Shown piece after piece: positions 1 through 64,000 of a stretch of DNA of 64,000 bases. Location of the stretch: NCBI GenBank assembly GCA_022750115.1, contig JAKIWI010000001.1, forward strand, positions 83,490 to 147,489. Reading direction: 5' to 3'. The stretch comes from Thermoplasmata archaeon. GTDB taxonomy: Archaea > Thermoplasmatota > Thermoplasmata > Lutacidiplasmatales > UBA184. The translations under genes and the position numbers were made by a program. The notes under the pieces were generated by a model. The model was not told the origin of the DNA, ran no database searches, and worked only from the letters and a program-made list of their open reading frames with translations. The stretch's first letter is position 1, and each line of letters begins with the position of its first letter.

Positions 1-59
1 CCGTCGATGTGGACGCGGAGGTTCCACAGGCCGTGCGTCATGGGGTGTTGCGGCCCCAT
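1..59 (-). CDS. nuoD: NADH-quinone oxidoreductase subunit D (49 kDa), N-terminal fragment running off the window edge
   Basis: The reverse translation from an ATG at 59..57 begins MGPQHPMTHGLWNLRVHIDG. That matches the conserved NuoD N-terminal GPQHPxxHGxLRL motif. The gene starts 16 nt downstream of the nuoC stop. Confidence 0.6.
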   Translation of the reverse strand, partial: MGPQHPMTHGLWNLRVHID

Positions 60-72
60 GTTGATCCACATG

Positions 73-549
73 TCAGACATGACGCACCTTCACCTCGAGC
101 TCCTCGGGCTCGTGCAGCTTGAACGCGCGCTGCAGCGGATGGAAATCGTAGCCGTCCGGCATGAGGAGATGCCGGAGGTCCGGGTGGTGGTCGAACCCGA
201 TACCGACGAGCTCCCACGCCTCGCGCTCGTGCCAGTTCGCGGACGGCCAGGTCGACGACGCGGTCTCGATGTGCGGCGCCTTCGCGTCGAGGTCGGCCGA
301 GAGGAGCAGGTAGGTCTTCGCGGTGTCCGACCAGAGCAGGTAGAACACCTCGTAGCGCTCGACCCAATCGATCCCGCCGACCGTCGAGAGGTGCGGGAAG
401 CCGAGGGCGTCGCGGACGATCGGAAACAGGGGGGCGGCAGAATCCGGGGAAAAGCGAACCCGAGCCGCGACCCCCGGGAACGGGTCGACCGAAAGGATAC
501 CGGGGGCGCCGGCACCCGTGAGCTTCGCCCGGACCTCGTCGGCGTCCAT
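73..549 (-). CDS. nuoC: NADH-quinone oxidoreductase subunit C (30 kDa)
   Basis: 158 aa ORF. Family resemblance to NuoC/complex I 30 kDa subunit (..FDHHPDLRHLLMPDGYDFHPLQ..). It sits in a nuoA-B-C-D gene order. Confidence 0.8.
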   Translation of the reverse strand: MDADEVRAKLTGAGAPGILSVDPFPGVAARVRFSPDSAAPLFPIVRDALGFPHLSTVGGIDWVERYEVFYLLWSDTAKTYLLLSADLDAKAPHIETASSTWPSANWHEREAWELVGIGFDHHPDLRHLLMPDGYDFHPLQRAFKLHEPEELEVKVRHV

Positions 550-585
550 CTCCGTCCCCCAGGTCCGGTCCGGCGCGGGCCGGGC

Positions 586-1203
586 CTACGCTCCGCGCTC
601 CCGGATCAGCTCTTCGAGTCGAAGGATTCCGTCGAGCATCGCTTCGGGCCGGGGCGGGCAGCCGGCGATGTACACATCGACGGGGACGAGCTTGTCGACG
701 CCCGGGACCACCGAATAGGCGGTGCGGAACGGTCCGCCGCCGGTCGCACAGTTCCCCATCGCGATCACCCACTTCGGCTCGGGCATCTGCTCGTAGAGGG
801 TGACGAGCTTGTGAGCGACCTTCCAGGTGACCGTCCCGTTGACGATCATCAGGTCGCACTGACGCGGCGAGGAGCGGGGTACGACTCCGAACCGCTCCGC
901 ATCCCAGCGGGCTCCGAACGCGGCGGCGAACTCGATGGCGCAGCAGGCGAGGCCCCAGTGGAGGGGGAACAACGAGTTGCGACCGGCCCAGTTGAAGAGC
1001 GGGCGGATCAGCGTCCCCTCGGCCTGCTCCTTGACGAGCGCGCTGAGCGCCTCCTTCGCCGCCGGCAGGAACTGTTGGGAGCGGAGCGCCTCGATCTCGA
1101 TGAACGAGACGTCGGGCGAAAGGACCGGTAGCTGGCCCCCGGGGCCGACGGCGGGAGCCATCGGCTTCGTCGCCGGGGGCACGGTGGGCTGGGCCGCGCT
1201 CAT
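586..1203 (-). CDS. nuoB: NADH-quinone oxidoreductase subunit B (20 kDa, PSST)
   Basis: An internal Met (MSAAQPTV..) gives a 205 aa protein. It has the CCxxE and GxCxxxGG...CPPRP FeS-cluster N2 motifs typical of NuoB. Its ATG overlaps the nuoA stop (ATGA). Confidence 0.85.
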
Positions 1204-1565
1204 ACGACCCACTTCTTCTCGCCCGACAGGGCGTAGTAGATCCCCGCGAGGGCGAGCGCGGTGAAGCCGACCGCGACGAGGATCGGGATCGCCGCGTCGT
1301 TGACGGTCCGGAACGTGAGAGCCCAGAGGGCCAGGACGAACCCGATCACGTCGACCGCGACGAACACGATCGCGAAGGTGTAGTGTTGCGTGGGGAAGTC
1401 GATCTGGGCCTCTCCTTCCGGCTCCTCCCCGCACTCGTACGTCGTGTATTGGAGGTAGGACTTGCGCGACTTGGCGCCGAACATTCGGTTCGCGATGATC
1501 GAACCGACCCCGAACGCGGTGGCGATCGCGCCGAAGACGAGGAACGTATCGATCCCGGCTCCCAT
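1200..1565 (-). CDS. nuoA: NADH-quinone oxidoreductase subunit A
   Basis: 121 aa protein with 3 TM helices and NuoA-like sequence. It is the first gene of the operon. Confidence 0.8.
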
Positions 1566-1610
1566 CGACCCCTCCTTCGGCTCGCGCTAATCAATCCCAA
1601 CGACCTCGGC

Positions 1611-1622
1611 GCGTTATTTAAG
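1611..1622 (-). promoter_or_regulatory. TATA-like box (GCTTAAATAA on minus strand) for the nuo operon; a GGAGG box lies 5 nt before the nuoA ATG
   Basis: AT-rich octamer in otherwise 70% GC DNA, about 48 nt upstream of the nuoA ATG. A GAAGGAGGGG box lies between them. Confidence 0.4.
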
Positions 1623-1701
1623 CCCTGCCCGACGAGGCGCGGTTCCGAGGAGAAACGGGCCGCCCGGCCACCGTTATCCACGTCTCGGTCACGGTCGGCC
1701 A

Positions 1702-2334
1702 ATGGGCCCTGAGTTCCAGCCTCCGGTCACTCTGGAGGGCGCACGGATCCAGCTCGTCCCGCTCGACCCGGCCCACGCCCCAGCGTTGGTCCCGGTCGCT
1801 GCCGACCGCCAAGTGTTCGAGTTCCTGAGCTACGGCCCGTACGAGGGCGTGGAGGCCGTACGCGGCCACATTCACGAGCTGCTTCGCCGGCAAGCCCTCG
1901 GCACCGACCTCGCGTTCACGGTCGTCCGCCGACGCGACGGGGCGCCGGTCGGGATGACCCGGTACCTGAACATCGAGCGCGAGAACGAGGCGGTCGAGAT
2001 CGGGGGGACCTGGTTCGACCGCCGGTTTTGGCGAGGGCCCTACAACACCGAATCGAAACGTCTCCTCCTCGCCTATGCGTTCGAGGTCGAGCGGGTGCAT
2101 CGCGTCGCGATCCAGACCGACCTACGGAACGAGCGCAGTCAGCGGGCGATCGAACGCATCGGGGGTCGCCGCGAGGGCGTTCTGCGCGAGAACCGGATCG
2201 TCCGAGACGGCTACCGACGGTCGAGCGTCGTCTACTCCATCCTCGCGGAGGAGTGGCCGGAGCTCCGAACGCGGCTCGATGGCTGGATTTCGCGGTCGTG
2301 GGAAGAGCCCGCCGCGACTCCGTCTCGGTCGTGA
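1702..2334 (+). CDS. GNAT family N-acetyltransferase (RimL-like)
   Basis: 210 aa. Shows the acetyl-CoA-binding motif region typical of RimJ/RimL-type GNATs (..RVAIQTDLRNERSQRAIERIGG..). Confidence 0.65.
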   Translation: MGPEFQPPVTLEGARIQLVPLDPAHAPALVPVAADRQVFEFLSYGPYEGVEAVRGHIHELLRRQALGTDLAFTVVRRRDGAPVGMTRYLNIERENEAVEIGGTWFDRRFWRGPYNTESKRLLLAYAFEVERVHRVAIQTDLRNERSQRAIERIGGRREGVLRENRIVRDGYRRSSVVYSILAEEWPELRTRLDGWISRSWEEPAATPSRS

Positions 2335-2382
2335 CCCTCGCGCTGGCGGAAACCCCAGCGATTCGGTCCTCGACTCCGCCCG

Positions 2383-3393
2383 TTACGAGCCGGCTGCCAA
2401 ATCGGAAAACGCCCGGAGTGGGTGTCCGTGGGCGTATCGATACCGCAGCAGTCGCTCGAGGAGCGTCGGACCGTCGGCGGTCCAGTCCCAACTTTGGCTC
2501 AATCGGTCCACGTAGGGGATGTCGTCGAACCCGAGGTATCGGGTCATGCTCTCGTGGGCCCGGATGTCGGCCGCGATGCGCAATCGAGCTTCTCGGTCTC
2601 CGGGCGGGAGCGACTCCTCGTACCGCAGCCGAACCATGCCGTAGCTCCAGATGAAACGGGCCGACCGCGGGCTCAGGGTGGAGAGGCCATTCCGGACCGT
2701 CTCGGCCCCCAGCCGGACTCGGGCGGCGACCGGGGAGAGCGGGCGGAGGGTCCGGGGTCTCACCCCGCCATCGGCGGAGGGGACCGAATCCGACGCCGTG
2801 CCCGGGCCGGCCGACCCGGCCGAGCGAGCTTCCTCCGCGAACGGCCGTTCGTACGACTCGACCCCGACGTACCGGCGCGCACGGCCCCCTCCGGCAGAGT
2901 AGTCGCGAAAGTCGGCGCGATGAACGATCCGCTCGGCCCTCGGAAGGACACGAACCGTCCCTCGAATCCTCGGGTGGGCGTACGCCGGTGCGGCCGGGGC
3001 GTACGCGGCGGTTCGGAAGAGGCGAAGTTGCAGGGTGATGGTGCGCAACTGGGCTTCCCAACGGGGGACGAGGTAGGCATCCTCGGCTCCGAGGGATCGC
3101 AGTCGCGCGAGGAGGGCGTCGGAGACGTCCTCATCGGTGTCCAGTCGAAGGGTCCACTCCGACGACACATGCGCCACGCCGTACGGGTGGAATACGTCGG
3201 CATACCCAGTCGGTAGCACCCGCGAGACGTGAACGGGTACGGCCGTGGGTGCGCTCCCCCGCGTCGCCTCCCACTCGCGTGGGTCGGAGCTGTCGACGAC
3301 CACCACCTCGTCGACCGAACCAGCCAAGGAGCGAATCTGCTCCCATGCGGCGGGGAGGTCGTTCCGAGTGAAGAGCAGGAGCGCGACCCTCAT
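2383..3393 (-). CDS. hypothetical protein, possible nucleotide-diphospho-sugar transferase fold
   Basis: Called from an internal Met (MRVALLLFTRND..VVVVDSS..). The upstream 75 codons of the ORF are Arg-rich low complexity and likely non-coding. Function uncertain. Confidence 0.4.
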   Translation of the reverse strand: MRVALLLFTRNDLPAAWEQIRSLAGSVDEVVVVDSSDPREWEATRGSAPTAVPVHVSRVLPTGYADVFHPYGVAHVSSEWTLRLDTDEDVSDALLARLRSLGAEDAYLVPRWEAQLRTITLQLRLFRTAAYAPAAPAYAHPRIRGTVRVLPRAERIVHRADFRDYSAGGGRARRYVGVESYERPFAEEARSAGSAGPGTASDSVPSADGGVRPRTLRPLSPVAARVRLGAETVRNGLSTLSPRSARFIWSYGMVRLRYEESLPPGDREARLRIAADIRAHESMTRYLGFDDIPYVDRLSQSWDWTADGPTLLERLLRYRYAHGHPLRAFSDLAAGS

Positions 3394-3455
3394 CGGCTTC
3401 GCGCCGAGGGCCCGGTCGGCGGTCGACACCTCGTAGTCCTCCGGCCCGCCCCGGC

Positions 3456-4250
3456 CTAGGTCGGCGGCCGGAACCTGGGGCGGCGCTTCTCTCGGAATGC
3501 CTGAATTCCTTCCGGTAGCTCGGGGCGTCGCGTGGCCTCGACCGCCCCGAGCCGCTCGTCCGCGAGCTGGCGCTCGAGCGGCCCGGAGAAGGCGGAGAGC
3601 AACAGTCGTTTCATCCATCCGTACGCGAACGTCGGACCCTCCGCGAGCTCCCGCGCGCGGGCCCAGGCGCGGTCGGAGAGCGACTCGGCGGAGACTACCT
3701 CGTGAACGAGTCCGAGCTCCCGGGCGTGCGCCGCGGGGATCTTGGCATTGGTGAACAGGAACTCCTGGGCGAGGCCGAGCCCGAGGTAGTGCGGGAGGAA
3801 GTACGTGAGCCCCCCATCGGGGACGGCGCCGAGGGCCGGGAACGCAGGCACGAGGGTCGCGCTGTCCACCGCGATCCGCCAGTCGGCGGCAAGTGCGAGC
3901 GACAGACCGCCTCCGGCGGCCACCCCGGGGAGCGCGGCCACGACGGGTTTCGGCATCCCGACGAGGGTTCGGACCGAGCGTTCCTGTTCTCCCGTGAGGT
4001 CATGAAAGAAGGTCGGGAGGGTGCCCGCGACCCGGGCCTCCTCCATCGCCGCGACGTCGCCGCCGGCGCAGAACGCCCGTCCGGACCCGGTCACGATGAC
4101 GGCCCGGACGGTCCCGTCGTGGGCGACCTCCTCGAGCGCGCGGCGGAACCGCTCGAACGATGGGACATCAAACGCGTTGAGCCGCTCCGGTCGATTCAGA
4201 CGCAGCTCGACGATGGGTCCGTCCCGCCGGAGAAGCAGTGTTTCGGGCAT
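3456..4250 (-). CDS. enoyl-CoA hydratase/isomerase (crotonase family)
   Basis: 264 aa with crotonase signature region (..AVIVTGSGRAFCAGGDVAAMEE..). Confidence 0.8.
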   Translation of the reverse strand: MPETLLLRRDGPIVELRLNRPERLNAFDVPSFERFRRALEEVAHDGTVRAVIVTGSGRAFCAGGDVAAMEEARVAGTLPTFFHDLTGEQERSVRTLVGMPKPVVAALPGVAAGGGLSLALAADWRIAVDSATLVPAFPALGAVPDGGLTYFLPHYLGLGLAQEFLFTNAKIPAAHARELGLVHEVVSAESLSDRAWARARELAEGPTFAYGWMKRLLLSAFSGPLERQLADERLGAVEATRRPELPEGIQAFREKRRPRFRPPT

Positions 4251-4317
4251 GGCGCCCGGGCGACGCTCGCACCGCGATTAAGCCGTTGGCGAAGGAGATC
4301 GGCCCGCCAAGGGCCCC

Positions 4318-4545
4318 CTAGTTCCCGTTCGGGTACAACTCGGAGATGAGGCGGAGCGAGCCCGGCGCAGAGTAGCCCGCCCGCGCGACGATCCGGTCCG
4401 CCGTCACGATCCGCTTGAACCCGACGAACGCATGGGTGACGAAGAACAGGTAGGAGTAGCGTTTCATCGTGAACGCGACGACCGCGCCCTGCGGTTCTAC
4501 GAGCACCTTGACCGTGTGGTGCTCCGAGATCCACTTCCGCCCCAT
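4318..4545 (-). CDS. small hypothetical protein (75 aa)
   Basis: Normal amino-acid composition (MGRKWISEHHTVKVLVEPQGAVVAFTMKRYSYLFFV..), unlike the surrounding Arg-rich spurious frames. It overlaps the 3' end of the upstream gene by about 49 nt in another frame, so it may not be real. Confidence 0.3.
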   Translation of the reverse strand: MGRKWISEHHTVKVLVEPQGAVVAFTMKRYSYLFFVTHAFVGFKRIVTADRIVARAGYSAPGSLRLISELYPNGN

Positions 4546-5882
4546 CGAACCGCCGACGCCGGAGCGACGAGATATAGGCTTCCCGAATTCCCAGCCGCCC
4601 CGATCCCGGGCGGGGAGTGGGCGGCGGGGCTCCCGTCGGATGCGGCGGAGGCCGACCCGGCGTCGAGCGGGACAGGGCTCGGGAGGAACAGCGGGGGTGT
4701 GCGAGGCCCCCCGAACGCGAAGGCGCCGGTCAGCTCGGAGGCTCCCGCGACCCTGGGATTGAGGAACGGGAGCCCCCAGTTCTCGTCCACGAACTTCAGG
4801 AGCGCGGCCGGATCGAGCGGTTCGTCCAGGACGGTGCCCGACGGGGTCCAGGGAGAGAGTACGAGCAGTGGCACCCGGAATCCGTCGCCATCCGGGCCGG
4901 TCACGGGGGGCGTGACCGGGTCCCAGAATCCTCCCGCCTCGTCGAAGAACAGGAAGATCGCCGAAGAACTGCCCACCGGGCTCGCGAAGATCTCGTTGAC
5001 GACGGTCGCGCTCCAGTCGACCCCGAGCGTCACGTTTCCCTGAGGGTGCTCGCTCACGAGCGGGTCGTTCGACGGGTCGATGAAGGTCACGGCCGGGGCA
5101 TGGGAGAGATTCAACTGGTCGGGGAGCGCCCCGACGGGGACGATCCGATGGAGCTCGCACGGACTCGCCGCGATGGACGCGACCAGGTCCGGAGCCAGGT
5201 TCTGCGGAACTCCGGCGTAGTCGTAGGCCCAGCCGATGCCATAGCTCTCGAGTTGGTCAATGATCGTCGTGACGTGGAACGAGCCTCCCGGCGGGGGAGC
5301 GTCTCCGGTCCAGTTCCCGTCGGTGGCCGCGAGGTCGAACACCCGGTTGGGCAGTGTCGGGCCGAGTACTCCCGCGAAAAACCGGTCCGCGAGCGCGTAG
5401 TGGTCGGCGTACGCGCCGTACGGCGCGATGGCCGCAGGTGGGTAGTACCCAACCGCGTCGTTCGGTGCGCTCGCGCCGAGCGCGGACGCTTCGGCGACGA
5501 AGTTGTCGAGTTTCCCGCCGTTCAAGTCCATTATCTCGGCGTCGTGGGAGTGAGGGAGGTCGGGCGTGTTGTCCGCCGTGAGCGGAAACGGGGAGATTCG
5601 CTGAGTCGAGCCGAACGAGACGGGGAAGGACCCCGCGGGCGGGTAGCCGAGCACCCCGGGCCGGTCGCCGAAATAGTTCTCGAAGGCGTGGTTCTCCTTG
5701 ACCAGGAAGAAGACGTGCTGGATCGGCGACCGCGCGGAGGAGGATCCAATCTCCAGCGTGGGGCAGGTTGGCGGAAACTGGCTCGCGTGGATCCCGAGCA
5801 GTCCGGCTGTACCCGCCGCGATGAGGACGGCGAGCACGACGGCGCCCGCACCCTGGTAGCCCGCGCGTTCGTTCTCGATCAT
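4497..5882 (-). CDS. secreted or membrane-anchored phosphoesterase family protein (phospholipase C / acid phosphatase family)
   Basis: Starts at an internal Met (MIENERAGYQGAGAVVLAVLIAAG..) that gives a signal anchor. Conserved phosphoesterase N-terminal block FFLVKENHAFENYFG. Its ATG overlaps the upstream methyltransferase stop (ATGA). Confidence 0.65.
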   Translation of the reverse strand: MIENERAGYQGAGAVVLAVLIAAGTAGLLGIHASQFPPTCPTLEIGSSSARSPIQHVFFLVKENHAFENYFGDRPGVLGYPPAGSFPVSFGSTQRISPFPLTADNTPDLPHSHDAEIMDLNGGKLDNFVAEASALGASAPNDAVGYYPPAAIAPYGAYADHYALADRFFAGVLGPTLPNRVFDLAATDGNWTGDAPPPGGSFHVTTIIDQLESYGIGWAYDYAGVPQNLAPDLVASIAASPCELHRIVPVGALPDQLNLSHAPAVTFIDPSNDPLVSEHPQGNVTLGVDWSATVVNEIFASPVGSSSAIFLFFDEAGGFWDPVTPPVTGPDGDGFRVPLLVLSPWTPSGTVLDEPLDPAALLKFVDENWGLPFLNPRVAGASELTGAFAFGGPRTPPLFLPSPVPLDAGSASAASDGSPAAHSPPGIGAAGNSGSLYLVAPASAVRWGGSGSRSTTRSRCS

Positions 5883-7021
5883 TCCGACCGTCCCGATCTC
5901 TCGAAGACCGCGAGGAACTGATCGGCGAGCTCCACGAACGGCGGGCGCGATGCGACCCGCCGGTCCCACTGGTCGAGCCGGTCCCACCGAACCCCCCATC
6001 TCTCCAACTTCGCGGCGAGGTTGGGAGGGGGCAGGATCAAACCGAGCCCGAACACCGCGCGCAGCTGGAATCGAGTCGCGAATGCGGCCCGGACCTCCCC
6101 GATCGAACGGAGATACACGTCGGTCGAGAATCGATGGGACCCGACGGGCGAGGGTCGCCGGCGGCGCGCGATCGCGCGCCCGGGGTGTCCGCTCAGAGCC
6201 GCGGCGGCTGGCTCGACAAGCGCCCGCCGGTTGAACACACCGGCCACAAAGCGCGCGCCGGGGCGAAGCAGGTATCCTAGGCCATCGACGACCGGCGCGA
6301 GGTCGGGTTCGAGGTTCATCGCCCCGAACGTAGAGAATCCTCCGTCGAACGAACCCGCACCGAACTCGCGGACGAGGGTTCCCACGTCTCGGGCTCTCAA
6401 TTCGCGCGCGGCAAGCGCGTCGCCCAACGAATCGCGCGCGGCATTTTTCTCGAGTTCGTTGAGCATGGCTCGCGAGACATCGATGACGACGACCCGATGG
6501 CCCGCGCGCAACATGGGGATCGTCTCGGCGCCGCTCCCGCCACCGAGTTCGACGAGGCGCCCGGGCCGGGGGAACTCTCCCTGGAGCACCTCGAGTGAAC
6601 GTATCCGAAACCGACGTTCGACCGGGTTGCGATCGAGCCGCGCAGCGTACTCCGGCGCGGCGGAGTCAAACTCCGCCTGGACCCAGCGGCCATACGAGTC
6701 CCCCCGAGCCGAGGCTGCCTCCGGTCGAATTGCGATCAGGGGCCCTGGCGCGCCGAACCAGCGATCCGCCCGCGCAGCGCCCGCTCCGTCCCGGAACCGT
6801 CGGAGGACTCGCTCGCGAACGATCGAGTCGCTCACGAGGGAGGCGGACCCGTCGGTCCGTTCGCCGCTCTGGATCAGCGTGGCGCGACCCGCCCGAAGCA
6901 CCGCTGCGGGCCAGGTCGCCGTCGGCTCCGAGGCCAGGAGGTAGATGTTGGGGGGTTCGGATACGAACCGGAGCCGGACCCGTTCACGATCGGTCCAGAG
7001 CTCCAGCGTCTCATCGGGCAT
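5879..7021 (-). CDS. class I SAM-dependent methyltransferase
   Basis: The six-frame ORF 5879..7738 is a fusion artefact. A real start at Met240 (MPDETLELW..) gives a 380 aa protein with SAM-binding motif I (LVELGGGSGAETIPML) and a DxS post-I motif. Confidence 0.6.
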   Translation of the reverse strand: MPDETLELWTDRERVRLRFVSEPPNIYLLASEPTATWPAAVLRAGRATLIQSGERTDGSASLVSDSIVRERVLRRFRDGAGAARADRWFGAPGPLIAIRPEAASARGDSYGRWVQAEFDSAAPEYAARLDRNPVERRFRIRSLEVLQGEFPRPGRLVELGGGSGAETIPMLRAGHRVVVIDVSRAMLNELEKNAARDSLGDALAARELRARDVGTLVREFGAGSFDGGFSTFGAMNLEPDLAPVVDGLGYLLRPGARFVAGVFNRRALVEPAAAALSGHPGRAIARRRRPSPVGSHRFSTDVYLRSIGEVRAAFATRFQLRAVFGLGLILPPPNLAAKLERWGVRWDRLDQWDRRVASRPPFVELADQFLAVFERSGRSE

Positions 7022-7031
7022 GGCTCGGTGC

Positions 7032-8081
7032 TCATGCGAGAGCGCCCTCGTTCCGACGGCGCGCCCCCTCCGTACTCCCCGACCCGTCGCCCGTCCTGGG
7101 CGGACCAGGGATCCGTTCCGGCGAGTCGCCGCCCGTTCGTAGCTCACCGTCGGGCGGAACGTACGCCGTGCGCCAGACTCCGCTGCGGAGTTCCACCGTC
7201 TGCCCGCACGACCTGCACTCGAACACCCAGTCGGAATCCCCCTGCGGAGCCTCGATCGGCGCGTGGCAGCGCGGACAGGCGAGGATCTCACGGAGCGGAG
7301 GGAGGACTCCACCAATCGGCCCGATCCGGCGCGCGAGCAAGAATCGCGTCGGAAACAGGAAGGAGGCGGGAAAGACCGACGGAGCCCCCGCGGCCGATTC
7401 GCTCGCGAACCAAGGGGCGAATCGCTCGGGCCCTTCGGCGAATTCTCGCACGACCTCGAAACCCGCGGCCCGGACATCGCCGTGAACCTGACGGCGGGTC
7501 GAAACCACGATCGGGAACGGTTCCGGGACGCAGGCGACCGACGCGCGTCGGTCGAACGTGACGCGACCCGGGCGGCCGGCGAGGAACCGTCGGACATCCT
7601 GGTGGAACGTCGCGATCGTCGGCTTCGGGGCGTAGCTGAGCAACAGGAGACCCCCCGGGGCCAGGACGCGTCCGAGCTCGCGGAGGAACGCCGGAGCGTC
7701 GACGATGTGGTGGTGCACCCGTACCGAGACGACAACACGGAATGTCGCGTTCCCGAAGGGGAGATGGAAGAGATTGGCCACGGCGAGCAGCTCGGGCGGC
7801 CGGCCGCGGGTCGCTGCTACCGTGTCGCGTACCGACCCCAATTGCGTGGGGTCGAGGTCCACCCCGACGTACTCTTCCGTCAGCGATGCGAGTGCTCCGG
7901 AGAGTCGGCCGAAACCGGTGCCCGCTTCGAGGAGGCGCGAGCCCCCGCACCCCGCCAAGGCGCTCCGGATCAGTCGTACCTCGAGCCGGGTGACGGCCTC
8001 TCGGCCCGTCCAGAGCTGTCGGAAGTCGAAGCCCTCGTACGAGGTAGCCGTCTCGGCCAGCGGCGCCGCCGACGTCGTCAC
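7032..8081 (-). CDS. class I SAM-dependent methyltransferase with C-terminal Trm112-like zinc ribbon
   Basis: 349 aa. Motif I is LLEAGTGFGRLSG. The C-terminus has a CPRC..x17..CRSC zinc ribbon resembling a Trm112/zinc-ribbon fusion. Confidence 0.6.
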   Translation of the reverse strand: MTTSAAPLAETATSYEGFDFRQLWTGREAVTRLEVRLIRSALAGCGGSRLLEAGTGFGRLSGALASLTEEYVGVDLDPTQLGSVRDTVAATRGRPPELLAVANLFHLPFGNATFRVVVSVRVHHHIVDAPAFLRELGRVLAPGGLLLLSYAPKPTIATFHQDVRRFLAGRPGRVTFDRRASVACVPEPFPIVVSTRRQVHGDVRAAGFEVVREFAEGPERFAPWFASESAAGAPSVFPASFLFPTRFLLARRIGPIGGVLPPLREILACPRCHAPIEAPQGDSDWVFECRSCGQTVELRSGVWRTAYVPPDGELRTGGDSPERIPGPPRTGDGSGSTEGARRRNEGALA

Positions 8082-8165
8082 CTACTCCCAGCGACGGTCT
8101 CCGGGGTATTAATCCCCGGAGCGATTCTTGGCCCTCTCGGCTCGGGGGCGGAGGCCGATCGAACC

Positions 8166-9095
8166 ATGACACAACCCGTTCCGTTCGAGGAGGTGAGTGT
8201 GCTCATCGTCACGCACGAGCGCCCCCAACTCCTCCATGCGCTGCTCGAAAGCCTCGTCCAGCAGGCCGCGAACCGGTGGGCCCGCGTCGTGGTCGTGGAC
8301 GACTCGCACGAACCGTCTCCCGCGAACACGCGGTTTCCCGGCCTCGCGCTCGATTATCAGGTGCTCGCGGAGCGGGTCCACATCACGCGGGCGAAGAACC
8401 TCGGCCTGGCAGCGATCCAATCTCCGTTCGTCCTGATCATCGACGACGACAACACCGTGACCGATTCCACGTTCGAGCGGCCGCTCCGTCGCCTCGCCGA
8501 GGACTCGAAGCTCGGGGCGGTGATGCCCTCGGTGCTGTATCGTGACGTTCCCGACCTGGTCTGGGTCTACGCGACCCCGTTCCTTCGCGGTCGCTGGGGG
8601 TTCGACCTCGTGGGTCGAAACCGCGCTCGCGACCCCGCGCTCGAGGGACGCTCGCTCCCGACCGATGCACTTCCGAACGCGGCGTTCTTCCGGACCACAG
8701 CGCTCCAGTCGGTCAGGGGGTACGACGAGCGGTACCCCGTCAACAGTTCCGCGGACCTGTGCCAGCGCCTCAAGAAGGCGGGCTGGCGGGTCGAGGCCGA
8801 CACCGGCGCCTTCGTGCTGCACGCCGTCGAAGCGCCCGGACGCCCCGGCTACTGGGCCGCCCACACTTCGACGGACCCGGCGAGGACCTACCACGAGACG
8901 CGCGACTGGTTTCGGTTCGAGTACGCCATGCACGCGGGAGACCGGATTCTGACCCTCCGCGCGATCTACCACGCTTCCGGCTGGATCCTACCGCTCCTGT
9001 TGGCGCTCGCGATCCGAAGGGGAGCGAGCCGGAGGGCGACCACCGCGGCTCTCCTCCGAGGGGTCCGTGATGCTGTCCGAGCAAGGGCCGGTTGA
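8166..9095 (+). CDS. glycosyltransferase family 2
   Basis: The ATG at 8166 gives 309 aa. GT-A fold motifs are present (VLIVTHERPQLL..VVVVDDSH..LIIDDDN). Confidence 0.75.
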   Translation: MTQPVPFEEVSVLIVTHERPQLLHALLESLVQQAANRWARVVVVDDSHEPSPANTRFPGLALDYQVLAERVHITRAKNLGLAAIQSPFVLIIDDDNTVTDSTFERPLRRLAEDSKLGAVMPSVLYRDVPDLVWVYATPFLRGRWGFDLVGRNRARDPALEGRSLPTDALPNAAFFRTTALQSVRGYDERYPVNSSADLCQRLKKAGWRVEADTGAFVLHAVEAPGRPGYWAAHTSTDPARTYHETRDWFRFEYAMHAGDRILTLRAIYHASGWILPLLLALAIRRGASRRATTAALLRGVRDAVRARAG

Positions 9096-9270
9096 ACGTG
9101 GCTGTCGGCGGCTTCGATAAGGGCGGCCTGGAAACGGGGCGGCACGACGCGCAGCCCGCCGAGACCGGGGCGCGAAGCGGCGCAACCCCGGCCCCCCCGA
9201 GAGGCCGGGTGCGGCCCGGCGGTCCACGGAACCTGCGGCTTCTTCTCAGATTCGGGAACGGCGAACGCCG

Positions 9271-9280
9271 CCATATATGG
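9271..9280 (+). promoter_or_regulatory. TATA-like box (CCATATATGG)
   Basis: Palindromic AT-rich decamer about 20 nt upstream of the second in-frame ATG of the next gene. The first ATG of the ORF lies inside the TATA element itself, so it is probably not the start. Confidence 0.35.
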
Positions 9281-10260
9281 TCCCCCGGCTCGGGACGATG
9301 GGTCCGAACTCGATGGTGAGCGACTGGAGCCGGCGGGACGCCGACCTCGTGGAACATCGGATCGACAGCGTGTTGCGAGCGGCCCGCGAGAGCCGCACTT
9401 CGGTGGGCCTCGACAGCCTCTCGGAACTGCTGCCAACCCCAGGGCCCGAGGGTTCCGCGGAGGTCTCGGAATGGCTGGTCGCCCATCCAGACGTGGGGCG
9501 GCTCGTCGGTGACCGCGCCGCCGCCGGTCCGGTCCCTTCCCTCGAGGAAAGCCGTCGGCGGCAGGAACGCGGGCGACGGTTCATGGACGAGGCTGCGGCC
9601 GTGGTCGTCGGTCCCCTCGCCGATGTGTCTTCGCTGGTCCGTTGCGTCGCGGTGACGGGCTCGGCCGCCTACGGCGAACCGGCGCCCCAGGACGACCTCG
9701 ACTTCTTGGTCGTCACGCGGCCGGGATCCGTGTGGCCGTTCCTTCTCTACAGCTATCTCGCGGCGCGCCGCCGCCCCGCCCACGGACGCGACGACGGCCC
9801 CTCCCACTGGTGCTTCAACTACATCCTCGACGAACGCGCCGCGCGAGAGGAGTTCGTCAACTCGCGGGGATTCCTGTTCGCGCGGGAGGCCCTCACGGCC
9901 CGGCCCGTCGCCGGCGAACCCTACTACCGCGGCTTGATCGGCTCGGCAGGCTGGCTCGCGGAGGAGGTCCCGCGTCTCTATCAGCGTTGGAGTGTCGGGG
10001 GCCTTCCGCCGCTTCCCCCCCAGTCGGCCGCACCCTTGGCGCTCCGCATCGCGAACGCCGCCCTGTTCCCGCTGCTCGCCACTTACCTGACGTTGATCGC
10101 GCTCGTTCGCAACCGCCGGCTCACCCGGGAGGGGCGCTCTACGAAGCGGTTCCGAGTCAACGCCCACCTGGACCGACTGACGTACGAGACCGAACGATTC
10201 GAGGAGTTGCGAACCCTTTACACGCCCGCGAACTTGCTGCATCGTCAGGAGGCGCCGTGA
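9277..10260 (+). CDS. putative minimal nucleotidyltransferase-fold protein (pol-beta-like NTase)
   Basis: The G[S]x11DhDh motif is present (VTGSAAYGEPAPQDDLDFLVV). It is embedded in a glycosyltransferase cluster. The true start is probably the second ATG (near 9298). Its stop overlaps the next GT2 start (GTGA). Confidence 0.5.
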   Translation: MVPRLGTMGPNSMVSDWSRRDADLVEHRIDSVLRAARESRTSVGLDSLSELLPTPGPEGSAEVSEWLVAHPDVGRLVGDRAAAGPVPSLEESRRRQERGRRFMDEAAAVVVGPLADVSSLVRCVAVTGSAAYGEPAPQDDLDFLVVTRPGSVWPFLLYSYLAARRRPAHGRDDGPSHWCFNYILDERAAREEFVNSRGFLFAREALTARPVAGEPYYRGLIGSAGWLAEEVPRLYQRWSVGGLPPLPPQSAAPLALRIANAALFPLLATYLTLIALVRNRRLTREGRSTKRFRVNAHLDRLTYETERFEELRTLYTPANLLHRQEAP

Positions 10261-11243
10261 CCGGTTCGGCGGGGAGCCGGGTGCTCACGGGGGGGATCGT
10301 CGCCTACAACGAGCGCGACCGAATTGCCGGCGCGGTCGGCTCTCTCCTGAACCAGCGTCTGCCGCGCGGCGCCTTCTGGGCGCGGATCATCGTCGTCGTC
10401 AGCGGGAGCACGGATGGGACCGAGTCGGTTGTGCGGGAGCTGGCGGCTCGCGACCCGCGGATCCAGCTGGTCGTACAACCCGAGCGCGAGGGGAAGTCTT
10501 CGGCCCTCGCCGAGGTGTTCCGCCACGCCACGGGAGACTATCTGGTCCTCCTGAACGGTGACGCGCGCGCCGGGCGCGGCGCCGTGCGCGCGCTGTTGGC
10601 GGCGGCGCCCTCGCCGACGGAGCGGTTCGCGGTCATGGGACGACCCGTGCCCCCCGAGGGAGACCCGGGGCGCTTCTCCTCGGCCGTCTCGCTGCTCTGG
10701 GCAATCCACAACTCCCTGCATTCGGCGGTGCTCGCCGATGGGTCCGGCAACCACCTGTCGGACGAACTGCTCCTGCTCCCCGTGCGCCAGCTTCCTCCGC
10801 TCGAACGGGGCATCATCAACGACGGGTCCTTCGTCGGCGGCTGGCTCGTCCAGAATCACGGGGAGCTCCGGTACGCCCCCAAGGCCGCCGCCGCGATCAC
10901 CTCGCCGCGGACGTTCCGGGAGCACATACGGCAGCGGAGGAGAATCGTGTTCGGCCATCGCCAGATCCGAGACGAGCTCGCCGTGGAGCCGCTCACGATC
11001 GGCCGATACGCCCGCAGCAGCCCTCGGCGAGCGATCCGGATCATCGCCCGCGAGACCCGACGGCCCGGTGGGGTGTACGCGTTGGGGATCCTGCTCGCCG
11101 GCGAGACGCTCGCCGTCACGCTCGCGATGGTCGACGCCCGGTCGACGGGGCAAGATCACGTTCGATGGAACCCGATCCGGGGGCTCTCCCCCGACGGGAT
11201 CGTCGAGGCCGCCGTCCCGAGCCTATCGGCCGAAGGGTTGTAG
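10257..11243 (+). CDS. glycosyltransferase family 2
   Basis: GTG start with an AGGAGG box 4 nt upstream. GT2 motifs present (IVAYNERDRI..IIVVVSGSTDGT..NGDARAG). Confidence 0.7.
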   Translation: MTGSAGSRVLTGGIVAYNERDRIAGAVGSLLNQRLPRGAFWARIIVVVSGSTDGTESVVRELAARDPRIQLVVQPEREGKSSALAEVFRHATGDYLVLLNGDARAGRGAVRALLAAAPSPTERFAVMGRPVPPEGDPGRFSSAVSLLWAIHNSLHSAVLADGSGNHLSDELLLLPVRQLPPLERGIINDGSFVGGWLVQNHGELRYAPKAAAAITSPRTFREHIRQRRRIVFGHRQIRDELAVEPLTIGRYARSSPRRAIRIIARETRRPGGVYALGILLAGETLAVTLAMVDARSTGQDHVRWNPIRGLSPDGIVEAAVPSLSAEGL

Positions 11244-11307
11244 AGGAGCCGAGCCCGCGCATCCGCCTCCTCAGGGTGGACCGGCGTGGTGACGGTGACG
11301 CCGTGAT

Positions 11308-12786
11308 ATGGACCTCCCACGTCGGACGCGGCATCCTCGCTCCATCTCGACGTCCGGCGAGCGGCCCGAGTTGGCGGACCGGGTCCTCCTGGGGAGTACG
11401 GTTGCGTTGACGGACTTGCGCGTGTGGTTCGGAGCTCGACCGGGCCGGTCGATCGCCGTCGTGCTATTCGTCGGTCTGGCGATCCGGGAAGCGTTCTCGT
11501 TCTGGACGGGACATCCGTACGACCTCGAGGTGTGGATCCGAACGGGGCACGCGGCGGCCGGCGGCGCGAGCCCGTACGCTCAGGCGTGGCCGGCGGTGCC
11601 CGGGGTCAGCTTCGGGTACACGAACCAGCCGCTGTACTCGGCAGCGTACCTCCCCTTCTGGCCGGACATCTTCGGAGGATCGTACCTGGTGTGGGAGCAC
11701 ATCGGGGGAGGCAATCGGTTCGTCCTCTACTTCCTCCTCAAGCAGGGGCCGATCGCCGGCGACCTCGCGGTCGCCGGGCTCCTCTACCGCTACGTACTCC
11801 GGGAAACGGGCGACGTTCGCGCGGCCCTCAGCGCGATGTCGTTCTGGGCATTCTTCCCCTACGACATCGCCATCACGGCGATCTGGGGGCAGCTCGATTC
11901 CGTCACCACCGTGTTGATCTTGGCCGTCCTCCTCGCGGAGGAGGCCCGCGCCGGCTGGCGGAGCATGGTCTGGGGCGTCGGGACCTTCGTGAAGTGGATC
12001 ACGGTCGTTTTCCTGCCGCTCGAGTTCTTTCGGAATCGCGGCCTCCAGCGCCTGTGGCCCTTGGTGGGACTGGGTGTCACTGGCGCGCTGACGCTCGTCG
12101 CATTCGATGTTCCTCACTGGCCGATCAGCATCCTCCTCCCATCGACGACCTCGTCGAGCGCGGGGGGAGGGGGCGGCATGAACTATGCTCAGCTCGCGAA
12201 CCTCTGGTTCCTCGCCGAACCGCTCAATGCGAACTCCGGGGTCACCTGGGTGCTGTCGCGGCTGTGGATCCCAGCGGTCGTGGCGGCGGGTTGGTATGCG
12301 GCGCGTTGGTTCCGGACTCCGGACTCGGGTCGAACACTCCGGGCGCTGTTGTTCGTCCTCACCACCCTGCTGCTGTTCCGCTGGGGGCTCTACGAACAGT
12401 ACATGCTGTACCCGTTCGCCCTGCTCGCCGCGGACGTCTACACGCTCCACCCGAAGCGGCGAGAGTTCCTCTACTTCCTCATCGTGCTCGCCACGGGGTT
12501 CTTTCTCGTCAACAATGTGCTCGGGATCTGGTTCGCGACCCCCGCGTACCCGAACGCGTTCGTGCTCGTGCAGAACTTCGACAGCTCGGCGACCTGGGGC
12601 ACGATCCGCTACGACCTTCTCGATGTGTTCGCCGTCTTGATGACGGCGACCCTGGTGCAGCTGCTCGTGGTCCTCGTGCGGGACGACCCGGCCCCGCGGC
12701 CCTGGATCTTCTGGCCCTGGCGACTCCGCCCCCGCGCGCCGGATCTCGCGACGCCGCCGAGCCCCGCCGCTTCGGGCGAGTCGTAA
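11308..12786 (+). CDS. polytopic membrane protein, GT-C-like (DUF2029 / mannosyltransferase-like) putative glycosyltransferase
   Basis: Roughly 11 predicted TM helices. Conserved periplasmic-loop region (..FWTGHPYDLEVWIRTG..) as in the DUF2029/GT87-type family. Start codon uncertain. Confidence 0.5.
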   Translation: MDLPRRTRHPRSISTSGERPELADRVLLGSTVALTDLRVWFGARPGRSIAVVLFVGLAIREAFSFWTGHPYDLEVWIRTGHAAAGGASPYAQAWPAVPGVSFGYTNQPLYSAAYLPFWPDIFGGSYLVWEHIGGGNRFVLYFLLKQGPIAGDLAVAGLLYRYVLRETGDVRAALSAMSFWAFFPYDIAITAIWGQLDSVTTVLILAVLLAEEARAGWRSMVWGVGTFVKWITVVFLPLEFFRNRGLQRLWPLVGLGVTGALTLVAFDVPHWPISILLPSTTSSSAGGGGGMNYAQLANLWFLAEPLNANSGVTWVLSRLWIPAVVAAGWYAARWFRTPDSGRTLRALLFVLTTLLLFRWGLYEQYMLYPFALLAADVYTLHPKRREFLYFLIVLATGFFLVNNVLGIWFATPAYPNAFVLVQNFDSSATWGTIRYDLLDVFAVLMTATLVQLLVVLVRDDPAPRPWIFWPWRLRPRAPDLATPPSPAASGES

Positions 12787-12789
12787 GGG

Positions 12790-13929
12790 ATGCGCGTCCT
12801 CGAGGTCACGCATCGGTATCCTCCCGCCCTCGGTGGCGTCGAGCGCCAGGTGCAGGGGCTGGCCCGGGGCCTCGTCGTCCGCGGGCATTCCGTGGAGGTG
12901 GTGACCACCGACCTCTCCCGCGACCGGCCGTTCGCCCGGCTGCCCCCCGGACCGTTCGAGGACGCAGTCCCGGTGCGCCGGCACCGGGTCGTTCGTACGC
13001 TCCCCGCGCCCCATGGCCTCGGACTCATCGCCCCGGGGATGGCAAGGGACGTGTACCGATCGTCCGCGGACGTGGTTCACGCGCACGCCTTCGGGATGGC
13101 ACCGACGTGGATGTCGGCCCTCGTGCGGCGCGTGAAGCGGACCCCGCTGGTCATCGAGACCCACTTCGACGCCGGACGTGGGACGTCCGGGTGGAGAACC
13201 TACGCCCGCGCCGTCGCGCGACTCACTCTCGCGCCGGCCGACCGAATTGTCGCGCACACGAAGATCGAGTCCGAGCTCCTCGTCTCGATCGGGGTCGATG
13301 CGGATCGCATCACCCAAATTCCGGCGGGGATCGACGTCGCGGAATTTGCGGGCCTCCCCGCCCGGACGCCCACGCAAGGTCGGCTCACCGCCCTGTTCGT
13401 GGGCCGGCTCGATCCGGAACGGAAGGGACTTGATTCAATGGTTCGCGCCCTCGCGAAGGTACCCGAGGGCCACCGACCCCGGCTCCGACTGGTCGGGGAG
13501 GATTGGGGCGGGAAGGACCCCGCCATCCGCCTCGCGGGCGAGTTGGGAGTCGGGGAGTGGGTGACGGCGACCGGACCGCTCCCCCGCGATCAGGTGGTGC
13601 GCGAGTACGGCCGCGCCGACCTGTTCGTACTTCCGTCGCTGTTCGAGTGCACCCCCGCGGTCCTGATGGAGGCGATGGCAGCGGGACTCCCGATCGTGAC
13701 GACACGGGTGGGTGGTGTCGCCGAGGTCGTCCTCGAGGGCCAGACCGCGCTGCTGTGTCCGCCCAACGACCCGGAGTCCCTCGCCGCCGCGGTGAGCCGA
13801 CTCGTCGAGGACGCGTCCCTCCGCGACCGATTTGGGCGGGCGGGGGTCGATCGGGCGCAGCTGTTCGGCTGGGACCAAGTCGTTCCCAAGTGGATCCGAC
13901 TGTTCGACGGCCTCGGCCGGGCGGGGTGA
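12790..13929 (+). CDS. glycosyltransferase family 4
   Basis: 379 aa with GT-B fold and the GT4 EX7E region (..FVLPSLFECTPAVLMEAMAAGLPIVTTRVGGVAEVV..). Confidence 0.8.
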   Translation: MRVLEVTHRYPPALGGVERQVQGLARGLVVRGHSVEVVTTDLSRDRPFARLPPGPFEDAVPVRRHRVVRTLPAPHGLGLIAPGMARDVYRSSADVVHAHAFGMAPTWMSALVRRVKRTPLVIETHFDAGRGTSGWRTYARAVARLTLAPADRIVAHTKIESELLVSIGVDADRITQIPAGIDVAEFAGLPARTPTQGRLTALFVGRLDPERKGLDSMVRALAKVPEGHRPRLRLVGEDWGGKDPAIRLAGELGVGEWVTATGPLPRDQVVREYGRADLFVLPSLFECTPAVLMEAMAAGLPIVTTRVGGVAEVVLEGQTALLCPPNDPESLAAAVSRLVEDASLRDRFGRAGVDRAQLFGWDQVVPKWIRLFDGLGRAG

Positions 13930-13986
13930 CCGGATCCGGGCGAGGGCCCGGATCGCAACCGACGCGATCGCCGCCGGCGGCCGGCC

Positions 13987-15234
13987 CTACGGCGGAGGCG
14001 GCGGTGGGGTCTTCTTCTTGGAGTCGGGCCCGCCGAACGCGGGCGGCGCCGAGGTCGGGTCGGCCGCGTGCTTGGCCGAACCGACGTCCATCCCTTCGGG
14101 GGGACCGAGCCGCGGGGGGGCCACGACGGGGCCGCCTCGCCCACTCTCGTCGATCGAGCCGCCGACCATCGCGGTGGACTCGTCGGTCTCCGCCTTGATC
14201 TCGTCTTCGATGCTCTTGATCTCGGTCAGGAGCTCCTCCTGCCGGGGGATCGGACCGAGCACGTCGTCGATCTTCCCGATGCGGCTCTCGAGCTCGTCGA
14301 GCGTGCTGAGGCTGCGGTCGGGGACGGTCCGCGACGTTCCGAGATACTCGCTCGCGCCTTCCATCAGGCGGGTGAACTCGAACGGGAACAGGATCTTGGT
14401 CGCTTGCCCGTTGCCGAGGTTCGAGACCGTGTCCAGCGAGAGGACGGTGAGGGCCTTGGCATCGAGCGTGCCGGCTCCGAGCGCGAGGATCCGCAGTCGC
14501 TGCGATTCTCCCTGGGCTTCCAGGATGGTCGCCATCCGGCCGCCCTCGGCCTCGAGGATCTTCGACTGCCGGGAGCCTTCGGCCTGCAGGATGCGAGAGC
14601 GCTTCTGCCCCTCGGCGACTAGGATCGCGGAGCGCTTCTCACCGTCCGCCCGGAGGACCGCGGCGCGCCGCTGCCGTTCCGCGGAGGTCTGCTCCTCCAT
14701 CGCGGCCTTGACCGGTCCGACGGGGTCGACCTCCTTGATCTCGACCGCCTCGACGCGGACCCCCCATCGGTCGGTCGCCTCGTCGAGGATGTCCCGGAGC
14801 CGGGTGTTGATCCGCTCGCGGTTGTAGAGCACCTCGTCGAGCTCCATGTCGCCGATGATCGACCGCAGGGTCGTCTGGGCGAGGGCGACGGTCGCGACGT
14901 GGTAGTCCTGGACCTGGAAGATCGCCTTGGGGGCGTCGACGACCTTGATGTAGATGATCGCGTCGACGTTCGTCGGCGAGTTGTCCTTCGTGATGACCTC
15001 CTGGCGGGGGACCTCGAGCACCTGCGTCCGCAGGTCGATGCGGACGACCTTGGCGAGCGGATTGAGGAACGTCAGTCCCGGGTTGATCATGCCCTTGTAG
15101 GACCCGAACAGGGTCACGACGCCCTGCTGGTAGGGATTGATCGACCAGGCGGAGCGGATCAGGAGGATGATGAAGATGAATCCGAAGACGGTGATGGCGA
15201 GGCTGATCCCGACCAGCGTTCCTGCGTCGACCAT
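13987..15234 (-). CDS. SPFH/band 7 (stomatin-like) protein with long coiled-coil and Pro-rich C-terminal tail
   Basis: N-terminal TM helix followed by an SPFH domain (..ITKDNSPTNVDAIIYIKVVDAPKAIFQV..). C-terminal extension ends KKKTPPPPPP. Confidence 0.8.
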   Translation of the reverse strand: MVDAGTLVGISLAITVFGFIFIILLIRSAWSINPYQQGVVTLFGSYKGMINPGLTFLNPLAKVVRIDLRTQVLEVPRQEVITKDNSPTNVDAIIYIKVVDAPKAIFQVQDYHVATVALAQTTLRSIIGDMELDEVLYNRERINTRLRDILDEATDRWGVRVEAVEIKEVDPVGPVKAAMEEQTSAERQRRAAVLRADGEKRSAILVAEGQKRSRILQAEGSRQSKILEAEGGRMATILEAQGESQRLRILALGAGTLDAKALTVLSLDTVSNLGNGQATKILFPFEFTRLMEGASEYLGTSRTVPDRSLSTLDELESRIGKIDDVLGPIPRQEELLTEIKSIEDEIKAETDESTAMVGGSIDESGRGGPVVAPPRLGPPEGMDVGSAKHAADPTSAPPAFGGPDSKKKTPPPPPP

Positions 15235-15270
15235 GTGATCCGTGATTCCTGTGAATGCCGTTCGGTCGAA

Positions 15271-15741
15271 CTACGATCCCGCGGCCTCGGTGAGCGGCGC
15301 GACGCGGACCGAAGTGCCTTCTCCGCCCAGCACGCGGACCTTCGTGCCCTCCGGGATGCGTTGGTCGGCCCGCGCCGACCAGATCTCCGACTGGACCCGG
15401 ACCTTGCCGCGCATGTTGTCCGGCTCGACCGCGGTCGTCACGATGCCCGTCTGGCCCTCGAGGGAGGAGGGGATGGTCGTCATCGGCCGGTGGACGGGCG
15501 CAATGTGCCGGTAGTACGGAATGGTCGCGAGGGTCGCCCCGAGGGCGACGAGGATGACGATCGCCGGCCCGAAGATCGAGTCGACCAGGAGCGGGGGGGA
15601 GACGAGGTAGACGACGCCCGCCGCGAGGAGGATCGAGCCGGGGATCAGCAGGAACGCCCCGGGGTGGATGATCTCGACGATGAAGAAGGCGGCCCCGATG
15701 AGGATCAGGGGCACGCCGACCACGAGACCTGCGTCGACCAT
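15271..15741 (-). CDS. NfeD-family short membrane protein (stomatin operon partner)
   Basis: 156 aa with 3 N-terminal TM helices and a C-terminal OB-like beta domain (..GKVRVQSEIWSARADQRIPEGTKVRVLGGEGTSVRV..). Lies immediately upstream of the stomatin gene. Confidence 0.75.
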   Translation of the reverse strand: MVDAGLVVGVPLILIGAAFFIVEIIHPGAFLLIPGSILLAAGVVYLVSPPLLVDSIFGPAIVILVALGATLATIPYYRHIAPVHRPMTTIPSSLEGQTGIVTTAVEPDNMRGKVRVQSEIWSARADQRIPEGTKVRVLGGEGTSVRVAPLTEAAGS

Positions 15742-15772
15742 CGGGAACCTCCGCCCATCACCGGCCCGCCGC

Positions 15773-15780
15773 GGATAAGG
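15773..15780 (-). promoter_or_regulatory. TATA-like box (CCTTATCC on minus strand) plus GGAGG box for the NfeD-stomatin operon
   Basis: TATA-like element about 31 nt upstream of the NfeD start, then a GGAGG box 7 nt before the ATG. Confidence 0.35.
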
Positions 15781-15801
15781 ATTGGGCCGAGCCCGCTGAG
15801 G

Positions 15802-16380
15802 TCAGCGGATGTAGGACGCGGTACTTTCGCGGTCGAAGCCGCGGACGACGCGGACCGAACGACCGTCACCGCCCGGCGCCTCTTGGAGGAACGGGTACAG
15901 CTTCCAAAGGTCTCCCTCCGCGAGGGACGTGGCGAGGTGTCCGGGGCCGAACGCCGCGCGCGTCACCCAGGCGGTCGCGCGTCGCACCTCGGGCTCGCCT
16001 AGGTAGCCGAGCGAATGGAGGTACTCGTGGGCCAGGACGACGTAGACGAACGCGTTGAACTCGAGCGTCGACTTGGCGTGCGAGCGCATCGCGGCGACCA
16101 GTCCCTCGTTCAGGACGATCAGGTTGCCGGTCACCGGCCAGTACGCGCCGACGGTGGGCGGCAGGCTCGAAAGCCCGAGTCCCAGGCCCGGCCGGTCGAG
16201 GCCGAGAGTGCGTCGAACCGCCTCCCGGACGATGGCGAACACGCCGTCGTAGTCGAGGGAGCGCGAGAGTCGGGCCCCGAGGTCCCGTGGCCCGGAGTCG
16301 GCGACGACCGAGGGGGCCGGGGGCCGAGCGGCGTCGGACGAAGGAGTCAGGGCCGGGCCCGGCAGGTAGACCGTCGTCAT
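15802..16380 (-). CDS. putative zinc metallopeptidase (HEXXH motif), hypothetical
   Basis: HEYLH motif in a predicted helix (VVLAHEYLHSLGYLG). Called from an internal Met (MTTVYLPG..) that sits about 25 nt downstream of a TATA box (CTTATACC at 16406..16413 on the minus strand), consistent with a leaderless start. Confidence 0.4.
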   Translation of the reverse strand: MTTVYLPGPALTPSSDAARPPAPSVVADSGPRDLGARLSRSLDYDGVFAIVREAVRRTLGLDRPGLGLGLSSLPPTVGAYWPVTGNLIVLNEGLVAAMRSHAKSTLEFNAFVYVVLAHEYLHSLGYLGEPEVRRATAWVTRAAFGPGHLATSLAEGDLWKLYPFLQEAPGGDGRSVRVVRGFDRESTASYIR

Positions 16381-16503
16381 CGAACTCACCAGGGCCCTCG
16401 GGGGGCTTATACCCGAGGTTACGCGCGCGCCACCTCCGACACGACGGGGCGCCATCGTCCCGTGACGGGCGCGACCCTATCTTGGGGCGCGGCTAGGACG
16501 CCG

Positions 16504-17292
16504 ATGTTCATGCCCGATGTCGAGGAAGCGCTCTTTCCGCGCCGGAAGGAGCGGTTCGAGGACCGCCGCAAGGAGAAGGACCAGAGGAAGCTCCTCGACG
16601 AGTTCTTCGACCACGCGACGCTCCTCGCGGTGTCGCGGCTGATCACCCAGGGACAGTTCGCCCAGCTCGACTACCCGATCTCCACCGGGAAGGAGGGCGG
16701 CGTGTTCCGGGCCACCGTCCCCGACGGGTTCCGGGCGGTCAAGGTCTACCGGATCGGCAACGCCGTGTTCAAGCGACTGCCGGCGTACGCCCTGGAGGCC
16801 CTGAAGCGAGAGGCCGGCGTGGGCAACTACGGGCGACTCGTGAGCGCCTGGACGCGGCGCGAGCACACCGTGCTCCGTCGTCTGTTCGCCGCCGGGGTTC
16901 GGTGCCCCGAACCGTTCGGCTACCTTCGCAACGTCCTCGTGATGGATTTCGTCGGGGACGAAGGACTGCCCTCGCCCCGTCTCCAGACGGTCACGCTCGA
17001 GGACCCGACCGCCATCCACGACGACCTCGTGGTCCAGGTCCGGCGGATGGTGAACGACGCGCGGCTCGTGCACGGTGACCTCTCCCCCTACAATGTCCTG
17101 CTCCGAGACGGCCTCCCCGTGCTCATCGACGTCGCGCAGTCGATCGAGGCCGAACATCCGCAGGCACGTGCCCTCCTCGATCGCGACATCGCCAACTTCG
17201 CCCGGTATTTCGAGCGACTCGGCGTCGACACGTCGACCGAACGATTCCTCGAGGCGGTCGGCCCCGTGCAGCTCGGACCGAAGGACAGCTGA
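16504..17292 (+). CDS. rio1: RIO-type serine/threonine protein kinase (Rio1)
   Basis: RIO kinase domain with catalytic loop LVHGDLSPYNVL and the ISTGKEGGVF nucleotide-binding loop. The archaeal/eukaryal-type RIO domain. It is followed by a KH protein, as in many archaea. Confidence 0.85.
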   Translation: MFMPDVEEALFPRRKERFEDRRKEKDQRKLLDEFFDHATLLAVSRLITQGQFAQLDYPISTGKEGGVFRATVPDGFRAVKVYRIGNAVFKRLPAYALEALKREAGVGNYGRLVSAWTRREHTVLRRLFAAGVRCPEPFGYLRNVLVMDFVGDEGLPSPRLQTVTLEDPTAIHDDLVVQVRRMVNDARLVHGDLSPYNVLLRDGLPVLIDVAQSIEAEHPQARALLDRDIANFARYFERLGVDTSTERFLEAVGPVQLGPKDS

Positions 17293-17294
17293 CG

Positions 17295-17867
17295 ATGCCG
17301 GTGCTCTACGTCCGAGTTCCGGACGACCGGCTCGGCGTCTTGATCGGCCCCGGCGGCGCGACGAAGCGACGGATCGAGGAACGGACGAAGACCACGATCA
17401 ACATCGACCGGGAGGACGGCTCGATCGAGGTCGCCGGGCCCGACGAGGGGGACCCGATCGGCGTGCTGAAAGCGCGCGACGTCGCGCTCGCGATCGGCCG
17501 GGGGTTCTCCCCGGCGCGCGCCGACCGGTTGTTCCGCGACGATACCTACCTGGGCGTGATCGACATCAAGAACGTCACCGGACGCCACGCGAAGAGCTCG
17601 CTCTGGCGGATCCGCTCGCGTCTCATCGGGACCGACGGGAAGGCCCGCAGCCGGATCGAGGAGTTGTCGGGCTGCTCGATGAGCGTCTACGGTTCCACGG
17701 TCGCCCTGATCGGTCAGGAACGCCAGCTCGAGCGCGCCACCCGCGCGGTCGAACTCCTGCTCCGCGGGAGCGAGCACGCGGCGGTGTTCCACCTGCTCGC
17801 CCGACAGCGCCGGGACGACGCCCGCGACGACGCGAGAACGCCGGTCGAGGTCCCGGGGGAGGAGTAG
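17295..17867 (+). CDS. KH-domain RNA-binding protein (Dim2/Pno1-like)
   Basis: Two KH-like modules (..LGVLIGPGGATKRRIEE.. and ..RLIGTDGKARSRIEE..). Located 2 nt after rio1. Confidence 0.75.
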   Translation: MPVLYVRVPDDRLGVLIGPGGATKRRIEERTKTTINIDREDGSIEVAGPDEGDPIGVLKARDVALAIGRGFSPARADRLFRDDTYLGVIDIKNVTGRHAKSSLWRIRSRLIGTDGKARSRIEELSGCSMSVYGSTVALIGQERQLERATRAVELLLRGSEHAAVFHLLARQRRDDARDDARTPVEVPGEE

Positions 17868-18012
17868 GATCGGCGCCACGGTCCGCCTCGAGGGGCCCGC
17901 CCTCGCGTGGGCCCGGGGCCATTTCCAAAGCTACTACCGGTCGACGGAGGTCCCTCCCCCGCTCCGGTTCGCCCGTCGGGAGTTCGCTTCGTTCCCGTTC
18001 AACTCGGAGACA

Positions 18013-19116
18013 ATGATGCGCCGGCACGCCGCCTTCCGAACGCCCGAGGAGTTCCGCGACTACCTCGCGCGCGAGACCCCGCGCCACGTGTACTACTCGT
18101 CCGCCTACTACCGATACCCCGACCATCCGACGATGCCCGGGAAGGAATGGCTCGGCGCCGACGTCATCTTCGACCTCGATGCGGACCACCTTCGGGGGGC
18201 GGGCCAGCTGGACTACGCCGGCCAACTCGCGCTCGTGCGCCGTCGGGTCCGCGACCTCCTCGACGATTTCCTGTTCCGCGATTTCGGGATCGACCCCGCA
18301 AAGACCTCGCTCGTCTTCTCGGGTGGGCGAGGCTACCACGTCCACATCCAGGACGACGCCTTCGCCATCCTGACAAGTCCGGAGCGCCGCGAGCTCGTCG
18401 ACTACATCATGGGCTCCGGGTTCGATGCGCGCAGCGTCATTTCCTCCGAGCGCCCGGGAGCGCCCGCCGCCGAGGACGACGTGGAAGCTCCCTCGCGGCG
18501 GAGTCCCTCCCCCTCGTTCGCCCGACTCCCCGAGCCCGACGCCCCCGGTTGGAGCGGTCGCACGTCGCGCGCCGTCCTCGCCATGCTCGAGCGATTGGAG
18601 CGGGAGGGCCCCGCGGCCGCCACCCAGGAGCTGGTCGACGCCGGACTCACGCCGAAGAGGGCGCGGCACCTCGCCAAGCTCCTCGTGGAAGACGGACTTG
18701 GCCGAAAGATCCACGATTCGCACAGCCTCGACGTCCGTCTGCGGGACCTTCCCCCCGAGTTTCTCGACGTGGTGGTCGCCCGGGCCGCGCTCGCCGTCCA
18801 GGGCGAGACCGACGCTCCGGTGACGACCGACATCCATCGGCTGATCCGCCTTCCGGGGTCGCTCCACGGGGGCACGGGATTCCGAGTTCTCCCCATCGCC
18901 ATCGATCGCCTCGAGGAGTTCGACCCGTTCACCGTCGCTCTTCCTCCCGCCGCCGACGGCGAGACAACGGTCGTGCGGACGACGGCCGACGTGCACTATC
19001 CGTTCCCGCCAAAGCCGGTCGACGCTCACGCGGGCGCGGAGCTCGAGCTCGCGGACCCCGTGGCGCTGTTCCTCGTGCTCAGGGGGGAGGCGGAACTTCC
19101 GCTTTCAACGGGATGA
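18013..19116 (+). CDS. priS: DNA primase small (catalytic) subunit PriS
   Basis: Archaeo-eukaryotic primase catalytic motifs present (..DVIFDLDADHL.., ..LVFSGGRGYHVHI..). Confidence 0.85.
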   Translation: MMRRHAAFRTPEEFRDYLARETPRHVYYSSAYYRYPDHPTMPGKEWLGADVIFDLDADHLRGAGQLDYAGQLALVRRRVRDLLDDFLFRDFGIDPAKTSLVFSGGRGYHVHIQDDAFAILTSPERRELVDYIMGSGFDARSVISSERPGAPAAEDDVEAPSRRSPSPSFARLPEPDAPGWSGRTSRAVLAMLERLEREGPAAATQELVDAGLTPKRARHLAKLLVEDGLGRKIHDSHSLDVRLRDLPPEFLDVVVARAALAVQGETDAPVTTDIHRLIRLPGSLHGGTGFRVLPIAIDRLEEFDPFTVALPPAADGETTVVRTTADVHYPFPPKPVDAHAGAELELADPVALFLVLRGEAELPLSTG

Positions 19117-20056
19117 CGAGCCGTCCGATCTTCTCGATCGACGCCTCGACCTGCTCGCCCGCCTTCAGCCGGCGGCTCTCCTTGCCGAACTCGAACCCCG
19201 GGGTTCCGCCGAGGCTCCCGAGAGAGATCACGTCGCCCGGCTCGAGCGTGACGCCGCGCGACAGGTGCTCCAGGATCTGCGGAAGTCGGAACACGTAGTC
19301 GTCGGTCGTGCCCGACTGTCGGACGGTGCCTCCGACCTTGAGTTCCATCTTGAGAGGGTACACTTCCCCGACTTCCTCCTTGGGCACGACCCAGGGCCCG
19401 ACGGCCATCGTCGAATCGAACCCCTTCCCCATCACCCAGTCGACAGCGGAGTCGGGGGGATACTGGAGGTCGCGGTAGCCCATGTCGAGGGAGATCGTGT
19501 AGCCGGCGACATGGTCGATCGCCTGACCCGCGGGAATGTGCTTGCCCCGCTTGCCGATGATCGCCGCGAGCTCGACCTCGACGTCCGGGAACTTCCCGGC
19601 GTCGTGCAGGATCAACGGCTCGCTCGGGCCGACGAGGCTGTTGAAGAACCGCGTGAACAGGTACGGATGGCTCGGGATCGGTTTGTTCTGCTCCGCGAGG
19701 TGGCTCTTCGAATTCGCGGCGAGGCAGTAGATCTTCGCTCCGTTCACCACGGGCGCGAGGAGCCGGATGCCCTCGGCGGGCTGAAACAGGAGACGCGCAC
19801 CGGTCGCCGCGCGCGGGGTCCATCCCGCCCGTCGGCGCCGCTCGATGTACTCCAGGATCTTCTTGGTGATCTCGACCGACTCAGCGCCGCCCGCGAAGAA
19901 CGCGCGCATGTCGCGGAACCGGCTGGGGTCGGCGCCCTTGATCGGGTTGACCCCGAAGTAGTCGCGGCAGGCGGTATCGAGGTCGATGTACTCGTTCGCA
20001 TCGGTGACCATCCCGAAGTGGAACTGGTCGGCGAGGACGAAGTGGACGAGCTTCAC
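19079..20056 (-). CDS. fumarylacetoacetate hydrolase (FAH) family protein
   Basis: 325 aa with an FAH-fold C-terminal domain (..VELAAIIGKRGKHIPAGQAIDHVAGYTISLDMGYRDLQ..). Confidence 0.75.
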   Translation of the reverse strand: MKLVHFVLADQFHFGMVTDANEYIDLDTACRDYFGVNPIKGADPSRFRDMRAFFAGGAESVEITKKILEYIERRRRAGWTPRAATGARLLFQPAEGIRLLAPVVNGAKIYCLAANSKSHLAEQNKPIPSHPYLFTRFFNSLVGPSEPLILHDAGKFPDVEVELAAIIGKRGKHIPAGQAIDHVAGYTISLDMGYRDLQYPPDSAVDWVMGKGFDSTMAVGPWVVPKEEVGEVYPLKMELKVGGTVRQSGTTDDYVFRLPQILEHLSRGVTLEPGDVISLGSLGGTPGFEFGKESRRLKAGEQVEASIEKIGRLVIPLKAEVPPPP

Positions 20057-20778
20057 GGCGGCGCTCCCGGAGGGCGAGCAGAGGCGCCGTCAGATAAGGG
20101 TCGCGGCGCGCCGGGGACCGAGGCGCCCGGAAGGTACGTGACGAGGACCCCGTCGTCGATCGGCTCCGCGCTCACGAACCGCAGGCGCGCGGCGTCCGCG
20201 TCGCCGACGGTCTCCGGCCCCCGCATCATCGGGGGGGCGGTGGCACCCCCGATCGCGACCGGCGCCACGTAGACCGTGAAGCGGTCGAACCAACCCCCGC
20301 GGACGAACGAGGCGATCACCTCGCCGCCGCCCTCGACCAGGATCTTTCGGATCCCGGCCCTCTGCAACTGCTGGAGGAGCGTCGGGATGTCGACGCGAAC
20401 GCCGCCACTGCGAAGCACCGTCACGTTCGGAGGGAACGTCCGCGTGCACGACTCCGAGACCGCGAGGATCGTCGGGATCGAGCCGTCCAGGACCCGGGCC
20501 GACATCGGCGTCCGGCCGGAGGAGTCGAGCACGATCCGGGCGGGCGACCGGACCATGGGCCGGTCGATCATCTCGGCGTGGACGCGGAGGGACGGATCGT
20601 CCAGGAGAACGGTCCCGATGCCCACCAGGATCCCGTCGACATCGGCGCGGAGCCATTGGACCCGGGCCAAGTCCTGTGGGCCGGACAGTCGGGCCCTCCT
20701 CCCTCCCGCAAAGGCGAGCCGGCCGTCGGCGGAGACGGCGCAGTTGATGTGGATGTCCGGTCGGTCGTGGGGGGCCAT
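20053..20778 (-). CDS. arfC: 2,5-diamino-6-(ribosylamino)-4(3H)-pyrimidinone 5'-phosphate reductase (RibD C-terminal-type, archaeal ArfC)
   Basis: 241 aa with a dihydrofolate-reductase-like reductase domain (..IHINCAVSADGRLA.., ..ILVEGGGEVIASF..). Confidence 0.75.
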   Translation of the reverse strand: MAPHDRPDIHINCAVSADGRLAFAGGRRARLSGPQDLARVQWLRADVDGILVGIGTVLLDDPSLRVHAEMIDRPMVRSPARIVLDSSGRTPMSARVLDGSIPTILAVSESCTRTFPPNVTVLRSGGVRVDIPTLLQQLQRAGIRKILVEGGGEVIASFVRGGWFDRFTVYVAPVAIGGATAPPMMRGPETVGDADAARLRFVSAEPIDDGVLVTYLPGASVPGAPRPLSDGASARPPGAPP

Positions 20779-20784
20779 GGCTCG

Positions 20785-22260
20785 CTACCCGCTCGCCAGC
20801 GCCGCCGCCTCGTCCCGGATCGCCCGCCCGTCGCCGCCGGTTCGCTCGAGGTCGGGGAGGTTGATCGCCACGTTCGCCAGCGCACCGGTCACGGCGGCCC
20901 TCAGCAGGGCGAGCGCGGTCTCGGCATCGCTCGCGATCGTCGCCTTGACCTTCGGTCGGAGTCCTTCCAGCAGTCGCGCCGTTTCCCGCGCGGTTCGGGC
21001 CGTGTCCAGGGGGACCTGCGTAGCGCGGAGGGTCGCGCTCGCGAGTCGCTGACGCGCTTCGCCGTCCTCTGGAGCGGCCTTGAGCGCGCGCCGCGCCGCA
21101 CGGAGCGACTCGAATGCGAGGGTGTCGTCATCGACGCCGGTCAGGAGCGCGCGGCGCGCGATCGTCAGCGTCGCGATCCCCGCGGCGAGCTCCTCGTCCG
21201 GATGCGTCGGGTCCAGCGAGTAGCGGAGCACCATCTCACCGAGCGCCGCCCCCATCGCGGCCGCTGCGGCCGAGGCGCTCCCTCCGCCCGGAGTCGGGGT
21301 GCGGTCGGCCAGGCGCTGGCTGAAATCGCTCACGCTGAGGGATACGAGGGCTCCACCGGAGGAGGCCGCCGCGAGCCTCCGCTCGAGCACCTGCTTGCGG
21401 TCGAACGAGCGGAGCTGGAGGTACGATTCGGCCGCCTCGAACAGCGCGTCCTCGGGGACCAGCCCCACGATCTCCGACTCCTCGGTCCCTGCCCCGAGCT
21501 TCTGGGCCTCCGCCCGCACGGCCTCGAACGCTTTCGAGACCGACGTCCGGTGGTAGTCCGTGAGGTTCATCGAGACCTGGGCGCGGTTTCGTTCCTTGAT
21601 CTCGAAGCCGAGGGCCTTCACCTCCGGAAGGCCCCCGTCCCGCGCCCGCACCGCCTTCGCGATCTTCTTCGCGATCGCCACATCCGGCGTGTCGAGATAG
21701 ACGTTGTAGGCGATCAGAACCGGTCGGGCTCCGATCGCGACCGCTCCGGCGCTCGGATGGACCTTCTTCTCCCCGAAGTCGGGCGCCCGGATCGGGTCGG
21801 AGGCGATCGTGTCGCGGATGCCCTCGAACTGTCCCCGGCGGACGAAGGCGAGGTCGGAGCGCTCGGGAACTCGGGCGCTCGCCCCGTACAGGTAGACCGG
21901 GACGCCGAGCTCGCGGGCGACGCGTTCGCCGAGCCTCTCCGAAAGGCGGATCGCCTCGGCCATGGTCGCTTCCCCGAGCGGCACGAACGGAACCACGTCG
22001 ACCGCGCCCATCCGGGGATGCTCGCCGGTGTGCGTACGGAGGTCGATCGTCTCGACGGCGACCCGCATCATCCGGAACACCGCGTCGAGGAGCGGGTCCC
22101 CCTCGCCAGCCAACGAGATCACGCACCGGTTGTGGTCGGCGTTCCGCTCCACATCGAGGACCGTGACACCGGACACCCCCCGTGCCGCGGCCGCGATCGC
22201 CTCGACCTTGCGATCGTCCCGGCCCTCGGAGAAATTCGGGACCGACTCGAAGCGGCTCAC
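20785..22260 (-). CDS. ftcD: glutamate formimidoyltransferase / formiminotetrahydrofolate cyclodeaminase (FtcD-like, two domains)
   Basis: N-terminal block MSRFESVPNFSEGRD...GEHPRMGAVDVVPFVPL closely matches the FtcD formiminotransferase domain. The C-terminal helical domain resembles the cyclodeaminase domain. Confidence 0.8.
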   Translation of the reverse strand: MSRFESVPNFSEGRDDRKVEAIAAAARGVSGVTVLDVERNADHNRCVISLAGEGDPLLDAVFRMMRVAVETIDLRTHTGEHPRMGAVDVVPFVPLGEATMAEAIRLSERLGERVARELGVPVYLYGASARVPERSDLAFVRRGQFEGIRDTIASDPIRAPDFGEKKVHPSAGAVAIGARPVLIAYNVYLDTPDVAIAKKIAKAVRARDGGLPEVKALGFEIKERNRAQVSMNLTDYHRTSVSKAFEAVRAEAQKLGAGTEESEIVGLVPEDALFEAAESYLQLRSFDRKQVLERRLAAASSGGALVSLSVSDFSQRLADRTPTPGGGSASAAAAAMGAALGEMVLRYSLDPTHPDEELAAGIATLTIARRALLTGVDDDTLAFESLRAARRALKAAPEDGEARQRLASATLRATQVPLDTARTARETARLLEGLRPKVKATIASDAETALALLRAAVTGALANVAINLPDLERTGGDGRAIRDEAAALASG

Positions 22261-23291
22261 GAGGCCTCCCCGCCGAACGTCTCGAGCGACGTCTGGCGGC
22301 CGCGTTCGACCGGCGTCAAGGTCGTCCCCGTCGGTCGCTGCTTGGCTCGCTCCAGCGCGGCATCCACCCGCGGCGTGGAGAACCCGTGGCGGTCGACGAG
22401 GATCCGAAGCACCGCATCTCGGTCCAGCGGGCGCAGGGCGACCGACGGTACGTCGATGGTCTCCGGGTGGCGGAACAGCTCGGCGACCGGCTCCACTTCG
22501 GCGGGGTCGAGTCCAGCGTGGCGCAGCGTCGCCTCCCAGCCGAGATGCTCTTGGACGAGCTTGAGAGCCTTCTTGGGGCCGTACCCCCGGACCCCATCCG
22601 AAAAGTCCGTCCCGACCAGGAGCCCGATCAGGAGCAGCTCCTCGTCGGAGATGCCGAGCCGCTCGAGGAGCTTCGCCCGGTCGACGATCTGCGCGGCGGG
22701 AGCCCGACCCTTGGAGACGCGGGCGGCGAGCCCGCGGACGAGGCGCGGGGCGCGGAACAGCAGGCTATCGTAGTCCTCCGAGGCCGACGCCCATACGACC
22801 CCCTGGGCGGCCATCGCGGCGGCCTGAGCCTCGCCCTCCGAGGGCGCTCGGACGGTCGGAACTCCGAGTGCCGTGAGCAGCTCGATCGTCTCGTCGGCCA
22901 TCGAGCGCGAGAACCGGCTCGTCTGCGCGGCTTTGCGACGGGCCGTCTCGAGGTCGCCGGCGGCGAGCGCCTCCTTCCACGCCGACTCGGCGCGCTCCTT
23001 CGCCTGGAATCGCTCCCGAAGGGTGCCGGCCTTGAGGTCGGGAGGTTTCCCGTCGAAGACCCAGACGGGCAAAACGCCCTGACCAAGCAATGAGGTGGTC
23101 CGGTAGAGGACGCCCATCAAGTGGCTCGTGACCCGACCATCGGGGTCGCTGAACGGCTGACCGTCCCGCTGTCGGATGGTCGCGAGGAACTGGTAGACGG
23201 CGTTGTAGGCATCGACTGCGACCGAGCGGCCGGCGAGCGCCTCCCACGGAAGCTCCTCGAACGTCACCAGGTCGCGGAACGGGAGCCCCAC
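22257..23291 (-). CDS. fen: flap endonuclease 1 (FEN-1)
   Basis: 344 aa with XPG N- and I-domains (..AVDAYNAVYQFL.., ..ASEDYDSLLF.., ..GTDFSDGVRGYGPKKALKL..). GTG start. Confidence 0.9.
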   Translation of the reverse strand: MGLPFRDLVTFEELPWEALAGRSVAVDAYNAVYQFLATIRQRDGQPFSDPDGRVTSHLMGVLYRTTSLLGQGVLPVWVFDGKPPDLKAGTLRERFQAKERAESAWKEALAAGDLETARRKAAQTSRFSRSMADETIELLTALGVPTVRAPSEGEAQAAAMAAQGVVWASASEDYDSLLFRAPRLVRGLAARVSKGRAPAAQIVDRAKLLERLGISDEELLLIGLLVGTDFSDGVRGYGPKKALKLVQEHLGWEATLRHAGLDPAEVEPVAELFRHPETIDVPSVALRPLDRDAVLRILVDRHGFSTPRVDAALERAKQRPTGTTLTPVERGRQTSLETFGGEAS

Positions 23292-23451
23292 GTGCCTCGT
23301 CGAGCGGCGCGAAGTACTTGGTTCTTGGGGGCGGACGGAACGCCGACCGGGAATGCCGGCGATGCGAACGTTCGGCGAGGTCGCCCGCGAGCCAACTCCG
23401 GGGAACGGCGTGCTTACCTAGCGGCGCTCGCTCCGACCCGACGGGATTGCG

Positions 23452-24237
23452 ATGACGCTGACGTGGCGCGACACCGGGACCGAGTCGGAGCCGCTCACCG
23501 ACGGAGGGATCGTCCTGTCGAGCTTTCCCTCGGCGGGGTTGGCCGCGACGATCGCGGGCCACTACATCGTCAAGACCCTGAAGCTCCCGCGCGTCGGGGT
23601 CTTCGAGGGGACCGAGGCGCAGCCGATCGCGGTCGTCCAAGGCGGTGTCGTGCACCCGCCCATTCGTGTGTACGGACGCGCCAACCTGTCCATCGTCCTG
23701 TCGGAGCTGCCGGTCGCCCAGGACACGGCGAACTCCGTGGCCCGGGCGATCCTCGATGGGGCCGCGAAGCGAACGGCGCGCCTCGTCGTCGGTCTCGAGG
23801 GCGTCGTGCCCCACCCCTACGAGGCGGAAGGAGATGCGGCCGACGGCCCGTCGACCGACGAGACCGTTTGGTTCGCTGCGGCTCGGGAAGACAAGACCAC
23901 CTCCGCGGAGTTTCGGACCGCCGGCATGCGCCGACTCGACGACGGGATCATCGGAGGGGTCTCGGGTGCGCTCCTCGTCGAGGGGATCACGAGTCCGACC
24001 GCCGTCTCGGTGCTCCTGGTGAGCGCTCGCCACGCGCCGCAGGGGCTCGCGGACCACCTCGCCGGTGCGAGCTTGATCGAGGCGCTGGACCGCCTCCTTC
24101 CGGACCTCAAGATCGACACGGCGCCGCTGCGCACGCAGGCGGCGATGATCGAGAAGGCGATCCGGCAGGCCCTGAAGACCCGTCCTCGGGGCGCGGAGTC
24201 GGAACCCGACCCCAACTCGCCCACGATCTACGGCTGA
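23452..24237 (+). CDS. PAC2-family proteasome assembly chaperone
   Basis: 261 aa resembling the PAC2/PbaA family (..IVLSSFPSAGLAATIAGHYIV.., ..IGGVSGALLVEG..). Confidence 0.65.
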   Translation: MTLTWRDTGTESEPLTDGGIVLSSFPSAGLAATIAGHYIVKTLKLPRVGVFEGTEAQPIAVVQGGVVHPPIRVYGRANLSIVLSELPVAQDTANSVARAILDGAAKRTARLVVGLEGVVPHPYEAEGDAADGPSTDETVWFAAAREDKTTSAEFRTAGMRRLDDGIIGGVSGALLVEGITSPTAVSVLLVSARHAPQGLADHLAGASLIEALDRLLPDLKIDTAPLRTQAAMIEKAIRQALKTRPRGAESEPDPNSPTIYG

Positions 24238-24260
24238 ATCGGGCCCCCGAGGGGAAACCG

Positions 24261-24443
24261 CTACGCGGTGGAACTCTCGCCGAACGACTCCGGGTAGGTC
24301 AGGAGGTACAACGAACCCCCGATCATGACCAGGACGAGGAACAGGATCGACAGCGGGTTCGAGGCGAATTGCCAGACCGTGACCGCCAGCAGGATCGCCG
24401 GAAGCACGATGGTGAGAGCGACCGTCAGCAGCCGGCCATCCAT
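24261..24443 (-). CDS. small two-helix membrane protein (60 aa)
   Basis: Two predicted TM helices. A TATA-like GCTTAAAC lies about 26 nt upstream of its ATG on the minus strand (24469..24477). Confidence 0.4.
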   Translation of the reverse strand: MDGRLLTVALTIVLPAILLAVTVWQFASNPLSILFLVLVMIGGSLYLLTYPESFGESSTA

Positions 24444-24507
24444 GACGGGAGTTCCGAGCCGGCTCGGGGTTTAAGCATTCCTCAGCGGCGCGACGTCACA
24501 GCGAGGC

Positions 24508-25092
24508 GTGATAGCCGCCCGGTCCGTCCGCCGCGGCGGAACCGCGATGTCCGAGCCCGAGCGTCGTTTCACCCGGTGGCGACGGGAGCCCGATCCAGGA
24601 CCCGGCTACACCCAAATCCCCGCCGATGGGGCGTGCCTCTCCGTCTTCTTGATCATTCGCGAAGCCAGCGGCTCCCCGCGTCTGCTCCTCGGCACGCCCC
24701 ACCCCTCGGCCGATTGGGGTCGGATCGGAGGGCTCGAACCCGCCCGACTCGCCCGCCTGGCCGGGCACCTGATGCTCCCATCTTCCCACCTCATCGAGTA
24801 CGAGTCCCCGCAGGAGGGCGCGGCTCGGATCGCGAGCGAGCAGCTCGGCCTCGTCGACCTCCCTCTCGCCGGTCCCGAGGTCGTCTCGGACGCCTACGGC
24901 CGACCCGGGGCTCCGGACCGGCACTGGGACCTCGACTTCCTCTTCCGGGCGAACTGGCCGGCCGGACGACCGCTCTCGTCCCCTAACTGGTCCCGCCTCG
25001 AGTTCGCGGACCCCCAGACGCTCCTGCGGGCCCGGTTCGGCCGTGCGCACGACGACATCCTGCGCTTCGCCGGCTTCGCGACCGCCGACTAG
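24508..25092 (+). CDS. hypothetical protein, NUDIX-fold-like with a degenerate Nudix box
   Basis: The beta-strand GACLSVFLIIRE is followed by a degenerate Nudix-box-like segment (ESPQEGAARIASEQLGL) that lacks the catalytic REUxEE glutamates. Confidence 0.35.
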   Translation: MIAARSVRRGGTAMSEPERRFTRWRREPDPGPGYTQIPADGACLSVFLIIREASGSPRLLLGTPHPSADWGRIGGLEPARLARLAGHLMLPSSHLIEYESPQEGAARIASEQLGLVDLPLAGPEVVSDAYGRPGAPDRHWDLDFLFRANWPAGRPLSSPNWSRLEFADPQTLLRARFGRAHDDILRFAGFATAD

Positions 25093-25129
25093 GCGGGCGC
25101 CCGCGATGGCGGGCGGAGCCGGGTCCCGC

Positions 25130-26053
25130 TCAGCGAAGTTCGGGGCGGCCCGGGATCGGCACGACGACCTCGAACGTGAGCTCGACGTCGTCGGTCGCTG
25201 CCGCCAGGGGGGGGGAAGCTCTCGGGAGGGGGAGGGGAGCGGGCGGTGGCCCCGCGGGTCCGATCGACGACGGGGTCGAGTGGGCGGTCCGCGCCATCGA
25301 CTCGCCGATGTCGAGGGCCGCGATCCGCTCGGCGTCCACGAGCGCTTCGACCGGGTTGAGCATCGACTCTTCGATGTGGGTCGCGATGTGCTCGGCCCAG
25401 ATGCCCGCAACCTCGCGGAAGCGGGTCTGGCGGTCGGTCGCGAGCAGCTCCTCGTTGTCGAGGACCGTCAGTGTCGCTTGCCGACGAAGGCGCTTTTCCA
25501 CGAAGGCGTCGAGGAAATGGAGCCCGGCGATCGCGCGGTCCGCGACCGCGCGCCGTTCCGCCTCGGCGGCGAACGGCTTGATGACGAAGACGCTCAGCAC
25601 CTCGGCCGAGCGGCTCGCGGCGTCGAGCACCGGCCCGAGGATCCCGGTGCCGCTCCCGCCGCCCAGCGAGGCGACGACCGTCACGAAGGTGGCGCCCTCG
25701 AAGACCCGGTCGAGCGCAGGGCCGGCGGCGCGGGCGAGCTGCCCAGCGGCCGCGACCGAGGTCGGGATGCCGAACCCCGAGCCGTCCTCCGCTCCGAGAC
25801 AGATCCGGCGGTCGAAGTCCTCGGCCTCCGCGACCCGCGGGTCGCAGTTGATCGCGACGGTCTCGACGAAGCGAAGGTGGCGACGGGCGATCTCCCGGCC
25901 GACCCGGACGCCCCCGCCGCCGACGGCGACGAGGAGGAACCGGACGTCCTGACCTAGTCGGACGCTCGGCTCCCAGAGCCCTGCGTCGACGTCGTCCGTC
26001 CGGCGAATCGTTCGGTCTCGGTCGGTTCCCTGTTGTTCGTTGGCCTCGCGCAC
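25130..26053 (-). CDS. FtsZ/tubulin-superfamily GTPase, short non-canonical form (lacks most of the FtsZ C-terminal domain)
   Basis: N-terminal nucleotide-binding motifs are present: DVRFLLVAVGGGGVRVG (G-box 1) and VVASLGGGSGTGILGPVLD (tubulin signature GGGTGSG variant), followed by VFVIKPFAAE. It is about 307 aa from a GTG at 26053; the start is uncertain. It ends about 60 aa after the T7-loop region. Confidence 0.6.
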   Translation of the reverse strand: MREANEQQGTDRDRTIRRTDDVDAGLWEPSVRLGQDVRFLLVAVGGGGVRVGREIARRHLRFVETVAINCDPRVAEAEDFDRRICLGAEDGSGFGIPTSVAAAGQLARAAGPALDRVFEGATFVTVVASLGGGSGTGILGPVLDAASRSAEVLSVFVIKPFAAEAERRAVADRAIAGLHFLDAFVEKRLRRQATLTVLDNEELLATDRQTRFREVAGIWAEHIATHIEESMLNPVEALVDAERIAALDIGESMARTAHSTPSSIGPAGPPPAPLPLPRASPPLAAATDDVELTFEVVVPIPGRPELR

Positions 26054-26088
26054 CGCCACCACCCCCGCCGTGAATCCTGACCCCTCGG

Positions 26089-26592
26089 CTACCGGCCGAG
26101 GACCCCCTTCCGCTCGAGCTCCTGCGACGTGTCGCGGAGCTCGCGCAACCTCTCGCGGTTGGCATCGGCGCCTCGAACGGCCGTCCGCGCCCGGTCGACC
26201 AGCTCTTGGACCTTCGCCTCGAGCTCGCCGCGACGGACGAGCTCGGCGAGGACGTCCGCAAGGTCGCGGCCGTTCCCGTTCAGCTCGCCGTAGACGCGGA
26301 GCGTCTCCACCTCGTCGACCCGGAGCCGGACCGGCACCTCGATCAGTTCCCGGGTCGGACGAGGGGTGGCGCTCGCAACGGCCGTGAGGGCCCGCGCCCG
26401 GAGGAATTCCCGGAGCGCGGAGCGCATCAGATCCGACCGGCTGCGGAACTCGCCACTGGCGACAAACGAGTCGACCAGCTGAAGCTCGCGGCGGTGGCAC
26501 CTGAGCGCAATGCGCTCATCCTCGGGGCCGATCCGTGTCGTGGACGGGGCACCGGCTCCGTCCGAATCGAGTTGCGGGGGTTTGTCGAACAC
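26089..26592 (-). CDS. tandem ribbon-helix-helix (CopG/Arc/MetJ-like) DNA-binding protein
   Basis: GTG start. First RHH unit is ERIALRCHRRELQLVDSFVASGEFRSRSDLMRSALREFL. Second RHH-like unit is IEVPVRLRVDEVETLRVYGELNGNGRDLADVLAELVRRG. It sits 36 nt upstream of the FtsZ-like gene. Confidence 0.6.
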   Translation of the reverse strand: MFDKPPQLDSDGAGAPSTTRIGPEDERIALRCHRRELQLVDSFVASGEFRSRSDLMRSALREFLRARALTAVASATPRPTRELIEVPVRLRVDEVETLRVYGELNGNGRDLADVLAELVRRGELEAKVQELVDRARTAVRGADANRERLRELRDTSQELERKGVLGR

Positions 26593-26912
26593 GGCTGGCG
26601 CGAGCTATGCAAAATCATCATACTTATAGTATGGGCCGGCCGCGCGACGAGAACGGGTTCTCGCGATTCGATCGGAGCTTCCCGGCGTTGTCGAACAAAT
26701 TTTCCGGACGCTTCGCGCGCGAAAATCGTTCGCGAGCTGCGTATAACCGGCCCGTTTTTTCGCGCGCGGAGTCGGTCCCAACTGCGGCCCGGGTGCGACG
26801 CGCATCCATACGTGTGTTGGCGCCGCTAGGGTCGCTCCGACGAGCCGCGCGGAGAACGTTCAAATACGCGACCCCGCCAGTACTACGACGGGCCCCCTGC
26901 CCTGAGAGGTTT

Positions 26913-29135
26913 GTGACCGCAGTTGCTCCCCGAGGCCGCCGCATCCGATCGTCTCGATTTCGCCGCTCGGGCGCCCACCGCAACCAGCGGGGAGTGTCCG
27001 ACGTGGTCGCCACGATCCTGCTCCTCGCGCTCACGGTGACGCTGTTCGCCTCGGTGTTCTTCTTCATCAACACTTTCCCGCACCCGCCGGCACAGCCGGC
27101 CAACCAGTTCTCGGCGTCGCTCGCTTACAACGGCGCGAACATCATCTCGGTTCACGTCCTCCACCTCGCCGGCCCGACCATCGCTGGTGTCTCGACGACT
27201 CAGACCGCGATCTACCTCCAGTCCGCCGCCAAGCCGGCGTTGTTCGCCACTCCGTTCACCATCGCCCAGGGCCTGAACGGCTCGTCGGTCTGGTCGCTCG
27301 GCCAGACCTGGACCCTCAACCTGACGTCGTACGGCTTGACGGTCGGCGACAACCTGACGATCTCCATCATCACGCAGTCGCAGCTGCTGTTCCGCATCAC
27401 CCTCCCCGGCTCGAACCCGAACATGCCGCCGATCTTCTCGCAGGCGGGCATCAACCCGGCGAGCCCCGGCCCCAACCAGGCGTTCACGGTGTTCGTCGGC
27501 ATCACCGACAACAACCTCCGGTTCAGCTCGGTGTTCGTGAACCTCTCCCAGATCCCTGGAGTTGTGGGGAGCGGCCTCCACCAGATGGCCCTGCTCGCGA
27601 CGTCCGGCCTGTGGATCTACACGCTCGCCGCCGGTTCGATCTCGACCGGCACCTACTACGTGTTCGTGAACGCGACCGACAACTCGAGCCTGCACAACTC
27701 GATCGCGATCCCCGTCTTCATCTCGAACACCGGCGGCGGCTCCTCCGCGCTCCAGGTCCAGGTCGGCGCGAACAACACGGCGCCCGTCGCGGGACTGCCC
27801 GTCTTGCTCCAAGCCGAAGTCACCAACACGGGCGGCTCGGCCGCGACCGTCGTCGTTCAGTTCTACGTTGGCGGCAACACCGTCGGCGGCCCGCAATCGC
27901 AGGCGATCCTGGGCGGCGGCACCGCGCTCTACACGCAGGCGTGGACTCCGGCGGCCGTCGGAACGTCCTCGGTCCAGGCGCTTGCCACGATGACCGGCTC
28001 CTCGGCGGAGAGCGGGATCTCGATTACGGTCTTCCCGAAGATCCTGTTCATCGCCCACGCCTACCCGGCGGCCTCGTTCCCCGCGTCGAACACGAGCGCG
28101 AACATCGCCCAGATGCTCACCGCCGACGGGGTCCCGTACACCGCGATGTCCGTCGCCTGCGGTTCGACCCTCCCGGCCACGGCGACGCTGAGGTTGTACG
28201 GCGTCGTGATCATCGATTTCGGGAGCGCGACGGGCCTCGCCTGCGCCCAAGTCCCGCCCGGCGCCGCGGAACAGACGAAGATCACCGGCGCCGCCACGAC
28301 GACCAACTTCTGGTTGATCGGCTCGAACGCGTTCACCGCGACGGCGTGCACGAGCTACTCCGCGGCGTTCCAGACCCAATTCGGCCTGGCGACCTCGGGG
28401 ACTTGCACGACCTCGAAGTCGGCGAGCACGTCGCTCACCTACACCTCGTCCGCGACGTCCCCCGCGCTGCGGTCCGACGGGATCACCGCGGGGACACTCT
28501 CCCTCAACCAGACGTACGCGGCCTCGGCGGCGTTCCAGCCGTACTTCGCGCTGACCCTCCAAGCCTCCGGCCACGCCTGGCTGAAGGACTCCGGAGCGCT
28601 GACCGTAGGCGCGTACACGAACGCCTCGACCGACCATCAGCAGCTGATCCTCGCCACCGACCCGACGCTGATCGCGACCAAGACCCCGAACAACCAGGCG
28701 TGGGGTACGGGGACGGGCGCCGACGCGGCCGTGCTCTACAACGGCGTCAACTTCCTTTGCGGGCTGTCCACCACGACGAACGCCGGCCGTGGTCTCCTCG
28801 ACCAAGGCGTCGCCGGCGTCGTGACGATCGGCTTGAAGCACAACCTCCCCACGCAGTTCTACGTGGCGGTCCGGACGAATGGACCGTCGGGCGGGGGCGT
28901 CTTCGCGACCCTGTACGTCGGCGGCTCGCCGGCGTACTATCTCGGGTCCCTCGTCACGGGGCTCGGCACGCCCGGCGGCGCCGGCGCGTGGACGTGGATC
29001 GCATTCAACTGGAGCGCGCCGGCCGCGGGCAACTTCGTGCTGTCGGTGGGGATCACGACGGAGAACCCTGACTACTATGCGGCGAACAACCTGATCGCGA
29101 TCTCGTTCTACAACACCGCGACCGTGTTCACGTAG
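26913..29135 (+). CDS. large secreted pilin-like surface protein with archaeal class III (type IV prepilin-like) signal peptide
   Basis: The start upstream of the hydrophobic helix is uncertain. A GTG at 26913 would give a basic 27 aa leader (VTAVAPRGRRIRSSRFRRSGAHRNQRG) before the predicted cleavage site G|VSDVVATILLLALTVTLFASVFFFINTF. About 700 aa follow, beta-rich with dense NxS/T sequons. The upstream 125 codons of the ORF are probably non-coding. Confidence 0.55.
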   Translation: MTAVAPRGRRIRSSRFRRSGAHRNQRGVSDVVATILLLALTVTLFASVFFFINTFPHPPAQPANQFSASLAYNGANIISVHVLHLAGPTIAGVSTTQTAIYLQSAAKPALFATPFTIAQGLNGSSVWSLGQTWTLNLTSYGLTVGDNLTISIITQSQLLFRITLPGSNPNMPPIFSQAGINPASPGPNQAFTVFVGITDNNLRFSSVFVNLSQIPGVVGSGLHQMALLATSGLWIYTLAAGSISTGTYYVFVNATDNSSLHNSIAIPVFISNTGGGSSALQVQVGANNTAPVAGLPVLLQAEVTNTGGSAATVVVQFYVGGNTVGGPQSQAILGGGTALYTQAWTPAAVGTSSVQALATMTGSSAESGISITVFPKILFIAHAYPAASFPASNTSANIAQMLTADGVPYTAMSVACGSTLPATATLRLYGVVIIDFGSATGLACAQVPPGAAEQTKITGAATTTNFWLIGSNAFTATACTSYSAAFQTQFGLATSGTCTTSKSASTSLTYTSSATSPALRSDGITAGTLSLNQTYAASAAFQPYFALTLQASGHAWLKDSGALTVGAYTNASTDHQQLILATDPTLIATKTPNNQAWGTGTGADAAVLYNGVNFLCGLSTTTNAGRGLLDQGVAGVVTIGLKHNLPTQFYVAVRTNGPSGGGVFATLYVGGSPAYYLGSLVTGLGTPGGAGAWTWIAFNWSAPAAGNFVLSVGITTENPDYYAANNLIAISFYNTATVFT

Positions 29136-29219
29136 CGACCGGCGCCTCGCCGTCGCGACGCGGCTCCCGCGGCCCGCCCGGGCGCACCGTTACAAGCCGA
29201 AAGGGCCTCCCGGCCCGCG

Positions 29220-31841
29220 GTGTCGCGCCACGCCCTGGTCTTCCTCGCGGTCGTCCTCGTCGCGCTCCCGACGCTCACCACCTCCGGATGGGACCAGCGG
29301 CTCTCCGGGGCCTTCCCATCGCCTTCGGAATCGGTGGGGCATGACCGCGCGCTCTCCGCCCGACCTGCGGCTTCGAGCTCGCTCGGCGGGAACTGGTCGA
29401 CGTACCTGCAAAACCCGGGACGGACGGCCGCCAACCTCGCCGAACGCACCCTGAGCCCATCGAACGCCTCGCGGCTCGCCATCGAATGGAGGATCAAGTC
29501 GAACGGTTCGGACTTCGGCTCCCCGACGATCGTCAACGGCACCGTCTATGCCGGCTCGTGGGACGGAAGCGAGTACGCGATGAACGCGACGACCGGCCAC
29601 ATCCTCTGGAAGACGTTCCTCAGCACCGACCCGAACTGCAGCTGGGGGGACCCGATGGGCATCGACGGGAGCGCGGCGGTGTGGAACGGCACGGTGTTCG
29701 TCGGGGGCGGGAACGACTACTGGTACGCCCTCAACGCGACCAACGGCGCGGTCGATTGGAAGGTGAAGGTCACCGACACGACGTCCGCCGGTGGCGGGTT
29801 CAATTGGGCGAGCCCGCTCCTCTACCACGGTTACGAGTACATCGGCATCGCGAGCTGCATCGATAGCCCCCTCGTCCAGGGCCGCATGCTGATGGTGAAC
29901 CTCACTGGGAACCACTCGATCGTCCACCGGTTCAACTTCACGCCCGGCGGCGAGTTGGGAGCGACGATCTGGACGACACCCGCCGTGGACACGGCGACGA
30001 ACACTGTCTGGGTGGCGACGGGCAACGACGACGGAGTCCACTCGCAGCCGCTTTCCCAGTCGATCGTGGCGCTGAACGCGACCAACCTGAGCCTGTTGGG
30101 TTCTTGGATGGTTCCCGGCGTAAACGGAACGGATTCGGACTTCGGCGGCGGCGTGATCCTGTTCCACGACGCTTCCGGCCGAGAGCTCGTGGGGGCGGAG
30201 AACAAGAACGGCGTCTTCTACGCGCTCAACCGGTCGAACGTCACGTCGAACGGCTCGTGGGGACCGGTGTGGAACATCCCGACCGCGAGCGGCTTCTCTC
30301 CGGCCTCGTTCGATGGGACGACGCTCTACCTCGGCGGCGCCGGGGCCACGTTGAACGGCACGTCCTACGCGGGAACGGTCGAGGCGATCGACCCATCGGA
30401 CGGGTCGGTGAAGTGGACGCAGGGAACGGGAGGTCCGATCGACGCGGGTCTCGCGTACGCGAACGGCCTCGTCGCGGAGGGTTCAGGAGGCACCCTCGAG
30501 GTCATGAACGCCTCTTCGGGGGGGATTCTCTCCACCCTCGCGGTCCCCTCGGGCCAGTCCATCGAGGGCGCCGCGAGCATCGAGAACGGCCAGGTGTTCT
30601 TCGAGTCGGGCGATTTCTCGAGCCACGGGACGTTCCTCGCCGCGGGCATCCCGCTGGCGTCCGCGTCCCTCGTCGCCCAACCGCCGAATGGGAGCGCTCC
30701 CCTCAACATCTCCTTCGTCGGCGTCGTCGCAGGAGGGCTTCCGCCCTACAATTTCAGCTGGTCGTTCGGCGATGGCCAGACGGGATACGGGGCGGCTCCG
30801 GTCCACGCGTACCCCGCCATGGGGAGCTACAACGTCTCGGTCGTGGTACGGGATATGCGGAACGCGACCCAGACGGCGAACTCCAATGTGATCGTGACCC
30901 CCCCGCTTTCGGCGTCGTCCGCAGCAGTCCCCTCGATAGGGCCCGCACCCCTTACCGTGACGTTCACGGGGACGGCGGCGAACGGAGCCGGCGGCCCCTA
31001 CCGGTACACCTGGTCGTTCTCCGACCAGGGCGCGACGGCCACCGGGAGCGTGGTCACCCACACGTTCCACTCCGCGGGGACCTACTCCGTCGTCCTGACC
31101 GTGCACGACCTCTCGAACGGCACGATCACGAGCTCGGTCCAGGTCGTGGCGACCTCGGCGTTCCTCGCGAGCGCCCTCGCCACACCGACGACCGGCACGG
31201 TCCCCCTCCAGGTCGCTTTTCAAGCGCTCGGCAGCTTCGGCCAGGCGCCGTACCAGTTCCAGTGGGCGTTCGGAGACGGCAGCGCGAACTCCACCGGCCG
31301 GTTCGCGAACCACACCTACCTGAGCACGGGGTCGTTCAATGCCACGCTCCAGGCGAGCGATGCGCTCGGGACCGAGCACAACCTCAGCGTCCCGATCGTC
31401 GTGACCGCGGTTCCCCCGGCGCTCTTCACGTCGTACACGGAGGTGAACTCCTCGATCACCACGTGTCCGGGCCCGTCGTTCACGGTGCATCTCGTGGCGG
31501 TCTCGAGCGGCGGCACTCCGCCGTATGTCGACACCTGGACGTTCGGGGACAGCTCCCCACTCCAGCGGGGTGGGACGGCGAACCACACCTACACCAGCGC
31601 CGGCACCTTCGAGCTCACGCTGACCACGAACGACTCGGCCGGAGGCTCCACGACGGCGTCCGGCGTGGTCACGGTCCAGCTGGCGACGTGTCCGGTCGGG
31701 ACACACCCGCTCCCGCACTCCACGCCCCAGGGCGGGCTCCTCGCCTGGCAGTATGCGCTCGCGGGCGGCCTCGCCGTCGTCGTCCTCGCCGCGGCGGTCG
31801 TCGTCCTGTGGCGACGGCGCCGCGCGCCGCCGCCGAGCTAG
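29220..31841 (+). CDS. secreted PQQ-like beta-propeller protein with four PKD domains and C-terminal TM anchor
   Basis: Signal peptide present. PQQ-type repeats occur (..TIVNGTVYAGSWDGSEYAMNATTGHILWK..). Four PKD-like repeats each carry a WSFGDG/WTFGD core. C-terminal TM helix plus RRRR stop-transfer. Very dense N-glycosylation sequons. Confidence 0.7.
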   Translation: MSRHALVFLAVVLVALPTLTTSGWDQRLSGAFPSPSESVGHDRALSARPAASSSLGGNWSTYLQNPGRTAANLAERTLSPSNASRLAIEWRIKSNGSDFGSPTIVNGTVYAGSWDGSEYAMNATTGHILWKTFLSTDPNCSWGDPMGIDGSAAVWNGTVFVGGGNDYWYALNATNGAVDWKVKVTDTTSAGGGFNWASPLLYHGYEYIGIASCIDSPLVQGRMLMVNLTGNHSIVHRFNFTPGGELGATIWTTPAVDTATNTVWVATGNDDGVHSQPLSQSIVALNATNLSLLGSWMVPGVNGTDSDFGGGVILFHDASGRELVGAENKNGVFYALNRSNVTSNGSWGPVWNIPTASGFSPASFDGTTLYLGGAGATLNGTSYAGTVEAIDPSDGSVKWTQGTGGPIDAGLAYANGLVAEGSGGTLEVMNASSGGILSTLAVPSGQSIEGAASIENGQVFFESGDFSSHGTFLAAGIPLASASLVAQPPNGSAPLNISFVGVVAGGLPPYNFSWSFGDGQTGYGAAPVHAYPAMGSYNVSVVVRDMRNATQTANSNVIVTPPLSASSAAVPSIGPAPLTVTFTGTAANGAGGPYRYTWSFSDQGATATGSVVTHTFHSAGTYSVVLTVHDLSNGTITSSVQVVATSAFLASALATPTTGTVPLQVAFQALGSFGQAPYQFQWAFGDGSANSTGRFANHTYLSTGSFNATLQASDALGTEHNLSVPIVVTAVPPALFTSYTEVNSSITTCPGPSFTVHLVAVSSGGTPPYVDTWTFGDSSPLQRGGTANHTYTSAGTFELTLTTNDSAGGSTTASGVVTVQLATCPVGTHPLPHSTPQGGLLAWQYALAGGLAVVVLAAAVVVLWRRRRAPPPS

Positions 31842-31849
31842 GCGCGCGC

Positions 31850-34162
31850 CTACCGGTCCATCCGACGGACCACGACGATGGCGACCGCGATCATCGCGGC
31901 GCCCCCGAGGACCGCGAGCGCCACGACGGCCGTGTCCGCGCCGATCGAGCTCGACGAGCCGCCGTTGGTGCTCGGGTGGGTCGTCTCGTTGTTGCTCGCG
32001 GCGGCCGCACTGACGGAGACGTGGAACTGCTGGCTCACGGAGATCCCGCGGTGGTCGACGACGGTGAACGTCGCATCGTACGAACCGGCGGACGCGTAGG
32101 CGTGGGTCGCGTCGATGGTCGCCGCGGCGTGCTGGTCCCCGAAGTCCCAGACCGAGGTGTACGGAGCCTCGCCGCCATTGACGGTTCCCGAGAACGAGAC
32201 GCTCGAGTTCGCGACGGCGGTCGGCGGGGCCGTCCCGCTCGCGCTCAGGCCCGGCCCGACGGTGATGTTGACCCAGGAGGTGTGCAGGATCCCGCGCGCG
32301 TCGGTGACGGTGAAGGTCGTGGTGAGCGCGCCGGGGATCGTGAACGTGTGGTTCACGGCCGTTCCGGTCGCGGTCGACCCGTCGCCGAACGCCCACGCCG
32401 TCGTGTACGGCAGCACGCCGCCGGACATCGATGAACTGAACCAGACCTGGAGCGGGGCCGCTCCGTCGGTGGCCGACGCCACGACGCCGCTCCCCAGAGG
32501 CGCGATGACCAGAGGCTCCGCCACGATCGTGAACGTGTCGTTCCAGCTCGCCCCGGCCGAGTCCGTGACGTTCACGGTGGCGGTGAACGTTCCGGACGCC
32601 CCGTAGACGAACGACGTCGTGTCCGACGTGCTGGTGTTCGTCCCGGCGCCGGCCGACCACAGGACGTCGTAGGGCGCGCTGCCGCCCGACGCGGCGAAGG
32701 AGCATTGGACCGTGAGCGGCACGACCCCGGTCGTCGGGAACGCCTGCGCCGACGCCGTCAAGGGCGCGATCACGCGGACGAAGAACGACGTGCTGGCGGA
32801 GCTACCGTTCGCATCGTTCGCCCAGACCGTCGCCATGTAGCGTCCGGGAGTCCCGTAGAAGTTGCTGGTCGCGGGCTCGGTCGAGGAGTTGCCGTCGCCG
32901 AACTCCCACAGGTAGCTGATGGTGCCGCTTCCGCCGACCGCGGTGGCGTCAAACCCGACCCGGATCGACCCGGTGGAGTACGACGCCGTGTCGTTCGCCG
33001 TGAGGTTGACCCCCGCATACACCCAGGTGTCGGTGAGGTCGCCGAGCGCGCCAGATCCTCCCCAGAGAATGACCTGTGCGGCGGACGGGTCGTAGGCCAT
33101 CTCGCCGAAGAATCGGGGGAGCGGTGCGTCGTTCGGGTGGCTGGGGGTCCACTGGTCGCCGGAGAACAGCCAGGTGTCCCCGAACGTCTGGGCGCCGCTT
33201 CCTCCGAACAGAACCAGGGAGGAGATGGCCACGTCATAGGAGAAGCTCGCCATCGACCGAGCGCTCGGGTGAACCGATTCGGTGAGCTGGGTCCAGTTGT
33301 TGGCGTGGAACGCCCAGGTGTCGGAGTCGGTCCCGGCGGCGTAGTCGTCGCCGCCGAACAGGATGACTTGGTTGTCCGCCGCATCGTAGCGGAGCGCGAC
33401 GTTCTCCCGGGCCGACGGAGCGGAGCTGAGGCTGACCTGGGTCCAGTTCCCGCCAACGAACGTCCACGTGTCGCCAATGGCGCTCCCGGCGCAGCCACCG
33501 AAGAGGACCATCTCGTTGTCGGCCCCGTCCCAGGTCATCGCCGACGCCCAGCGGGCCGACGGATGGGTCGAGGGGGTGAGTTGCGTCCAATTGCCGTGGA
33601 GGAACGTCCAGGTGTCGCCGTAGTCGCCGCCGTTGCCCGAGCCGCCGAACAGCAGGACGTAGCCGTCGATCGGGTCCCAGGCGAGCGTGGAGTGGTCGCG
33701 AGCGGTCGGGGAGGCCTTCGGGTGGATCTGGGTCCAGCTCCCGTTCGCGTAGGTCCACGTGTCGCCGAGGTAGCCGCCTCCCGACCCGTAGCCGCCGAAC
33801 ATGAGCAGGTAGTGGTCGATGGGGTCGTAGGCGAACGAGCGGCCGTAACTTCGCGGAGCGGGGGACTTCCCCGAGGTGTTCGTCACGTTGTCCCACCCGG
33901 GAACGCCGGTGGCGGTCGCGTTTTGGCCCGGGCCGATCGCGCCCGTGGCGGAGCGGAGCGAAGCATGGGAGATCGCGGGGGACGGAGCAGCGAGGGCCGA
34001 GGCCGCCGCCAGTCGGGCGGGGGCCCCCGTCACGATGGAGTGAGCTGCCGAGTGGGGGATGGGCGCGAACGCCGAGGCCCCGAGCAGCGTGCCGAGCGCG
34101 AGGAGGACAAGAACCGAGGTCGACCAGGCAAGAGTTCGTCGGCCAAAGATCGATGTCGTCAC
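31850..34162 (-). CDS. secreted Kelch-repeat beta-propeller protein with PKD domains and C-terminal TM anchor
   Basis: Signal peptide present. Five or six Kelch-like repeats (..LFGGxGxxxxxGDTWTF..NWTQ..). Four PKD-like repeats (..WEFGDGN.., ..WAFGDGS.., ..WDFGDQ..). C-terminal TM helix. Confidence 0.7.
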   Translation of the reverse strand: MTTSIFGRRTLAWSTSVLVLLALGTLLGASAFAPIPHSAAHSIVTGAPARLAAASALAAPSPAISHASLRSATGAIGPGQNATATGVPGWDNVTNTSGKSPAPRSYGRSFAYDPIDHYLLMFGGYGSGGGYLGDTWTYANGSWTQIHPKASPTARDHSTLAWDPIDGYVLLFGGSGNGGDYGDTWTFLHGNWTQLTPSTHPSARWASAMTWDGADNEMVLFGGCAGSAIGDTWTFVGGNWTQVSLSSAPSARENVALRYDAADNQVILFGGDDYAAGTDSDTWAFHANNWTQLTESVHPSARSMASFSYDVAISSLVLFGGSGAQTFGDTWLFSGDQWTPSHPNDAPLPRFFGEMAYDPSAAQVILWGGSGALGDLTDTWVYAGVNLTANDTASYSTGSIRVGFDATAVGGSGTISYLWEFGDGNSSTEPATSNFYGTPGRYMATVWANDANGSSASTSFFVRVIAPLTASAQAFPTTGVVPLTVQCSFAASGGSAPYDVLWSAGAGTNTSTSDTTSFVYGASGTFTATVNVTDSAGASWNDTFTIVAEPLVIAPLGSGVVASATDGAAPLQVWFSSSMSGGVLPYTTAWAFGDGSTATGTAVNHTFTIPGALTTTFTVTDARGILHTSWVNITVGPGLSASGTAPPTAVANSSVSFSGTVNGGEAPYTSVWDFGDQHAAATIDATHAYASAGSYDATFTVVDHRGISVSQQFHVSVSAAAASNNETTHPSTNGGSSSSIGADTAVVALAVLGGAAMIAVAIVVVRRMDR

Positions 34163-34259
34163 GGCTACTCCCCGTTCGGCGATGCCGCGGGGGTAGTTCC
34201 GTCTTTGGACCGCCCACCGAGCCGGTCGGCGTCGTCCGGACGAACCGGGCGAGCCCCGG

Positions 34260-35354
34260 TCAGCTCCCGCCGGACTTCAGGGGGGTGCCGGCGCCGGGGC
34301 TCAGCGGAGCTCCGCACTTCCAGCAGTTCTTCTCATCCGGGTACACGACAGCGCCGCACTTGGGACAACTCGACTCGGCCCGACGGGCCGCTCCGGTTAC
34401 GGCGGGCGAGGCGCTCGGCGGGGGAGTCCCCCCGGTCGAGCTCGGCGGGGCTCCGGTCGTCGGAGGGATCATCTCCGCGTCCGAGGCGGCCCGCTGCGCT
34501 TTGCGACGCGCTTCGCGGCTCTTCAGGAATACGTAGACGAGGAGGGCGAGGAAGAAAACGATCCCCGGATAGAACAGGATGTCGATGGCGGTCTGGGGCA
34601 GCAGGAGCTGGTACGTCGTCGCCCACGTGCCGGTGATCGGGCCCTGCACCGCCCCGTAGGCGTTCGGGACGGCGAGGAAGATCCACTGGTAGGTCGTGTT
34701 CGTCTTGTTGGCGCTCGCGTTGAACGTCGTCGCGCGCGCGAGGAGCCCCATCTGCCACCACCAGATGTTCGGGCCAGGGAGGTTCACGTGGAACGTCACG
34801 GGCGTCGGGGACGCGCTCACCGTCGTGACGTTCTGACCGACCGGGTAGAACGGGTAGCCGGAGCCGCAGAACGGAGAGGAGTTCCCCGTCGCGCCTGGGC
34901 AGGTACTGACGTAGACCCACAGTTGGTACGGCGTGTAGTTCGTCGGAAGTCGATTCGGATACAGGTCGACGGTGAACGCGAAAGCCGAGCCGCCGGCCCC
35001 GTTGTAGGGCGTGGCGGTGGCGTTGGTCAGAACCGGTGCACCGGTGGAGGTGTTGCCGTGATCCGTCGAGGAGTTCACGGCGGGGCTCGGCGTCATCGCC
35101 TCGGATGTGAGGCCGTAGTTGACGATCGGCGCCGCGAGGAGCAGCGCGGCGATACCCAGGATCGCGAGGTGCTTGGGGACCTTCCAGCCGAGGTAGATCG
35201 GAAGCCCGAGCCCGGCAAGGAGGAACGTCGGGATCGCGAAGTACGGCCCGAGGTAGAAGAACGACGCCGCGAGGGTCGCGAGGGCGATCAGGAACAGGAC
35301 GATCTTGCCGGCGCGGGTCTGCACCAGCGCCTTCAAGCTGACCGCTCGCGGCAC
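34260..35354 (-). CDS. membrane protein with extracytoplasmic sequon-rich domain and C-terminal cytoplasmic zinc ribbon
   Basis: Start reassigned to a GTG at 35354, which lies 26 nt downstream of a TATA box. Two N-terminal TM helices, an external domain, a C-terminal TM helix, then a CPKCGAVVYPDEKNCWKCGAPL zinc ribbon. Confidence 0.5.
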   Translation of the reverse strand: MPRAVSLKALVQTRAGKIVLFLIALATLAASFFYLGPYFAIPTFLLAGLGLPIYLGWKVPKHLAILGIAALLLAAPIVNYGLTSEAMTPSPAVNSSTDHGNTSTGAPVLTNATATPYNGAGGSAFAFTVDLYPNRLPTNYTPYQLWVYVSTCPGATGNSSPFCGSGYPFYPVGQNVTTVSASPTPVTFHVNLPGPNIWWWQMGLLARATTFNASANKTNTTYQWIFLAVPNAYGAVQGPITGTWATTYQLLLPQTAIDILFYPGIVFFLALLVYVFLKSREARRKAQRAASDAEMIPPTTGAPPSSTGGTPPPSASPAVTGAARRAESSCPKCGAVVYPDEKNCWKCGAPLSPGAGTPLKSGGS

Positions 35355-35380
35355 GGAACGGCCTCCGAGCGGGCCACGGC

Positions 35381-35390
35381 ATATAAGGGA
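35381..35390. promoter_or_regulatory. shared bidirectional TATA element (ATATAAGGGA / TCCCTTATAT)
   Basis: This is the only AT-rich element in the 56 bp gap between divergent genes. It lies 26-28 nt from the minus-strand GTG (35354) and 20-22 nt from the plus-strand TTG (35410). Confidence 0.4.
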
Positions 35391-35409
35391 ACCGCGAGTC
35401 GCCGGCTCG

Positions 35410-36705
35410 TTGGCCGCAGATCGGTTCGCTCTGATCATCCTCGACGGACTCGGCGACCGCCCGCACCCGGCGACCGGGGGGGTCAGCCCGGTGGAGGCGG
35501 CGAGCACGCCGAATCTGGACCGGCTGGTGGCGCAAGGGTCGATCGGCCGCGTCACGGTCGTCGGTCCGGGAATCGCGCCCGAGTCGGACGCCGGTGTGTT
35601 CGCGCTCCTGGGCTACGACCCGGTGCACGACTCGCCCGGTCGCGGGGTGTTGGAGGCGCTGGGGGTCGGAGTGGACCTCGTTCCCGGGGACGTGGCGCTC
35701 CGGCTCAACTTCGCGACGGCCGACGGTTCCGGGGCGATCCTCGACTCCCGGGTCGGGAGGACTCTTACGACCGAACACTCGCGGGCGTTGGCCGAGGCGT
35801 TGACGCAAGCGGACCTGCTGGCCGATCAGGGGATCCGTGCCGAGGTCCGGGCCACCGTCGGTCACCGCGGCGTCCTGTGGCTCCATTCGATGGACGGGCG
35901 AGCGCTCTCGCCCGAAGTGTCGAATTCCGACCCGTACTACGAGCGAGTCGGCGGCATGGGGCGCGCTCGGATGCCGACCGACGCTCGACCGATTCCCGTG
36001 CGAGCCCTGGACGGCTCGGACGCGGCGAAACGGACGGCGGCGGCCATCGACCAGTGGCTCGCGCGCGCGGCCGCTCGACTCGCCGGGCACTCGGTCAACG
36101 CCCGCCGGGCCGTGGCGGGGCAGAAGGTCGCCAACACCATCCTGGTCCGCAACGCCGGTTCGCTTCCGAAGACGCCGCCCCTCTCGTTCGAGCAGAAGCA
36201 CGGTCTCCGCGGCGCAGCCGTCACGGAAATGCCGGTCGAACGAGGGATCGCCCGATGCCTCGGGCTTCAGGACCGGTTCGTGGGCCCGATGGGACGCGAC
36301 CGCGACGCCTCCTTGGCGGAGCGATCGGTCGTCACGCTCGACGCGCTCCGCGAGTCTCCGTTCGTCTACCTCCACCTGAAGGGGCCCGATGAGCCCGGCC
36401 ACGACGGCGACGCCCCGGCGAAGAAATCGGTCGTCGAAGCGCTGGACCGGTCGTTCTTTGGTCCCTTCCTCGCGGGTGTCGATTGGTCGCGGACCCGGGT
36501 CGCTGTGACGGCCGACCACGCCACGCCATGCTCGCTCAAGGGGCACGCCGACGACCCGGTTCCGTTCGTGCTGGCGGGGGCCGGCGTCGCTCCCTCTCCG
36601 CCGAGCGGGAAGTTCGGGGAGAGCCTCGCGGCTCGTGGGGCTCTGGGGGACCACCGGGGCGCCGAGGTGGTCGACCTGTTGCTCGGGCGCCCTGCCCGTT
36701 CATGA
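35410..36705 (+). CDS. apgM: 2,3-bisphosphoglycerate-independent phosphoglycerate mutase, archaeal type (aPGM)
   Basis: N-terminal RFALIILDGLGDRP metal-site motif. Resembles the archaeal iPGM/phosphopentomutase superfamily. TTG start inferred from the TATA position. Its stop overlaps the trm5 ATG. Confidence 0.8.
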   Translation: MAADRFALIILDGLGDRPHPATGGVSPVEAASTPNLDRLVAQGSIGRVTVVGPGIAPESDAGVFALLGYDPVHDSPGRGVLEALGVGVDLVPGDVALRLNFATADGSGAILDSRVGRTLTTEHSRALAEALTQADLLADQGIRAEVRATVGHRGVLWLHSMDGRALSPEVSNSDPYYERVGGMGRARMPTDARPIPVRALDGSDAAKRTAAAIDQWLARAAARLAGHSVNARRAVAGQKVANTILVRNAGSLPKTPPLSFEQKHGLRGAAVTEMPVERGIARCLGLQDRFVGPMGRDRDASLAERSVVTLDALRESPFVYLHLKGPDEPGHDGDAPAKKSVVEALDRSFFGPFLAGVDWSRTRVAVTADHATPCSLKGHADDPVPFVLAGAGVAPSPPSGKFGESLAARGALGDHRGAEVVDLLLGRPARS

Positions 36706-37724
36706 GGTCGCTCGGGGCCGTCGTCGCCCGAGCCGAGGCGGAGCGGGTCCGCCGCGCGCTCTCGGATTCCGGGGTGCTCCGGGGGGAGCTGGTGGTCGCC
36801 CGAGACGGCGACGAGGTGATTTTCCCGGTCTCCGGGCCGCCGATCGACCCGGTCCCCGGCGCCCGGTTCGAGGAGCGAGAATTCGTCGAGCGGACGCCGG
36901 CAGCCCCGTCGTCCTACCGGGATCTCGCCCAGGTTCCCGAAGAGCTGCGCGACTCTCTGCCGCGGTCGTTCGACGTCATCGGCGACATCGTGCTCGTTCG
37001 GATCCCCGACGAACTGCTTCCCCACTCGGTCGCCATCGGGGCCGCGCTGCTCGAGTTCGTCCCCGGAGCCCGCTTGGTCGGGCGCGACGGCGGGGTCCAC
37101 GGCGAATCGCGGCTCCGTCAGCTCGAACGGCTCGCCGGCTCCGGAGGATGGACGACGGTCCACCGGGAGAACGGCGTGCACTTGGAGACCGACCTCGAGC
37201 GCGCGTACTTTTCACCGCGGCTCGCGCGCGAACACGCCCGGGTCGCCGAGGAGGTGCGCTCCGGCGAGCGGGTCATCGACTTCGCGTGCGGGATCGCACC
37301 GTTCGGTGCCCACATCGTCCGCGACGGCCGGGCGCGCGAACTCGTCGCCGTCGACTCCAACCCGGCCGCCACGGAGCTCGCGCAGCGCAACCTCGCCAGC
37401 GCGGGTCCGGCCCGGCCGTGGCGGGTCCTGACCGACTCGATCGAGCGGTTCGCGCCCGTCGCAGGGACGTGCGAACGCGCGATCCTGAATCTCCCTCACG
37501 GAGGGGTTAAGTATCTACCCTCGGTCGGAGCGACGTTGGAGCGCGAGGGCACGCTCCACTACTACGAACGGACGGAGCGTTCGAGGCTCCGGAACCGTCC
37601 AGGGGAGCTCGTGCAGACCGTAGGGACGATCGTCCCGGGGACGTGGTCGGTGCCCGAGGTCCACGTGGTCCACCCCTACTCTCCGACCGAGGACATCGTC
37701 GCGTACCGGATCGTTCGAGGGTAG
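36702..37724 (+). CDS. trm5: tRNA (guanine37-N1)-methyltransferase Trm5 / TYW2 family (Met-10+ like)
   Basis: 340 aa with the class I MTase motif VIDFACGIAPFG and the NLP motif (AILNLPHGG) characteristic of the Trm5/Taw2 family. Confidence 0.75.
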   Translation: MRSLGAVVARAEAERVRRALSDSGVLRGELVVARDGDEVIFPVSGPPIDPVPGARFEEREFVERTPAAPSSYRDLAQVPEELRDSLPRSFDVIGDIVLVRIPDELLPHSVAIGAALLEFVPGARLVGRDGGVHGESRLRQLERLAGSGGWTTVHRENGVHLETDLERAYFSPRLAREHARVAEEVRSGERVIDFACGIAPFGAHIVRDGRARELVAVDSNPAATELAQRNLASAGPARPWRVLTDSIERFAPVAGTCERAILNLPHGGVKYLPSVGATLEREGTLHYYERTERSRLRNRPGELVQTVGTIVPGTWSVPEVHVVHPYSPTEDIVAYRIVRG

Positions 37725-37731
37725 GAGGACA

Positions 37732-40101
37732 ATGCCGCTCGTCGTGAACCTCGCCGACGTCTCCGACTCGGACCTCCCGCTCGTCGGCGGAAAGGCGAGC
37801 AAACTCGGCGAGGTCGTCCGGCAGGGGCTCCCAGTCCCCCCCGGGATCATCGTCACGACCGAGGCGTACCAGTCGTTCGTCGACCAGACTCCCGTGAAGG
37901 CGGAGCTCGCCGCCGCGCTGGCGACGATCGAACCGTCGCGCCCGGAGACGATCGAGGCGGCGTCGCGCCGGATCCGGGAATCGTTCGAGTCGACGCCATT
38001 CCCCCCGGACCTCCGGACCGCGATCGTCGCGAGCTTCGAGCGGTTCTCGGCGGACGAGGGCGTCCGGTTCGTCGCGGTCCGTTCGTCGGCCACGGCCGAG
38101 GACCTCGAAGGAGCGTCGTTCGCGGGTCTCCAGGAGACGTACCTCAACGTGCGGGGCACCGAAGCGGTGCTTGACGGGATCCGGCGCTGCTGGGGCTCGT
38201 TGTTCACGCCGCGGGTACTCGTTTACCGGGCGCGCAAGGGGTTCGACCACTCCGACGTGCGGCTCGCGGTCCTCATCCAGAAGATGGTCGACTCGGTCGT
38301 CAGCGGCATCCTGTTCACCCGCGACCCGAACACCGGGGAGAACCACATGATCATCGAGGCCGGGCTCGGCCTCGGAGAAGCGATCGTCGGGGGCGAGGTG
38401 ACCCCCGACCACTACGTCGTCGACGGCGCCTCGCACCGGATCGTCCACAAGCAGCTGAGCGAGCAGGCGTTCATGCTGGTCCGCAACGAGGAAGGGGGGA
38501 ACAAACGGGTCGACCTCCCGGAGGCGGACCGCCGCAAGCAGAAGCTCTCGGACGAGAAGATCCACCGGCTCGCGTCCCTCGCGCGCGTCATCGAATCTCA
38601 CTACCGCCGCCCGATGGACGTCGAGTGGTGCGCCGACGACCGGTCGATCTACGTCGTCCAGGCCCGGCCTGTCACGACGATCCCGCCGGCGAACGCTCCG
38701 GCCGCCGACGGCCGCGATGAGCGGGCGATGCCCCACACCACGGGCGCCCCCGCTTCGTCCAGCCCACCCTCGGAGCCGATCGTCCGCGGGTTCGGGGCGA
38801 GCCCCGGCGTCGCGGGCGGTACCGCACGGCTGCTTCGCACGTCGGCGGAGATGGACCACCTGAAGGCCGGCGAGGTGCTCGTCACGACGATGACGACGCC
38901 GGACATGGTTCCGGCGATGGCGCAGGCCGCCGCGATCGTCACCGACGAGGGCGGGATGACGTGCCATGCCGCGATCGTCTCGCGGGAGCTTGGCGTGCCC
39001 TGCGTCGTCGGGACGCGAGATGCGACGAAGCTCATCGCCGACGGCGAGCATATCAGCGTCGACGGAAAGACCGGCTCGGTCTACCGGGGCCTCGCGTTCG
39101 CGAAGGCCGCCGCGGCGGCCGCTCCGGCGGCTTCGTCGGGGTCGTCGGGAGGAGGAGACGGCGGCCACGGACACGTCCCGGTCACCGCGACCCGGATCTA
39201 CGTCAACGTCGGCGTGCCGGAGAAGGCCGCCGAGTACGCCCGACTCCCGGTGCAGGGCGTCGGCCTGATGCGAATCGAGTTCATCTTCACCGCCCACGTC
39301 CGTGACCACCCACTCGCGCTGCTGAAGCAGGGGAAGCACGACCAATTGGTCGAGCGCCTCGTCGAGGGGATCGCGAAGGTCTGCCAGGCGTTCCACCCGC
39401 GCCCGGTCATCATCCGGACGTCCGACTTCAAGACGAACGAGTACCGCGGCATGCCGGGCGGCGAGGAGTTCGAGCCGCACGAGGAGAACCCGATGATCGG
39501 CTGGCGGGGCTGCTCGCGCTACATCTCCCCGATCTACAAGCCCGCCTTCCTCTGCGAGCTCGAGGCGATCGAGAAGGTCCGCTCCCAGAAGGGCCTGAAG
39601 AACGCGATGGTCATGCTGCCGTTCGTTCGCAACACTTGGGAGCTCGAGGAGATCGCCGGGATGATGCGGGACAAGGGTCTCCGAAGGTCGCGGGACTTCC
39701 AGCTGTACCTGATGGCCGAGGTTCCTTCGACGGTCCTCCTCGCGCGCGAGTTCTCCGCCCACTGCGACGGCTTCTCGATCGGGTCGAACGACCTCACGCA
39801 GCTCGTCCTCGGCGCCGACCGCGACTCCGAGACCCTCGGGCGCATGGGGTATTTCGACGAGCGCGACCCCGCCGTCAAGCGGGCCATCGAGATGCTGATC
39901 GACGGCGCCCACGCCGAGGGGCGGACGGTCGGGATCTGCGGCCAAGGTCCCAGCGTCTACCCCGAGTTCGCCGAGTTCCTCGTCCGGCGCGGCATCGACT
40001 CGATCAGCCTGAACGCCGACACGGTTGTGCCGACGATCCGCACGATCGCCTCCCTCGAGCAACGCCTGAAGCTCGACGGGGTCCGACGCGGCGCGGCCTG
40101 A
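37732..40101 (+). CDS. ppsA: phosphoenolpyruvate synthase (pyruvate, water dikinase)
   Basis: 789 aa. N-terminal ATP-grasp region (LVGGKASKLGE). Central phosphohistidine domain (..GGMTCHAAIVSRELGVPCVVG..). C-terminal PEP-utilising TIM barrel. It carries an Ala/Ser/Gly-rich linker insertion around 39090..39180. Confidence 0.9.
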   Translation: MPLVVNLADVSDSDLPLVGGKASKLGEVVRQGLPVPPGIIVTTEAYQSFVDQTPVKAELAAALATIEPSRPETIEAASRRIRESFESTPFPPDLRTAIVASFERFSADEGVRFVAVRSSATAEDLEGASFAGLQETYLNVRGTEAVLDGIRRCWGSLFTPRVLVYRARKGFDHSDVRLAVLIQKMVDSVVSGILFTRDPNTGENHMIIEAGLGLGEAIVGGEVTPDHYVVDGASHRIVHKQLSEQAFMLVRNEEGGNKRVDLPEADRRKQKLSDEKIHRLASLARVIESHYRRPMDVEWCADDRSIYVVQARPVTTIPPANAPAADGRDERAMPHTTGAPASSSPPSEPIVRGFGASPGVAGGTARLLRTSAEMDHLKAGEVLVTTMTTPDMVPAMAQAAAIVTDEGGMTCHAAIVSRELGVPCVVGTRDATKLIADGEHISVDGKTGSVYRGLAFAKAAAAAAPAASSGSSGGGDGGHGHVPVTATRIYVNVGVPEKAAEYARLPVQGVGLMRIEFIFTAHVRDHPLALLKQGKHDQLVERLVEGIAKVCQAFHPRPVIIRTSDFKTNEYRGMPGGEEFEPHEENPMIGWRGCSRYISPIYKPAFLCELEAIEKVRSQKGLKNAMVMLPFVRNTWELEEIAGMMRDKGLRRSRDFQLYLMAEVPSTVLLAREFSAHCDGFSIGSNDLTQLVLGADRDSETLGRMGYFDERDPAVKRAIEMLIDGAHAEGRTVGICGQGPSVYPEFAEFLVRRGIDSISLNADTVVPTIRTIASLEQRLKLDGVRRGAA

Positions 40102-40177
40102 ACGACGCCCAACTTCGCGCGATCCCCTTCGGGATCGATCCTGCCGCCCTCCCGGAGGCGTCCTCGGCCTGCGGATA

Positions 40178-41038
40178 TTACGGAGTGCCGGGGGACGGAG
40201 CCCGCGGCGGGCGCCACCGCGCCGGTTGGGCCGGGCCAGGGTCCGGCATCGTCAGCTGGGCGTCGGCAGCGAGCTCGTACTCGACGTACCGCCGAAGAGG
40301 AACGAATCCCGACCGAGTCAACTGGGACTCGAGCGAGACCCGGTCGGACGCCACGACGACCGCCCCCATCTCCTGGGTCTCCGGGAGGCGGAGGGCGAGA
40401 CTGAGGAGGGACGACAGGACGCCCGCGGCGTGGGACCCCGGCCGGGCGGCGAGGCCGTGCAGCGAGGCGACCGCGTCCCGGACCAGAACGACGATGCTGC
40501 CGACCGACTCCCCCTCACTCTCCGCGAGGAGCGGGATCAGCCGTTCCTCAGGAGTTGGGCGGGACCAGGCGACCTCCAAGGCCCGACGAAGTTCCGCGCG
40601 ATGGGGGCCGTCCGTCCAGAATCCCAACACCAGGTCCAACTCCTCGGGCTCGGCTCGCCGGACCTCGATACCGGACGCCGGTTCCTCTCCCGAACGCGGT
40701 CGGCTCCAGAGGAGGGTATGGGGCTCGGGGCGCGGATGGAACGCCAATCCACGCACCGTCTTGTCAACGTACTCGGGAACCGGCCAGGCAACGCGGATGG
40801 AGGGGCGGAGCGCCCGTTGGAAGTAATGGTCGAGCGCGCGCTCGAAGATCGCGGTCTGGCGGTCCGCGCCGACACGACCGACGGAGATGAAGTTGAACCG
40901 GGGAACCGGGATCCGCTCGTGCGTGACCAGCGACGCGCCCGAGATCTCGAGCGAGTAGCCGCCGGTCGCGAGAACGAACGCCCGTTCGGTGCCGACCGCA
41001 CGGTCCCTGAGCGTGTCGAGCGGCGGCTCACCGTCCAC
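40178..41038 (-). CDS. hypothetical protein
   Basis: 286 aa with a GTG start. A GAATAATA TATA-like element lies about 24 nt upstream, on the minus strand at 41059..41068. No confident family assignment; it may be acetyltransferase-like. Confidence 0.35.
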   Translation of the reverse strand: MDGEPPLDTLRDRAVGTERAFVLATGGYSLEISGASLVTHERIPVPRFNFISVGRVGADRQTAIFERALDHYFQRALRPSIRVAWPVPEYVDKTVRGLAFHPRPEPHTLLWSRPRSGEEPASGIEVRRAEPEELDLVLGFWTDGPHRAELRRALEVAWSRPTPEERLIPLLAESEGESVGSIVVLVRDAVASLHGLAARPGSHAAGVLSSLLSLALRLPETQEMGAVVVASDRVSLESQLTRSGFVPLRRYVEYELAADAQLTMPDPGPAQPARWRPPRAPSPGTP

Positions 41039-41269
41039 GTGCGGGCGGAGGCCTTAGGGTATTATTCGCGTCCCCCCACACCGGGCCGTGCCGCGAGGGG
41101 GGTGAGCCGCACGACGTTGCCGCCTCCGCGGCGATCGCCTGGTTGGCGGGGTCGTTGGCTCTCGGCTATGAGTTCACGCTGGCCAGTCGGCCGCCCGACG
41201 AACGATTAATACCAAGGGTCGACTCCCGCGGCTCTCGGGGGCAGATCGCCCCCAAGTTGAGGGGCATCG

Positions 41270-43177
41270 ATGGGGAAGGTCGGAATCGTTCCGCCCGCGA
41301 TCGTCGCCGTCCTCGGCGCGGGCAACATGGGGAGCGGCATCGCGCAGGCGTGCGCGCAGGCCGGCTACCGGGTCCGCCTGCGCGACCTCAACGATGCGAT
41401 GCTCGCGCGCGGCCGCTCGCTGATCGAGAAGACCCTCGATGGCGCGATCCAGCGCAAGAAGTCCACCCCGGCGAAGAAGGCCGAGGTGCTGGCGCGCATC
41501 GAGTTCACGACCGACGTCGCCACCGCGGTGAAGGGCGCCGCCCTCGTCGTCGAGGCGGTGTTCGAGGAGGAGGCGGTCAAGCGCGCACTGTTTGCCGAGG
41601 TCGCCCCGCACGTCGACGCGACCGCGATCGTGGCCACGAACACCTCCTCGCTGTCCGTCACGCGCCTCGCGGAGGGATTCCCGGACCCGAGCCGTTTCGC
41701 CGGCCTCCACTTCTTTTTCCCGGCCGCCGTGAACAAGCTCCTCGAGGTGATCGGCGGCGCCGACACGAGCGAGGAGACGCTTCAGAACCTCGAGCGGTTC
41801 GCCTACCGGATCAAGAAGGTCCCGATCCGCGTGAAGGACGCGGCGGGGTTCGCCGTCAACCGCTACTTCGTTCCGTACCTCAACGAGGCCGCTCGCATGG
41901 CCGGCGACGGCGTTGCCTCGCTCGCCACGATCGAAGAGGTCGGCCGGGAGGTGTTCGGGACAACGCTCGGCCCGTTCGAGCTGATGAACGTCACCGGGAT
42001 CCCGATCGCCCACCACTCGATGGGCTCGCTGGAAGCGGCGTTCGGCCGCGCCTACTCGGCCTCCCCCGGCCTCGTCCAGCAGTTCGAGAAGGGCCAGCCG
42101 TGGCCCTGGAAGGACACGGTCGTCGAGCCCGACAAGAAGGGCATCGTCCGCGACCGGTTCCTGGGCCTAGTCCTGGGGATCGCTACCCGGCTCGTCGAAG
42201 AGGGCGTCGCGACGCCCGAGGCAACCGACCGCGGCGCAGTCGTCGGGCTGCGATGGAAGCGGGGCCCCTTCGCGATCCTCAACGAGATGGGACTGCGGCC
42301 GGCGGTCGTCACCGTCGAGGTGTACGCGGCCCAATGGGGGGACGCGTTCCCCGTCTCGCGGGACCTCACCGACCGCGCTCAGCGCGGGGAAAAGTCATGG
42401 ACGTTACGGCTCGTCCGGATCGAGCGGAATGGTCCAGTGGCCTGGGTACTCCTGGACAGGCCCGAGGCGTTGAACTCGCTCAACTCGACCGTCCTCGGGC
42501 AGCTCGACGCCGCGTTCCTCGAGCTCGAGGGCGACCGGGAGATTCGCTGCGTGGTCCTCGCGGGCGCGTCGCCGGTGTTCGCGGCCGGCGCCGACATCGC
42601 AGAGATGGCGAAGAAGGACCTCGCCGACGGCCGCGCGTTCGGCTTCGTCGGTCAGGCCGTCTGCAAACGGATCGAGGAGTTCCGAGCACCCGTCATCGCC
42701 CTCGTCGAAGGATACGCCCTCGGCGGGGGGCTCGAGATCGCGCTCTCGGCGGACTTTATCGTCGCGGCGGACGGGGCGCAGCTCGGGCTCCCGGAGACGA
42801 CCGTCGGGATCCACCCGGGGTTTGGCGGCGCGAGCCGGCTCACCCGCCTGATCGGTCGTGCCCGCACGAAGCTCCTCATCTTCACCGGCGTGCCCGTGAG
42901 CGCCGAAGAGGCGGCCCGGCTCGGGTTCGTCGTACGCGTCTACCCGGCCGACCGGGCTCGGGAGGAGGTGGCCGCGCTCGCGGCGACGATCGCGGAGCGC
43001 GCGCCGCTCGCGATCTCGTGGGCCAAGGCGGTCGTGAATCGCGGCGAGGACTCGACTCTCGATGCCGCGCTCCGCCTCGAGGGCGAGTCGGCCGGCCACA
43101 CCTTCGGGACGTCCGACCGGACCGAGGGGATGAACGCGTTCCTCGAACGACGCAAGCCCAAGTTCGAGGGGCGTTAG
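41270..43177 (+). CDS. bifunctional 3-hydroxyacyl-CoA dehydrogenase / enoyl-CoA hydratase (dehydrogenase N-terminal, crotonase C-terminal)
   Basis: N-terminal Rossmann motif VAVLGAGNMGSGIA. C-terminal crotonase region (..VVLAGASPVFAAGADIAEM..). 635 aa. Confidence 0.85.
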   Translation: MGKVGIVPPAIVAVLGAGNMGSGIAQACAQAGYRVRLRDLNDAMLARGRSLIEKTLDGAIQRKKSTPAKKAEVLARIEFTTDVATAVKGAALVVEAVFEEEAVKRALFAEVAPHVDATAIVATNTSSLSVTRLAEGFPDPSRFAGLHFFFPAAVNKLLEVIGGADTSEETLQNLERFAYRIKKVPIRVKDAAGFAVNRYFVPYLNEAARMAGDGVASLATIEEVGREVFGTTLGPFELMNVTGIPIAHHSMGSLEAAFGRAYSASPGLVQQFEKGQPWPWKDTVVEPDKKGIVRDRFLGLVLGIATRLVEEGVATPEATDRGAVVGLRWKRGPFAILNEMGLRPAVVTVEVYAAQWGDAFPVSRDLTDRAQRGEKSWTLRLVRIERNGPVAWVLLDRPEALNSLNSTVLGQLDAAFLELEGDREIRCVVLAGASPVFAAGADIAEMAKKDLADGRAFGFVGQAVCKRIEEFRAPVIALVEGYALGGGLEIALSADFIVAADGAQLGLPETTVGIHPGFGGASRLTRLIGRARTKLLIFTGVPVSAEEAARLGFVVRVYPADRAREEVAALAATIAERAPLAISWAKAVVNRGEDSTLDAALRLEGESAGHTFGTSDRTEGMNAFLERRKPKFEGR

Positions 43178-44328
43178 CTCCGCTTCCCAGCCGCGCTCCG
43201 CGGCCAGAGGTGGGCGGCGGCGACCCGCGACAAGACCTCGCTCGGGCCATGCGCGATCGCGCCGCTGCGGACGTCGCGGAACCGTCGCTCGTGGGGGAGT
43301 CCCCCCGAGTATCCACGGCCGCCGTGGAACTGGATCGCATGGTCGATCGCGCGCAACGCGACCTCGACTGCCATGTTCTTCGCGAGCGCTGCCTCGGCCG
43401 CGACGTCTTCGCCGACCTCGAGCCGGGCCAGTCCGCGCTCGACGTAGAGCCACGTCGAGTCGAGACGCGCCCAATCGTCGGCGAGCGGAAACGAAACGGA
43501 CTGCTGGGCCGAGAGCGGGCGACCGAACGCCTCGCGCTCGCCGACGTGGTCGACGGTTTCCTCGAAGGAGGCCCGGCCGACCCCGAGGTAGATCGCCGCG
43601 AGGAGCAGACGCTCGCGCGTCAGCTCACCCTTCAGCGCCTCGAACGCCCCGCCCTCCGGACCGAGTCGGGCCGAGGCGGGCAGGTGGACCGACGTGTAGC
43701 GGACCGTGCCACGTCGCATCCAACGCTCCCCGAGGTCTGGGGGAGCGACCGACCGCTCGATGCCGTCGAGGTCTTGTGGGACCAAGAACGCGGACACTTG
43801 CGGACCGTCGGTCTTCGCGTACACGATCGCCTCGTCGGCGTCGGCCGCGAAGGCCGCCTCGGACTTGGTTCCGTCGAGGACGAAGCCGTCTCCTTCGGCT
43901 CGGGCCGTCGCCGACAGGGCGGCGGCGTCGGAGCCCGCCGACGGCTCGGTGATGTGATTGCCGACGAGCCGGCGACCCTCGGTGAGGGGACGGAACGATC
44001 GCTCGCGCTGCTCGGCCGACCCAAATTCGGCAAGAAGTTGGCAGAACTCCGGCTGCAGGGAGAGCTTCGCGAACGTCGTCCCGCTCCGATAGGCGACTGC
44101 ATGGAGGCCGACGGCGGCATCGAGCAGGGGGAGGCCCCGGCCCCCGAGGGCCACTGGCGTTCGGAGAGCGAGCATGTGACGCTCGCCGAGCGCACGGAAC
44201 TCTTCGCGGGGAAACCGGGGGCTTCGGTCGAGCTCGACCGCCTGCTCCGCCAGATGAAGCTCCGCGACCGCCGCCTCCACCTCGTCGACGATGGGCCGGC
44301 GCGGCACCGCGGAAGATGGACGTGCCAT
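43174..44328 (-). CDS. acyl-CoA dehydrogenase
   Basis: Start moved to the internal Met (MARPSSAV..). ACAD fold with FAD/substrate motifs (..ITEPSAGSDAAAL.., ..QFHGGRGY..). Confidence 0.75.
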   Translation of the reverse strand: MARPSSAVPRRPIVDEVEAAVAELHLAEQAVELDRSPRFPREEFRALGERHMLALRTPVALGGRGLPLLDAAVGLHAVAYRSGTTFAKLSLQPEFCQLLAEFGSAEQRERSFRPLTEGRRLVGNHITEPSAGSDAAALSATARAEGDGFVLDGTKSEAAFAADADEAIVYAKTDGPQVSAFLVPQDLDGIERSVAPPDLGERWMRRGTVRYTSVHLPASARLGPEGGAFEALKGELTRERLLLAAIYLGVGRASFEETVDHVGEREAFGRPLSAQQSVSFPLADDWARLDSTWLYVERGLARLEVGEDVAAEAALAKNMAVEVALRAIDHAIQFHGGRGYSGGLPHERRFRDVRSGAIAHGPSEVLSRVAAAHLWPRSAAGKRS

Positions 44329-44335
44329 CGGACTT

Positions 44336-45631
44336 CTAGGCTCCTTCGGGCGAACGGGCAACCGCTGGCGGGCACTCCCCGATGACGCCGGCAGCTCGCA
44401 GTCGCCCGATCCGGTCCGCGGGGTAGCCGAGGAGCCCCCCGAGGACGGCGTCGTTGTCCTGTCCCAGCCACGGGGCCCCTCGCCAAACCTTTCCCGGCGT
44501 GGCGGAGAATCGAGGCGCGATACCGGCCCCCCGAACTTTGCCCGCGATCGGGTCCATCCACTCGGCGAACATGTCGCGCGCCTTGTAGTGGGGATCTCGC
44601 GCAATTTGTGAAATGTCGAGGACCCGGGCGATGGCGAGATCGTGCTGCCTGGCGAGCGCTTCGAGCTCTTCCCCGCTGCGCGTGCGGCAGAACTCGGCGA
44701 TCGCGCGATCGACCTCCGCGCGGTGCTCGCGTCGGTAGCCCGGATCCTGCCACTCCTTGGGTACGGGCCCCATCACGGAGGCGAGCCGCGTCCAGGCGGA
44801 ATCCGTCGGCGCGGCCACGACGACCCAGCCGTCGCGCGCCGCGTGAACGTCATACGGGTGGAGCCTCGGATGCGCGGTCCCGTGACGTCCGCGTACCACC
44901 CCCCGCGCGAAGTAGTCGAGCGCCAGGTTCTCGAGGAGAATGAAGAACATCTCGTACTGCGCCACGTCGACGGCTTGGCCCTCTCCTGTGCGGGTTGCGT
45001 GGACGTAGGCCATCAGCGCGGCCGTGGCCGCGCCGAGCCCGGTCACGGTGTCGTTCAGGGCTGTGCCGGACCGCATGGGCGGATCCGGGTCGGGTCGCCC
45101 CTGCAGCGATAGGTAGCCGCTGAACGCCTGGCCGATCAGGTCGTAGGACGGGGCGCCGATCCTCTCTGGGTCCCCCGACTGGCCGAACCCCGAGACGTGG
45201 ACGATGACCAATTTGGGATTCGCCTCCCACGCGACGCGATCGCCCAGCCCGAGCCGGTCGTACGTCCCCGGCCGGGACGACTCGATCCAGATGTCCGATC
45301 GAGCGAGCAGGTCGAGGAACGCGCTCCGACCCTCCGGCGTCCGAATGTCGAGTCCGATCGAGAGCTTGTTGCGGGAGTACTGGACCCACGACTCCGAGAC
45401 GCCCGTCGCGGCGTCGGCTCCCGGGGGCAAGAGCGGGAACAGCGTCCGCGTAGGATCCGCGTACGGAGGGGCGAACGGCGGGCCCTCGACGTGGATCACC
45501 TCGGCACCGAACTCCCCCAGGTACGTCGCCGCCCAGGGACCCGCCACGAACCGCGCCGAATCGACGACGCGCACTCCCGCGAGCGGCCCGAACGGCGGCA
45601 CGACCGGCGATGGGGCATCCCGACGTTCCAC
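44336..45631 (-). CDS. CoA-transferase family III (CaiB/BaiF-like)
   Basis: 431 aa with the family III N-terminal region (..LAGVRVVDSARFVAGPWAATYLGEFGAEVIHVE..). Confidence 0.8.
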   Translation of the reverse strand: MERRDAPSPVVPPFGPLAGVRVVDSARFVAGPWAATYLGEFGAEVIHVEGPPFAPPYADPTRTLFPLLPPGADAATGVSESWVQYSRNKLSIGLDIRTPEGRSAFLDLLARSDIWIESSRPGTYDRLGLGDRVAWEANPKLVIVHVSGFGQSGDPERIGAPSYDLIGQAFSGYLSLQGRPDPDPPMRSGTALNDTVTGLGAATAALMAYVHATRTGEGQAVDVAQYEMFFILLENLALDYFARGVVRGRHGTAHPRLHPYDVHAARDGWVVVAAPTDSAWTRLASVMGPVPKEWQDPGYRREHRAEVDRAIAEFCRTRSGEELEALARQHDLAIARVLDISQIARDPHYKARDMFAEWMDPIAGKVRGAGIAPRFSATPGKVWRGAPWLGQDNDAVLGGLLGYPADRIGRLRAAGVIGECPPAVARSPEGA

Positions 45632-45757
45632 CGTCGAGATTCGGGTCGTTCGAGATTAACTCGGGAGGTTCACATCATAACCGCCCAAGACCGCGCCTGC
45701 GCGGCGGAGACGTCCGCCCAGAGCGATATCTAGCTCCGAGCGCGTGAGCGATTTCGC

Positions 45758-47650
45758 ATGGACCCCGCGGTCGAGAAGGTCGCCGCGGAGAACGTCGAGG
45801 CGCTTCGCGACCCGGAGTCGTACTGGCGGTCCGCCGCGGATGAGCTCGATTGGTATGATCGCGTGGGCCCCGTGTTCGAGCCGCTCGAGGACCCGCCCTT
45901 CGGCCGGTGGTTCGCGGGTTGGACGACGAACCTCTCGGCGAACGCGACGGACCGAGTCCTCCGCGCCGGGGGGGGAGATCGGGTCGCGTACTTCTGGGAG
46001 GGCGAGAACGGCGACCGTCGAACGGTCCGCTACCGAGAGCTTCACACCGACGTCCTGCGGTGGGCCGCCCTCCTCCGCGACAGCGGCGTGAGCGCCGGCT
46101 CGCGGGTCACGATCTACCTGCCGATGATCCCAGAGCTGCCGGCGGCGATGCTCGCGTGCGCCCGGCTCGGGGCGATCCACTCCGTCGTCTTCGCGGGATT
46201 CGCCGAGTCGGCGCTCGTCGACCGGATCCAGGACTCGGCGAGCACGGTCGTCGTGACGGCGGACGGGGGCTACCGCCGCGGGAAGGTCGTGCCGCTCAAG
46301 GCGATCGTCGACGGGGCCGTGGCCCGCTGTCCGACGGTCCGGGCGGTACTCGTGGTCCGAAGGACCGGTCAGCCCGTCGAGATGCGGGACGGGCGAGACC
46401 GGATGTACGACCCGACAGCGACCCCGCCGGAGATCGCCCCGGTCCCTCGCGCGGGGGCCGACCCGACGTTCATCCTGTACACTTCCGGAACGACCGGCCG
46501 CCCGAAGGGGGTCACCCACGGCACCGGCGGCTACATGGTGTGGGTGCACCGCACGATGCAGCGCGTCTTCGGGACCACCGACCAGGATGTCTTCTGGTGC
46601 GCCGCCGACATCGGGTGGGTCACCGGTCACTCGTACATCGTCTACGGGCCGCTTCTGGTCGGTGCCACTTCGATCCTCTACGAGGGCGCGCCCGACCATC
46701 CCACGCCGAGCCGCTGGTGGGAGATCATCGAACGATACGGCGTCACGATCCTCTACACGTCGCCGACCGCGATCCGCCTCCACATGCGGAACGGGGAAAG
46801 CTGGCTCCGCGGCCACAACCTGGGCTCGCTCCGCCTCCTGGGGAGCGTGGGGGAGGCGATCAACCCCGAAGCGTGGCGGTGGTACCACGCCCACATCGGC
46901 GTTTCGCGGTGCCCGGTCGTCGACACCTGGTGGCAAACCGAGACGGGCGCGGCGATGGTCTCACCGCAGGCCGGCGGGACCCTCGTCGCCCAGAGGCCGG
47001 GCTCCGCGACGCTCCCCTTGCCGGGCGCCGACGTCCAAGTCGTGCGACCGGACGGGACCCCGACGGACCCGGACGAACGGGGAGTCGTTGTGATCGCCCG
47101 GCCGTGGCCCGGCGAGATGTTGGGTCTCTGGAACGACGCCGACCGGTTCCGTTCCGCCTACTTCGAGAAGTTCCCGGGGCGATATTCGGCCGGCGACTAC
47201 GCACGGGTCGATCCGGACGGCTACTTCTGGTTCCTCGGACGGGCGGACGAGGTTCTGAAGGTCGCGGGCCACCGACTCGGAACGATCGAGCTGGAGAACG
47301 TGCTGATCGGCCACCCATCGGTCGCCGAGTCCGCGGTCGTCGGCGTGCCGGACGAGCTGAAGGGCGAAGTCCCGTTCGCCGTCGTCGTCCTACGGCCGGG
47401 CTCTGTCCCGAGCCCCGAGCTCGAGGCCGAGCTCCGACGGCGGGTGCGCGAGGCGATCGGGGGCTTGGCGGAGCCCCGGACCGTCCGGTTCGTTCGTCAG
47501 CTCCCGAAGACCCGGTCCGGAAAGATCATGCGGCGAGTGGTCGCCGCGGTCGCCCGAGGAGGCGACATCGGCGACGTGAGCACGCTCGAGGATGACGCTA
47601 CGGTCGATGAGGTGCGCGCGGCGGTCGCGACCCTCCAGCACGAGGTCTAA
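45758..47650 (+). CDS. acs: acetyl-CoA / short-chain acyl-CoA synthetase (AMP-forming)
   Basis: 630 aa with the AMP-binding motif YTSGTTGRPKGV and ACS-like N- and C-terminal regions. Confidence 0.85.
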   Translation: MDPAVEKVAAENVEALRDPESYWRSAADELDWYDRVGPVFEPLEDPPFGRWFAGWTTNLSANATDRVLRAGGGDRVAYFWEGENGDRRTVRYRELHTDVLRWAALLRDSGVSAGSRVTIYLPMIPELPAAMLACARLGAIHSVVFAGFAESALVDRIQDSASTVVVTADGGYRRGKVVPLKAIVDGAVARCPTVRAVLVVRRTGQPVEMRDGRDRMYDPTATPPEIAPVPRAGADPTFILYTSGTTGRPKGVTHGTGGYMVWVHRTMQRVFGTTDQDVFWCAADIGWVTGHSYIVYGPLLVGATSILYEGAPDHPTPSRWWEIIERYGVTILYTSPTAIRLHMRNGESWLRGHNLGSLRLLGSVGEAINPEAWRWYHAHIGVSRCPVVDTWWQTETGAAMVSPQAGGTLVAQRPGSATLPLPGADVQVVRPDGTPTDPDERGVVVIARPWPGEMLGLWNDADRFRSAYFEKFPGRYSAGDYARVDPDGYFWFLGRADEVLKVAGHRLGTIELENVLIGHPSVAESAVVGVPDELKGEVPFAVVVLRPGSVPSPELEAELRRRVREAIGGLAEPRTVRFVRQLPKTRSGKIMRRVVAAVARGGDIGDVSTLEDDATVDEVRAAVATLQHEV

Positions 47651-47864
47651 CTCTCGCTGAGCACCGGCGGGGCGAGAACGGGTGCGGATTCGGCGCCAAG
47701 CCGAGCGAACTGCAGGACGTGCGAGGACCAGAGGGCAGCTAGTCGACCAGCTCCGGGCGCCGAGGTTCGCCCCACGGGATCCGGTGATCGGTCCCGGAAC
47801 TCCGGCCCGGAATGCTGGGCGGCCGCCGCCCGGGGCCGGAGCGAGACCTAGATGAATCCGCGCC

Positions 47865-48989
47865 ATGTCGGAGGCCCTCGAAGGAGGGAGCGTGTTGGGT
47901 CGGGGGGAAGCGGCGATCGATGGACCGAGCCTTGGAATCCTGATGACGGTGTTCCACCGCGCGGGGTTCTATCGCGACGCGCTCGAGAGCGTTGCCGCCC
48001 AATCCGGTTCGCTTCCGCCCGTCGAGCTGGTCGTGGTCTCGAGCTCGGACATGTCGGTCGATGTGCCCGCGACGCTTCGAGCGCGAGGCTGGAAGTGCCA
48101 GGTCCTGAAGAACGACTCCGTGGGGGAAGGGCCGTTCCTCGCTCCAGGGTTGGAGCGACTTGGAAGCGACTTCATCCTCCCGCTCGACGACGATGACATC
48201 TGGGAGCCGGGGCGACTTGCGCACGTCGCGGAGGTCCTTCGGCAACACCCCCGGGCTTCGTACTATCACAACGGGCAGTCGTTCGTGGACGCGCTGGGAG
48301 CCCCCTTGCCCCCGGACCGGGCGCTGCGAGGGCTGCGCCGGCTCTCGGGCGTGCCGCAAGGAGGCCTTCGGGCCTTGAGTCGCGAAGACCTCCGACGTCA
48401 CCGCGGTGGGCTGAGTCGGTGGGGATCGGTGTTCAACAACAGCTCCGTCGCCATCCGTCGACGCGCGCTCACCTCCTGCCTCGACGAGCTGAGCCGAGCC
48501 GAATGGTTGTTCGACCTGTTCATGTTCTATGCTGGAGTCTGCGATTGCGAACAGGTCCTGTTCGACTCGTCCCCCCAGACACGGTATCGCATCCACGCCT
48601 GGAACCGCTCGCGGGGGGCGCAGACTCTCGGGCGATTCGAGTCGGCGACCCCCTCGCGCAGCCGGGAGGGTCGGCTCGCGACGCTGGGGGTCCTTCACGA
48701 GATGGTCGCGCGCAGGGGTCCGTCGTGGCTCCTCGACTGGGTCGAACACGATCAGGTCTACTTCGACGCCCTCGAGGCGCTCCGGGAGGGAGACTCCGAC
48801 CGACTGGAGACTGCGCGCCGGGTCGGCCGACTGATTCGATACGTGGGCTACTCGGACCCACTCATGAACCTCGTTCTGAGTCTCACCTCGCTCGCCCAGC
48901 TCGCGGCGCCTCAGTTGGTCAGTCGAGCGTATTGGACGAAACACGGGGTCGACCGTCGCGCCGGCTCGCCCGCCTCGGAAGCCAGGTGA
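47865..48989 (+). CDS. glycosyltransferase family 2-like protein
   Basis: GT-A N-terminus (LGILMTVFHRAGFYRDALESV) with a DDDD acidic motif (ILPLDDDDIWEP). Confidence 0.55.
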   Translation: MSEALEGGSVLGRGEAAIDGPSLGILMTVFHRAGFYRDALESVAAQSGSLPPVELVVVSSSDMSVDVPATLRARGWKCQVLKNDSVGEGPFLAPGLERLGSDFILPLDDDDIWEPGRLAHVAEVLRQHPRASYYHNGQSFVDALGAPLPPDRALRGLRRLSGVPQGGLRALSREDLRRHRGGLSRWGSVFNNSSVAIRRRALTSCLDELSRAEWLFDLFMFYAGVCDCEQVLFDSSPQTRYRIHAWNRSRGAQTLGRFESATPSRSREGRLATLGVLHEMVARRGPSWLLDWVEHDQVYFDALEALREGDSDRLETARRVGRLIRYVGYSDPLMNLVLSLTSLAQLAAPQLVSRAYWTKHGVDRRAGSPASEAR

Positions 48990-51900
48990 GGACGACCAGG
49001 ACCGCGATCAAGCCCACCCCTTGGACCCAGGATGCCTCAAGGCCCAGGATCAGGTAGGTCCGAAAGTGGAACGTGACCACGGCTCCGGGATCCCCACCGA
49101 CGAGTTCCACGACGTTCGCAAGCGGGGTACCCGACAGCACGCGGACCGCCGCGCCTGACGTGGCGGACGGGACCCAGAGGGAGTTCTCGGGGAATCCCAG
49201 TACGGCGAACTCTGGACTGCTCTTATTCGCACCGCCAGCGGCCGACACCACGACGTCTCCGCTGGGAGTCACCCGACCGTCGACCGACACCGCCGGCGCC
49301 GAGGTGGGAGAGGTGCCGGCCGAGTCGATCAAGAGTCGCACCGACGGTGGGCGGACGACCTGGGCCGATGCGATGCACGAAGTTCCGCCGACGATGCCGA
49401 CGGAGACATTCGCCACGGGAATGCGGGTCTCGCCCGGTGGCACGGCGCTGGCGTTGAAGCCGGGATTCGACTCGTCGGTGCTCGAGTTCCCGAAGAGGAT
49501 GGCACTCGAGGAGGTGGAACCGCCCGCGCTGACCGTCGCGCCTGCCGAGCTGGCATTCCACGTGAGGACCAAGGCGAACGATTGGTTCGGCGCGAGCGAG
49601 GCCGGCAGAAACACGTTCTCCCAGGCGAACGGCACCGAGTCCGAGCTCGCGCTGAGGCTGAGGCTCGCGGTGCCACCCGCACCGGGCTGGAACACCTCCG
49701 CCAACAGACCGAGGCGGCCGACCGAGAGCTGGATATTGACCCAATCTTGGGAAGCGAGCGACGAGAACGAGCCGTTCAACCCGACGAAGGCGGGAGCCGA
49801 GTCCATGCCAGTCGCGTAGAGTGCCGGAAAGGTGCCGTCGGCGGTACAGAACCCGCTCGCGCTCCGATTCGTCGCGCTCCCCCAATCTTGGGCGCTGTCG
49901 GTTGAGCGTTCGACATCGCCGCTGATGATGACGGTGTTGGCGCCCCAGGCGTACTGCGTGCCGTTGGACGTGCAGAAGCCCGATCGACACGGCACGGCGG
50001 ACCAGGATCCGTCGGCATCGACGACGCTCGCCGCGCTTCCGGCGGGCGCCGAAATCGTCGACGACGGGCCGGCGACGACGGTAGGGTGGAGTCGCCAGCC
50101 GGGGAGCGATGAGTTGGGGTCCCAAACGGCGCTCGCCAGGCTTGCCGCCCAGCTCGGGGGCCCACTCCGAACGCTTCCGAGAAGCGCGAACGCCGTGGCC
50201 GGATCCGAAGTGTCAATCGAGGTGATCGAGCTCGTGGCCCATCCGAGGGGCAGCGCGTGGGGCACAGAGTAGACCGTGAACCTGCCCACGGCCGATCCGG
50301 GGCCGAGCTGGGTGGGAAGGGCCGCGAGGAACGCCCGCCAGTCGATGGGGGCCCCGTTGGGCGCCTCGTTCATCGCGGGTGCGGAGACGTTGGCAAACGG
50401 GTTCACGACGACGGACGCGACGTGGAGGCTGTCGAGCAGCGCCGAGAGGTTGGTCGGTGTCCCGAGGGCAAGGTCCTCCTCCAACGCGGCGGCCAGGATC
50501 CCGGTGTCCGCCTCGACGATCGGGTACGGGATGTACGAGGCCAAGAGGTTCGAGGTATCCAGGAACTGCCGGCCGCCCAGGTTCAGGAACGGACCCTCCT
50601 GCGAGCTCATCGGAACGATGAGAACGAAGGAGTTGGGCCCGTTCGCCGGCGTTCCGAAATACCGGGCGAGGGCGGAGAATGACGGAGGAACCGCCACGGT
50701 GTCGGCGTTCGGCCCGGAGGTTTGGTAGACGTCCCCGACCACGAACGGTGCGGCGCTGAGGAGGAGGAGCACGATGACGGCGGCGGCAACTAGGACGGAC
50801 GGGCTCCGAGTCGCGGGGCGCGACCCGATCGCCTCAGCGGATGGGGGCGACGCCGGGCTACGCCCCGCCGGCACACGTTCGCGCAGGGTCTCGTACAGTC
50901 CGACGACGGGAACAAGGAGGTAGACGGGTCCGATGATGTAGTACGCTGCAACGAGGACGAGGAAGGGCCCGCCGAGAGCGAGCAGCCTGAGATTCCAGCT
51001 GGCGATCGGTTCTGTCCCGGCACCGATCAAGAACGGAACGGCGAAGAGCCCGACCGTGTAGACGAACAACGACCCCGGGCTCGTGCGGAGGCGCACGGCC
51101 CCGAGCACGATGAGGAGCGGGAACACGACCGCTGCCGCCGCGACGACCGGCAGGATCGCGACCCAGGGGTAGGCGGAGGGCGTGGCCCGCAGCCAGGAGA
51201 ATGCCGTCAGGGTCACGACCGGGTACGGTCCCCAGGTCCACGCGGCGGCGTGGTAGATCTGTACGAGATTCGTGGGATTGACGTAATTGTTGTTCGAGTA
51301 CGCTACTTTCGGAAGGGCCAGCAGCGGGACGAACCCCCACGCCTCGAGACCAAGGCCGACCCCGAGCAGCACCGCGGTCTTTCCCACGCGTCGGCGCAAG
51401 CGGACGAGCGGGGACGGTCGCCGGAGCCACACGGCGGCGACCCCGCCGAGTAGGATGAACGTCAACGGAACGGCAAACGACGAGACGACGCCGGGAGCGA
51501 GGTAGGTTCCCAAAAGCACGACCGCCGCGGCGAACCGAAGGGGAATTCGGGTCTCGAACGCGACCCGGACGACGAGGGCCATCGCCCAGGGCAGGAACGC
51601 CAGGAACGGCGCCCATCCTTCCACATGCCAAAACGTGACCGTCAGGGTGAACGGATTGTACACGTACACGAGCGCGGCCGCCCCGAACACCCATCCAGGC
51701 AGTGAGCGGGGGGTCCCGCGCAGCCCCTCGATGCTGCGGAGCAGAACGACGATCCCAGCGGCCGCAAGTCCGACGAAGATGGCGAGCAAAAATCTCTGGC
51801 TCACCCAGTCGGGTGAGCCGAGGGACTCGAACGCCCGAAGCGTCGCGTCGAGGTAGAAATTCGGGGTGAAATCTGGGACGGGGAAGCTGGAGGAATACAG

Positions 51901-52212
51901 GTAGCTGTACGGGACGAACGGAGTGTCGTTGAAGGAAAACGGCTGGACCGTTCGCACCGAATCCTGACCGTAGAGCAGCTCGCCGTACGGTCGGCCCCAC
52001 AGGAACGGCCCGACCGCGGCCACCACGACGTAGGTCCACGGCGAACGGGCAAAACTCGCCAGCGCGCCTATCAGGAGCGCAACGAGACGAGGGGTTGCGC
52101 GGCCAGAGTTTCCCGGATGCGGTTCCCCCACAGATTCGGTCGGCTCGTCCGAAGGTTCCGTCCCCGAGCGCGTGGGGCTGGAGGCCGGGGTGTCGGGGGA
52201 GCTGATTTCCAC
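48919..52212 (-). CDS. giant polytopic membrane protein, GT-C-like putative glycosyltransferase (AftD / DUF3367-like architecture)
   Basis: About 1100 aa. A block of about 11 N-terminal TM helices. A large extracytoplasmic sequon-rich C-terminal region of about 600 aa. A final C-terminal TM helix. Start reassigned to a GTG near 52212; the upstream 100 codons of the ORF are Arg-rich. Family assignment is from architecture only. Confidence 0.45.
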   Translation of the reverse strand: MEISSPDTPASSPTRSGTEPSDEPTESVGEPHPGNSGRATPRLVALLIGALASFARSPWTYVVVAAVGPFLWGRPYGELLYGQDSVRTVQPFSFNDTPFVPYSYLYSSSFPVPDFTPNFYLDATLRAFESLGSPDWVSQRFLLAIFVGLAAAGIVVLLRSIEGLRGTPRSLPGWVFGAAALVYVYNPFTLTVTFWHVEGWAPFLAFLPWAMALVVRVAFETRIPLRFAAAVVLLGTYLAPGVVSSFAVPLTFILLGGVAAVWLRRPSPLVRLRRRVGKTAVLLGVGLGLEAWGFVPLLALPKVAYSNNNYVNPTNLVQIYHAAAWTWGPYPVVTLTAFSWLRATPSAYPWVAILPVVAAAAVVFPLLIVLGAVRLRTSPGSLFVYTVGLFAVPFLIGAGTEPIASWNLRLLALGGPFLVLVAAYYIIGPVYLLVPVVGLYETLRERVPAGRSPASPPSAEAIGSRPATRSPSVLVAAAVIVLLLLSAAPFVVGDVYQTSGPNADTVAVPPSFSALARYFGTPANGPNSFVLIVPMSSQEGPFLNLGGRQFLDTSNLLASYIPYPIVEADTGILAAALEEDLALGTPTNLSALLDSLHVASVVVNPFANVSAPAMNEAPNGAPIDWRAFLAALPTQLGPGSAVGRFTVYSVPHALPLGWATSSITSIDTSDPATAFALLGSVRSGPPSWAASLASAVWDPNSSLPGWRLHPTVVAGPSSTISAPAGSAASVVDADGSWSAVPCRSGFCTSNGTQYAWGANTVIISGDVERSTDSAQDWGSATNRSASGFCTADGTFPALYATGMDSAPAFVGLNGSFSSLASQDWVNIQLSVGRLGLLAEVFQPGAGGTASLSLSASSDSVPFAWENVFLPASLAPNQSFALVLTWNASSAGATVSAGGSTSSSAILFGNSSTDESNPGFNASAVPPGETRIPVANVSVGIVGGTSCIASAQVVRPPSVRLLIDSAGTSPTSAPAVSVDGRVTPSGDVVVSAAGGANKSSPEFAVLGFPENSLWVPSATSGAAVRVLSGTPLANVVELVGGDPGAVVTFHFRTYLILGLEASWVQGVGLIAVLVVLTWLPRRASRRDGRPRVSSNTLD

Positions 52213-52240
52213 GGGACGACCCGAACACTCGGTCGCACGC

Positions 52241-52246
52241 TTATCA
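52241..52246. promoter_or_regulatory. shared bidirectional TATA-like element (TTATCA / TGATAA) between divergent genes
   Basis: It lies 27 nt from the minus-strand GTG (52212) and 34 nt from the plus-strand GTG (52281). Confidence 0.3.
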
Positions 52247-52280
52247 CGGTTCGGCCCGTCCGGAACTCCGGAGAACCCGC

Positions 52281-53288
52281 GTGCGTTTCGCCATCGTTTG
52301 TGACCCGCCCGAACGCGTGACCGGCGGCATCGAACGTCACGCTCGCAGCCTGTCGGAAGAGCTGGCGCGCAGGGGCCACACCACCGTCGGGATCGCCCCG
52401 GCTGAAGTGTCGAAGGACTCCCTTCGGGGGTTCGACTGGGTCGTCTTCGAGGGGGTACGAAGGCTCGTCTTGCTCCGTCACCTTCGGTCGATGCCCCGCG
52501 GGCAGCGTCTCGCACTGTTCACCCATGGTTCCTTCCTCGAGGAGACTCACCCGACCGAGATCCGGAACGCTGGAGGACGATCACCGAGCCCGACCGTGCG
52601 TGCTCGGGCCGCCTACGACCGCACACTCGGTCGGGCCGTGTTTGGGCGGTTCGACCGTGTGTTCGTTCTGACCGAGTCGGAACGCGACGACATCATCCCA
52701 TTCCTAGATCTCTCGCCAAGTCGCGTCCACGTCAACCCGCTCTTCATTTCGGCAGAATTCCAACACGCGGTCGGGAGCCCTCCCCTGCCATCTCCCGCGC
52801 CAACGCCCTACGTTTGCGCAGTCGGCCGCATTGAACCCCGCAAGAACTTTGCCCGACTTCTTTCGGCCGTCGCCCCACTTCCGGTTCGTCTTCTCCTGGC
52901 AGGTCAGGACCGGGGGGCGCTCGCGCAACTTCGAGAGTTCTCGACCGCCGCGCACCTCGACGAGCGGTGGCGCTATCTAGGACGGGTCAGCGAGACCGAG
53001 AAGGTCGCCCTGCTTCGAGGCGCACGATGCGTCGTCGTGTCCTCTTTCCTGGAGGGGGTGCCCACCGTCGCGCTCGAGGCTCGCTCCCTGGGTCGCATCG
53101 TAGTGCTCTCGGGGCTCGCGTACGGGCCGGAGGGACCGGGGGTGGTTCGGAGCCCCGCCACCGTCGAAGGGCTGCGGAGTGCGATCGGGCAGTCGATCCG
53201 AGCGGACGACGTCCCTCCATCCCGACCGCCCGGAGTGGAGGAGAGCACGGAGGCGTTCCTGCGTGATCTCCAGGCGCCGGCGTCGTAG
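52281..53288 (+). CDS. glycosyltransferase family 4
   Basis: 335 aa, GT-B fold with the EX7E region (..VVSSFLEGVPTVALEARSLGRIVV..). Confidence 0.75.
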   Translation: MRFAIVCDPPERVTGGIERHARSLSEELARRGHTTVGIAPAEVSKDSLRGFDWVVFEGVRRLVLLRHLRSMPRGQRLALFTHGSFLEETHPTEIRNAGGRSPSPTVRARAAYDRTLGRAVFGRFDRVFVLTESERDDIIPFLDLSPSRVHVNPLFISAEFQHAVGSPPLPSPAPTPYVCAVGRIEPRKNFARLLSAVAPLPVRLLLAGQDRGALAQLREFSTAAHLDERWRYLGRVSETEKVALLRGARCVVVSSFLEGVPTVALEARSLGRIVVLSGLAYGPEGPGVVRSPATVEGLRSAIGQSIRADDVPPSRPPGVEESTEAFLRDLQAPAS

Positions 53289-53407
53289 GTCGCTCCGGGG
53301 GCGGGATCCACGGCCGCCCCTGGCGGGGGCAAGATTCACGGTCCGTCTCGACGGGGCGTCCGCGCCGACGTATCTATAAGGGGCGACCAACCCTTGTTAT
53401 CGACGAC

Positions 53408-54307
53408 GTGACGGGCGACGGCGCTGGGTCGGCGTTCGAGAGCGTGCGAACCACCCCGTGGGTCGACGCTCACCGCCGAGTGGCCATGGGGCACGACACC
53501 ATCGGATTGAGCGCCCCTGGCGCACCGAGTACCCCCGGGAACGCGACCTCGGGGTTCAGCCTGATCATTCCCGCCTGGAACGAGGAGGTTCGGCTGATGA
53601 AAACGCTCCGTCGCTACATCCCGGTGCTTCTGGCGAGGGGTGCGCCAACCGAGCTCATCATTGTCACCGACGGTTCTCAAGACCGGACCGCGGAAGTTGC
53701 CGCGGGATGGTCGGATTCCGGGGTTCGCGTTGTGCGCGCCGACAATCGGCTCGGCAAGGGGGGCGCGATCCGAGCCGGAATCCAGGTCGCCCGGTTCGAC
53801 CGGGTCGGGTTCGTCGACGCCGACGGTCCGGTGCCGCCCGAGGAGGTCATCGCGATGTTCCGAGAGCTCGACAACTTCGACTGCGTGGTCGGCTCCCGCT
53901 GGCTCCCGAAGAGCCGGGTCGTTACCCCGCAGCCTCTGCTCCGCCGCGCGTTCAGCCGCGCTTGGAACCTGCTCGTTCGAGCGACCCTCGGGATGCCGTT
54001 GTCGGATACCCAGTGCGGAGCGAAGGTATTCCGTCGCGCCACCGTCGAACACGCGCTCCCGAACATGGTCGTCACCAACTGGGCGTTCGACATCGACCTC
54101 CTTCAGCAGATTCGAAACTCTGGCGCAACGACCTCCGAATTCCCCGTGACCTGGAGCGACGATGCCGACAGTCGGCTCGTCATCTCTCGCGCAGTCCCGG
54201 CGATGATGATGGCGCTGTTGTCGGTTCGACTCCGGACCAAACCGCTGGCCCGCCGGATCCCGCAGACGTGGCGGGACTGGTACCGGGAACGATGGGTCGC
54301 GGGCTGA
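53408..54307 (+). CDS. glycosyltransferase family 2, dolichyl-phosphate hexose synthase-like (Dpm1/AglD-like)
   Basis: FSLIIPAWNEE..VTDGSQDRT..FVDADGPVPPEE DxD-type motifs. C-terminal amphipathic/TM segment. The start may be the internal Met near 53486. Confidence 0.7.
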   Translation: MTGDGAGSAFESVRTTPWVDAHRRVAMGHDTIGLSAPGAPSTPGNATSGFSLIIPAWNEEVRLMKTLRRYIPVLLARGAPTELIIVTDGSQDRTAEVAAGWSDSGVRVVRADNRLGKGGAIRAGIQVARFDRVGFVDADGPVPPEEVIAMFRELDNFDCVVGSRWLPKSRVVTPQPLLRRAFSRAWNLLVRATLGMPLSDTQCGAKVFRRATVEHALPNMVVTNWAFDIDLLQQIRNSGATTSEFPVTWSDDADSRLVISRAVPAMMMALLSVRLRTKPLARRIPQTWRDWYRERWVAG

Positions 54308-54434
54308 CGGGGCGCGCGCAGGCGGGCTCCGCGCGGACCATTCCGCGCCCGGCGAATCCGCAGCGACCCCGCCCTTCGGAGGGGTTCGGCACCCCGAAAC
54401 CGTACCCGGCTCGACATCCGTACGTCGGGTAGCG

Positions 54435-55517
54435 ATGCGAATCCTCTGGCTGAACCATCGCGATCCGGAGCACCCCCTGGCCGGGGGTGCCGAGCGCACC
54501 CTGTACGAAGTCGGCCGAAGGTTCGTCCTTGCGGGCCACGCCGTCGACGTCGTGAGCGGAGGCTGGCCGGGAGCGCCGGCGCGTTCGCAGATCGCGGGGA
54601 TGTCCGTCCGGCGATTCCCCACCGCGCTGCTGCCGCATGCAGTGCTCCCGCTCGTCCTTCGATCGAGGCCGCGACCGGAGTTCGTGATCGACGACCTCGC
54701 GCATGTCCTGCCATGGGGAACCCCTCGGCTGTCGCATCTCGACGGGGCCGTCTTCTTCCGACACCTTCACGCCCGGACACTTCCGGGCCAAGTGGGCAAC
54801 GCCTCCGCGGCGCTCCTCACACGGATCGAACGGTCGTACGCTCGAATCTACGCCGAGCGGCCGTTCGTCACGGAGACGCCGGGTTCTGCGCGGGACCTGG
54901 AGTCGCTCGGAATCGTCAGGAGTCGCTGCCGGGTCATCCTCCCCGGGGTGGATGCCCACCGCTTCCAGCCGGGCGCGCGCGGCCTCCGACCTCGCATGGT
55001 CTACTTCGGCGGGATGCGGCCCTACAAGCGACCCGAGCACGCCCTCCGGGCATTCGGACTCGTACGGAGGACGCGACCCGACGCGGAGCTCTCGGTCGTC
55101 GGCGACGGTCCCGAGCTTCCGAGGCTTCAGCGGTCCGCGCGCGAGCTGGGACTCCAGTCGAACGTCACCTTTCACGGGCGGGTCCCCCCGGAGCAGCTCC
55201 CGTCGATTCTCCAGAGCAGTTGGGTCAACATCCATTGTGCCGTCGCCGAGGGGTGGGCCTATTCGATCCTCGAGGCGGCCGCCTGCGGAGTCCCGACCGT
55301 GGCGTACCGAGTCCCGCACCTCGAGGATTCGGTCGTCGAGGGCCAAACCGCGAGGCTCACGCCCGACGGGGATCCCGCAGGACTGGCGGCCGCATTGGAC
55401 GACGTCCTGGGAGACATCGAGACCTGGGCCCGCCGCGCGCGGGCGTACGCCGAGACACTCCCGTGGTCCAACACGGCCGACCAGTGGACCACCTCTCTGA
55501 ATCAGTTCGTGTCGTAG
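54435..55517 (+). CDS. glycosyltransferase family 4
   Basis: 360 aa, GT-B fold (..ILWLNHRDPEHPLAGGAERTLYEV.., ..CAVAEGWAYSILEAAACGVPTVAYRV..). Confidence 0.8.
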   Translation: MRILWLNHRDPEHPLAGGAERTLYEVGRRFVLAGHAVDVVSGGWPGAPARSQIAGMSVRRFPTALLPHAVLPLVLRSRPRPEFVIDDLAHVLPWGTPRLSHLDGAVFFRHLHARTLPGQVGNASAALLTRIERSYARIYAERPFVTETPGSARDLESLGIVRSRCRVILPGVDAHRFQPGARGLRPRMVYFGGMRPYKRPEHALRAFGLVRRTRPDAELSVVGDGPELPRLQRSARELGLQSNVTFHGRVPPEQLPSILQSSWVNIHCAVAEGWAYSILEAAACGVPTVAYRVPHLEDSVVEGQTARLTPDGDPAGLAAALDDVLGDIETWARRARAYAETLPWSNTADQWTTSLNQFVS

Positions 55518-55609
55518 CCACTGCCTCGCCACCCCTTCGACTCTCGGGCACCGGGCGGAACGAAGATCAATCGACGCGAGCGAGATTCTTGCGAGAATTC
55601 GGAGGCGGC

Positions 55610-56014
55610 CTAGTGACCTGGGCTGGCGACGGCGACGAACTTTCTGTACTCGTCGGCCGAAAGTGTCGCGACGTCTTGGCCGGGCGGTTGGACCCGGATC
55701 CGGAACAGCCATCCGTCGCCGTACGGGGCCCGATTGACCAATTCCGGGTGGGCCTTGAGCGAGTCGTTCACGGCGCTCACCGAACCGCCGAACGGGGCGT
55801 ACACGTCGGCGACCGTCTTGACGGATTCGATGACCATGACGGAACCGTCGGCGGTGACCGTCGCACCGAGCTTCGGGAGGTCGACGAACACGACGTCAGT
55901 CAACTCCTGCTGGGCGTGGTCGGTGATGCCCACGGTCGCCTCGTCCCCCACGATGCGGATCCATTCGTGGCTGCGGGTGTACCGCAGCTCCGGCGGAACC
56001 GCCCCTTCGGTCAC
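55610..56014 (-). CDS. gcvH: glycine cleavage system H protein (lipoyl carrier)
   Basis: Lipoyl-lysine motif ESVKTVADVYAPFGG. The N-terminus (PELRYTRSHEWIR) matches GcvH. GTG start with a GGAGG box 7 nt upstream. The six-frame ORF 55610..56704 is over-extended. Confidence 0.8.
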   Translation of the reverse strand: MTEGAVPPELRYTRSHEWIRIVGDEATVGITDHAQQELTDVVFVDLPKLGATVTADGSVMVIESVKTVADVYAPFGGSVSAVNDSLKAHPELVNRAPYGDGWLFRIRVQPPGQDVATLSADEYRKFVAVASPGH

Positions 56015-57243
56015 GAGCCTTCCTCCCACCCAGCGAGGTACTCGCGCTGGCCGGCCGTCAGGTCGTCGATGCCCGCGCCCAGCGGCGCTAAGGCGGCGAC
56101 CGCAACAGAGTGGTCGAGTTCGGGGGGGACAGGGTGGACCTTCGGGGGAAGTTCGCGGCCCCGTCGTGCGATCCACTCCGCCGACAGCGCCTGCAGGGAG
56201 AAACTCAGGTCCATGATCTCGACGGGGTGCCCCTGGCCGGTCGCGAGGTTGATCAGCCGACCTTCCGCGAGCAGATGGAAGGTTCGGCCATCCGCCATGC
56301 GGAACGCCTCGACCCCCGGGCGGACGGTCGATCGCGACTCCGCGAGTCCCGCGAGTTCGGTGATCGCGATTTCCACGTCGAAATGGCCCGCATTCGCCAG
56401 CAGGCACCCGTTCTTGAGGACGCGGAAATGTTCGCCCCGGACCACATCGCGATTTCCCGTCGCGGTGACGATCAGGTCGGCTTCGGGGGCGGCGTCCAGC
56501 ATCGGCATCACGCGGAATCCCTCGAGGCGGGCCTCGATCGCCTTGACGGGATCGACCTCCGTTATGATGACCTCTGCCCCGATGCCACGGAGTCGCGAGG
56601 CGATGCCTTTCCCGCACCAGCCGTAGCCGGCGACGACGGCGGTCCGTCCCGCGATGAGCAGGTTGGTGGCCCCGAAGAGCCCATCCAGAACGGACTGGCC
56701 GCACCCGAACCGATTGTCGAACAAGTGCTTCATCATCGCATCGTTGACATCGACGGCGGGAAACCGGAGCTTTCCCGCTCGCTCGAGGCTGCGTAGTCGG
56801 GTGACACCGGTGGTCGTCTCCTCGGTGGAACCGAGAATCTTGCCCCGGTCCGGTCGGTCGGTGTGCGCCAGAACCACCAGGTCGGCTCCGTCGTCGATCA
56901 GAACATCCGGTTGCGCGGCCAGCATCGCATGGAGCGCCGTACGGTACTCTCCCGTCGACTCTCCTCTCCGAGCGTGGGTGTCAACGCCGGCCTCTCGAAG
57001 GGCTGCGACGGCGTCGTCGTCGGTCGAGAGCGGGTTCCCGGCGGCGAGGTGGACCTCGGCTCCCCCCGCCTTCAGGGCCAACGCCAGCGCCGCCGTCTTG
57101 GCCTCGACGTGGAGGACGCAGGAGAGCGTCAATCCACGGAACGGTTGCTCGAGTTCGAACCGCTCGCGGATGCCGCGCAGGACCGGCATGTGCCGCTGAG
57201 CCCACGCGACCTTGAGGCGTCCGGTCTCGAGAGAGCCGACCAT
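56011..57243 (-). CDS. ahcY: adenosylhomocysteinase (S-adenosyl-L-homocysteine hydrolase)
   Basis: 410 aa. NAD-binding motif VVAGYGWCGKG. Conserved SAHH blocks (..HLFDNRFGCGQS..). Its stop overlaps the gcvH start. Confidence 0.9.
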   Translation of the reverse strand: MVGSLETGRLKVAWAQRHMPVLRGIRERFELEQPFRGLTLSCVLHVEAKTAALALALKAGGAEVHLAAGNPLSTDDDAVAALREAGVDTHARRGESTGEYRTALHAMLAAQPDVLIDDGADLVVLAHTDRPDRGKILGSTEETTTGVTRLRSLERAGKLRFPAVDVNDAMMKHLFDNRFGCGQSVLDGLFGATNLLIAGRTAVVAGYGWCGKGIASRLRGIGAEVIITEVDPVKAIEARLEGFRVMPMLDAAPEADLIVTATGNRDVVRGEHFRVLKNGCLLANAGHFDVEIAITELAGLAESRSTVRPGVEAFRMADGRTFHLLAEGRLINLATGQGHPVEIMDLSFSLQALSAEWIARRGRELPPKVHPVPPELDHSVAVAALAPLGAGIDDLTAGQREYLAGWEEGS

Positions 57244-57438
57244 CGATGGGACCGTGGCCCTCCACGGAGCGCGGCTTAAAACATCTGTTCGTTCGCGCCG
57301 TCGGAGCGCGGAGCGCCGGACTTTGGCCAGCGCCCGAACCTCTCGGGCGGATCCGACCCACGCTCGCGAGGCCCCCTGGCCCTCTGGTCCGGGCCGCTCG
57401 GCGCAAACCTACAAGTCCCCGTCGGTGGAAACCCTATC

Positions 57439-58209
57439 GTGACCGAATCGGTCCGGGTGGGCGGCGGGCGGACGATGGCCTATGGCCACCCGCACGACCT
57501 CGCGGGGATTCTCGAGGTGTTCGTCATGGACGTCTATCGCGCTGACGAGCTGCCCCGGGGGGCACTGGTGATCGACCTTGGCGCGGGCCTGGGGGATTAC
57601 ACGGTCGCCGCCGGACGTGCCGTCGGGCCGGGGGGCTTCGTAATCGCGCTCGAGCCGAGCCCGACGGACTTCGCCCGGCTCGCGGAAAACGTCCGAGACT
57701 CGGGTCTCGCCAACGTCGTGTGCGTTTGTGGGGCGCTGGGTCGAGAGGGGGAGCGCCTCCGCCTGCGATTCAAGGAGCTCGAGTTCGAGGCGGTCGCCCT
57801 CGGGCTCGAGACGCTTCTGCGGCAGGCGGGCCTCGACATCCCCCAGGCGCTCGGGCGCCGGATCTACCTCAAGATCGATATCGAAGGGGCGGAGGTCGAC
57901 GCGCTCGGGCGGCTCGAACCCCTCCTGCCCTCGGTCGAGCTGGTTGCCATCGAGCTCCACGGAACCAAGGCCGCGGTCGACCGCATCCTGCTCCCCCTTC
58001 GGTTCGAGTTCCGACGCCTCACCCGCTTCCAGTACCTCTCGCGCTCGCTTCGGTTCGTGGTCCGACATCCGGTCGCCGCGGTCGACCTGTGGCGCCGCTA
58101 CCGGGCCTCCGACGAGTTCTCCGGGATGGGCAAGATCCTGCGAGGGATCGAGATCTCGGCGTCCGACTCGCTCATCGTCGGAACGTACCAGCGCGCGGGT
58201 TCGCCCTGA
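57439..58209 (+). CDS. FkbM-family methyltransferase
   Basis: 256 aa with SAM motif I (VIDLGAGLGDYTV) and an FkbM-like C-terminus. Confidence 0.65.
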   Translation: MTESVRVGGGRTMAYGHPHDLAGILEVFVMDVYRADELPRGALVIDLGAGLGDYTVAAGRAVGPGGFVIALEPSPTDFARLAENVRDSGLANVVCVCGALGREGERLRLRFKELEFEAVALGLETLLRQAGLDIPQALGRRIYLKIDIEGAEVDALGRLEPLLPSVELVAIELHGTKAAVDRILLPLRFEFRRLTRFQYLSRSLRFVVRHPVAAVDLWRRYRASDEFSGMGKILRGIEISASDSLIVGTYQRAGSP

Positions 58210-58326
58210 GGCGGCGCGCCAACTCCCGAGATCGGGAGGATTCGCGGCGGGTCGTTCCGGAGGCCCGCAAACCCTGCCGCGCTACCGACGCCCCTTTATG
58301 GCGCGCCGCCGACAGGGAGCGTTCGT

Positions 58327-59100
58327 ATGTCCCCGAAGCGCTCGCATCCCCGGGACCCGCTCGTGATCGGGCAGGTCGCGGCGCGACTGGCACTCGAGTG
58401 GACATTTCGGCCGCTGCTCCGCCCCAGCCTCGACGAGTTCCGAGGCGCGGCCCGCACCCAAGACACCGTCGCCCACGGCTTGCTTGACGACCCCCGCGGG
58501 GAATCGACCCGAAACATCCCCCGGTACCGGGCGGAGTTCGACGAACTCGTCGCGTCGATGGCGGGTCCCTTGGCCGCGCACTATCCCCCTCACTGGCGGA
58601 TCGAGCCGGAGCCGGGGTTTCTCCTCTACGGTCTCGTTCGAAGCCGAAGCCCCTCCCTGGTGGTCGAGACTGGGGTGGCGGACGGCTTCTCGTCACGGTT
58701 GATCCTCGAAGCGCTGCGCCGGAACGGTTCGGGGAGGCTGGTGAGCGTGGACCGCCGAGACGACGTGGGGGCGCTTGTCCCGCCGAACCTGCGACCTTCC
58801 TGGGAGCTCACCATCCTCGGGCGGGGGCGCCGGTACTCCGGCCTACGGGCCTTGTTCTCAAGTACGGGGCCCGTCGACATGTTCCTACACGATAGCGCCC
58901 ACACCTACCGCCACCAGCTCCGTGAATACCGCGCCGCGTGGCCCAACCTGCGTCCCGCCGGGCTGCTCTTGTCGGACGATGCCGATGCCTCCTTCGCCTT
59001 CCTGGATTTCGCGCGCTCGGTGGGCGGTCGGCCCGACGTTCTGGTGAGCCGAACTCGAGTCTTCGGCGTACTGCCGCGCGCTGGGGCGGCTGCCACCTAG
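58327..59100 (+). CDS. class I SAM-dependent O-methyltransferase-like protein (CmcI/TylF-like)
   Basis: 257 aa. Motif I is LVVETGVADGFSS. The acidic HDSAHTY region is typical of the macrocin-O-methyltransferase / cephalosporin-hydroxylase-type family. Confidence 0.55.
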   Translation: MSPKRSHPRDPLVIGQVAARLALEWTFRPLLRPSLDEFRGAARTQDTVAHGLLDDPRGESTRNIPRYRAEFDELVASMAGPLAAHYPPHWRIEPEPGFLLYGLVRSRSPSLVVETGVADGFSSRLILEALRRNGSGRLVSVDRRDDVGALVPPNLRPSWELTILGRGRRYSGLRALFSSTGPVDMFLHDSAHTYRHQLREYRAAWPNLRPAGLLLSDDADASFAFLDFARSVGGRPDVLVSRTRVFGVLPRAGAAAT

Positions 59101-59143
59101 TCGTGGCCCGGGGGCCCCCGGGCCGGAGAGCGCGACGGTGGGC

Positions 59144-62100
59144 CTACTGGGTCACCGCTCCGCAGAACGGACAGACGAGGTACTCGGGCGGGATCTCCTT
59201 GCCGCAGTTCGAGCACGCCTTCATCGGCGCGACGGGCGGCGAGGGCGACGGGGCCCCCACGGCAGCGGCCGGGGTCGGCGGAGGAGCCAGCGTCGGGGTC
59301 GACGCGCCGGACTTCATGGGAGCGGCTCGAGCGGGTGCGGGAGCGGCGGGCGGGGCCCCGCCCGCGCTTGGTCCGCCGCCCTTCTTGGGGGTGGAGGCGG
59401 CGGTGGGTGCGGCGCCGCCGGGCGGCATCGCCTGGTCCGTGGTCTCCGACCCTTCGGGCGGGGCGGTCATCCCGGCGCGCGAACCCTGCGATTGCTGGGA
59501 CTTCCACTGGCTGAACGGAAGGTACGTCGGCTGGCGCTTCCACCAGTCCCAGAACGCGCCCTCGTTGTAGTTGGGCCCGAGCTCCTTGCGAGCGTCGCCG
59601 CGGAACCGCTCGACGAAGTCCCCGTACCCCTGGCGCTCCGGGTCCGTGGTCTCCGTCTCGCCCTTGCCGAGCAGCTGCGCAGCGCACTCGGGGCAGACCT
59701 GCGAAGTCGCCGGGATCGTGGAGCCGCACCGGCTGCAGCGGACGAGGTCGGACTCGAACTCCGCGCCGCACTTCGGGCACGTCGTCGCGTCCTCGGGGAT
59801 CAGGTTGCCGCACTCCCCGCACTCGACGAGCTTGCCCTTCGCCTGGCGGCGGAAGACGAACAGGATGCCGACGACCGCCGCGGCGGCCGCCGCGATGATG
59901 ACAATCAGCAGCCAGATCGGGATCAGACCGAGCAGCTTCTGCTCGTACCAGGGGAGCGGGCCGGCCGGGGGCGGCCCGACGGTGAACGCGTTGGTGACGT
60001 TGAGGGTCGCGATGCGGCCCTGGTGGTACGCCGTGACGGTCAGCGAGTAGACCCCGTTCGCCATCGATGACGGGAGCGCAAGCTCGACCACCTGGCCTTT
60101 CGAGGAGCTCGTCTGCGAGCTACTCAGGACGTACAGTCCGGCGGCCGATGACGCCGTGACGTTCAGCCACGCCGCCTGGCTGCCCGAATAGATCAGCGTC
60201 GCCGACGCGATGTAGCCGCTGCCCGGGGTGAGCTGTCCGCCGGGACCTGCGAACTTGAGCGTGATGTACGACGGCTCGATGATCTTGTTCGAGGCCGCCT
60301 CCGCAAGGCCCCCGATTGGGGCGATGCCGTGGTTCCAGATCACGATCGCCAGGAACGTCTGGTTGACCGGCGGGTGCGGGATGCCGGTGACGGACTCGTT
60401 CACGACCCAGGGGATCGTGACGTTCACGCTGGCACCGACCGCGAGGGGGGACTTCCCGGTGTGGTTGCCGAGGAGCGTCGTGTTCTCGGGGTGCGCCGTC
60501 GAACCGACCGCCTCGAGGGTGAGGCTGTAGTTCCCGACCGCGCCGGTCCCGATGTTCGAGATGAGGACGGTGAAGTTGGTGTACTCGCCGATCGCGAGCG
60601 TGTCGTTCGTGTTCGCAGTGCCGTTCCCGACCCCGACGCTCACGGTGGCGATCGCGGTCGAGAGCTCGGGCCGGTAGAGCGGGAAGACGGTCGGGGACTG
60701 GACGTCCGCCGACGCGGGGTTCATGACGGTCGGGTAGGGGGAGAGGCCGCCCGTGAACCACTCCGGCGCACCGGCGCGGCCACCCGAGACGGTCACCACG
60801 ACGTGGTAGCCGCCGAGGAACAGGCCGTCTTGGAGGGTGCCCAAGGTCAAGATGCCCGAGGCGAGGAGGAGGCCGGCGTAGCCCGTGTTCGGGTTCGTCT
60901 GACCGTACGCGGCGACGTTGTGCGCGGTATCCCACGCCGTGACGTAGCCCGCGAGCGCGGGGTCGGAGACCGCGAAGTTGTTGAGCGCGGTGGCGGTCGC
61001 GTTGTTCACCTGGCTCGCGTCGTAGGCGTAGAACGCCTCGGCGGTGCCGCCGGCGACCGGCTGGGATCCGGCGCCGAAGACGGGGATGAACATCCACCGG
61101 AACAGGTTCACGGTCGAGGTCGCGTCCGGCAGGATCGCCGAGATGTCGGTCGTGTTGGAGGGGTTCTCGGGCGTGCTGATCGAGAGGTTCCCGACGAACG
61201 CCTGGGCGTGGTTCTGGACGATGACCTTCTTCGAGGCCCACGGGAGCACGCCGGGCGGCGCGGTCGGGGGTCGCGGGAAGGGAGCGACCGGGTACCAGTT
61301 CACGTCGAGCGACGAGTCGACCGCCGTGAGCACGGTGCCCGTGCCGTCCGCGGTGACGTTGAACGAGGTGCCGGCGGTCAGGTCGATCTCGACGAGCGTG
61401 ATGGTGACCGGCGTGGCCGAGTTCGTGAATCCGAGGTCGACCGAGACGGCGCCGCTGGCCGCCCCCGCGAAGAACGCCGCGACGCCCTGGCTGTTGATCT
61501 GGGCGAGGGCGGCCGCGGGCAGCGCCACCGAGACGACGGTGCCGGCCGCGGGGTAGTCGATGGTGCCCAGGTTCACGGTCGGCGAGGTGAAGACGAACGA
61601 GTTCCCCGAGGTCGAGGACTCATCCACCGTCGCCGTGTAGTCGATCGTGACCGACCCCGCGGTGACGGTCCGGTAGAGCGAGTCGCGGAGGAGCGACAGC
61701 GGGTCGCTCGGCGTGGCGTACGACGCGAACGCATTGCTCTGGCCCGAGGAGATCGTGGCCGAGGTCGAGTCGTCGAGCGGGAGCGGCTCCGGGGCGCCCG
61801 ACTGCGTCCAGTTGTCGGCGTACGTGCGGGTCTCGCTCGTTCCGTCGAGGGTGAGTTGGCCGCCGGCGAGGACCGAGAGGGCGGGGGCGTACAGGCTGTC
61901 GTTCGTGGTGAGGGCGTTCTGGGGGATGCTCGTGTTCGGGAGGAGCGCGTTCTGAGGGTTCGGGCCGATGGTGGAGCTGTTGACCCACAGGCCGGCGCCG
62001 GCCCCGTAGACGTTGACCCAGCCGGCGAAGTCGAGGTTGCTCGCGTTGACGTACATCTGGCCGGGGGTCGAGACGTTCAGGGTCACCTTCGGGTAGGCGT

Positions 62101-62575
62101 TGAGGACCCCGAGGTCGTCCGTCAGGACGGAGCTCTCGAGCCAGACCGTCCCCTGGTCGCTGAACGTGTAGATGTGGCCGAGGCGGCTCGAGACCGAGCC
62201 GGTCGAGCCGATGTACTGGACGAAGGCGAACGTCGTCTGGAGGATGATGAGCTTGCCTCCGGGCAGGACCGTGACGTTCCCTCCCTGGTAGTAGAACTGG
62301 TGCGTGGCGGAGCCGGGGGCAATGACGTACGGCGAGTTCGCCGGGCCGACGATGAGGTCACCATGGGTGACCGCGGCCGCCCGCGGCGCGGCCGGAACGG
62401 CCGCGGAGGCGTGCGGGTACGGAACGCCGGTCGCGCCGGGCCCGTGGGCCGGGATGGCAAATAGGCTCGCGACGAGCACGAGGATCAGGAGCCCAAGAAC
62501 CCAGCGTCCGGTCGTTCGGCTGGTCGATAGCGCCGTCCCTCCCCCAAGTGGGGAGGGGACTGCAAAACGGTCCAC
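59144..62575 (-). CDS. giant cell-surface protein with signal peptide, sequon-rich ectodomain, one TM helix and cytoplasmic tail carrying three zinc ribbons
   Basis: 1143 aa. N-terminal signal peptide, then about 840 aa of beta-rich sequence with dense NxS/T sequons. A TM helix (LLGLIPIWLLIVIIAAAAAAVVGILFV). Cytoplasmic tail with CGECGx10CPKC, CSRCGx10CPEC and a terminal CSNCGx10CPFCG, plus a Pro/Ala-rich low-complexity spacer. Confidence 0.65.
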   Translation of the reverse strand: MDRFAVPSPLGGGTALSTSRTTGRWVLGLLILVLVASLFAIPAHGPGATGVPYPHASAAVPAAPRAAAVTHGDLIVGPANSPYVIAPGSATHQFYYQGGNVTVLPGGKLIILQTTFAFVQYIGSTGSVSSRLGHIYTFSDQGTVWLESSVLTDDLGVLNAYPKVTLNVSTPGQMYVNASNLDFAGWVNVYGAGAGLWVNSSTIGPNPQNALLPNTSIPQNALTTNDSLYAPALSVLAGGQLTLDGTSETRTYADNWTQSGAPEPLPLDDSTSATISSGQSNAFASYATPSDPLSLLRDSLYRTVTAGSVTIDYTATVDESSTSGNSFVFTSPTVNLGTIDYPAAGTVVSVALPAAALAQINSQGVAAFFAGAASGAVSVDLGFTNSATPVTITLVEIDLTAGTSFNVTADGTGTVLTAVDSSLDVNWYPVAPFPRPPTAPPGVLPWASKKVIVQNHAQAFVGNLSISTPENPSNTTDISAILPDATSTVNLFRWMFIPVFGAGSQPVAGGTAEAFYAYDASQVNNATATALNNFAVSDPALAGYVTAWDTAHNVAAYGQTNPNTGYAGLLLASGILTLGTLQDGLFLGGYHVVVTVSGGRAGAPEWFTGGLSPYPTVMNPASADVQSPTVFPLYRPELSTAIATVSVGVGNGTANTNDTLAIGEYTNFTVLISNIGTGAVGNYSLTLEAVGSTAHPENTTLLGNHTGKSPLAVGASVNVTIPWVVNESVTGIPHPPVNQTFLAIVIWNHGIAPIGGLAEAASNKIIEPSYITLKFAGPGGQLTPGSGYIASATLIYSGSQAAWLNVTASSAAGLYVLSSSQTSSSKGQVVELALPSSMANGVYSLTVTAYHQGRIATLNVTNAFTVGPPPAGPLPWYEQKLLGLIPIWLLIVIIAAAAAAVVGILFVFRRQAKGKLVECGECGNLIPEDATTCPKCGAEFESDLVRCSRCGSTIPATSQVCPECAAQLLGKGETETTDPERQGYGDFVERFRGDARKELGPNYNEGAFWDWWKRQPTYLPFSQWKSQQSQGSRAGMTAPPEGSETTDQAMPPGGAAPTAASTPKKGGGPSAGGAPPAAPAPARAAPMKSGASTPTLAPPPTPAAAVGAPSPSPPVAPMKACSNCGKEIPPEYLVCPFCGAVTQ

Positions 62576-62771
62576 GACCGAAATAAAGTGAAGGTCCCGG
62601 TATAAAAAACGTCGGGACGCGCCGGGCGAGGTTCCGCCCCCGTCGCGATGCGATTCCGACGACGACGGGAGAGCCCCAACGGCCGGCGACGTTCGGCTCT
62701 CGGCCGGGGAGCTGTATCTTTCGCGCCCGCCGATCGCGACGCTCCGTTCGGCGGCGCCCGTCGCTCGCGGG

Positions 62772-63806
62772 CTAGGGACCGCGGAGAACGATCTTTCCGA
62801 ACAGGTCCGGGGCGTCGATCCGGGCGAACGCCGCGGGGCCGTCGTCGAACGCCGACTCGCTGTCGAGGACCGCGCGCAGACGCCCCGCGCGGAGCTCCCC
62901 GAGTACCTCGTCGAACTCCGCGAACGACGCCATGGTGCTCCCGCGGATCGATGCCTGGCGCCAGAACAGCGTCCGAAGGTCGAGCGCGACCTGCGGGCCG
63001 GTCGTGGCCCCGATGACGACGACCCGGCCGCCGCGCGCGACGGCCTTCAGCGACCGGGGAACCGTCTCGGCGCCGGCCGAATCGAAGATGACGTCGACGC
63101 CACGCTTCCCCGACCACTCCCACAGGACCTTGTCGAGGGGCCGGTCCGGGCCCGTGAGGAGGACGTCATCGGCCCCGAGCGCCCGCGCCCGTTCGCCCTT
63201 GGCAGCGTCCCGGGTCGTGACCGCGACGCGCGCGCCCAGGCGCTTCGCCACCTGCACCGCCGCCGAGGAGGTTCCGCCGCCGGCGCCCACGATCGCCACG
63301 GAGTCGCCGGGCTTGGTCTCGCCGACCGTCTTGAGCGCCCGCCAGGTCGTTTGGAAAACCAGCGGCATCGCTGCGGCCTCCGAGAAACTCCAAGCCGCCG
63401 GAATCGGGTGCACGTTCGCCCGCGGGAGGATCACGAACTCGGTCGCGCTCCCTTGCGTGTGTTCGCCGAGGATTCGGAGCGAGCGGCACATCGCCTGGTC
63501 GCCGCGGCGACACGCCTCGCACGTCCCATCGGGGAGCCCAGGGTTCCCGAGCACGCGCGTCCCGACCGCCAGGTCGCGGACCCCGTCCCCGACCGAATCG
63601 ACCTCGCCGGCGACATCGGACCCCAACACATGGGGGAGAACGATCGGCACGCCGGGGATCCCGCCGAGTACGAACCGGTCCAAGCGATTGAACGCCGCGG
63701 CACGGACCCGGATCCGGACCTCGCCGGGACCGGCCGTCGGCTCCGGTGCTTCGATGAACGCGACCTGCTCGAGCCCTCCGTGGGCCGCGAAGCCCAGGCC
63801 TCTCAT
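62772..63806 (-). CDS. zinc-binding alcohol dehydrogenase / MDR-family oxidoreductase
   Basis: 344 aa. Rossmann motif VAIVGAGGGTSSAAVQ. Structural-zinc Cys cluster (..GTCEACRRGDQAMC..). Confidence 0.8.
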   Translation of the reverse strand: MRGLGFAAHGGLEQVAFIEAPEPTAGPGEVRIRVRAAAFNRLDRFVLGGIPGVPIVLPHVLGSDVAGEVDSVGDGVRDLAVGTRVLGNPGLPDGTCEACRRGDQAMCRSLRILGEHTQGSATEFVILPRANVHPIPAAWSFSEAAAMPLVFQTTWRALKTVGETKPGDSVAIVGAGGGTSSAAVQVAKRLGARVAVTTRDAAKGERARALGADDVLLTGPDRPLDKVLWEWSGKRGVDVIFDSAGAETVPRSLKAVARGGRVVVIGATTGPQVALDLRTLFWRQASIRGSTMASFAEFDEVLGELRAGRLRAVLDSESAFDDGPAAFARIDAPDLFGKIVLRGP

Positions 63807-64000
63807 CGCTCAGATCCGCGAAGGCGCCAGCGCGTGACACCACCGTGGTCTTCGACCACGATGCCGGCGGCGGCGAGCGCGTCCCGGATGCGATCCGCTT
63901 CGGGGAAGTCGCCCCGGTCGCGGGCCCGGGCCCGCGCGTCGAGCGACGCTTGGACGACCTCGGGGACCACGGAGGATTCGTCGAGCGGGATCCCACCGCA
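63803..64000 (-). CDS. cysS: cysteine--tRNA ligase, C-terminal fragment (continues beyond window)
   Basis: Reverse translation ends ..RDRGDFPEADRIRDALAAAGIVVEDHGGVTRWRLRGSER*. This matches the conserved CysRS C-terminal helical domain. Its stop overlaps the ADH ATG (ATGA). Confidence 0.55.
   Translation of the reverse strand, partial: CGGIPLDESSVVPEVVQASLDARARARDRGDFPEADRIRDALAAAGIVVEDHGGVTRWRLRGSER

Follow-up and report, generated by a model that had tools for sequence, protein, structure and literature searches.

The locus, which belongs to a soil archaeon of the order Lutacidiplasmatales, comprises two genes on the minus strand of the window (the whole 64-kb stretch of DNA that was analysed), the upstream one encoding a CdrS-like ribbon-helix-helix (RHH) protein and the downstream one a short protein of the FtsZ family (Table 1). 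Both open reading frames described in an earlier note on this DNA were confirmed at their positions, and the RHH gene indeed lies directly upstream of its partner, with a gap of 35 nt rather than the 36 nt counted before. This spacer suggests that the two genes are co-transcribed, and a scan of positions 24200-27000, spacer included, revealed no terminator-like site. An ORF of 456 aa (25130-26500) from the mechanical list of reading frames was discarded as a high-GC artefact; homologs begin about 30 residues ahead of the conserved RLGQDVRF block.

The surface-protein island reported alongside the pair is real, as the window encodes Pilin_N/CARDB and PKD proteins, and the operon is flanked by a divergent pilin-like surface-protein gene that is conserved within Lutacidiplasmatales. 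On the other side, an opposite-strand ORF (24508-25092) separates the FtsZ-like gene of the window from the gene of a 60-aa protein with two putative hydrophobic membrane helices, as read from the sequence. This small protein is a conserved downstream neighbor in Lutacidiplasmatales only and is absent from Methanomassiliicoccales loci, and therefore we do not count it among the core members of the operon. In the inspected loci no toxin gene adjoins the RHH gene.

Table 1. Coordinates of the genes, protein segments and upstream elements of the locus
Feature	Position	Strand	Remarks
Distal TGTTCGACA 9-mer	26689..26697	-	in the divergent intergenic region, 106 nt before the proximal copy
AT-rich core (putative promoter)	26605..26630	-	TATA-like ACTATAAGTA (26621-26630), conserved TTTTGCATAG (26605-26614)
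Proximal TGTTCGACA 9-mer	26583..26591	-	overlaps the GTG start codon, encodes invariant M-F-D
CdrS-like RHH gene	26592-26089	-	GTG start, TAG stop, 167 aa
RHH unit 1, residues ~24-68	26389-26523	-	RHH models
Putative RHH unit 2, residues ~82-135	26188-26349	-	alignment to the second unit of homologs
Intergenic spacer, 35 nt	26054..26088	-	GGGGGTGGTG Shine-Dalgarno-like stretch, read from the sequence
Short FtsZ-family gene	26053-25130	-	GTG start, 307 aa
FtsZ N-terminal GTP-binding domain, residues 32-206	25436..25960	-	pLDDT >90; motifs
Single long helix, residues 212-256	25286..25420	-	replaces H7, T7 loop and start of C-terminal domain
Disordered proline-rich linker, residues 257-288	25190..25285	-	pLDDT <50; variable sequence and length
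Conserved C-terminal peptide DVELTFEV, residues 289-296	25166..25189	-	E291, T293, E295 invariant
60-aa protein, two hydrophobic segments by sequence reading	24261..24443	-	present in 80/84 loci

Upstream of the operon the 9-mer TGTTCGACA occurs twice in the window, with a third copy in a few relatives, against a chance expectation of 0.32 hits per 64 kb. The spacing of the pair, about 105 nt, is conserved: of 72 related loci, 67 have the distal copy at -103 to -106, three have their only exact copy at -125/-126, and two have a copy with one mismatch at about -105. A further site in the window (56715-56723) was rejected as a coding coincidence, as it encodes HLFDN within an S-adenosylhomocysteine hydrolase gene. 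Nearly all of 73 aligned upstream regions carry TTTAAGTA or TATAAGTA at a fixed position, and the AT-rich core is the putative promoter. The two TGTTCGACA copies stand around the TATA box and the start codon, in the geometry of an operator rather than of an iteron array, and together they are probably the operator.

Domain architecture of the two proteins

The N-terminal domain of the FtsZ-family protein carries the motifs T1 GGGGVR, NCD, T4 GGGSGTG, T6 KPFAAEAERR and LDNE, and aligns to FtsZ residues ~14-175, with FtsZ alignments ending at about residue 210 of the query. A GTPase domain with the T1 (GGGG) and T4 (GGGTG[ST]G) signatures places the protein in the FtsZ/tubulin superfamily, in agreement with the earlier description of a truncated member with intact nucleotide-binding motifs. 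Downstream of this domain, H7 runs on in the predicted model as one continuous helix, which is predicted with confidence over residues 212-256; only P234 and E236 are invariant there. Neither the family alignment nor the predicted model contains a recognizable T7 synergy loop motif (NxDxxD), and the C-terminal globular domain (FtsZ_C) is absent: PF00091 is the only Pfam match and residues 257-307 are disordered. The earlier note had the chain end shortly beyond the T7 loop, but that loop is missing, and the long helix, the linker and the terminal peptide follow in its place. Within the subclade of the window, the T3 loop is degenerate (GFGIPTS in place of GGSP), so that GTP sensing may be altered.

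The peptide at the end of the linker, which reads D[VA]ELTFEV across the family, is a probable partner-binding motif, and a related V[DE][MLI][TS]F motif is found in the tails of Methanomassiliicoccaceae short FtsZs. In archaeal FtsZ the C-terminal motif that binds SepF is 'GID' (PMC8178401); the linker and conserved peptide are present here, but D[VA]ELTFEV does not resemble it.

As the earlier note had proposed, the protein is neither a canonical FtsZ nor a CetZ. Besides lacking T7 and FtsZ_C, it scores 62.7 bits against the TIGR00065 equivalog cut-off of 295.2, and the family profile gives only 14.1 bits (E 0.23) for CetZ2 of H. volcanii (4b45). To our knowledge, no tubulin-superfamily polymer is built without the bottom face. 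This counts against a self-sufficient cytoskeletal or membrane-remodelling element with a CetZ- or FtsZl1-like role in shape, envelope or vesicles, which would assemble through a new interface, e.g. by coiled-coil pairing of the 45-residue helix. Such an element is conceivable, as the long helix, predicted with confidence, might hold together an assembly of its own, the operon is flanked in Lutacidiplasmatales by the divergent pilin-like gene and the small protein with two hydrophobic segments, and a published phylogeny contains an uncharacterized Thermoplasmata FtsZ-like clade between FtsZ2 and CetZ (PMC9723716). However, neither the surface-protein nor the small-protein neighbor is kept in Methanomassiliicoccales, the match to CetZ is negligible, and the vWA, kinase or GTPase genes of FtsZl1-type operons (PMC2875224) are lacking, and on balance we consider this explanation unlikely.

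Assignment to the FtsZl1-type families, which the earlier note had offered as an alternative, also failed. FtsZl1 and FtsZl2 are divergent FtsZ-superfamily proteins without the canonical C-terminal domain that occur in archaea and bacteria beside conventional FtsZ (PMC2875224). FtsZl1 has no alignable T6-H7 region, possesses a coiled-coil domain and a unique C-terminal domain (Makarova & Koonin 2010, PMC2875224), and is encoded in operons with vWA-domain proteins, kinases and GTPases (PMC2875224), whereas in the protein described here T6 (KPF..E..RR) and LDNE/H7 align well to FtsZ and the operon partner is an RHH protein. PF13809 has no match in the window protein, and no vWA gene was found in any inspected locus.

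The partner can be assigned to the ribbon-helix-helix (Arc/MetJ) superfamily by a beta-alpha-alpha unit that matches RHH models. In the window protein itself this first unit is weak and below threshold (RHH_8, 22.2 bits against a cut-off of 25.4), although RHH_1 finds 34 of the 35 family members (best E 9.4e-7). The C-terminal part is made up of a long helix reaching to about residue 161 and an invariant tail ending in ...GR; across at least 120 clusters the length varies only from 162 to 182 aa, and conservation extends over the full 167 aa. The two RHH units reported earlier are supported, although in this sequence only unit 1 is detectable. A comparison of residues 20-72 with 80-135 of the family by hhalign yielded no similarity, so that the case for a tandem arrangement rests on homologs: those from Methanomassiliicoccales, homologous to the whole RHH protein, match RHH models over two separate stretches, the second of which aligns with residues 82-135 of the window protein. 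The second unit in the window protein is thereby supported indirectly. The AF2 monomer model was uninformative (pTM 0.35, with the ribbon modelled as helix), and the sole RHH match in a fold search of the PDB was a weak ParD. Single-chain tandem RHH proteins have a precedent in TraY of the F plasmid, a relaxosome accessory protein with two RHH units per polypeptide that, as here, could form a DNA-binding ribbon in one molecule; the likeness is one of architecture.

CdrS (NF058555) is the best NCBIfam match of the window protein (28.2 bits, E 1.4e-6, cut-off 100) and the top match for all 5 RHH proteins tested (22-36 bits), scores that lie far under the family cut-off and come from a domain that is short and promiscuous.

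Phylogenetic distribution and ancestry of the pair

The short-FtsZ family was found in at least 118 GTDB species of Thermoplasmata, including Ca. Lutacidiplasma. Its members are uniformly ~300-310 aa long, and the family is discrete, with a gap in score from 141 to 104 bits before everything else; short FtsZs are annotated automatically as 'cell division protein FtsZ' or 'hypothetical'. In the alignment 48 columns are invariant, and they take in the T1, T4 and T6 motifs as well as the terminal peptide. From the uniform length, the invariant columns, the score gap and the number of species, we conclude that the truncation is ancestral and not a product of decay, and that the gene is not a pseudogene. 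A decaying remnant, i.e. a truncated ftsZ pseudogene beside an unrelated antitoxin-like RHH gene, might have been suspected of a protein about half the size of an FtsZ next to an RHH protein, a class that often gives weak ParD/VapB antitoxin matches. It is extremely improbable given the above, the retention of the terminal peptide, the presence in a second order, the lack of an adjoining toxin gene and the conservation of the RHH protein over its entire length.

The pair is conserved as neighbors: all 84 Lutacidiplasmatales loci examined have the RHH gene immediately before the FtsZ-like gene in the same orientation, and so do 5/5 loci of other short-FtsZ lineages, where the flanks are different. 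In Methanomassiliicoccales the short FtsZs (at least 120 clusters, 257-310 aa) are directly preceded by an RHH gene of 126-148 aa and flanked by genes for Ile-tRNA synthetase, MMPL, POR and NAD kinase. Since the pair is kept despite these different flanks, the pairing itself is conserved. The RHH families of the two orders are homologous (hhalign, 95.9 %), and their short-FtsZ families align through H7 (99.7 %, 195 columns) and have the tail motif V[DE][LMI][TS]F in common. All sequences found come from uncultured genomes, those of Methanomassiliicoccales included.

In a neighbor-joining tree of 97 GTPase domains (187 columns, 100 bootstraps), calculated from a set without labelled FtsZ1, FtsZ2 or CetZ, the Lutacidiplasmatales family is a fully supported long branch (100 %), but a grouping with the short forms of Methanomassiliicoccales received only 24 % and the sister group of the family 24-25 %. 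The family profile gives 47 bits for FtsZ1 of M. jannaschii, as compared to 53-69 for bacterial FtsZ. Neither the 64-kb window nor the flanking regions of the 84 loci encode a canonical full-length FtsZ or SepF. High-GC full-length archaeal FtsZs appeared among the distant matches (P0331/P0539) and are not tied to Lutacidiplasmatales genomes.

The locus is single-copy, chromosomal and syntenic in at least 118 species, on chromosomal contigs of up to 2.3 Mb with conserved housekeeping flanks (FEN1, PAC2). Searches of plasmid, phage and viral sequences (tblastn against PLSDB and INPHARED; IMG/VR) identified no relatives. PADLOC yielded no defence-system match and PHROG only marginal ones, and on these grounds the defence-system and phage readings were rejected.

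These results bear on the proposal, made in the earlier note, of a TubZRC- or ParMRC-like module, in which the RHH protein would be a centromere adaptor sitting on the repeats and the tail of the GTPase would engage it, so that chromosomal DNA is moved or anchored. In formal terms the layouts resemble each other, in that TubZRC also comprises a DNA-binding gene upstream of a tubulin-superfamily GTPase with a functional C-terminal tail, as well as upstream repeats; a flexible linker with a conserved terminal peptide would fit, and the long C-terminal helix of the RHH protein could mediate protein contacts. Other points speak against it. TubR is a winged-helix protein, not an RHH protein, and the RHH protein here has its best match in a known regulator of transcription. 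TubZ, a filament-forming protein, has both tubulin domains, and its filaments depend on the T7 loop and C-terminal domain that the short FtsZ lacks. The TubZRC centromere is an iteron array, whereas here there are only two or three 9-mers (two in the window, 106 nt apart) that flank the TATA box and the start codon. TubZRC is plasmid- or phage-borne, as opposed to a chromosomal locus without mobile-element relatives. Moreover, the short-FtsZ family profile gives 12-14 bits (E 0.2-0.7) for TubZ/RepX against 53-69 for FtsZ, and similarity to TubZRC/PhuZ proteins in general is negligible (12-20 bits; PHROG PhuZ, 17 bits). We therefore regard a segregation or DNA-positioning module of this type as very unlikely.

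A proposed variant of the cdrS-ftsZ2 operon

Although a short FtsZ-like GTPase paired with an RHH adaptor had been presented as an undescribed system, archaeal FtsZ homologs with an RHH gene directly in front are already known from the cdrS-ftsZ2 operon (PMC7439475, PMC8406309), and ftsZ2 has been noted to occur 'frequently with parD' (PMC8178401). Co-transcription of cdrS-ftsZ2 and its role in division have been published for Halobacteria (PMC7439475, PMC8406309), and the locus is reported to be widely conserved in Euryarchaeota (Darnell et al. 2020, PMC7439475; Liao et al. 2021, PMC8406309). The present pair has the same arrangement, with a small chromosomal RHH gene immediately preceding an FtsZ homolog in the same orientation, and CdrS is the best-scoring family for the RHH protein, though far under its cut-off. 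There are also clear differences: CdrS is a single RHH unit of ~60 aa, as compared to the two units in a 167-aa chain with a long C-terminal helix, while FtsZ2 is full-length (PF00091 plus C-terminal domain), as compared to an N-terminal domain without T7 loop and with another tail peptide. Overall, the pair looks like an undescribed variant of the archaeal cdrS-ftsZ2 division operon rather than a plasmid-style segregation cassette. What appears to be new is the variant and not the layout itself, as we found no description of the version with a tandem-RHH protein and a half-length FtsZ; likewise, literature searches brought up no description of a truncated or short FtsZ in Thermoplasmata, and neither the Lutacidiplasmatales paper or its supplements nor PMC12220078 contains FtsZ data.

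Shortened FtsZ paralogs that coexist with canonical FtsZ are known in bacteria, namely FtsZ3 (with a partial GTPase domain) and FtsZ1 of Agrobacterium tumefaciens and FtsZm of Magnetospirillum (bioRxiv 10.1101/412759). Like the short FtsZ described here, A. tumefaciens FtsZ3 has retained no more of the tubulin domain than its N-terminal part; it was diffuse and dispensable (bioRxiv 10.1101/412759). The truncated bacterial paralogs are lineage-restricted and have no linker, C-terminal peptide or dedicated RHH partner, whereas the archaeal protein possesses a linker and conserved peptide and has been kept with its partner across two orders.

We favor, at about an even chance, the interpretation that the pair is a vertically inherited chromosomal operon of Thermoplasmata, a local division module of the cdrS-ftsZ2 type with an FtsZ that has a single polymerization face. 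The tandem-RHH chain would form a two-stranded DNA-binding ribbon within a single molecule, and this CdrS-like factor would bind both TGTTCGACA direct repeats, about ten helical turns apart, one site being upstream of the TATA box and the other over the start codon. Binding would autoregulate the operon, and control may possibly extend to further division genes and to the pilin-like gene on the divergent side. The role as a transcription factor, the autoregulation and the link to cell division are inferred from the features described above. As the 'one-faced' FtsZ keeps the nucleotide-binding (top) face and has lost the bottom face made up of the T7 loop and the C-terminal domain, GTP binding is likely and extension of a canonical protofilament would be impossible, as would activation of a neighbor's GTPase. 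Its most likely mode of action, though a speculative one, is that a full-length FtsZ subunit or filament end offers its T7 face as the docking site for the GTP face of the short protein; the docked protein would cap or modulate the filament, while the proline-rich linker and the D[VA]ELTFEV peptide would tether the complex to a putative partner, itself a matter of speculation. Such capping requires a full-length FtsZ or SepF in the same genomes.

We know of no precedent in the tubulin superfamily for a GTP switch or sensor, which the short FtsZ might be instead: a non-polymerizing protein that regulates the RHH factor or another partner and ties transcription of division genes to GTP status. 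The loss of the bottom face with retention of the nucleotide pocket and the strict coupling to a transcription factor in two orders are in line with such a switch. However, a linker with a conserved peptide is an architecture typical of filament tethering, the switch is purely inferential, and we judge it quite unlikely. More broadly, the short FtsZ may work as a half-tubulin without polymerization at all, either as a tethered end-capper of FtsZ or as a GTP switch with the RHH protein on DNA, a suggestion we make tentatively and think rather doubtful. As a dedicated end-capper, tethered to the membrane or to a partner, it would determine how long and how dynamic the FtsZ filaments of Thermoplasmata are; the GTP switch with a tandem-RHH protein on DNA would amount to a minimal tubulin-based device for positioning the chromosome or the division site. 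Either would be an undocumented mode in the tubulin superfamily, conserved in at least two archaeal orders.

FtsZ-based division in archaea is known from a handful of proteins, namely FtsZ1, FtsZ2, SepF, CdrS, PRC-barrel proteins and CdpA, studied mostly in haloarchaea. The widespread and strictly conserved pair brings in an FtsZ partner without the half that is needed for protofilament building and hydrolysis, in which a tether-like tail and a regulator have been kept. Censuses that count such short forms as full FtsZ would overstate the FtsZ copy number of Thermoplasmata. Methanomassiliicoccales have cultured members, and thus the function of the pair can be tested if one of them carries it. 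An action on full-length FtsZ would make the short FtsZ a Z-ring regulator of a new, built-in kind and nature's equivalent of the 'bottom-face' capping mutants that have been engineered and used to define FtsZ filament polarity; if it acts alone, it would extend what the tubulin fold can do.

A shortened FtsZ and its tandem RHH partner

Re-reading of the ORFs in the window (archaeal, G+C ~70 %) reproduced the coordinates of the two genes, as well as the motifs GGGGVRVG, GGGSGTG and KPF..E, described in the earlier note. The spacer between the gene for the ribbon-helix-helix (RHH) protein and that for the FtsZ-family protein (here "short FtsZ") includes a GGGGGTGGTG stretch; a 456-aa ORF overlapping the RHH gene is a high-GC artefact. 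The N-termini of all short FtsZ homologues lie ~30 residues ahead of a conserved RLGQDVRF block in the family alignment.

Features of the window discussed in the text
Feature	Position	Strand	Remarks
9-mer TGTTCGACA, distal copy	26689-26697	minus	106 nt upstream of proximal copy, ~ten helical turns
9-mer TGTTCGACA, proximal copy	26583-26591	minus	overlaps GTG start; encodes invariant M-F-D
RHH gene, 167 aa	26592-26089	minus	GTG start
Short FtsZ gene, 307 aa	26053-25130	minus	GTG start; 35 nt downstream of RHH gene
194-aa ORF	24508-25092	plus	no Pfam match; convergent, between short FtsZ gene and 60-aa gene
60-aa protein	24261-24443	minus	two hydrophobic segments that read as membrane helices; match to DUF7649 weak (17.8 bits)
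Surface-protein island	26535-35612		divergent from RHH gene
Metabolic cluster	37624-47650		PEP synthase/PPDK-type enzyme; fused 3-hydroxyacyl-CoA dehydrogenase/enoyl-CoA hydratase; family III CoA-transferase; acetyl-CoA synthetase-like AMP-binding enzyme
~1199-aa ORF	48919-52518	minus	very large
1300-aa ORF	59144-63046	minus	very large

Pfam detects the Tubulin/FtsZ GTPase domain in short FtsZ (48.1 bits, cut-off 33), and the FtsZ equivalog TIGR00065 covers only residues 40-209 (62.7 bits vs cut-off 295). The AlphaFold2 model, calculated from 36 family members, comprises the FtsZ N-terminal domain, a single helix (212-256) and then disorder, with pLDDT >90 for residues 32-250; its top Foldseek matches are FtsZ structures (E 2.5e-11, ~200 columns). 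Against PDB sequences the family profile reaches 53-69 bits with bacterial FtsZ and 47 with M. jannaschii FtsZ1, compared with ~20 with PhuZ and 12-14 with TubZ/RepX and CetZ. Analysis of the family alignment reveals that T1, NCD (in place of NTD), T4, T6 (KPF.CEGERR) and LDNE are invariant or almost so, while T3 is degenerate in the window's own subclade (GFGIPTS vs GGSP elsewhere); neither an NxDxxD T7 loop nor the FtsZ C-terminal domain was found in it. The tail consists of a long helix, a variable proline-rich linker and a peptide D[VA]ELTFEV with an invariant core, and no archaeal GID SepF-binding motif was seen there. Lacking T7 and the C-terminal domain and retaining the linker and peptide, short FtsZ is, on its sequence, best described as the nucleotide-binding half of FtsZ with an FtsZ-style tail.

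Among NCBIfam models the RHH protein matches haloarchaeal CdrS best (28.2 bits, E 1.4e-6, cut-off 100), and Pfam RHH_8 falls slightly below threshold. Its family is conserved end to end, nearly always 162-170 aa long, and matches RHH_1 in 34/35 members; both folds originally assigned, FtsZ/tubulin GTPase and RHH, are correct. The chain opens with an invariant MFD, continues with an RHH unit (24-68) and, at 82-135, a second segment of beta-alpha-alpha-like type, and closes with a long helix and a C-terminus that is likewise invariant. The monomer model was uninformative, and hhalign detected no similarity between the two halves (residues 20-72 vs 80-135 of the family). The proposal of two RHH units is probably right nevertheless, because Methanomassiliicoccales homologues (126-148 aa) match CdrS, NikR and ParD RHH models in two separate stretches and align to the window protein over both units.

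Distribution of the pair and its promoter

A word-indexed search with short FtsZ returned >120 clusters, all labelled Thermoplasmata and 300-320 aa long nearly throughout, with few shorter. In the exhaustive profile search, 21 of 1.84 billion representatives matched at <1e-30, after which the score drops from 141 to 104 bits and the lower matches align only in the GTPase core of ordinary FtsZs. Relatives are encoded in at least 118 species among GTDB representative genomes, including Candidatus Lutacidiplasma silvani; the window accordingly belongs to the order Lutacidiplasmatales, soil Thermoplasmata described as having ~69 % G+C (PMC9287336). These data argue for a real, strongly conserved family and lead us to reject a decayed gene. 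The profile search also gave other short FtsZ proteins (257-303 aa) that end after H7, and a search seeded with these yielded at least 120 clusters, the named ones being Methanomassiliicoccales. The two families align through H7 (hhalign 99.7 %) and have in common V[DE][LMI][TS]F near the C-terminus. Automatic annotation often labels the short proteins (257-310 aa; P0304, P0421-P0538 and members of their clusters) "cell division protein FtsZ" and even "FtsZ 1", or else hypothetical; automated FtsZ copy counts in Thermoplasmata may therefore be inflated by proteins without half the fold.

The RHH gene lies directly upstream of short FtsZ, on the same strand, in 84/84 Lutacidiplasmatales loci fetched. 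These loci are broadly syntenic, with a divergent pilin-like gene upstream and the 60-aa two-hydrophobic-segment protein, PAC2 and FEN1 downstream, so that pair conservation here, taken alone, could stem from general collinearity, which makes loci outside the order decisive. Five were inspected: four have common flanks (Ile-tRNA synthetase, MMPL, pyruvate:ferredoxin oxidoreductase, NAD kinase), the fifth, from a separate lineage, has flanks unlike these, and all five differ from the Lutacidiplasmatales neighborhood, yet in each an RHH-type gene on the same strand precedes short FtsZ by 30-110 nt. Given also the alignment through H7 and the common tail motif, the pairing itself is conserved in at least two orders.

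The 60-aa gene is found just downstream of short FtsZ, on the same strand, in 80/84 Lutacidiplasmatales loci and was not found at the Methanomassiliicoccales loci inspected; the product might be a lineage-specific membrane partner. The 194-aa ORF is confined to the window's closest relatives (L004-L009) and is therefore a recent insertion splitting otherwise adjacent genes.

The 9-mer TGTTCGACA (0.32 hits expected by chance per window) occurs at +1 of the RHH start in 72/72 related loci scanned. In 67 of them there is a second exact copy at -103 to -106, accompanied in four by a further one at -125/-126; three other loci have their sole upstream copy at -125/-126, and two (L008, L023) have one at about -105 with a single mismatch. 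Between the copies there are a conserved TATA-like box (TTTAAGTA or TATAAGTA) and TTTGCATAG. One Methanomassiliicoccales locus exhibits a similar layout, with GTATGACG at -52 and +2. We infer that the pair is a putative operator for the RHH protein, which would be autoregulated. As the 9-mer overlaps the start codon with conserved spacing, the M-F-D N-terminus may be constrained at the DNA level besides the protein level. A third hit in the window, at 56715, is a coding coincidence.

The surface-protein island encodes a pilin-like protein of ~866 aa that combines CARDB with the N-terminal signal of archaeal type IV pilins, two proteins of the PKD/beta-propeller type (PQQ, Kelch; 800-900 aa), and one of 450 aa with a zinc ribbon at its end; synteny of the pilin-like gene with the RHH operon extends to most Lutacidiplasmatales loci. 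The sole Pfam matches of the 1300-aa protein are several C-terminal zinc-ribbon/DZR motifs, and the ~1199-aa ORF has none at E<=1e-5. For Lutacidiplasmatales an organoheterotrophic lifestyle with use of fatty acids has been proposed, and the metabolic cluster agrees with it.

Relation to known systems and possible role

Among described systems the cdrS-ftsZ2 operon comes nearest. Its regulator CdrS, a small RHH transcription factor that shares a transcript with ftsZ2, is required for normal haloarchaeal division, and the locus is reported to be conserved across Euryarchaeota (PMC7439475, PMC8406309); Pende et al. also noted ftsZ2 "frequently with parD" (PMC8178401). The earlier note was therefore incorrect in calling such a pairing undescribed. 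The present pair differs from cdrS-ftsZ2 in that the regulator is a tandem RHH protein with a long helical extension and the FtsZ consists of the N-domain only, followed by a different tail, and our literature searches found no description of this truncation or of the tandem-RHH partner. Truncated bacterial paralogues exist (A. tumefaciens FtsZ3, Magnetospirillum FtsZm; bioRxiv 10.1101/412759), but without the tail and partner gene. One phylogeny contains a Thermoplasmata "FtsZ-like" clade, with no further comment there (PMC9723716). The NJ tree of GTPase domains leaves the position of short FtsZ, including descent from FtsZ2, without resolution. No full-length FtsZ is encoded in the 64-kb window or the flanks of the 84 loci; Pende et al. 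report SepF and three FtsZ homologues in Methanomassiliicoccus intestinalis (PMC8178401).

The initial comparison with plasmid partition cassettes did not survive: membership in TubZRC fails on the tested features (TubZ/RepX at 12-14 bits; no relatives in plasmid, phage and viral searches), as does membership in ParMRC. The FtsZl1 alternative (PMC2875224) fails likewise, as does CetZ (12-14 bits vs the family profile). A DNA-positioning cassette is nonetheless a rival reading of the pair.

P0276 (375 aa) is a high-GC, full-length, divergent FtsZ-like protein whose N-domain has in common with the Lutacidiplasmatales family the signature LP.LLE(S/A)A..S...VF.VKPF..EG. It has the smallest mean distance to this family in the tree matrix and may be a full-length relative. 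P0262 from Candidatus Altiarchaeum (826 aa) is a natural single-chain FtsZ dimer, a tandem fusion of two complete FtsZ units that is conserved among Altiarchaeum MAGs (cluster of 23 members).

In the FtsZ protofilament each nucleotide pocket is covered by the T7 loop and C-terminal domain of the adjacent subunit, which trigger hydrolysis, and bottom-face mutants poison assembly sub-stoichiometrically; these contacts and mutants were reportedly described by Oliva et al. 2004, Redick et al. 2005 and Du et al. 2018. We favor a role in which short FtsZ, controlled by a CdrS-like RHH regulator and tethered through its conserved tail, would cap or modulate full-length FtsZ, since a protein with the nucleotide face only could still dock onto the T7 face of FtsZ, yet could not be extended. 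Short FtsZ might alternatively self-assemble into a new filament, or serve as a non-polymerising GTP switch. We see about an even chance that the pair is a division-related module of the CdrS/FtsZ2 type; capping as the specific mechanism is a tentative and rather doubtful suggestion. The truncated FtsZ with its tandem-RHH partner is a variant on the known RHH-FtsZ pairing, and as such of solid interest for research on archaeal cell division.

Follow-up and report, generated by a model that had tools for sequence, protein, structure and literature searches.

The 64,000-nt stretch of DNA analyzed here (hereafter, the window), from an acid-soil Thermoplasmata archaeon, encodes a 740-aa protein that starts like an archaeal type IV pilin and extends for ~650 residues beyond this pilin-like start. 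On balance, we regard it as a modular type IV pilin-like surface glycoprotein with a class III signal peptide, probably a minor pilin, a tip pilin or an adhesin anchored by its pilin part. The sequence-only reading of this DNA had taken the product for an outsized pilin-like protein that bears an archaeal class III signal peptide, and this description stands: the Pilin_N and TIGR02537 models score above their cutoffs, the start codon is verified, the cleavage motif is conserved and profiles match solved pilins.

Gene and start site

The coding sequence and the elements ahead of it are:

26859..26866, + strand, TATA-box-like promoter element TTCAAATA, ~47 nt 5' of the start codon, inside the TTCAAATACG block
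26904..26910, + strand, Shine-Dalgarno-like GAGAGGT, 3 nt ahead of the start codon
26913..29135, + strand, CDS for the 740-aa modular, pilin-like surface protein, from the GTG start to the TAG stop

The mechanically called open reading frame runs 5' as far as 26535, and the sequence-only reading had allowed for a far-upstream start that would make the hydrophobic segment internal. A DNA alignment of five genomes supports instead the GTG at 26913. The TTCAAATACG block (window 26859-26868) is identical in 5/5 aligned relatives, GAGGT (26906-26910) is invariant and GTGACCG at the start codon (26913-) is kept across the alignment, whereas the DNA farther 5' diverges; hence a start at 26535 or at the ATG at 26631 was rejected. 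Also rejected was an internal start at V28, the choice of many gene callers, given that this codon is GTC (a non-start codon) in 3/5 genomes and the preceding RG is conserved. Because four relatives retain the promoter-like box, the Shine-Dalgarno-like element and the GTG start, the hydrophobic helix is truly N-terminal. By its likeness to the archaeal TATA consensus, TTCAAATA is a putative promoter. An exact-sequence lookup of the 740-aa protein returned no record.

A pilin-type N-terminus

The N-terminus consists of two segments:

26913..26993, + strand, leader, residues 1-27, Arg-rich, ending in R26-G27, with a predicted prepilin-peptidase cut after G27
26994..27074, + strand, pilin-type hydrophobic alpha-helix, residues 28-54 (VSDVVATILLLALTVTLFASVFFFINT), helical in the AF2 model, the predicted sole membrane and assembly segment

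The sequence around the predicted cut, NQRG/VSDVVATILLLALTVTLFASVFFFINTF (the slash marks the cut; R26-G27 at nt 26988-26993, V28 at 26994), is a cleavage-type motif of the form RG/VSD. The processing-type motif singled out by the sequence-only reading, QRG/VSDVVATILLLALTVTLFASVFFFINTF, is indeed present, and a six-frame scan of the window returned no other class-III-like motif. The protein matches Pilin_N (PF07790; 32.8 bits vs. a cutoff of 25.2, residues 26-98) and TIGR02537 (20.7 bits vs. a cutoff of 20). Given that both models exceed their curated cutoffs and that Pilin_N matches 20/20 orthologs scanned, the N-terminal motif is beyond chance. Along with the above-threshold HMM scores, the protein has the features expected of the family, namely a basic leader with [KR]-[GA] at its end, a subsequent hydrophobic stretch of ~20 aa, and location of the motif at the true N-terminus.

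The leader itself is poorly conserved (mean top-residue frequency 0.21; AF2 pLDDT <50). At the predicted cleavage site, the orthologs for which a leader was called have Gly or Ala at -1 (43/43), Arg at -2 (40/43) and VS at +1/+2; furthermore, all 44 relatives that share only the N-terminus have the pattern R-[GA]/VS-[DE]. By the standards of the lineage, whose small (~200-aa) pilins carry leaders of 8-31 aa, a long Arg-rich leader of 27 aa is nothing unusual. Large and small proteins differ at position +3, which is Asp or Glu in 87/87 large homologs and Pro in 120/120 of the small pilins compared from the lineage.

The whole protein shows a single Kyte-Doolittle hydrophobic peak, at about residues 26-56, and its sequence conservation peaks in the helix (0.80, against 0.51-0.62 in the ectodomains), at a level beyond what a plain membrane anchor would need. 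Profile alignment extends to solved filament-forming archaeal pilins, i.e., the Haloferax volcanii T4P pilin (8FJ5), Natrinema PilA2 (8GI2) and CdiPB of C. divulgatum (8REY). In the deposited 8REY chain, the first residue is the aligned V of VSPIIATILL, the leader having been removed.

Judged from the sequence, a Tat or Sec signal peptide seems unlikely, since the RR pairs lie ~10 residues ahead of a very hydrophobic 27-aa helix that is not followed by an AxA-type site. The other big surface proteins of the window combine a Sec-type N-terminus with a C-terminal TM anchor, so that a pilin-type N-terminus sets this protein apart.

Architecture of the ectodomain

An AlphaFold model, which the sequence-only reading had proposed as a check, gives a high-confidence (pLDDT 86-93) architecture in which the helix and a linker are followed by three Ig-like domains, a glutamine amidotransferase (GATase)-like domain and a terminal beta-sandwich:

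27075..27110, + strand, Pro/Gln-rich linker, residues 55-66 (FPHPPAQPANQF), nearly invariant
27111..27410, + strand, domain 1, residues 67-166, beta-sandwich (AF2 strands 66-164)
27411..27728, + strand, domain 2, residues 167-272, Ig-like (AF2), the end of the N-terminal module common to sister-lineage proteins
27729..28037, + strand, domain 3, residues 273-375, CARDB Ig-like (PF07705)
28038..28787, + strand, domain 4, residues 376-625, alpha/beta, class I glutamine-amidotransferase fold (AF2 pLDDT 92.7, Foldseek)
28788..29132, + strand, domain 5, residues 626-740, C-terminal beta-sandwich of CARDB-like fold (AF2, Foldseek)

Domain 1 corresponds to the pilin head region, because its first strands fall within the Pilin_N match (to residue 98). 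Domain 3 matches the CARDB family (PF07705; 25.1 bits vs. a cutoff of 22.7, residues 280-359), as do 16/20 members of the family, and is also matched by the PDB CARDB entries 2kl6 and 3idu; domain 5 aligns with the CARDB structure 3idu at a target-normalized TM of 0.71 (Foldseek). A full-length Foldseek search against PDB returned only generic Ig-repeat matches (TM about 0.13). No hydrophobic segment that could serve as a C-terminal anchor was detected past residue 56 by the Kyte-Doolittle analysis.

The description of the extension as beta-rich is apt for the Ig-like domains and the beta-sandwich, but about 250 aa belong to the alpha/beta domain. The statement that it is packed with N-glycosylation sequons was too strong: there are 11 N-X-S/T sites vs. 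8.6 expected from composition, whereas two neighboring surface proteins are far more enriched (32 vs. 9.4 and 18 vs. 6.3 expected). Six sequons are each retained by at least 56/71 orthologs and, together with the conserved Cys residues, these conserved ectodomain sites fit an extracellular location.

In the model, the Pro-rich linker that follows the helix is of low confidence, and the helix is not packed against the head. Such an arrangement, which we count against the pilin model, would also fit a simple tether.

Family, genomic context and sister lineages

Approximately 70 full-length orthologs (35-90% identity) were identified in metagenome-assembled genomes (MAGs) of soil Thermoplasmata, including those of Ca. 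Lutacidiplasmatales. Within this clade, the head is well conserved rather than hypervariable. The most distant homologs show 27-28% identity and are about 1725-1810 aa long. In roughly one third of the orthologs, the N-terminus has been cut off by gene callers, which hides the pilin signature. The family is uncharacterized, yet it is already labeled "type IV pilin" in databases, some relatives bearing the NCBI/JGI names "type IV pilin" or "flagellin-like protein". More generally, large class III signal-peptide proteins have been predicted and left unstudied.

Three neighboring genes bear on the context of the pilin-like gene:

26089..26592, - strand, divergent 167-aa ribbon-helix-helix (RHH) protein, weakly CdrS-like (RHH_8)
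25130..26056, - strand, diverged FtsZ/tubulin-family protein, ~308 aa, start approximate (PF00091), downstream of the RHH gene
34260..35327, - strand, multi-pass membrane glycoprotein of ~355 aa, its zinc ribbon on the cytoplasmic side, convergent with and directly adjoining the pilin-like gene in relatives

The RHH protein scores 28 bits against NF058555 (CdrS), which is under the cutoff, and its gene adjoins the pilin-like gene in 37/44 related loci. The FtsZ-like protein reaches 62.7 bits vs. a cutoff of 295 with TIGR00065 and matches PDB FtsZ chains at ~1e-12 over the N-terminal domain only. In the window, which is rich in glycosyltransferases, two inserted genes part the gene for the zinc-ribbon membrane protein from the pilin-like gene. 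The latter is a single-copy gene in a housekeeping neighborhood and occupies a conserved slot in 37/44 related loci. The genes of the most distant homologs are found in another context, between MutS/MutL and CTP synthase. A functional link between the pilin-like gene and the FtsZ-like/RHH pair is therefore weakened, given that the region is syntenic housekeeping DNA and the distant homologs are placed elsewhere.

As the sequence-only reading had noted, the window contains no genes for the pilus assembly ATPase and the platform: Pfam scans of essentially all plausible ORFs in these 64 kb detected no T2SSE, T2SSF or Peptidase_A24. Nor were prepilin peptidase, assembly ATPase or platform genes found in the 44 related loci inspected, among them the neighbors of nine related proteins and those of the most distant homologs. 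This lack of a peptidase, an ATPase and a platform in both places was counted against the pilin model. There are no ABC transporter or BasEF-like genes near the pilin-like gene, and no adjacent small pilin gene in the window's clade, where the intergenic spacing does not exceed about 210-380 bp. According to the Lutacidiplasmatales paper, which covers several of the MAGs concerned, archaellum genes are missing; pili go unmentioned in it, and its supplements contain no pilin, peptidase or ATPase terms. The lack of an adjacent small pilin in the clade, the missing archaellum genes and the silence of this paper on pili were likewise counted against the pilin model.

The sister lineages present a different arrangement. 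In 5/5 loci sampled, the slot holds one or two small genes (~190-216 aa, of the RG/VSP pilin type) directly upstream of, and co-oriented with, a large RG/VSD gene, and Pilin_N matches 6/7 of these small pilin-type genes. The large proteins of the sister lineages share the N-terminal ~260-300 aa with the window protein but carry different C-terminal modules (PKD, MG2 and others); the relatives that share only this N-terminus cover 31-45% of the query.

Proposed role

We propose that the pre-protein enters the membrane via its single hydrophobic helix and that a prepilin peptidase of the PibD/ArlK class would cut between G27 and V28, freeing the 27-aa Arg-rich leader. The conserved helix (28-54) would then be the assembly and anchoring element, and the three Ig-like domains would form a stalk that holds the "head", i.e., the clade-specific, non-catalytic GATase-fold domain with the beta-sandwich, off the cell. 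The protein is too large for a major subunit. Most likely, this putative prepilin-peptidase substrate is modular and of low abundance and belongs to a type IV pilus-like fibre made of ~200-aa pilins, in which it would be a minor or tip pilin or, alternatively, an adhesin or binding protein with a pilin-type anchor.

The occurrence of a well-conserved head in the product of a single-copy gene with a housekeeping neighborhood points to a core part of the envelope rather than to an adhesin that varies. It is possible, albeit appreciably less probable than the role outlined above, that it is a pilus-independent envelope protein in which the class III peptide is cleaved, the helix serves as a membrane anchor or as a short bindosome-like stub, and the protein is a constitutive part of an unordered exterior glycoprotein layer in a cell that lacks an S-layer. 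The fixed slot in 37/44 loci, the conservation of the head and the lack of an adjacent small pilin in the clade all agree with such a role, as do the ~20 nm exterior protein layer, with no S-layer, of cultured Thermoplasmatales and the known class III signal peptides of non-filament binding proteins (bioRxiv 10.64898/2026.04.22.720090). Against it, the helix is far more conserved than an anchor requires, in the sister lineages the large gene directly follows one or two pilin-type genes, and the other surface proteins of the window are anchored at the C-terminus.

We consider it improbable that the protein is an uncleaved signal-anchor (type II) membrane protein, with a pilin-like N-terminus that is a relic unprocessed by prepilin peptidase. 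Such a protein would account for the failure to find peptidase and assembly genes in the window and the related loci, and a leader of 27 aa might seem unusually long. However, despite the variability of the leaders, position -1 is Gly or Ala in the 87 large homologs, and Arg is kept at -2 (40/43 orthologs and 44/44 of the others). Moreover, the ordinary ~200-aa pilins of the lineage span the same range of leader lengths (8-31 aa), and the protein is homologous to pilins in which cleavage has been seen experimentally.

A more speculative possibility, to which we give comparably little credence, is that the protein is a pilin-anchored core envelope scaffold of soil Thermoplasmata that undergoes class III processing without forming a filament. 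It might be co-regulated with the CdrS-like regulator and the FtsZ-like protein via the shared divergent promoter region, the intergenic DNA there spanning 320 bp (26593-26912), and might act together with the zinc-ribbon membrane protein. If so, surface-layer deposition would be tied to a tubulin-family cytoskeleton, in parallel with the CetZ-pilus gene associations reported, and left unexplained, in Thermococcales and Halobacteria.

The amidotransferase-like head

Among 1.84 billion representative proteins, only members of the family are related in sequence to the last 366 aa. In Foldseek searches, domain 4 matches PabA (8rp0, TM 0.66), ADC synthase (8hx8, E = 7e-9) and OST48, and has the class I GATase alpha/beta fold. 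This fold raises the possibility of a secreted or surface enzyme, with domain 4 acting as a catalytic amidotransferase or peptidase, which we consider very unlikely. According to the ortholog alignment and the AF2 strand positions, the strand 465-469 that precedes the nucleophile elbow is followed by G470 and a variable residue, with no conserved Cys or Ser, and the conserved Cys residues of domain 4 (416, 444, 479 and 498) are all away from the elbow; a catalytic GATase was rejected on these grounds. Furthermore, in the 20 members scanned, domain 4 is not matched by GATase, DJ-1, Peptidase_C26/S51 or any other Pfam family.

Still less credible is an archaeal counterpart of the OST48/Wbp1 oligosaccharyltransferase subunit with a role in N-glycosylation at the cell surface: although the C-terminal 366 aa match human OST48 (8b6l_N, 6s7t_G, chain identities confirmed) with Foldseek E = 3e-8 to 1e-7 and with the identical domain order (GATase-like, then beta-sandwich), and the window is rich in glycosyltransferases, the TM is 0.34-0.37 with an rmsd of about 20 A, the hhalign probability is 0.1%, there is neither a DDOST_48kD Pfam match nor the C-terminal TM of OST48, and ADC synthase chains reach equal or better scores, which places the match at the level of a generic fold.

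Implications

Knowledge of archaeal type IV filaments comes from small pilins, and the present family is a clean, well-conserved large class III example, with a verified N-terminus, a high-confidence five-domain model and a head without sequence relatives among the representative proteins searched. The signature at +3, Asp/Glu in the large proteins vs. Pro in the small pilins, could mark different assembly roles. Given that acid-soil Thermoplasmata of the Lutacidiplasmatales type are uncultured and have been reported without archaella, this family offers a concrete lead on how the surface of these cells might be built or decorated and how they might adhere to soil particles.

Comparison with known systems

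The head resembles the luminal domains of OST48/Wbp1 and the class I GATases in that a GATase-type alpha/beta domain is followed by a beta-sandwich, but differs from them in having no detectable sequence homology, catalytic triad or C-terminal TM.

The Sulfolobales bindosome and other SPIII binding proteins carry large non-pilin ectodomains on a class III signal peptide/pilin-like helix and have been proposed to functionalize type IV filament machineries (bioRxiv 10.64898/2026.04.22.720090). The proteins covered there have recognizable ABC-type solute-binding domains, in contrast to the window protein, which has none. Archaeal T4P loci are also predicted to encode, beside the pilins, big adhesin-like, PilY-like or Ig-rich proteins. 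Rich in Ig folds and in some cases equipped with a class III signal peptide, they have been put forward as candidate tip adhesins or minor pilins (Makarova et al., 2016, PMC4858521; Sivabalasarma and Albers, 2026). Such proteins are defined by their place inside ATPase/platform loci, whereas the gene described here lies in a housekeeping region with the machinery not nearby.

The closest likeness at the N-terminus is to the archaeal Pilin_N/DUF1628 pilins (PilA 8FJ5, CdiPB 8REY, PilA2 8GI2), with which the window protein shares a basic leader ending in R-G/A, the motif VS-x-[VI][VI]-[AG]-T/V-ILL, a hydrophobic helix of ~25 aa and, at the start of the head, its first beta strands. These pilins are 135-165 aa long with a single head domain, whereas the window protein has 740 aa and five extracellular domains; the aligned solved pilins have Pro at +3 and the large homologs of the window protein have Asp or Glu. 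The solved pilins form filaments, and the window protein is predicted to join one.

In bacteria, PilB and PilC of Streptococcus sanguinis are bimodular type IV pilins that consist of an N-terminal pilin module and a grafted functional module (vWA or lectin). These modular pilins are incorporated at a low level and lend adhesive properties to the fibre. The window protein is unrelated to them in sequence, but the concept is common to both, namely a pilin module and an extra module in one polypeptide, the latter represented here by three Ig-like domains and a head in which a GATase fold is combined with a beta-sandwich.

The gene and its translation start

Long spurious ORFs are common in the window because of its G+C content of ~70%; the 740-codon open reading frame at 26913-29135 (+) has a GC3 of 0.88, matching the coding signature of the window's real genes. 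The encoded protein begins with MTAVAPRGRRIRSSRFRRSGAHRNQRG, followed after the predicted cleavage position by VSDVVATILLLALTVTLFASVFFFINTFPHPPAQPANQF, and this junction, between G27 and V28, is the only class III-like site detected in the 64 kb by a six-frame scan for [KR][GA] preceding a long uncharged hydrophobic run. Kyte-Doolittle analysis of the whole protein identified a single hydrophobic segment (residues ~26-56) and no C-terminal anchor. The N-terminus matches Pfam Pilin_N (PF07790; residues 26-98, 32.8 bits vs the cutoff of 25.2) and, barely over the cutoff, NCBIfam TIGR02537 (archaellin/type IV pilin N-terminal domain; residues 25-55); a CARDB Pfam match covers residues 280-359.

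The frame is mechanically open as far upstream as 26535, which could have placed the hydrophobic segment internally. In an alignment of the region with four relatives (67-70% protein identity), the 5' DNA of the five genomes is practically unalignable as far as the invariant block AACGTTCAAATACG. The region has the following elements.

Promoter-like and start elements
26593-26912: intergenic divergent promoter region, 320 bp, between the ribbon-helix-helix (RHH) gene and the pilin-like gene
26859-26866 (+): TATA-like box TTCAAATA, within the invariant block
26906-26910 (+): Shine-Dalgarno-like GAGGT, invariant in the five genomes
from 26913 (+): GTG start, GTGACCG, invariant in the five genomes

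This layout is the pattern of a putative archaeal TATA-like promoter, followed by a short leader that carries a Shine-Dalgarno-like element and by a GTG start. Gene callers often place orthologue starts at the Val of VSD, but in three of the five genomes this codon is GTC, which is unable to initiate, so that the leader must be translated. The conserved promoter-like box, GAGGT and GTGACCG, set against diverged upstream DNA, argue against an upstream start, and the class III signal peptide proposed in the sequence-only reading is truly N-terminal. About one third of the database orthologues (P0001-P0073) have their start called internally, at V28 or later; these entries lack the leader and often the helix, and carry a CARDB label only or no Pfam label, which is why Pilin_N is missing from their annotation. 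In high-GC MAGs, annotation of this family systematically suffers from this artefact.

A CGCG(C/A)(G/C)(G/A)AGAACG(TTC)-like motif also occurs three times in the intergenic region (26643-26655, 26716-26731 and 26846-26861, the last abutting the TATA-like box), together with GC-rich inverted repeats (e.g., 26711-26725 with 26757-26771). The neighbouring RHH regulator could use these as operators; in relatives, conservation of the region is confined to the block beside the TATA-like box.

Family and conservation

A search of ~5.8 billion proteins retrieved ~70 full-length relatives (35-90% identity, 690-840 aa), nearly all from soil metagenomes and Thermoplasmata MAGs; an exact-sequence lookup found no identical protein on record. 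Several relatives are named "type IV pilin" or "type IV pilin N-terminal domain-containing protein" by NCBI, and some "flagellin-like protein" by JGI. Among GTDB species representatives, 35 loci were found, nearly all titled Thermoplasmata or Thermoplasmatota and many from AcS/SubAcS acid-soil MAGs. One of these MAGs, AcS5-107, appears in the genome table of the paper describing Ca. Lutacidiplasmatales, which lists ~67-71% G+C and ~2-2.5 Mb for the order; the same paper reports that archaellum genes are missing from it.

The orthologue leaders vary in sequence and length (6-28 aa where sensibly called), and the processing motif is nearly invariant: G or A at -1 (43/43), R at -2 (40/43), VS at +1/+2 and D or E at +3 (43/43). 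The most conserved parts of the protein are the helix at 28-54 (mean top-residue frequency 0.80) and the FPxPPxQPxNQF linker (0.82), compared with 0.51-0.62 for the ectodomain. The protein has 39 charged residues in all 740 aa, with many Arg within the 27-aa leader; this low charge fits what might be expected of an exposed protein of an acidophile.

The protein had been described as packed with N-glycosylation sequons. This was overstated, because the 11 N-X-S/T sites observed, vs 8.6 expected from the Asn- and Ser/Thr-rich composition, fall far below the excess in the two adjacent surface proteins (32 vs 9.4 and 18 vs 6.3). Nevertheless, six sequons (N136, N147, N210, N253, N393 and N532) are kept in 56-70 of 71 orthologues, which makes glycosylation plausible.

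More distant homologues from other Thermoplasmata MAGs are 27-28% identical over the whole 740 aa; the three that are complete within their contigs span ~1725-1810 aa and have an N-terminal Pilin_N match.

Distant homologues
L037 5977-11331; L040 5989-11163; L036 2-5425: complete, ~1725-1810 aa
L035 927-4547; L039 6467-10651: ending at the contig end

Their extra ~1000 aa have no Pfam match. They lie in a different housekeeping context (in L037, between MutS/MutL and CTP synthase plus AspRS), and inspection of the neighbours found no pilus machinery.

Small pilins beside the large proteins of sister lineages

Weaker relatives (534 to 1069 aa) have only the N-terminal ~260-300 aa in common with the pilin-like protein, and their C-terminal parts differ (PKD, MG2/macroglobulin-like or without a Pfam match). 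All five examined occupy the same genomic slot as the pilin-like gene and so are not scattered paralogues. Directly upstream of each lie one or two same-orientation genes for proteins of ~190-216 aa, six of the seven with a Pilin_N match.

Small pilin-type genes in sister-lineage loci
L005 9196-9831
L006 8446-9057 and 9097-9723
L007 9157-9789
L044 9085-9660
L043 9157-9807

In the four small pilins aligned, RG is followed by VSPIIATILLVAITV. The residue at +3 splits the retrieved sets absolutely, with D or E in 87/87 large proteins vs P in 120/120 small pilins; the leaders of these small pilins are 8-31 aa long. In the wider group, the locus is thus a pilin gene cluster, in which one or two small pilins accompany a single large pilin-like protein whose stem is conserved and whose distal part is exchangeable. 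No small pilin genes are present at the locus in the clade of the window itself, the intergenic gap being just 210-380 bp.

A profile built from the large proteins alone matches, across the helix and first strands, the type IV pilus subunit of Haloferax volcanii (8FJ5). A second profile, extended by the small pilins encoded next to the large proteins in sister lineages, matches Natrinema PilA2 (8GI2; E = 4e-9), the CdiPB pilus of Cuniculiplasma divulgatum (8REY) and Iho670. The 8REY chain starts VSPIIATILL, in exact register with V28, and this is the best support at hand, by homology, for the predicted cleavage between G27 and V28.

Genomic context

In agreement with the sequence-only reading, a Pfam scan of practically all plausible ORFs in the window found no assembly ATPase or platform genes (T2SSE, T2SSF); Peptidase_A24 was likewise absent. 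A two-gene unit, RHH then FtsZ-like, is transcribed divergently from the pilin-like gene.

Genes around the pilin-like gene
24261-24443 (-): 55-60-aa membrane protein, part of the conserved divergent unit
25130-26592 (-): RHH protein first (167 aa; weak, sub-threshold CdrS match, 28 bits), then a strongly diverged FtsZ/tubulin-family protein (~308 aa)
29220-31841 (+): inserted PQQ-propeller/PKD surface protein, 4 PKD, C-terminal TM anchor
31850-34162 (-): inserted Kelch-propeller/PKD surface protein, 4 PKD, C-terminal TM anchor
34260-35327 (-): multi-pass membrane protein, ~355 aa, cytoplasmic C-terminal zinc ribbon (CPKCG...CWKCG)

The FtsZ-like protein matches its family over the N-terminal GTPase domain only (TIGR00065, 62.7 bits vs the cutoff of 295); together with the RHH and 55-60-aa proteins it resembles a cdrS-ftsZ2-type operon with an unusually short and divergent FtsZ. 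The ~355-aa protein combines N-terminal TM helices, a glycosylation-rich extracellular domain, one further TM segment and the zinc ribbon, beyond which no Pfam family was found. In close relatives its gene is convergent with and immediately downstream of the pilin-like gene; in the window, the two inserted genes, whose products are extremely sequon-rich, separate them, and neither is at the equivalent position in the close relatives inspected. In 37 of 44 related loci (tblastn) the order is FEN1, PAC2, 55-60-aa protein, FtsZ-like and RHH, then, divergently, the pilin-like gene, followed by the convergent zinc-ribbon protein, apgM, TYW2 and PEP synthase. All of this region is collinear housekeeping DNA, so synteny alone is no proof of a functional link.

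Elsewhere in the window, glycosyltransferase clusters (GT2, GT4 and a GT87-like membrane protein) at 7143-13929 and 47856-55517 and two methyltransferases at 57280-59100 probably represent surface glycan or N-glycosylation pathways bearing on its many glycoproteins. Two long ORFs have moderately raised sequon counts: one of 1199 aa (48919-52518, -) without any Pfam match, and one of 1300 aa (59144-63046, -) with double zinc ribbons near the C-terminus, akin to a ~1350-aa zinc-ribbon protein near the locus in L007. Two further features are ordinary: a pair of SPFH/Band 7 and NfeD genes (13987-15801, -) and a 722-aa stop-to-stop frame (4497-6665, -). The frame matches the Phosphoesterase (phospholipase C/acid phosphatase) family over its C-terminal ~320 aa; no match covers its first ~314 residues, part of which may be non-coding.

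Domain architecture

An AlphaFold2 model built on a 71-sequence alignment has a mean pLDDT of 85.8 over the whole protein.

Modelled domains (residues)
before 28: disordered leader
28-54: helix, with a low-confidence linker to the first beta-sandwich
66-164, 174-270 and 280-374: three beta-sandwiches, the third CARDB
377 to ~620: alpha/beta domain
631-739: final beta-sandwich

The C-terminal 366 residues (the head), modelled alone, form a compact unit (pLDDT 92.7, pTM 0.92). Foldseek against the PDB returned mostly generic Ig-repeat proteins for the whole model. For the C-terminal unit it returned class I glutamine-amidotransferase folds (PabA 8rp0, TM 0.66; ADC synthase), a CARDB structure (3idu) matching the last domain, and human OST48 (8b6l_N and 6s7t_G, identity confirmed by sequence search). 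OST48 homology was rejected: profile-sequence comparison gave a probability of 0.1% and the DDOST Pfam family matched 0/20 members. GATase-clan families also matched 0/20, and the nucleophile-elbow residue (after G470) varies among orthologues; given these observations, we read the alpha/beta domain as a putative non-catalytic GATase-fold module. Disulfides may form among the domain's four conserved cysteines (416, 444, 479 and 498). When 1.84 billion representative proteins were searched exhaustively by phmmer with the head, just 24 clusters were returned, in which all full-length matches (542-796 aa) carry the unit C-terminally and the rest are short fragments; judged by sequence, the head belongs to this family alone.

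Proposed function and alternatives

The original proposal of a very large pilin-like protein with a class III signal peptide is essentially right and the finding is real; a modular type IV pilin-like surface protein is the best-supported description. We propose that a PibD/ArlK-type peptidase would remove the leader after G27, that the conserved pilin helix would serve as an anchoring or assembly element, and that the Ig-like stalk would present the clade-specific, non-catalytic head. The protein is too large for a major subunit. The strongly conserved helix, and the pilin-type genes that adjoin the large gene in sister lineages, favor a role as minor pilin, tip pilin or pilin-borne adhesin, and we lean slightly towards this view.

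The main alternative is that the protein is processed but not polymerised; it would then be a pilin-anchored core part of an envelope lacking an S-layer, comparable to the exterior protein layer of cultured Thermoplasmatales. The gene is single-copy and part of the core genome, and the locus lacks small pilins in the window's clade, all consistent with such a role, which we consider less likely than that of a minor or tip pilin or adhesin. An uncleaved signal anchor is quite improbable. With a head read as non-catalytic, an enzyme is very doubtful, and an OST48-like glycosylation subunit is hardly credible.

Comparison with known systems

In the papers searched, neither this family nor its architecture is described, nor is the Asp/Pro dichotomy at +3, and database labels are automatic "type IV pilin" names only. 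Large class III signal-peptide proteins are an already acknowledged category, which takes in the PilY-like or adhesin-like proteins predicted in archaeal pilus loci (PMC4858521; bioRxiv 10.64898/2026.04.22.720090). CetZ (tubulin-family) genes recurrently adjoin pilus gene clusters in Thermococcales and Halobacteria (PMC9856176); the FtsZ-like neighbour of the pilin-like gene is a loose parallel, to which the distant homologues give no support. New here, albeit not categorically so, is the fusion of a pilin N-terminus to an ectodomain of five domains whose head is lineage-specific. The protein is a good target for experiments or metaproteomics in a lineage that is uncultured. The modular pilins of Streptococcus sanguinis offer a bacterial example with the same mode of action.

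Follow-up and report, generated by a model that had tools for sequence, protein, structure and literature searches.

Predicted N-glycosylated, membrane-anchored surface proteins encoded by a composite gene cluster in a Lutacidiplasmatales-like archaeon

The window, the whole 64-kb stretch of DNA analysed, contains a cluster of four neighbouring genes, g1 to g4, at positions 26913-35354. Judging from sequence, the host appears to be an uncultured, acid-soil Thermoplasmata archaeon resembling the Lutacidiplasmatales. The best protein matches are titled 'Candidatus Lutacidiplasmatales archaeon' and 'Thermoplasmata archaeon', and homologues of the cluster proteins come from Thermoplasmata MAGs, Lutacidiplasmatales among them, save for stray labels given below for g4. 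The four open reading frames are adjacent and fall at exactly the limits of the original prediction, and Pfam together with sequence features confirms the protein types that it named: pilin-like, PQQ/PKD, Kelch/PKD and zinc-ribbon membrane. It had called all four giant, which fits g1, g2 and g3 but not g4, with just 364 aa. The genes are real and under purifying selection (dN/dS 0.08 to 0.22), and their products are assembled from already known domain types. Their features are:

26913..29135, plus strand: g1, surface protein of 740 aa whose N-terminus is type IV pilin-like (class III signal peptide) and whose ectodomain has several domains (Pfam, TIGR02537, AlphaFold2 model)
26913..27071, plus strand: g1 N-terminus, made up of a class III signal peptide and a hydrophobic helix (sequence read, hydropathy, model)
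27108..28055, plus strand: g1 tandem Ig-like beta-sandwich domains, residues 66-381, including CARDB (model secondary structure)
28092..28772, plus strand: g1 alpha/beta domain, residues 394-620 (helix/strand alternation in the model)
28803..29129, plus strand: g1 C-terminal beta-sandwich, residues 631-739 (model)
29220..31841, plus strand: g2, 873-aa type I membrane protein with a PQQ-like beta-propeller, four PKD domains and a C-terminal TM helix (Pfam PQQ_2 and four PKD_4)
29220..29288, plus strand: g2 N-terminal signal peptide MSRHALVFLAVVLVALPTLTTSG (hydropathy)
29382..30644, plus strand: g2 PQQ-like (BamB-type) beta-propeller head, residues ~55-475 (PQQ_2, Beta-prop_ACSF4, PDB matches to BamB)
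30657..31664, plus strand: g2 four-PKD stalk, residues ~480-815 (PKD_4 in four stretches, WxF[GS]D motifs)
31755..31811, plus strand: g2 C-terminal TM anchor ALAGGLAVVVLAAAVVVLW, then RRRRAPPPS (hydropathy 2.61)
31850..34162, minus strand: g3, 770-aa type I membrane protein with a six-blade Kelch propeller, four PKD domains and a C-terminal TM helix (Pfam)
33008..33865, minus strand: g3 Kelch propeller, residues ~100-385 (six [FW]GG...D[TL]Wx[FY] blade motifs)
32003..32980, minus strand: g3 four-PKD stalk, residues ~395-720 (PKD_4 in four stretches)
31871..31927, minus strand: g3 C-terminal TM anchor VVALAVLGGAAMIAVAIVV, then VRRMDR (hydropathy 2.83)
34260..35354, minus strand: g4, 364-aa four-TM protein whose beta-sandwich ectodomain is rich in sequons and whose C-terminal zinc ribbon is cytoplasmic (model, homologues)
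34632..35078, minus strand: g4 beta-sandwich ectodomain, residues 93-241 (model strands E93-E241)
34302..34373, minus strand: g4 cytoplasmic zinc ribbon CPKCGAVVYPDEKNCWKCGAPL (weak Zn_ribbon Pfam matches, invariant Cys)

g1 starts at a GTG codon with GAGAGG 5 nt upstream. A 27-aa basic n-region ending in QRG leads, across the cleavage point, into VSDVVATILLLALTV and a helix at residues 29-53 (hydropathy peak 2.55; H29-53 in the model). Pilin_N (PF07790) is matched at 32.3 bits against a cut-off of 25.2, together with CARDB (PF07705), and the TIGR02537 threshold is passed. Using a profile built from 70 homologues, the N-terminus resembles the solved archaeal pilins 8fj5 and 8gi2. With the AlphaFold2 model of g1 (pLDDT 86.6), Foldseek returned generic multi-Ig matches alone (TM-score ≤ 0.16); CARDB-like PDB matches are 2kl6 and 3idu. 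The alpha/beta domain had no match in Pfam or PDB searches. Conserved sequons lie in the Ig-like region (N136, N147, N210, N253) and at or in the alpha/beta domain (N393, N532). Between the window and locus L005, g1 has a dN/dS of 0.08, and its C-terminal beta-sandwich is the best-conserved stretch, at 99% identity.

Full-length homologues of g2 occur in Thermoplasmata MAGs at 40-78% identity, with N-termini equivalent to its signal peptide (hydropathy 2.06 at residues 5-23). The top PDB and NCBIfam matches of the head, BamB (YfgL) and PQQ-dependent dehydrogenases, share the PQQ-like repeat type, but g2 scores far under the cut-offs (42 vs 423; 58.6 vs 480), and BamB is a bacterial outer-membrane assembly lipoprotein whereas the g2 host is an archaeon without an outer membrane. 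The canonical blade motif of BamB/PQQ repeats is ALDa.TG. The g2 blades read ALNAT.G in its place, which creates a glycosylation sequon; five copies of the sequon-containing motif A[LM]N[AR][ST] are present. In the stalk, which has PDB matches to collagenase PKD, the WxF[GS]D motif recurs at residues 514, 598, 682 and 773. dN/dS for g2 is 0.22 overall, and the propeller (0.07-0.23) is under tighter constraint than the stalk (0.26-0.44).

g3 matches the Pfam Kelch model PF24681 at 101.8 bits (cut-off 50), carries four PKD_4 domains, and its stalk has PDB matches to the PKD of ColH and ColG. The six blade motifs lie at residues 122, 172, 221, 269, 319 and 367, and five of the six blades have a sequon, N[GWL][ST], 3-4 residues past the motif (N140, N191, N239, N289, N386). 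g2 and g3 are convergent with a gap of 8 bp, and each has a hydrophobic N-terminal signal and a C-terminal TM helix followed by an Arg cluster. Pfam and hydropathy bear out the claim of two convergent proteins that pair different propellers with four PKD domains and a C-terminal TM helix. Their C-terminal halves align collinearly at 31% identity across 406 aa (E = 6e-31). The two are built on a common chassis, in which the signal peptide is followed by the head, four PKD domains, a Ser/Thr/Pro linker, the TM helix and an Arg-rich stop-transfer; on it g2 carries a PQQ/BamB-like propeller as its head and g3 a six-blade Kelch propeller. Paralogues exchange heads on this same chassis, PQQ, Kelch, YncE/lactonase-type or PKD only, as seen in L001 and L002, and PQQ, Kelch and PKD are fused within single proteins such as P0054, P0081 and others.

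g4 is 100% identical to P0121, titled at NCBI 'zinc ribbon domain-containing protein [Thermoplasmata archaeon]'. Relatives were found in 130 GTDB species; the 80 loci kept are nearly all titled Thermoplasmata or Thermoplasmatota, the exceptions being one Methanobacteriota and one mislabelled 'bacterium'. At E ≤ 1e-30 the family forms 53 clusters at 50% identity. The AlphaFold2 model (pLDDT 88.5) had no PDB match by Foldseek at E < 1e-3, and the family has no Pfam model apart from weak zinc-ribbon matches (E = 3e-4, ~20.6 bits, under gathering cut-offs of 25-27). The ribbon cysteines, C330, C333, C344 and C347, are invariant among 65 homologues, as are C152 and C163 in the ectodomain within the family, and all nine sequons (numbered from the 364-aa start) fall within the predicted ectodomain loop. 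The zinc ribbon comes after a KSREARRKAQR stop-transfer and a Pro-rich disordered linker. With this tail and ribbon placed in the cytoplasm, the earlier wording that the locus encodes only extracytoplasmic proteins is loose.

Topology was assessed from hydropathy, the positive-inside rule and AlphaFold2 helices, and export or anchor signals are present in all four products, as predicted. Anchoring is through plain TM helices. No sorting-signal model reached threshold, and the C-termini of 50 g2 homologues have no common motif but repeat the TM helix and Arg cluster ahead of a Pro-rich tail that varies, in agreement with the predicted lack of PGF-CTERM. Sequon enrichment was expressed as a z-score of the Asn-x-Ser/Thr count against shuffled sequences. 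Extreme density had been claimed for all four proteins. It holds for g2 (32 sequons, 3.67 per 100 aa, z = 8.4-8.7), g3 (18, 2.34 per 100 aa, z = 5.3) and g4 (9, 2.47 per 100 aa, z = 4.7-4.8), but not for g1 (11, 1.5 per 100 aa, z = 0.9), whose N/S/T-rich composition alone predicts its count. Cytoplasmic proteins from the same window have 0-0.5 sequons per 100 aa. Enrichment at z > 3 extends to all 35 g2 homologues and to 54 of the 65 g4 homologues; in the g1 family just two of 70 members are enriched. Six g1 sequons are nevertheless kept in 80-99% of the 70 homologues, against a mean column identity of 44%. In the propellers, sequons occupy equivalent positions blade after blade. Charged residues (K+R+D+E) make up 5-10% of the ectodomains versus 21-30% of cytoplasmic neighbours, and Ser+Thr about 20%; low charge with high Ser/Thr is typical of acid-exposed proteins. 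Six glycosyltransferase genes are present in the window. No oligosaccharyltransferase (STT3/AglB) was found there, and the WWDxG motif is absent in every frame. g1 to g4 are predicted membrane-anchored cell-surface proteins, probably heavily N-glycosylated. At least two more sequon-rich membrane proteins are encoded elsewhere in the window, and such proteins are therefore common in the genome and not confined to the cluster.

Synteny was compared across the 58 of 80 Thermoplasmata species loci that have both flanks. In these, g4 is a constant member of a housekeeping block with PEP synthase (ppsA), Trm5 and ApgM; past g4 come a variable slot and then genes for a CdrS-like RHH protein and an FtsZ-like protein. 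The slot ranges from 0.2 to 9.2 kb and holds mostly pilin-like genes, with ORFs bearing class III signals in about 50 of the 58 loci. In L007, L008 and L009, too, a pilin-like gene adjoins g4 in convergent orientation. In four of the 58 the slot is empty and g4 is kept, so g4 has no strict need for an adjoining pilin-like gene. Neighbourhood within a housekeeping block may be due to history and not to function. g2 and g3 occupy the slot in close relatives only, and the convergent pair recurs in L001 and L002 in another genomic context; the pair is a cassette of a large paralogous family. The original prediction of a single island does not stand. The block that includes g4 is deeply conserved, the slot with g1 is variable, and g2/g3 are restricted there to close relatives; the cluster is a composite of two modules, not of single origin.

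The best reading, which we consider fairly probable, is a composite cluster of membrane-anchored, very probably N-glycosylated surface proteins that would contribute to a coat. Synteny shows its two modules. Module A consists of g4 beside apgM-trm5-ppsA plus the slot, usually with one or two class III signal-peptide proteins, g1 in this genome. After prepilin-peptidase cleavage, g1 would be retained in the membrane by its N-terminal helix and display a chain of ~690 aa with Ig-like and alpha/beta domains. Module B is the convergent g2/g3 pair, one chassis with different heads. Sec would export these proteins, type I anchoring would retain them, and an oligosaccharyltransferase would modify the Asn-x-Ser/Thr sites encoded within the blade repeats. 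The PKD stalk would lift a glycan-ringed, non-enzymatic propeller roughly 15-20 nm off the membrane, an estimate that assumes the usual PKD domain length of about 4 nm. At that height the heads may serve in binding or shielding within a disordered glycoprotein coat like that of S-layer-less Thermoplasmatales.

Archaeal precedents exist for parts of this design. Methanosarcina mazei surface proteins are reported to combine a YVTN beta-propeller with PKD domains (Jing et al. 2002, Structure 10:1453, cited in PMC10354927). They resemble g2 and g3 in having an extracellular propeller head and tandem PKD, and were proposed as surface or cell-cell interaction proteins. The heads are YVTN there and PQQ/BamB-like or Kelch here; g2 and g3 further differ in their fixed four-PKD stalk, C-terminal TM helix and Arg stop-transfer, in a very high sequon density built into the blade repeats, and in belonging to acid-soil Thermoplasmata and not a methanogen. 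Haloferax volcanii csg (7ptp), an N-glycosylated surface protein of tandem Ig-like domains, ranks 42 in the g1 Foldseek search, at a TM-score of just 0.14 that indicates a generic multi-Ig resemblance. Its lipid anchor is of the PGF-CTERM/archaeosortase type and it assembles into a lattice, whereas the anchor of g1 is N-terminal and pilin-like.

The same genes could instead be variable adhesin or receptor cassettes and not a structural coat, the slot beside g4 being a surface-antigen locus whose contents (pilin-like, propeller-PKD pairs) are swapped to alter binding to particles, polymers, other cells or DPANN partners, or to evade viruses. The highly variable slot length and content between species are consistent with this, as are the g2/g3 pair at other genomic sites in L001 and L002 and its fusion in L009. 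Between the window and L005, g2 (78% identity) has diverged much faster than g1 (93.5%) and the RHH gene (99.4%). The PKD, Kelch, CARDB and Ig-like domains all belong to the classic binding modules, and beta-propeller/CARDB proteins of Thermoplasmatales have a suggested role in intercellular interactions (PMC10354927). However, dN/dS is well under 1 throughout, with the head better conserved than the stalk, where antigenic diversification of a binding face predicts the opposite. We regard this reading as rather unlikely; it is also compatible with a coat.

A type IV pilus-related locus, with g1 as a pilin or tip adhesin in a filament and g4 as an accessory or platform-associated membrane protein, seems improbable. 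g1 does have a bona fide Pilin_N, a basic n-region, the RG/V class III cleavage motif and a hydrophobic N-terminal helix like those of solved archaeal pilins, and pilin-like genes accompany g4 in most loci. But many archaeal proteins with class III signals are not filament subunits, for example the Sulfolobus sugar-binding proteins. At 740 aa against about 145-165 aa for solved filament-forming archaeal pilins, g1 is some five times larger, with 5-6 extra domains, and g4 is unlike any known pilus component. The annotated genes of the window and related loci yielded no T4P ATPase, platform protein or prepilin peptidase, although Thermoplasmatales pilin genes are sometimes distant from the assembly machinery (PMC12448462).

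Extracellular enzymes on PKD stalks, g2 as a quinoprotein dehydrogenase or tetrathionate-hydrolase-like protein and g3 as a galactose-oxidase-like Kelch enzyme, are very improbable. The PQQ alcohol dehydrogenase model TIGR03075 does hit g2 (E = 4.5e-16), as do tetrathionate hydrolase of Acidithiobacillus (6l8a, E = 2e-8) and a quinone alcohol dehydrogenase (8gy2), and sulfur-compound oxidation is proposed for this order (PMC9287336). But the TIGR03075 match, at 58.6 bits against a cut-off of 480, covers residues 81-189 alone, the hydrolase match spans just ~135 residues of generic blade repeats, the best g2 matches are to BamB, a non-enzymatic scaffold, g3 matched no Kelch enzyme in the PDB search, and free head swapping among paralogues suits binding modules better than defined enzymes.

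The coat reading has its closest parallel in the exterior protein layer (EPL) described by Gaines et al. 2025 (ISME J, PMC12448462), a dense, unordered, likely glycoprotein coat ~20 nm thick on S-layer-less, cultured Thermoplasmatales. Like the proposed structure, it is a membrane coat within the Thermoplasmata class, and the predicted length of g1 to g3 would be about right. It was imaged in Cuniculiplasma and Oxyplasma, whereas the window belongs to another, uncultured order; our match lists contain no homologue from these or any cultured, imaged Thermoplasmatales species, and the link is therefore an analogy across orders. The Lutacidiplasmatales paper makes no statement on the cell envelope. 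Because such a coat has been imaged, the idea of an S-layer substitute has a real counterpart, and by analogy it is plausible that g1 to g4 are parts of a disordered protein coat that would replace the S-layer in wall-less archaea of this kind.

The window has a G+C content of ~69%, and the bias in third-codon-position G+C (GC3) leaves one clear reading frame per gene. The region at 26913-35354 was confirmed to hold four adjacent genes, and we judge the original prediction of a cell-surface island to be mostly right as an observation. The genes are as follows.

26913-29135, forward strand: g1, pilin-like surface protein (740 aa), GTG start with GAGAGG 5 nt upstream
29220-31841, forward strand: g2, PQQ-like propeller/PKD protein (873 aa)
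31850-34162, reverse strand: g3, Kelch propeller/PKD protein (770 aa)
34260-35354, reverse strand: g4, four-TM zinc-ribbon protein (364 aa)

The GTG of g1 is the sole in-frame start codon ahead of its hydrophobic helix, and the g4 product is 100% identical to the NCBI entry 'zinc ribbon domain-containing protein [Thermoplasmata archaeon]'. Two co-directional pairs converge, with gaps of 84 bp between g1 and g2 and 97 bp between g4 and g3; 8 bp separate the stop codons of g2 and g3. Scanning the island for promoters and terminators with bacterial-type models, which are ill-suited to archaea, returned nothing above shuffled expectation.

To the four proteins an extreme density of Asn-x-Ser/Thr sequons had been ascribed. 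Compared with 2000 shuffles of itself, each of three is strongly enriched: g2 has 32 sequons where 9.4 are expected (z = 8.4), g3 has 18 against 6.3 (z = 5.3), and g4 has 9-10 against 2.4-2.8 (z = 4.7-4.8). The claim does not extend to g1, with 11-12 sequons against 8.7-9.2 expected and a z of about 1. Homologues exhibit the same pattern, z exceeding 3 in 35/35 full-length g2 homologues and 54/65 g4 homologues but only 2/70 g1 homologues. In g1, however, the sites N136, N147, N210, N253, N393 and N532 persist in 80-99% of homologues against a mean column identity of 44%. The case for predicted glycosylation of g1 is therefore one of site conservation, not site number. In g2 the sequons recur within the blade repeats as A[LM]N[AR][ST], five times, and five blades out of six in g3 have N[GWL][ST] after the DTWxF motif. 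Per 100 aa, the island proteins carry 1.5-3.7 sequons, compared with 0-0.5 in the cytoplasmic proteins of the window, and charged residues make up 5-10% of the former and 21-30% of the latter. As predictions, the surface location and glycosylation potential of the island proteins are well supported.

Behind an N-terminal signal sequence, g2 carries a BamB-type propeller (PQQ_2) and four PKD domains; its C-terminal TM helix precedes RRRR. g3 is built alike, with a signal sequence ahead of a Kelch propeller (PF24681, 101.8 against a cut-off of 50; six [FW]GG...DTWx[FY] blades), again four PKD domains, and RR after the C-terminal TM helix. PKD_4 matches four stretches in each, at 156.8 bits in g2 and 132.2 bits in g3. 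The C-terminal halves are collinear (31% identity over 406 aa, E = 6e-31) and, judged by this alignment, the two proteins are a single chassis on which the heads have been swapped. Among architectures already described, the nearest is that of Methanosarcina surface proteins combining a YVTN propeller with PKD domains, reportedly described by Jing et al. in 2002 (cited in PMC10354927).

g2 was rejected as a quinoprotein (methanol/ethanol) dehydrogenase: TIGR03075 reaches 58.6 bits where 480 is required and covers residues 81-189 only. With BamB, g2 has the repeat type alone in common (NF008351, 42.2 against 423; TIGR03300, 41.5 against 285). A partial match to tetrathionate hydrolase is generic blade similarity, and this assignment too was rejected; g3 matches no Kelch enzyme. 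The sequence 'GRRTLAW' in g3 raised the possibility of Tat export, which was rejected: the N-termini of its homologues lack a conserved twin arginine, suggesting that export is of the Sec type. In related Thermoplasmata, PQQ-like, Kelch and PKD domains are also found fused in single proteins of 1090-1510 aa (P0054, P0056, P0071, P0085). At 1422-5261 of the related locus L009, a 1279-aa PQQ-Kelch-PKD fusion is the immediate neighbour of PEP synthase, within the conserved block that also contains g4. By Rosetta-stone reasoning, such fusions hint that the heads of g2 and g3 may work together.

The absence of a PGF-CTERM/archaeosortase signal, with anchoring through TM helices instead, was borne out by both the CTERM models and the homologue C-termini. 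No island protein matched PGF-CTERM, and GG_III-CTERM (17.8 against 22) and PVV-CTERM (17 against 27) were below cut-off. The C-termini of ~50 g2 homologues have no common motif and run through a Ser/Thr/Pro linker, a TM helix and an Arg cluster, often into a long Pro-rich tail. With no CTERM model at cut-off and no motif among homologues, a hidden C-terminal sorting signal in g2 and g3 was rejected; the predicted anchor is plain type I.

Substitution rates between the window and the related locus L005 mark the genes compared as functional. The neighbouring RHH gene has a dN/dS of 0.02, g1 of 0.08 and g2 of 0.22; the value for the C-terminal half of g3 is 0.16. In g2, 0.07-0.23 for the propeller against 0.26-0.44 for the PKD stalk places the stronger constraint on the propeller, and no positive selection was seen on the heads. 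The head of g2 is the constrained part, presumably ligand-contacting, and the stalk behaves like a spacer.

g1 scores above threshold for Pilin_N (PF07790, 32.3 bits against 25.2) and for TIGR02537 (20.2 against 20), and also carries a CARDB domain (Pfam). Read directly from the sequence, a class III prepilin-peptidase site follows a short basic n-region (HRNQRG/VSDVVATILLLALTVTLFASVF, the slash marking cleavage), and the motif QRG/VSDVVATILLLALTV agrees with a class III signal peptide. The consensus RxVSDVVxTILLLALTV is kept across 70 g1 homologues. In these respects g1 resembles archaeal type IV pilin-like proteins but differs from them in size, being ~5x larger than solved archaeal pilins. 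The structural model (pLDDT 86.6) comprises an N-terminal helix, ~4-5 Ig-like sandwiches, an alpha/beta domain and a last sandwich. Because all 466 Foldseek matches are generic tandem-Ig proteins with TM-scores of at most 0.16, no specific assignment is possible, including for the alpha/beta domain (residues 394-620), and the likeness to S-layer proteins is confined to generic Ig-like fold matches. T2SSE/PilC-type genes are absent among the annotated genes of the window and of the related loci L007-L009; pilus assembly machinery can be encoded far from pilin genes (PMC12448462).

g4 has only weak zinc-ribbon matches in Pfam, every one under cut-off. Its model, built from a 65-sequence alignment (pLDDT 88.5), places three TM helices at the N-terminus, then a beta-sandwich at residues 93-241 and a fourth TM helix prolonged by a helix in the cytoplasm, after which a disordered Pro-rich linker leads to the zinc ribbon. 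Together with the positive-inside rule, the model indicates an N-in/C-in topology with the sandwich outside, and all nine of the sequons in g4 fall on this predicted outside sandwich. Foldseek of the model against the PDB gave no match with E < 1e-3, only arrestin-like/FnIII-like beta-sandwich noise with TM-scores of at most 0.23, and a g4 profile found nothing meaningful among PDB sequences. A profile scan of GTDB species representatives recovered relatives in 130 species, and grouping the family at 50% identity gives 53 clusters that reach E <= 1e-30. Almost all of the 80 loci kept are titled Thermoplasmata/Thermoplasmatota, including Lutacidiplasma silvani and the AcS/SubAcS acid-soil MAGs; the exceptions are one labelled Methanobacteriota and one mislabelled 'bacterium'. 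In the MAG AcS4-93 (L010, L020), g4 occurs twice: a copy on a 1.8-kb contig matches that of the window at 100% identity, and another locus, in full synteny, reaches only 43%, suggesting that the bin mixes two Thermoplasmata populations. A design like that of g4, on a larger scale, is seen in the reverse-strand ORF at 59144-63046 (1300 aa). It has a TM helix at ~residue 190, an ectodomain of ~850 aa with 22 sequons (z = 4.3) and without a Pfam domain, a second TM helix and, in its cytoplasmic tail, four zinc ribbons of the CxxC type. Homology between the two proteins is confined to the zinc ribbons.

The named matches for g1, g2 and g4 are all Thermoplasmata MAGs, the best for g2 being 78% identical and from 'Candidatus Lutacidiplasmatales archaeon'. 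L007, L008 and L009 share the order PEP synthase, Trm5, ApgM, g4, convergent g1, RHH, FtsZ-like and PAC2, with g4 and g1 adjoining and nothing between. We surveyed the slot between g4 and the RHH gene in 80 further species loci, 58 of which have both flanks. Conservation of the neighbourhood in related MAGs, the check originally suggested, held in part: the same gene frame around g4 is kept in the 58 loci, but the g2/g3 insertion is common only to the closest relatives. Slot length ranges from 212 bp to 9.2 kb, the 7.7 kb of the window being second largest. Four slots are empty and ~50 contain one or two convergent ORFs of 190-900 aa with a class III signal motif; the full-length g1 type occurs in ~24. 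L089 has two tandem g1-type giants in its slot (1140-6025), and L028, L044 and L047 are among the species with 3-4 smaller ORFs, including divergent pilin-like genes. Identity between L005 and the window is 99.4% for RHH, 93.5% for g1, 78% for g2 and 87% for g3. In L013, g4 is followed by g3. The convergent g2/g3 pair of L001 and L002 lies elsewhere, after phosphoketolase and DUF6855, along with additional Kelch-PKD or PKD-only paralogues, and in L003, L004 and L006 paralogues are scattered. The view of the island as one system is not upheld, as the related loci show two evolutionary modules, a g4 block with its pilin-like slot and the g2/g3 pair.

Divergent from g1 lies a pair of genes that is syntenic in nearly all related loci reaching that far.

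26089-26592, reverse strand: RHH protein, 167 aa, weak CdrS-like match (NF058555, E = 1.4e-6)
25130-26050, reverse strand: FtsZ/tubulin-family protein, 306 aa, TIGR00065 at 62.7 bits, far under the FtsZ cut-off of 295

Together the two genes are reminiscent of the cdrS-ftsZ2 cell-division locus of haloarchaea (PMC7439475).

The 64-kb window was searched for an STT3 domain and for a WWDxG motif, and neither was found. Two sets of glycosyltransferase genes lie in it.

7143-13929, forward strand: second glycosylation cluster, with GT2 (7143-9095), a marginal GT87-like multi-TM protein (11299-12786; 26 bits against 25) and GT4 (12787-13929)
13987-15801: SPFH/NfeD pair adjoining that cluster
47856-48989 and 53267-54307: GT2 genes
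48919-52518, reverse strand: ORF of ~1000-1200 aa with ~9 TM helices
54210-55517: GT4 gene

The ORF at 48919-52518, read as 1199 aa and flanked by GT2 and GT4 genes, was considered as the oligosaccharyltransferase AglB and rejected, with no STT3 Pfam match and no WWDxG motif. It has no Pfam or NCBIfam match, and its C-terminal part is an extracytoplasmic stretch of ~560 aa with 12 sequons before a final TM helix. It may be an unrecognised GT-C-type glycosyltransferase.

Taking ~4 nm for each PKD domain, the stalk of four plus the propeller head would extend over roughly 15-20 nm. Cryo-tomography of S-layer-less cultured Thermoplasmatales has revealed an exterior protein layer (EPL) ~20 nm thick that is dense, lacks order and is likely made of glycoprotein (PMC12448462). 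Given these dimensions, the idea of an S-layer substitute is reasonable, by an analogy that crosses orders, and a coat function of the island proteins is plausible. Gaines et al. 2025 explicitly give the proteins of the EPL as unknown, an open question (PMC12448462), and the description of Lutacidiplasmatales is silent on the envelope (PMC9287336). A bolder proposal, which we consider improbable at present, is that apgM, g4, the slot, the cdrS-like RHH gene and the ftsZ-like gene mark a conserved 'surface-coat cassette site' of soil Thermoplasmata. There, g4 would be the dedicated membrane partner of the pilin-like or propeller-PKD glycoproteins present in the slot (anchor, organiser or coupler to the cytoplasm), and all of them would be components of the disordered ~20-nm exterior layer standing in for an S-layer in wall-less Thermoplasmata.

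PKD domains, beta-propellers, class III signal peptides and N-glycosylation are known themes, and public records already list homologues under the names 'PKD domain-containing protein', 'type IV pilin' and 'zinc ribbon domain-containing protein'; our results therefore refine current knowledge and do not overturn it. What is new is the undescribed g4 family, its fixed place beside a hypervariable pilin-like slot, and sequons within blade repeats. The fixed address beside apgM and the cdrS/ftsZ-like pair makes the genes easy to locate in any Thermoplasmata MAG. The cluster thus provides concrete candidates for the disordered coat of S-layer-less Thermoplasmata: a family-wide (PKD)4-TM chassis with interchangeable propeller heads bearing predicted glycan sites, large proteins with a pilin-like N-terminal anchor, and g4 as a conserved, unannotated zinc-ribbon membrane protein.
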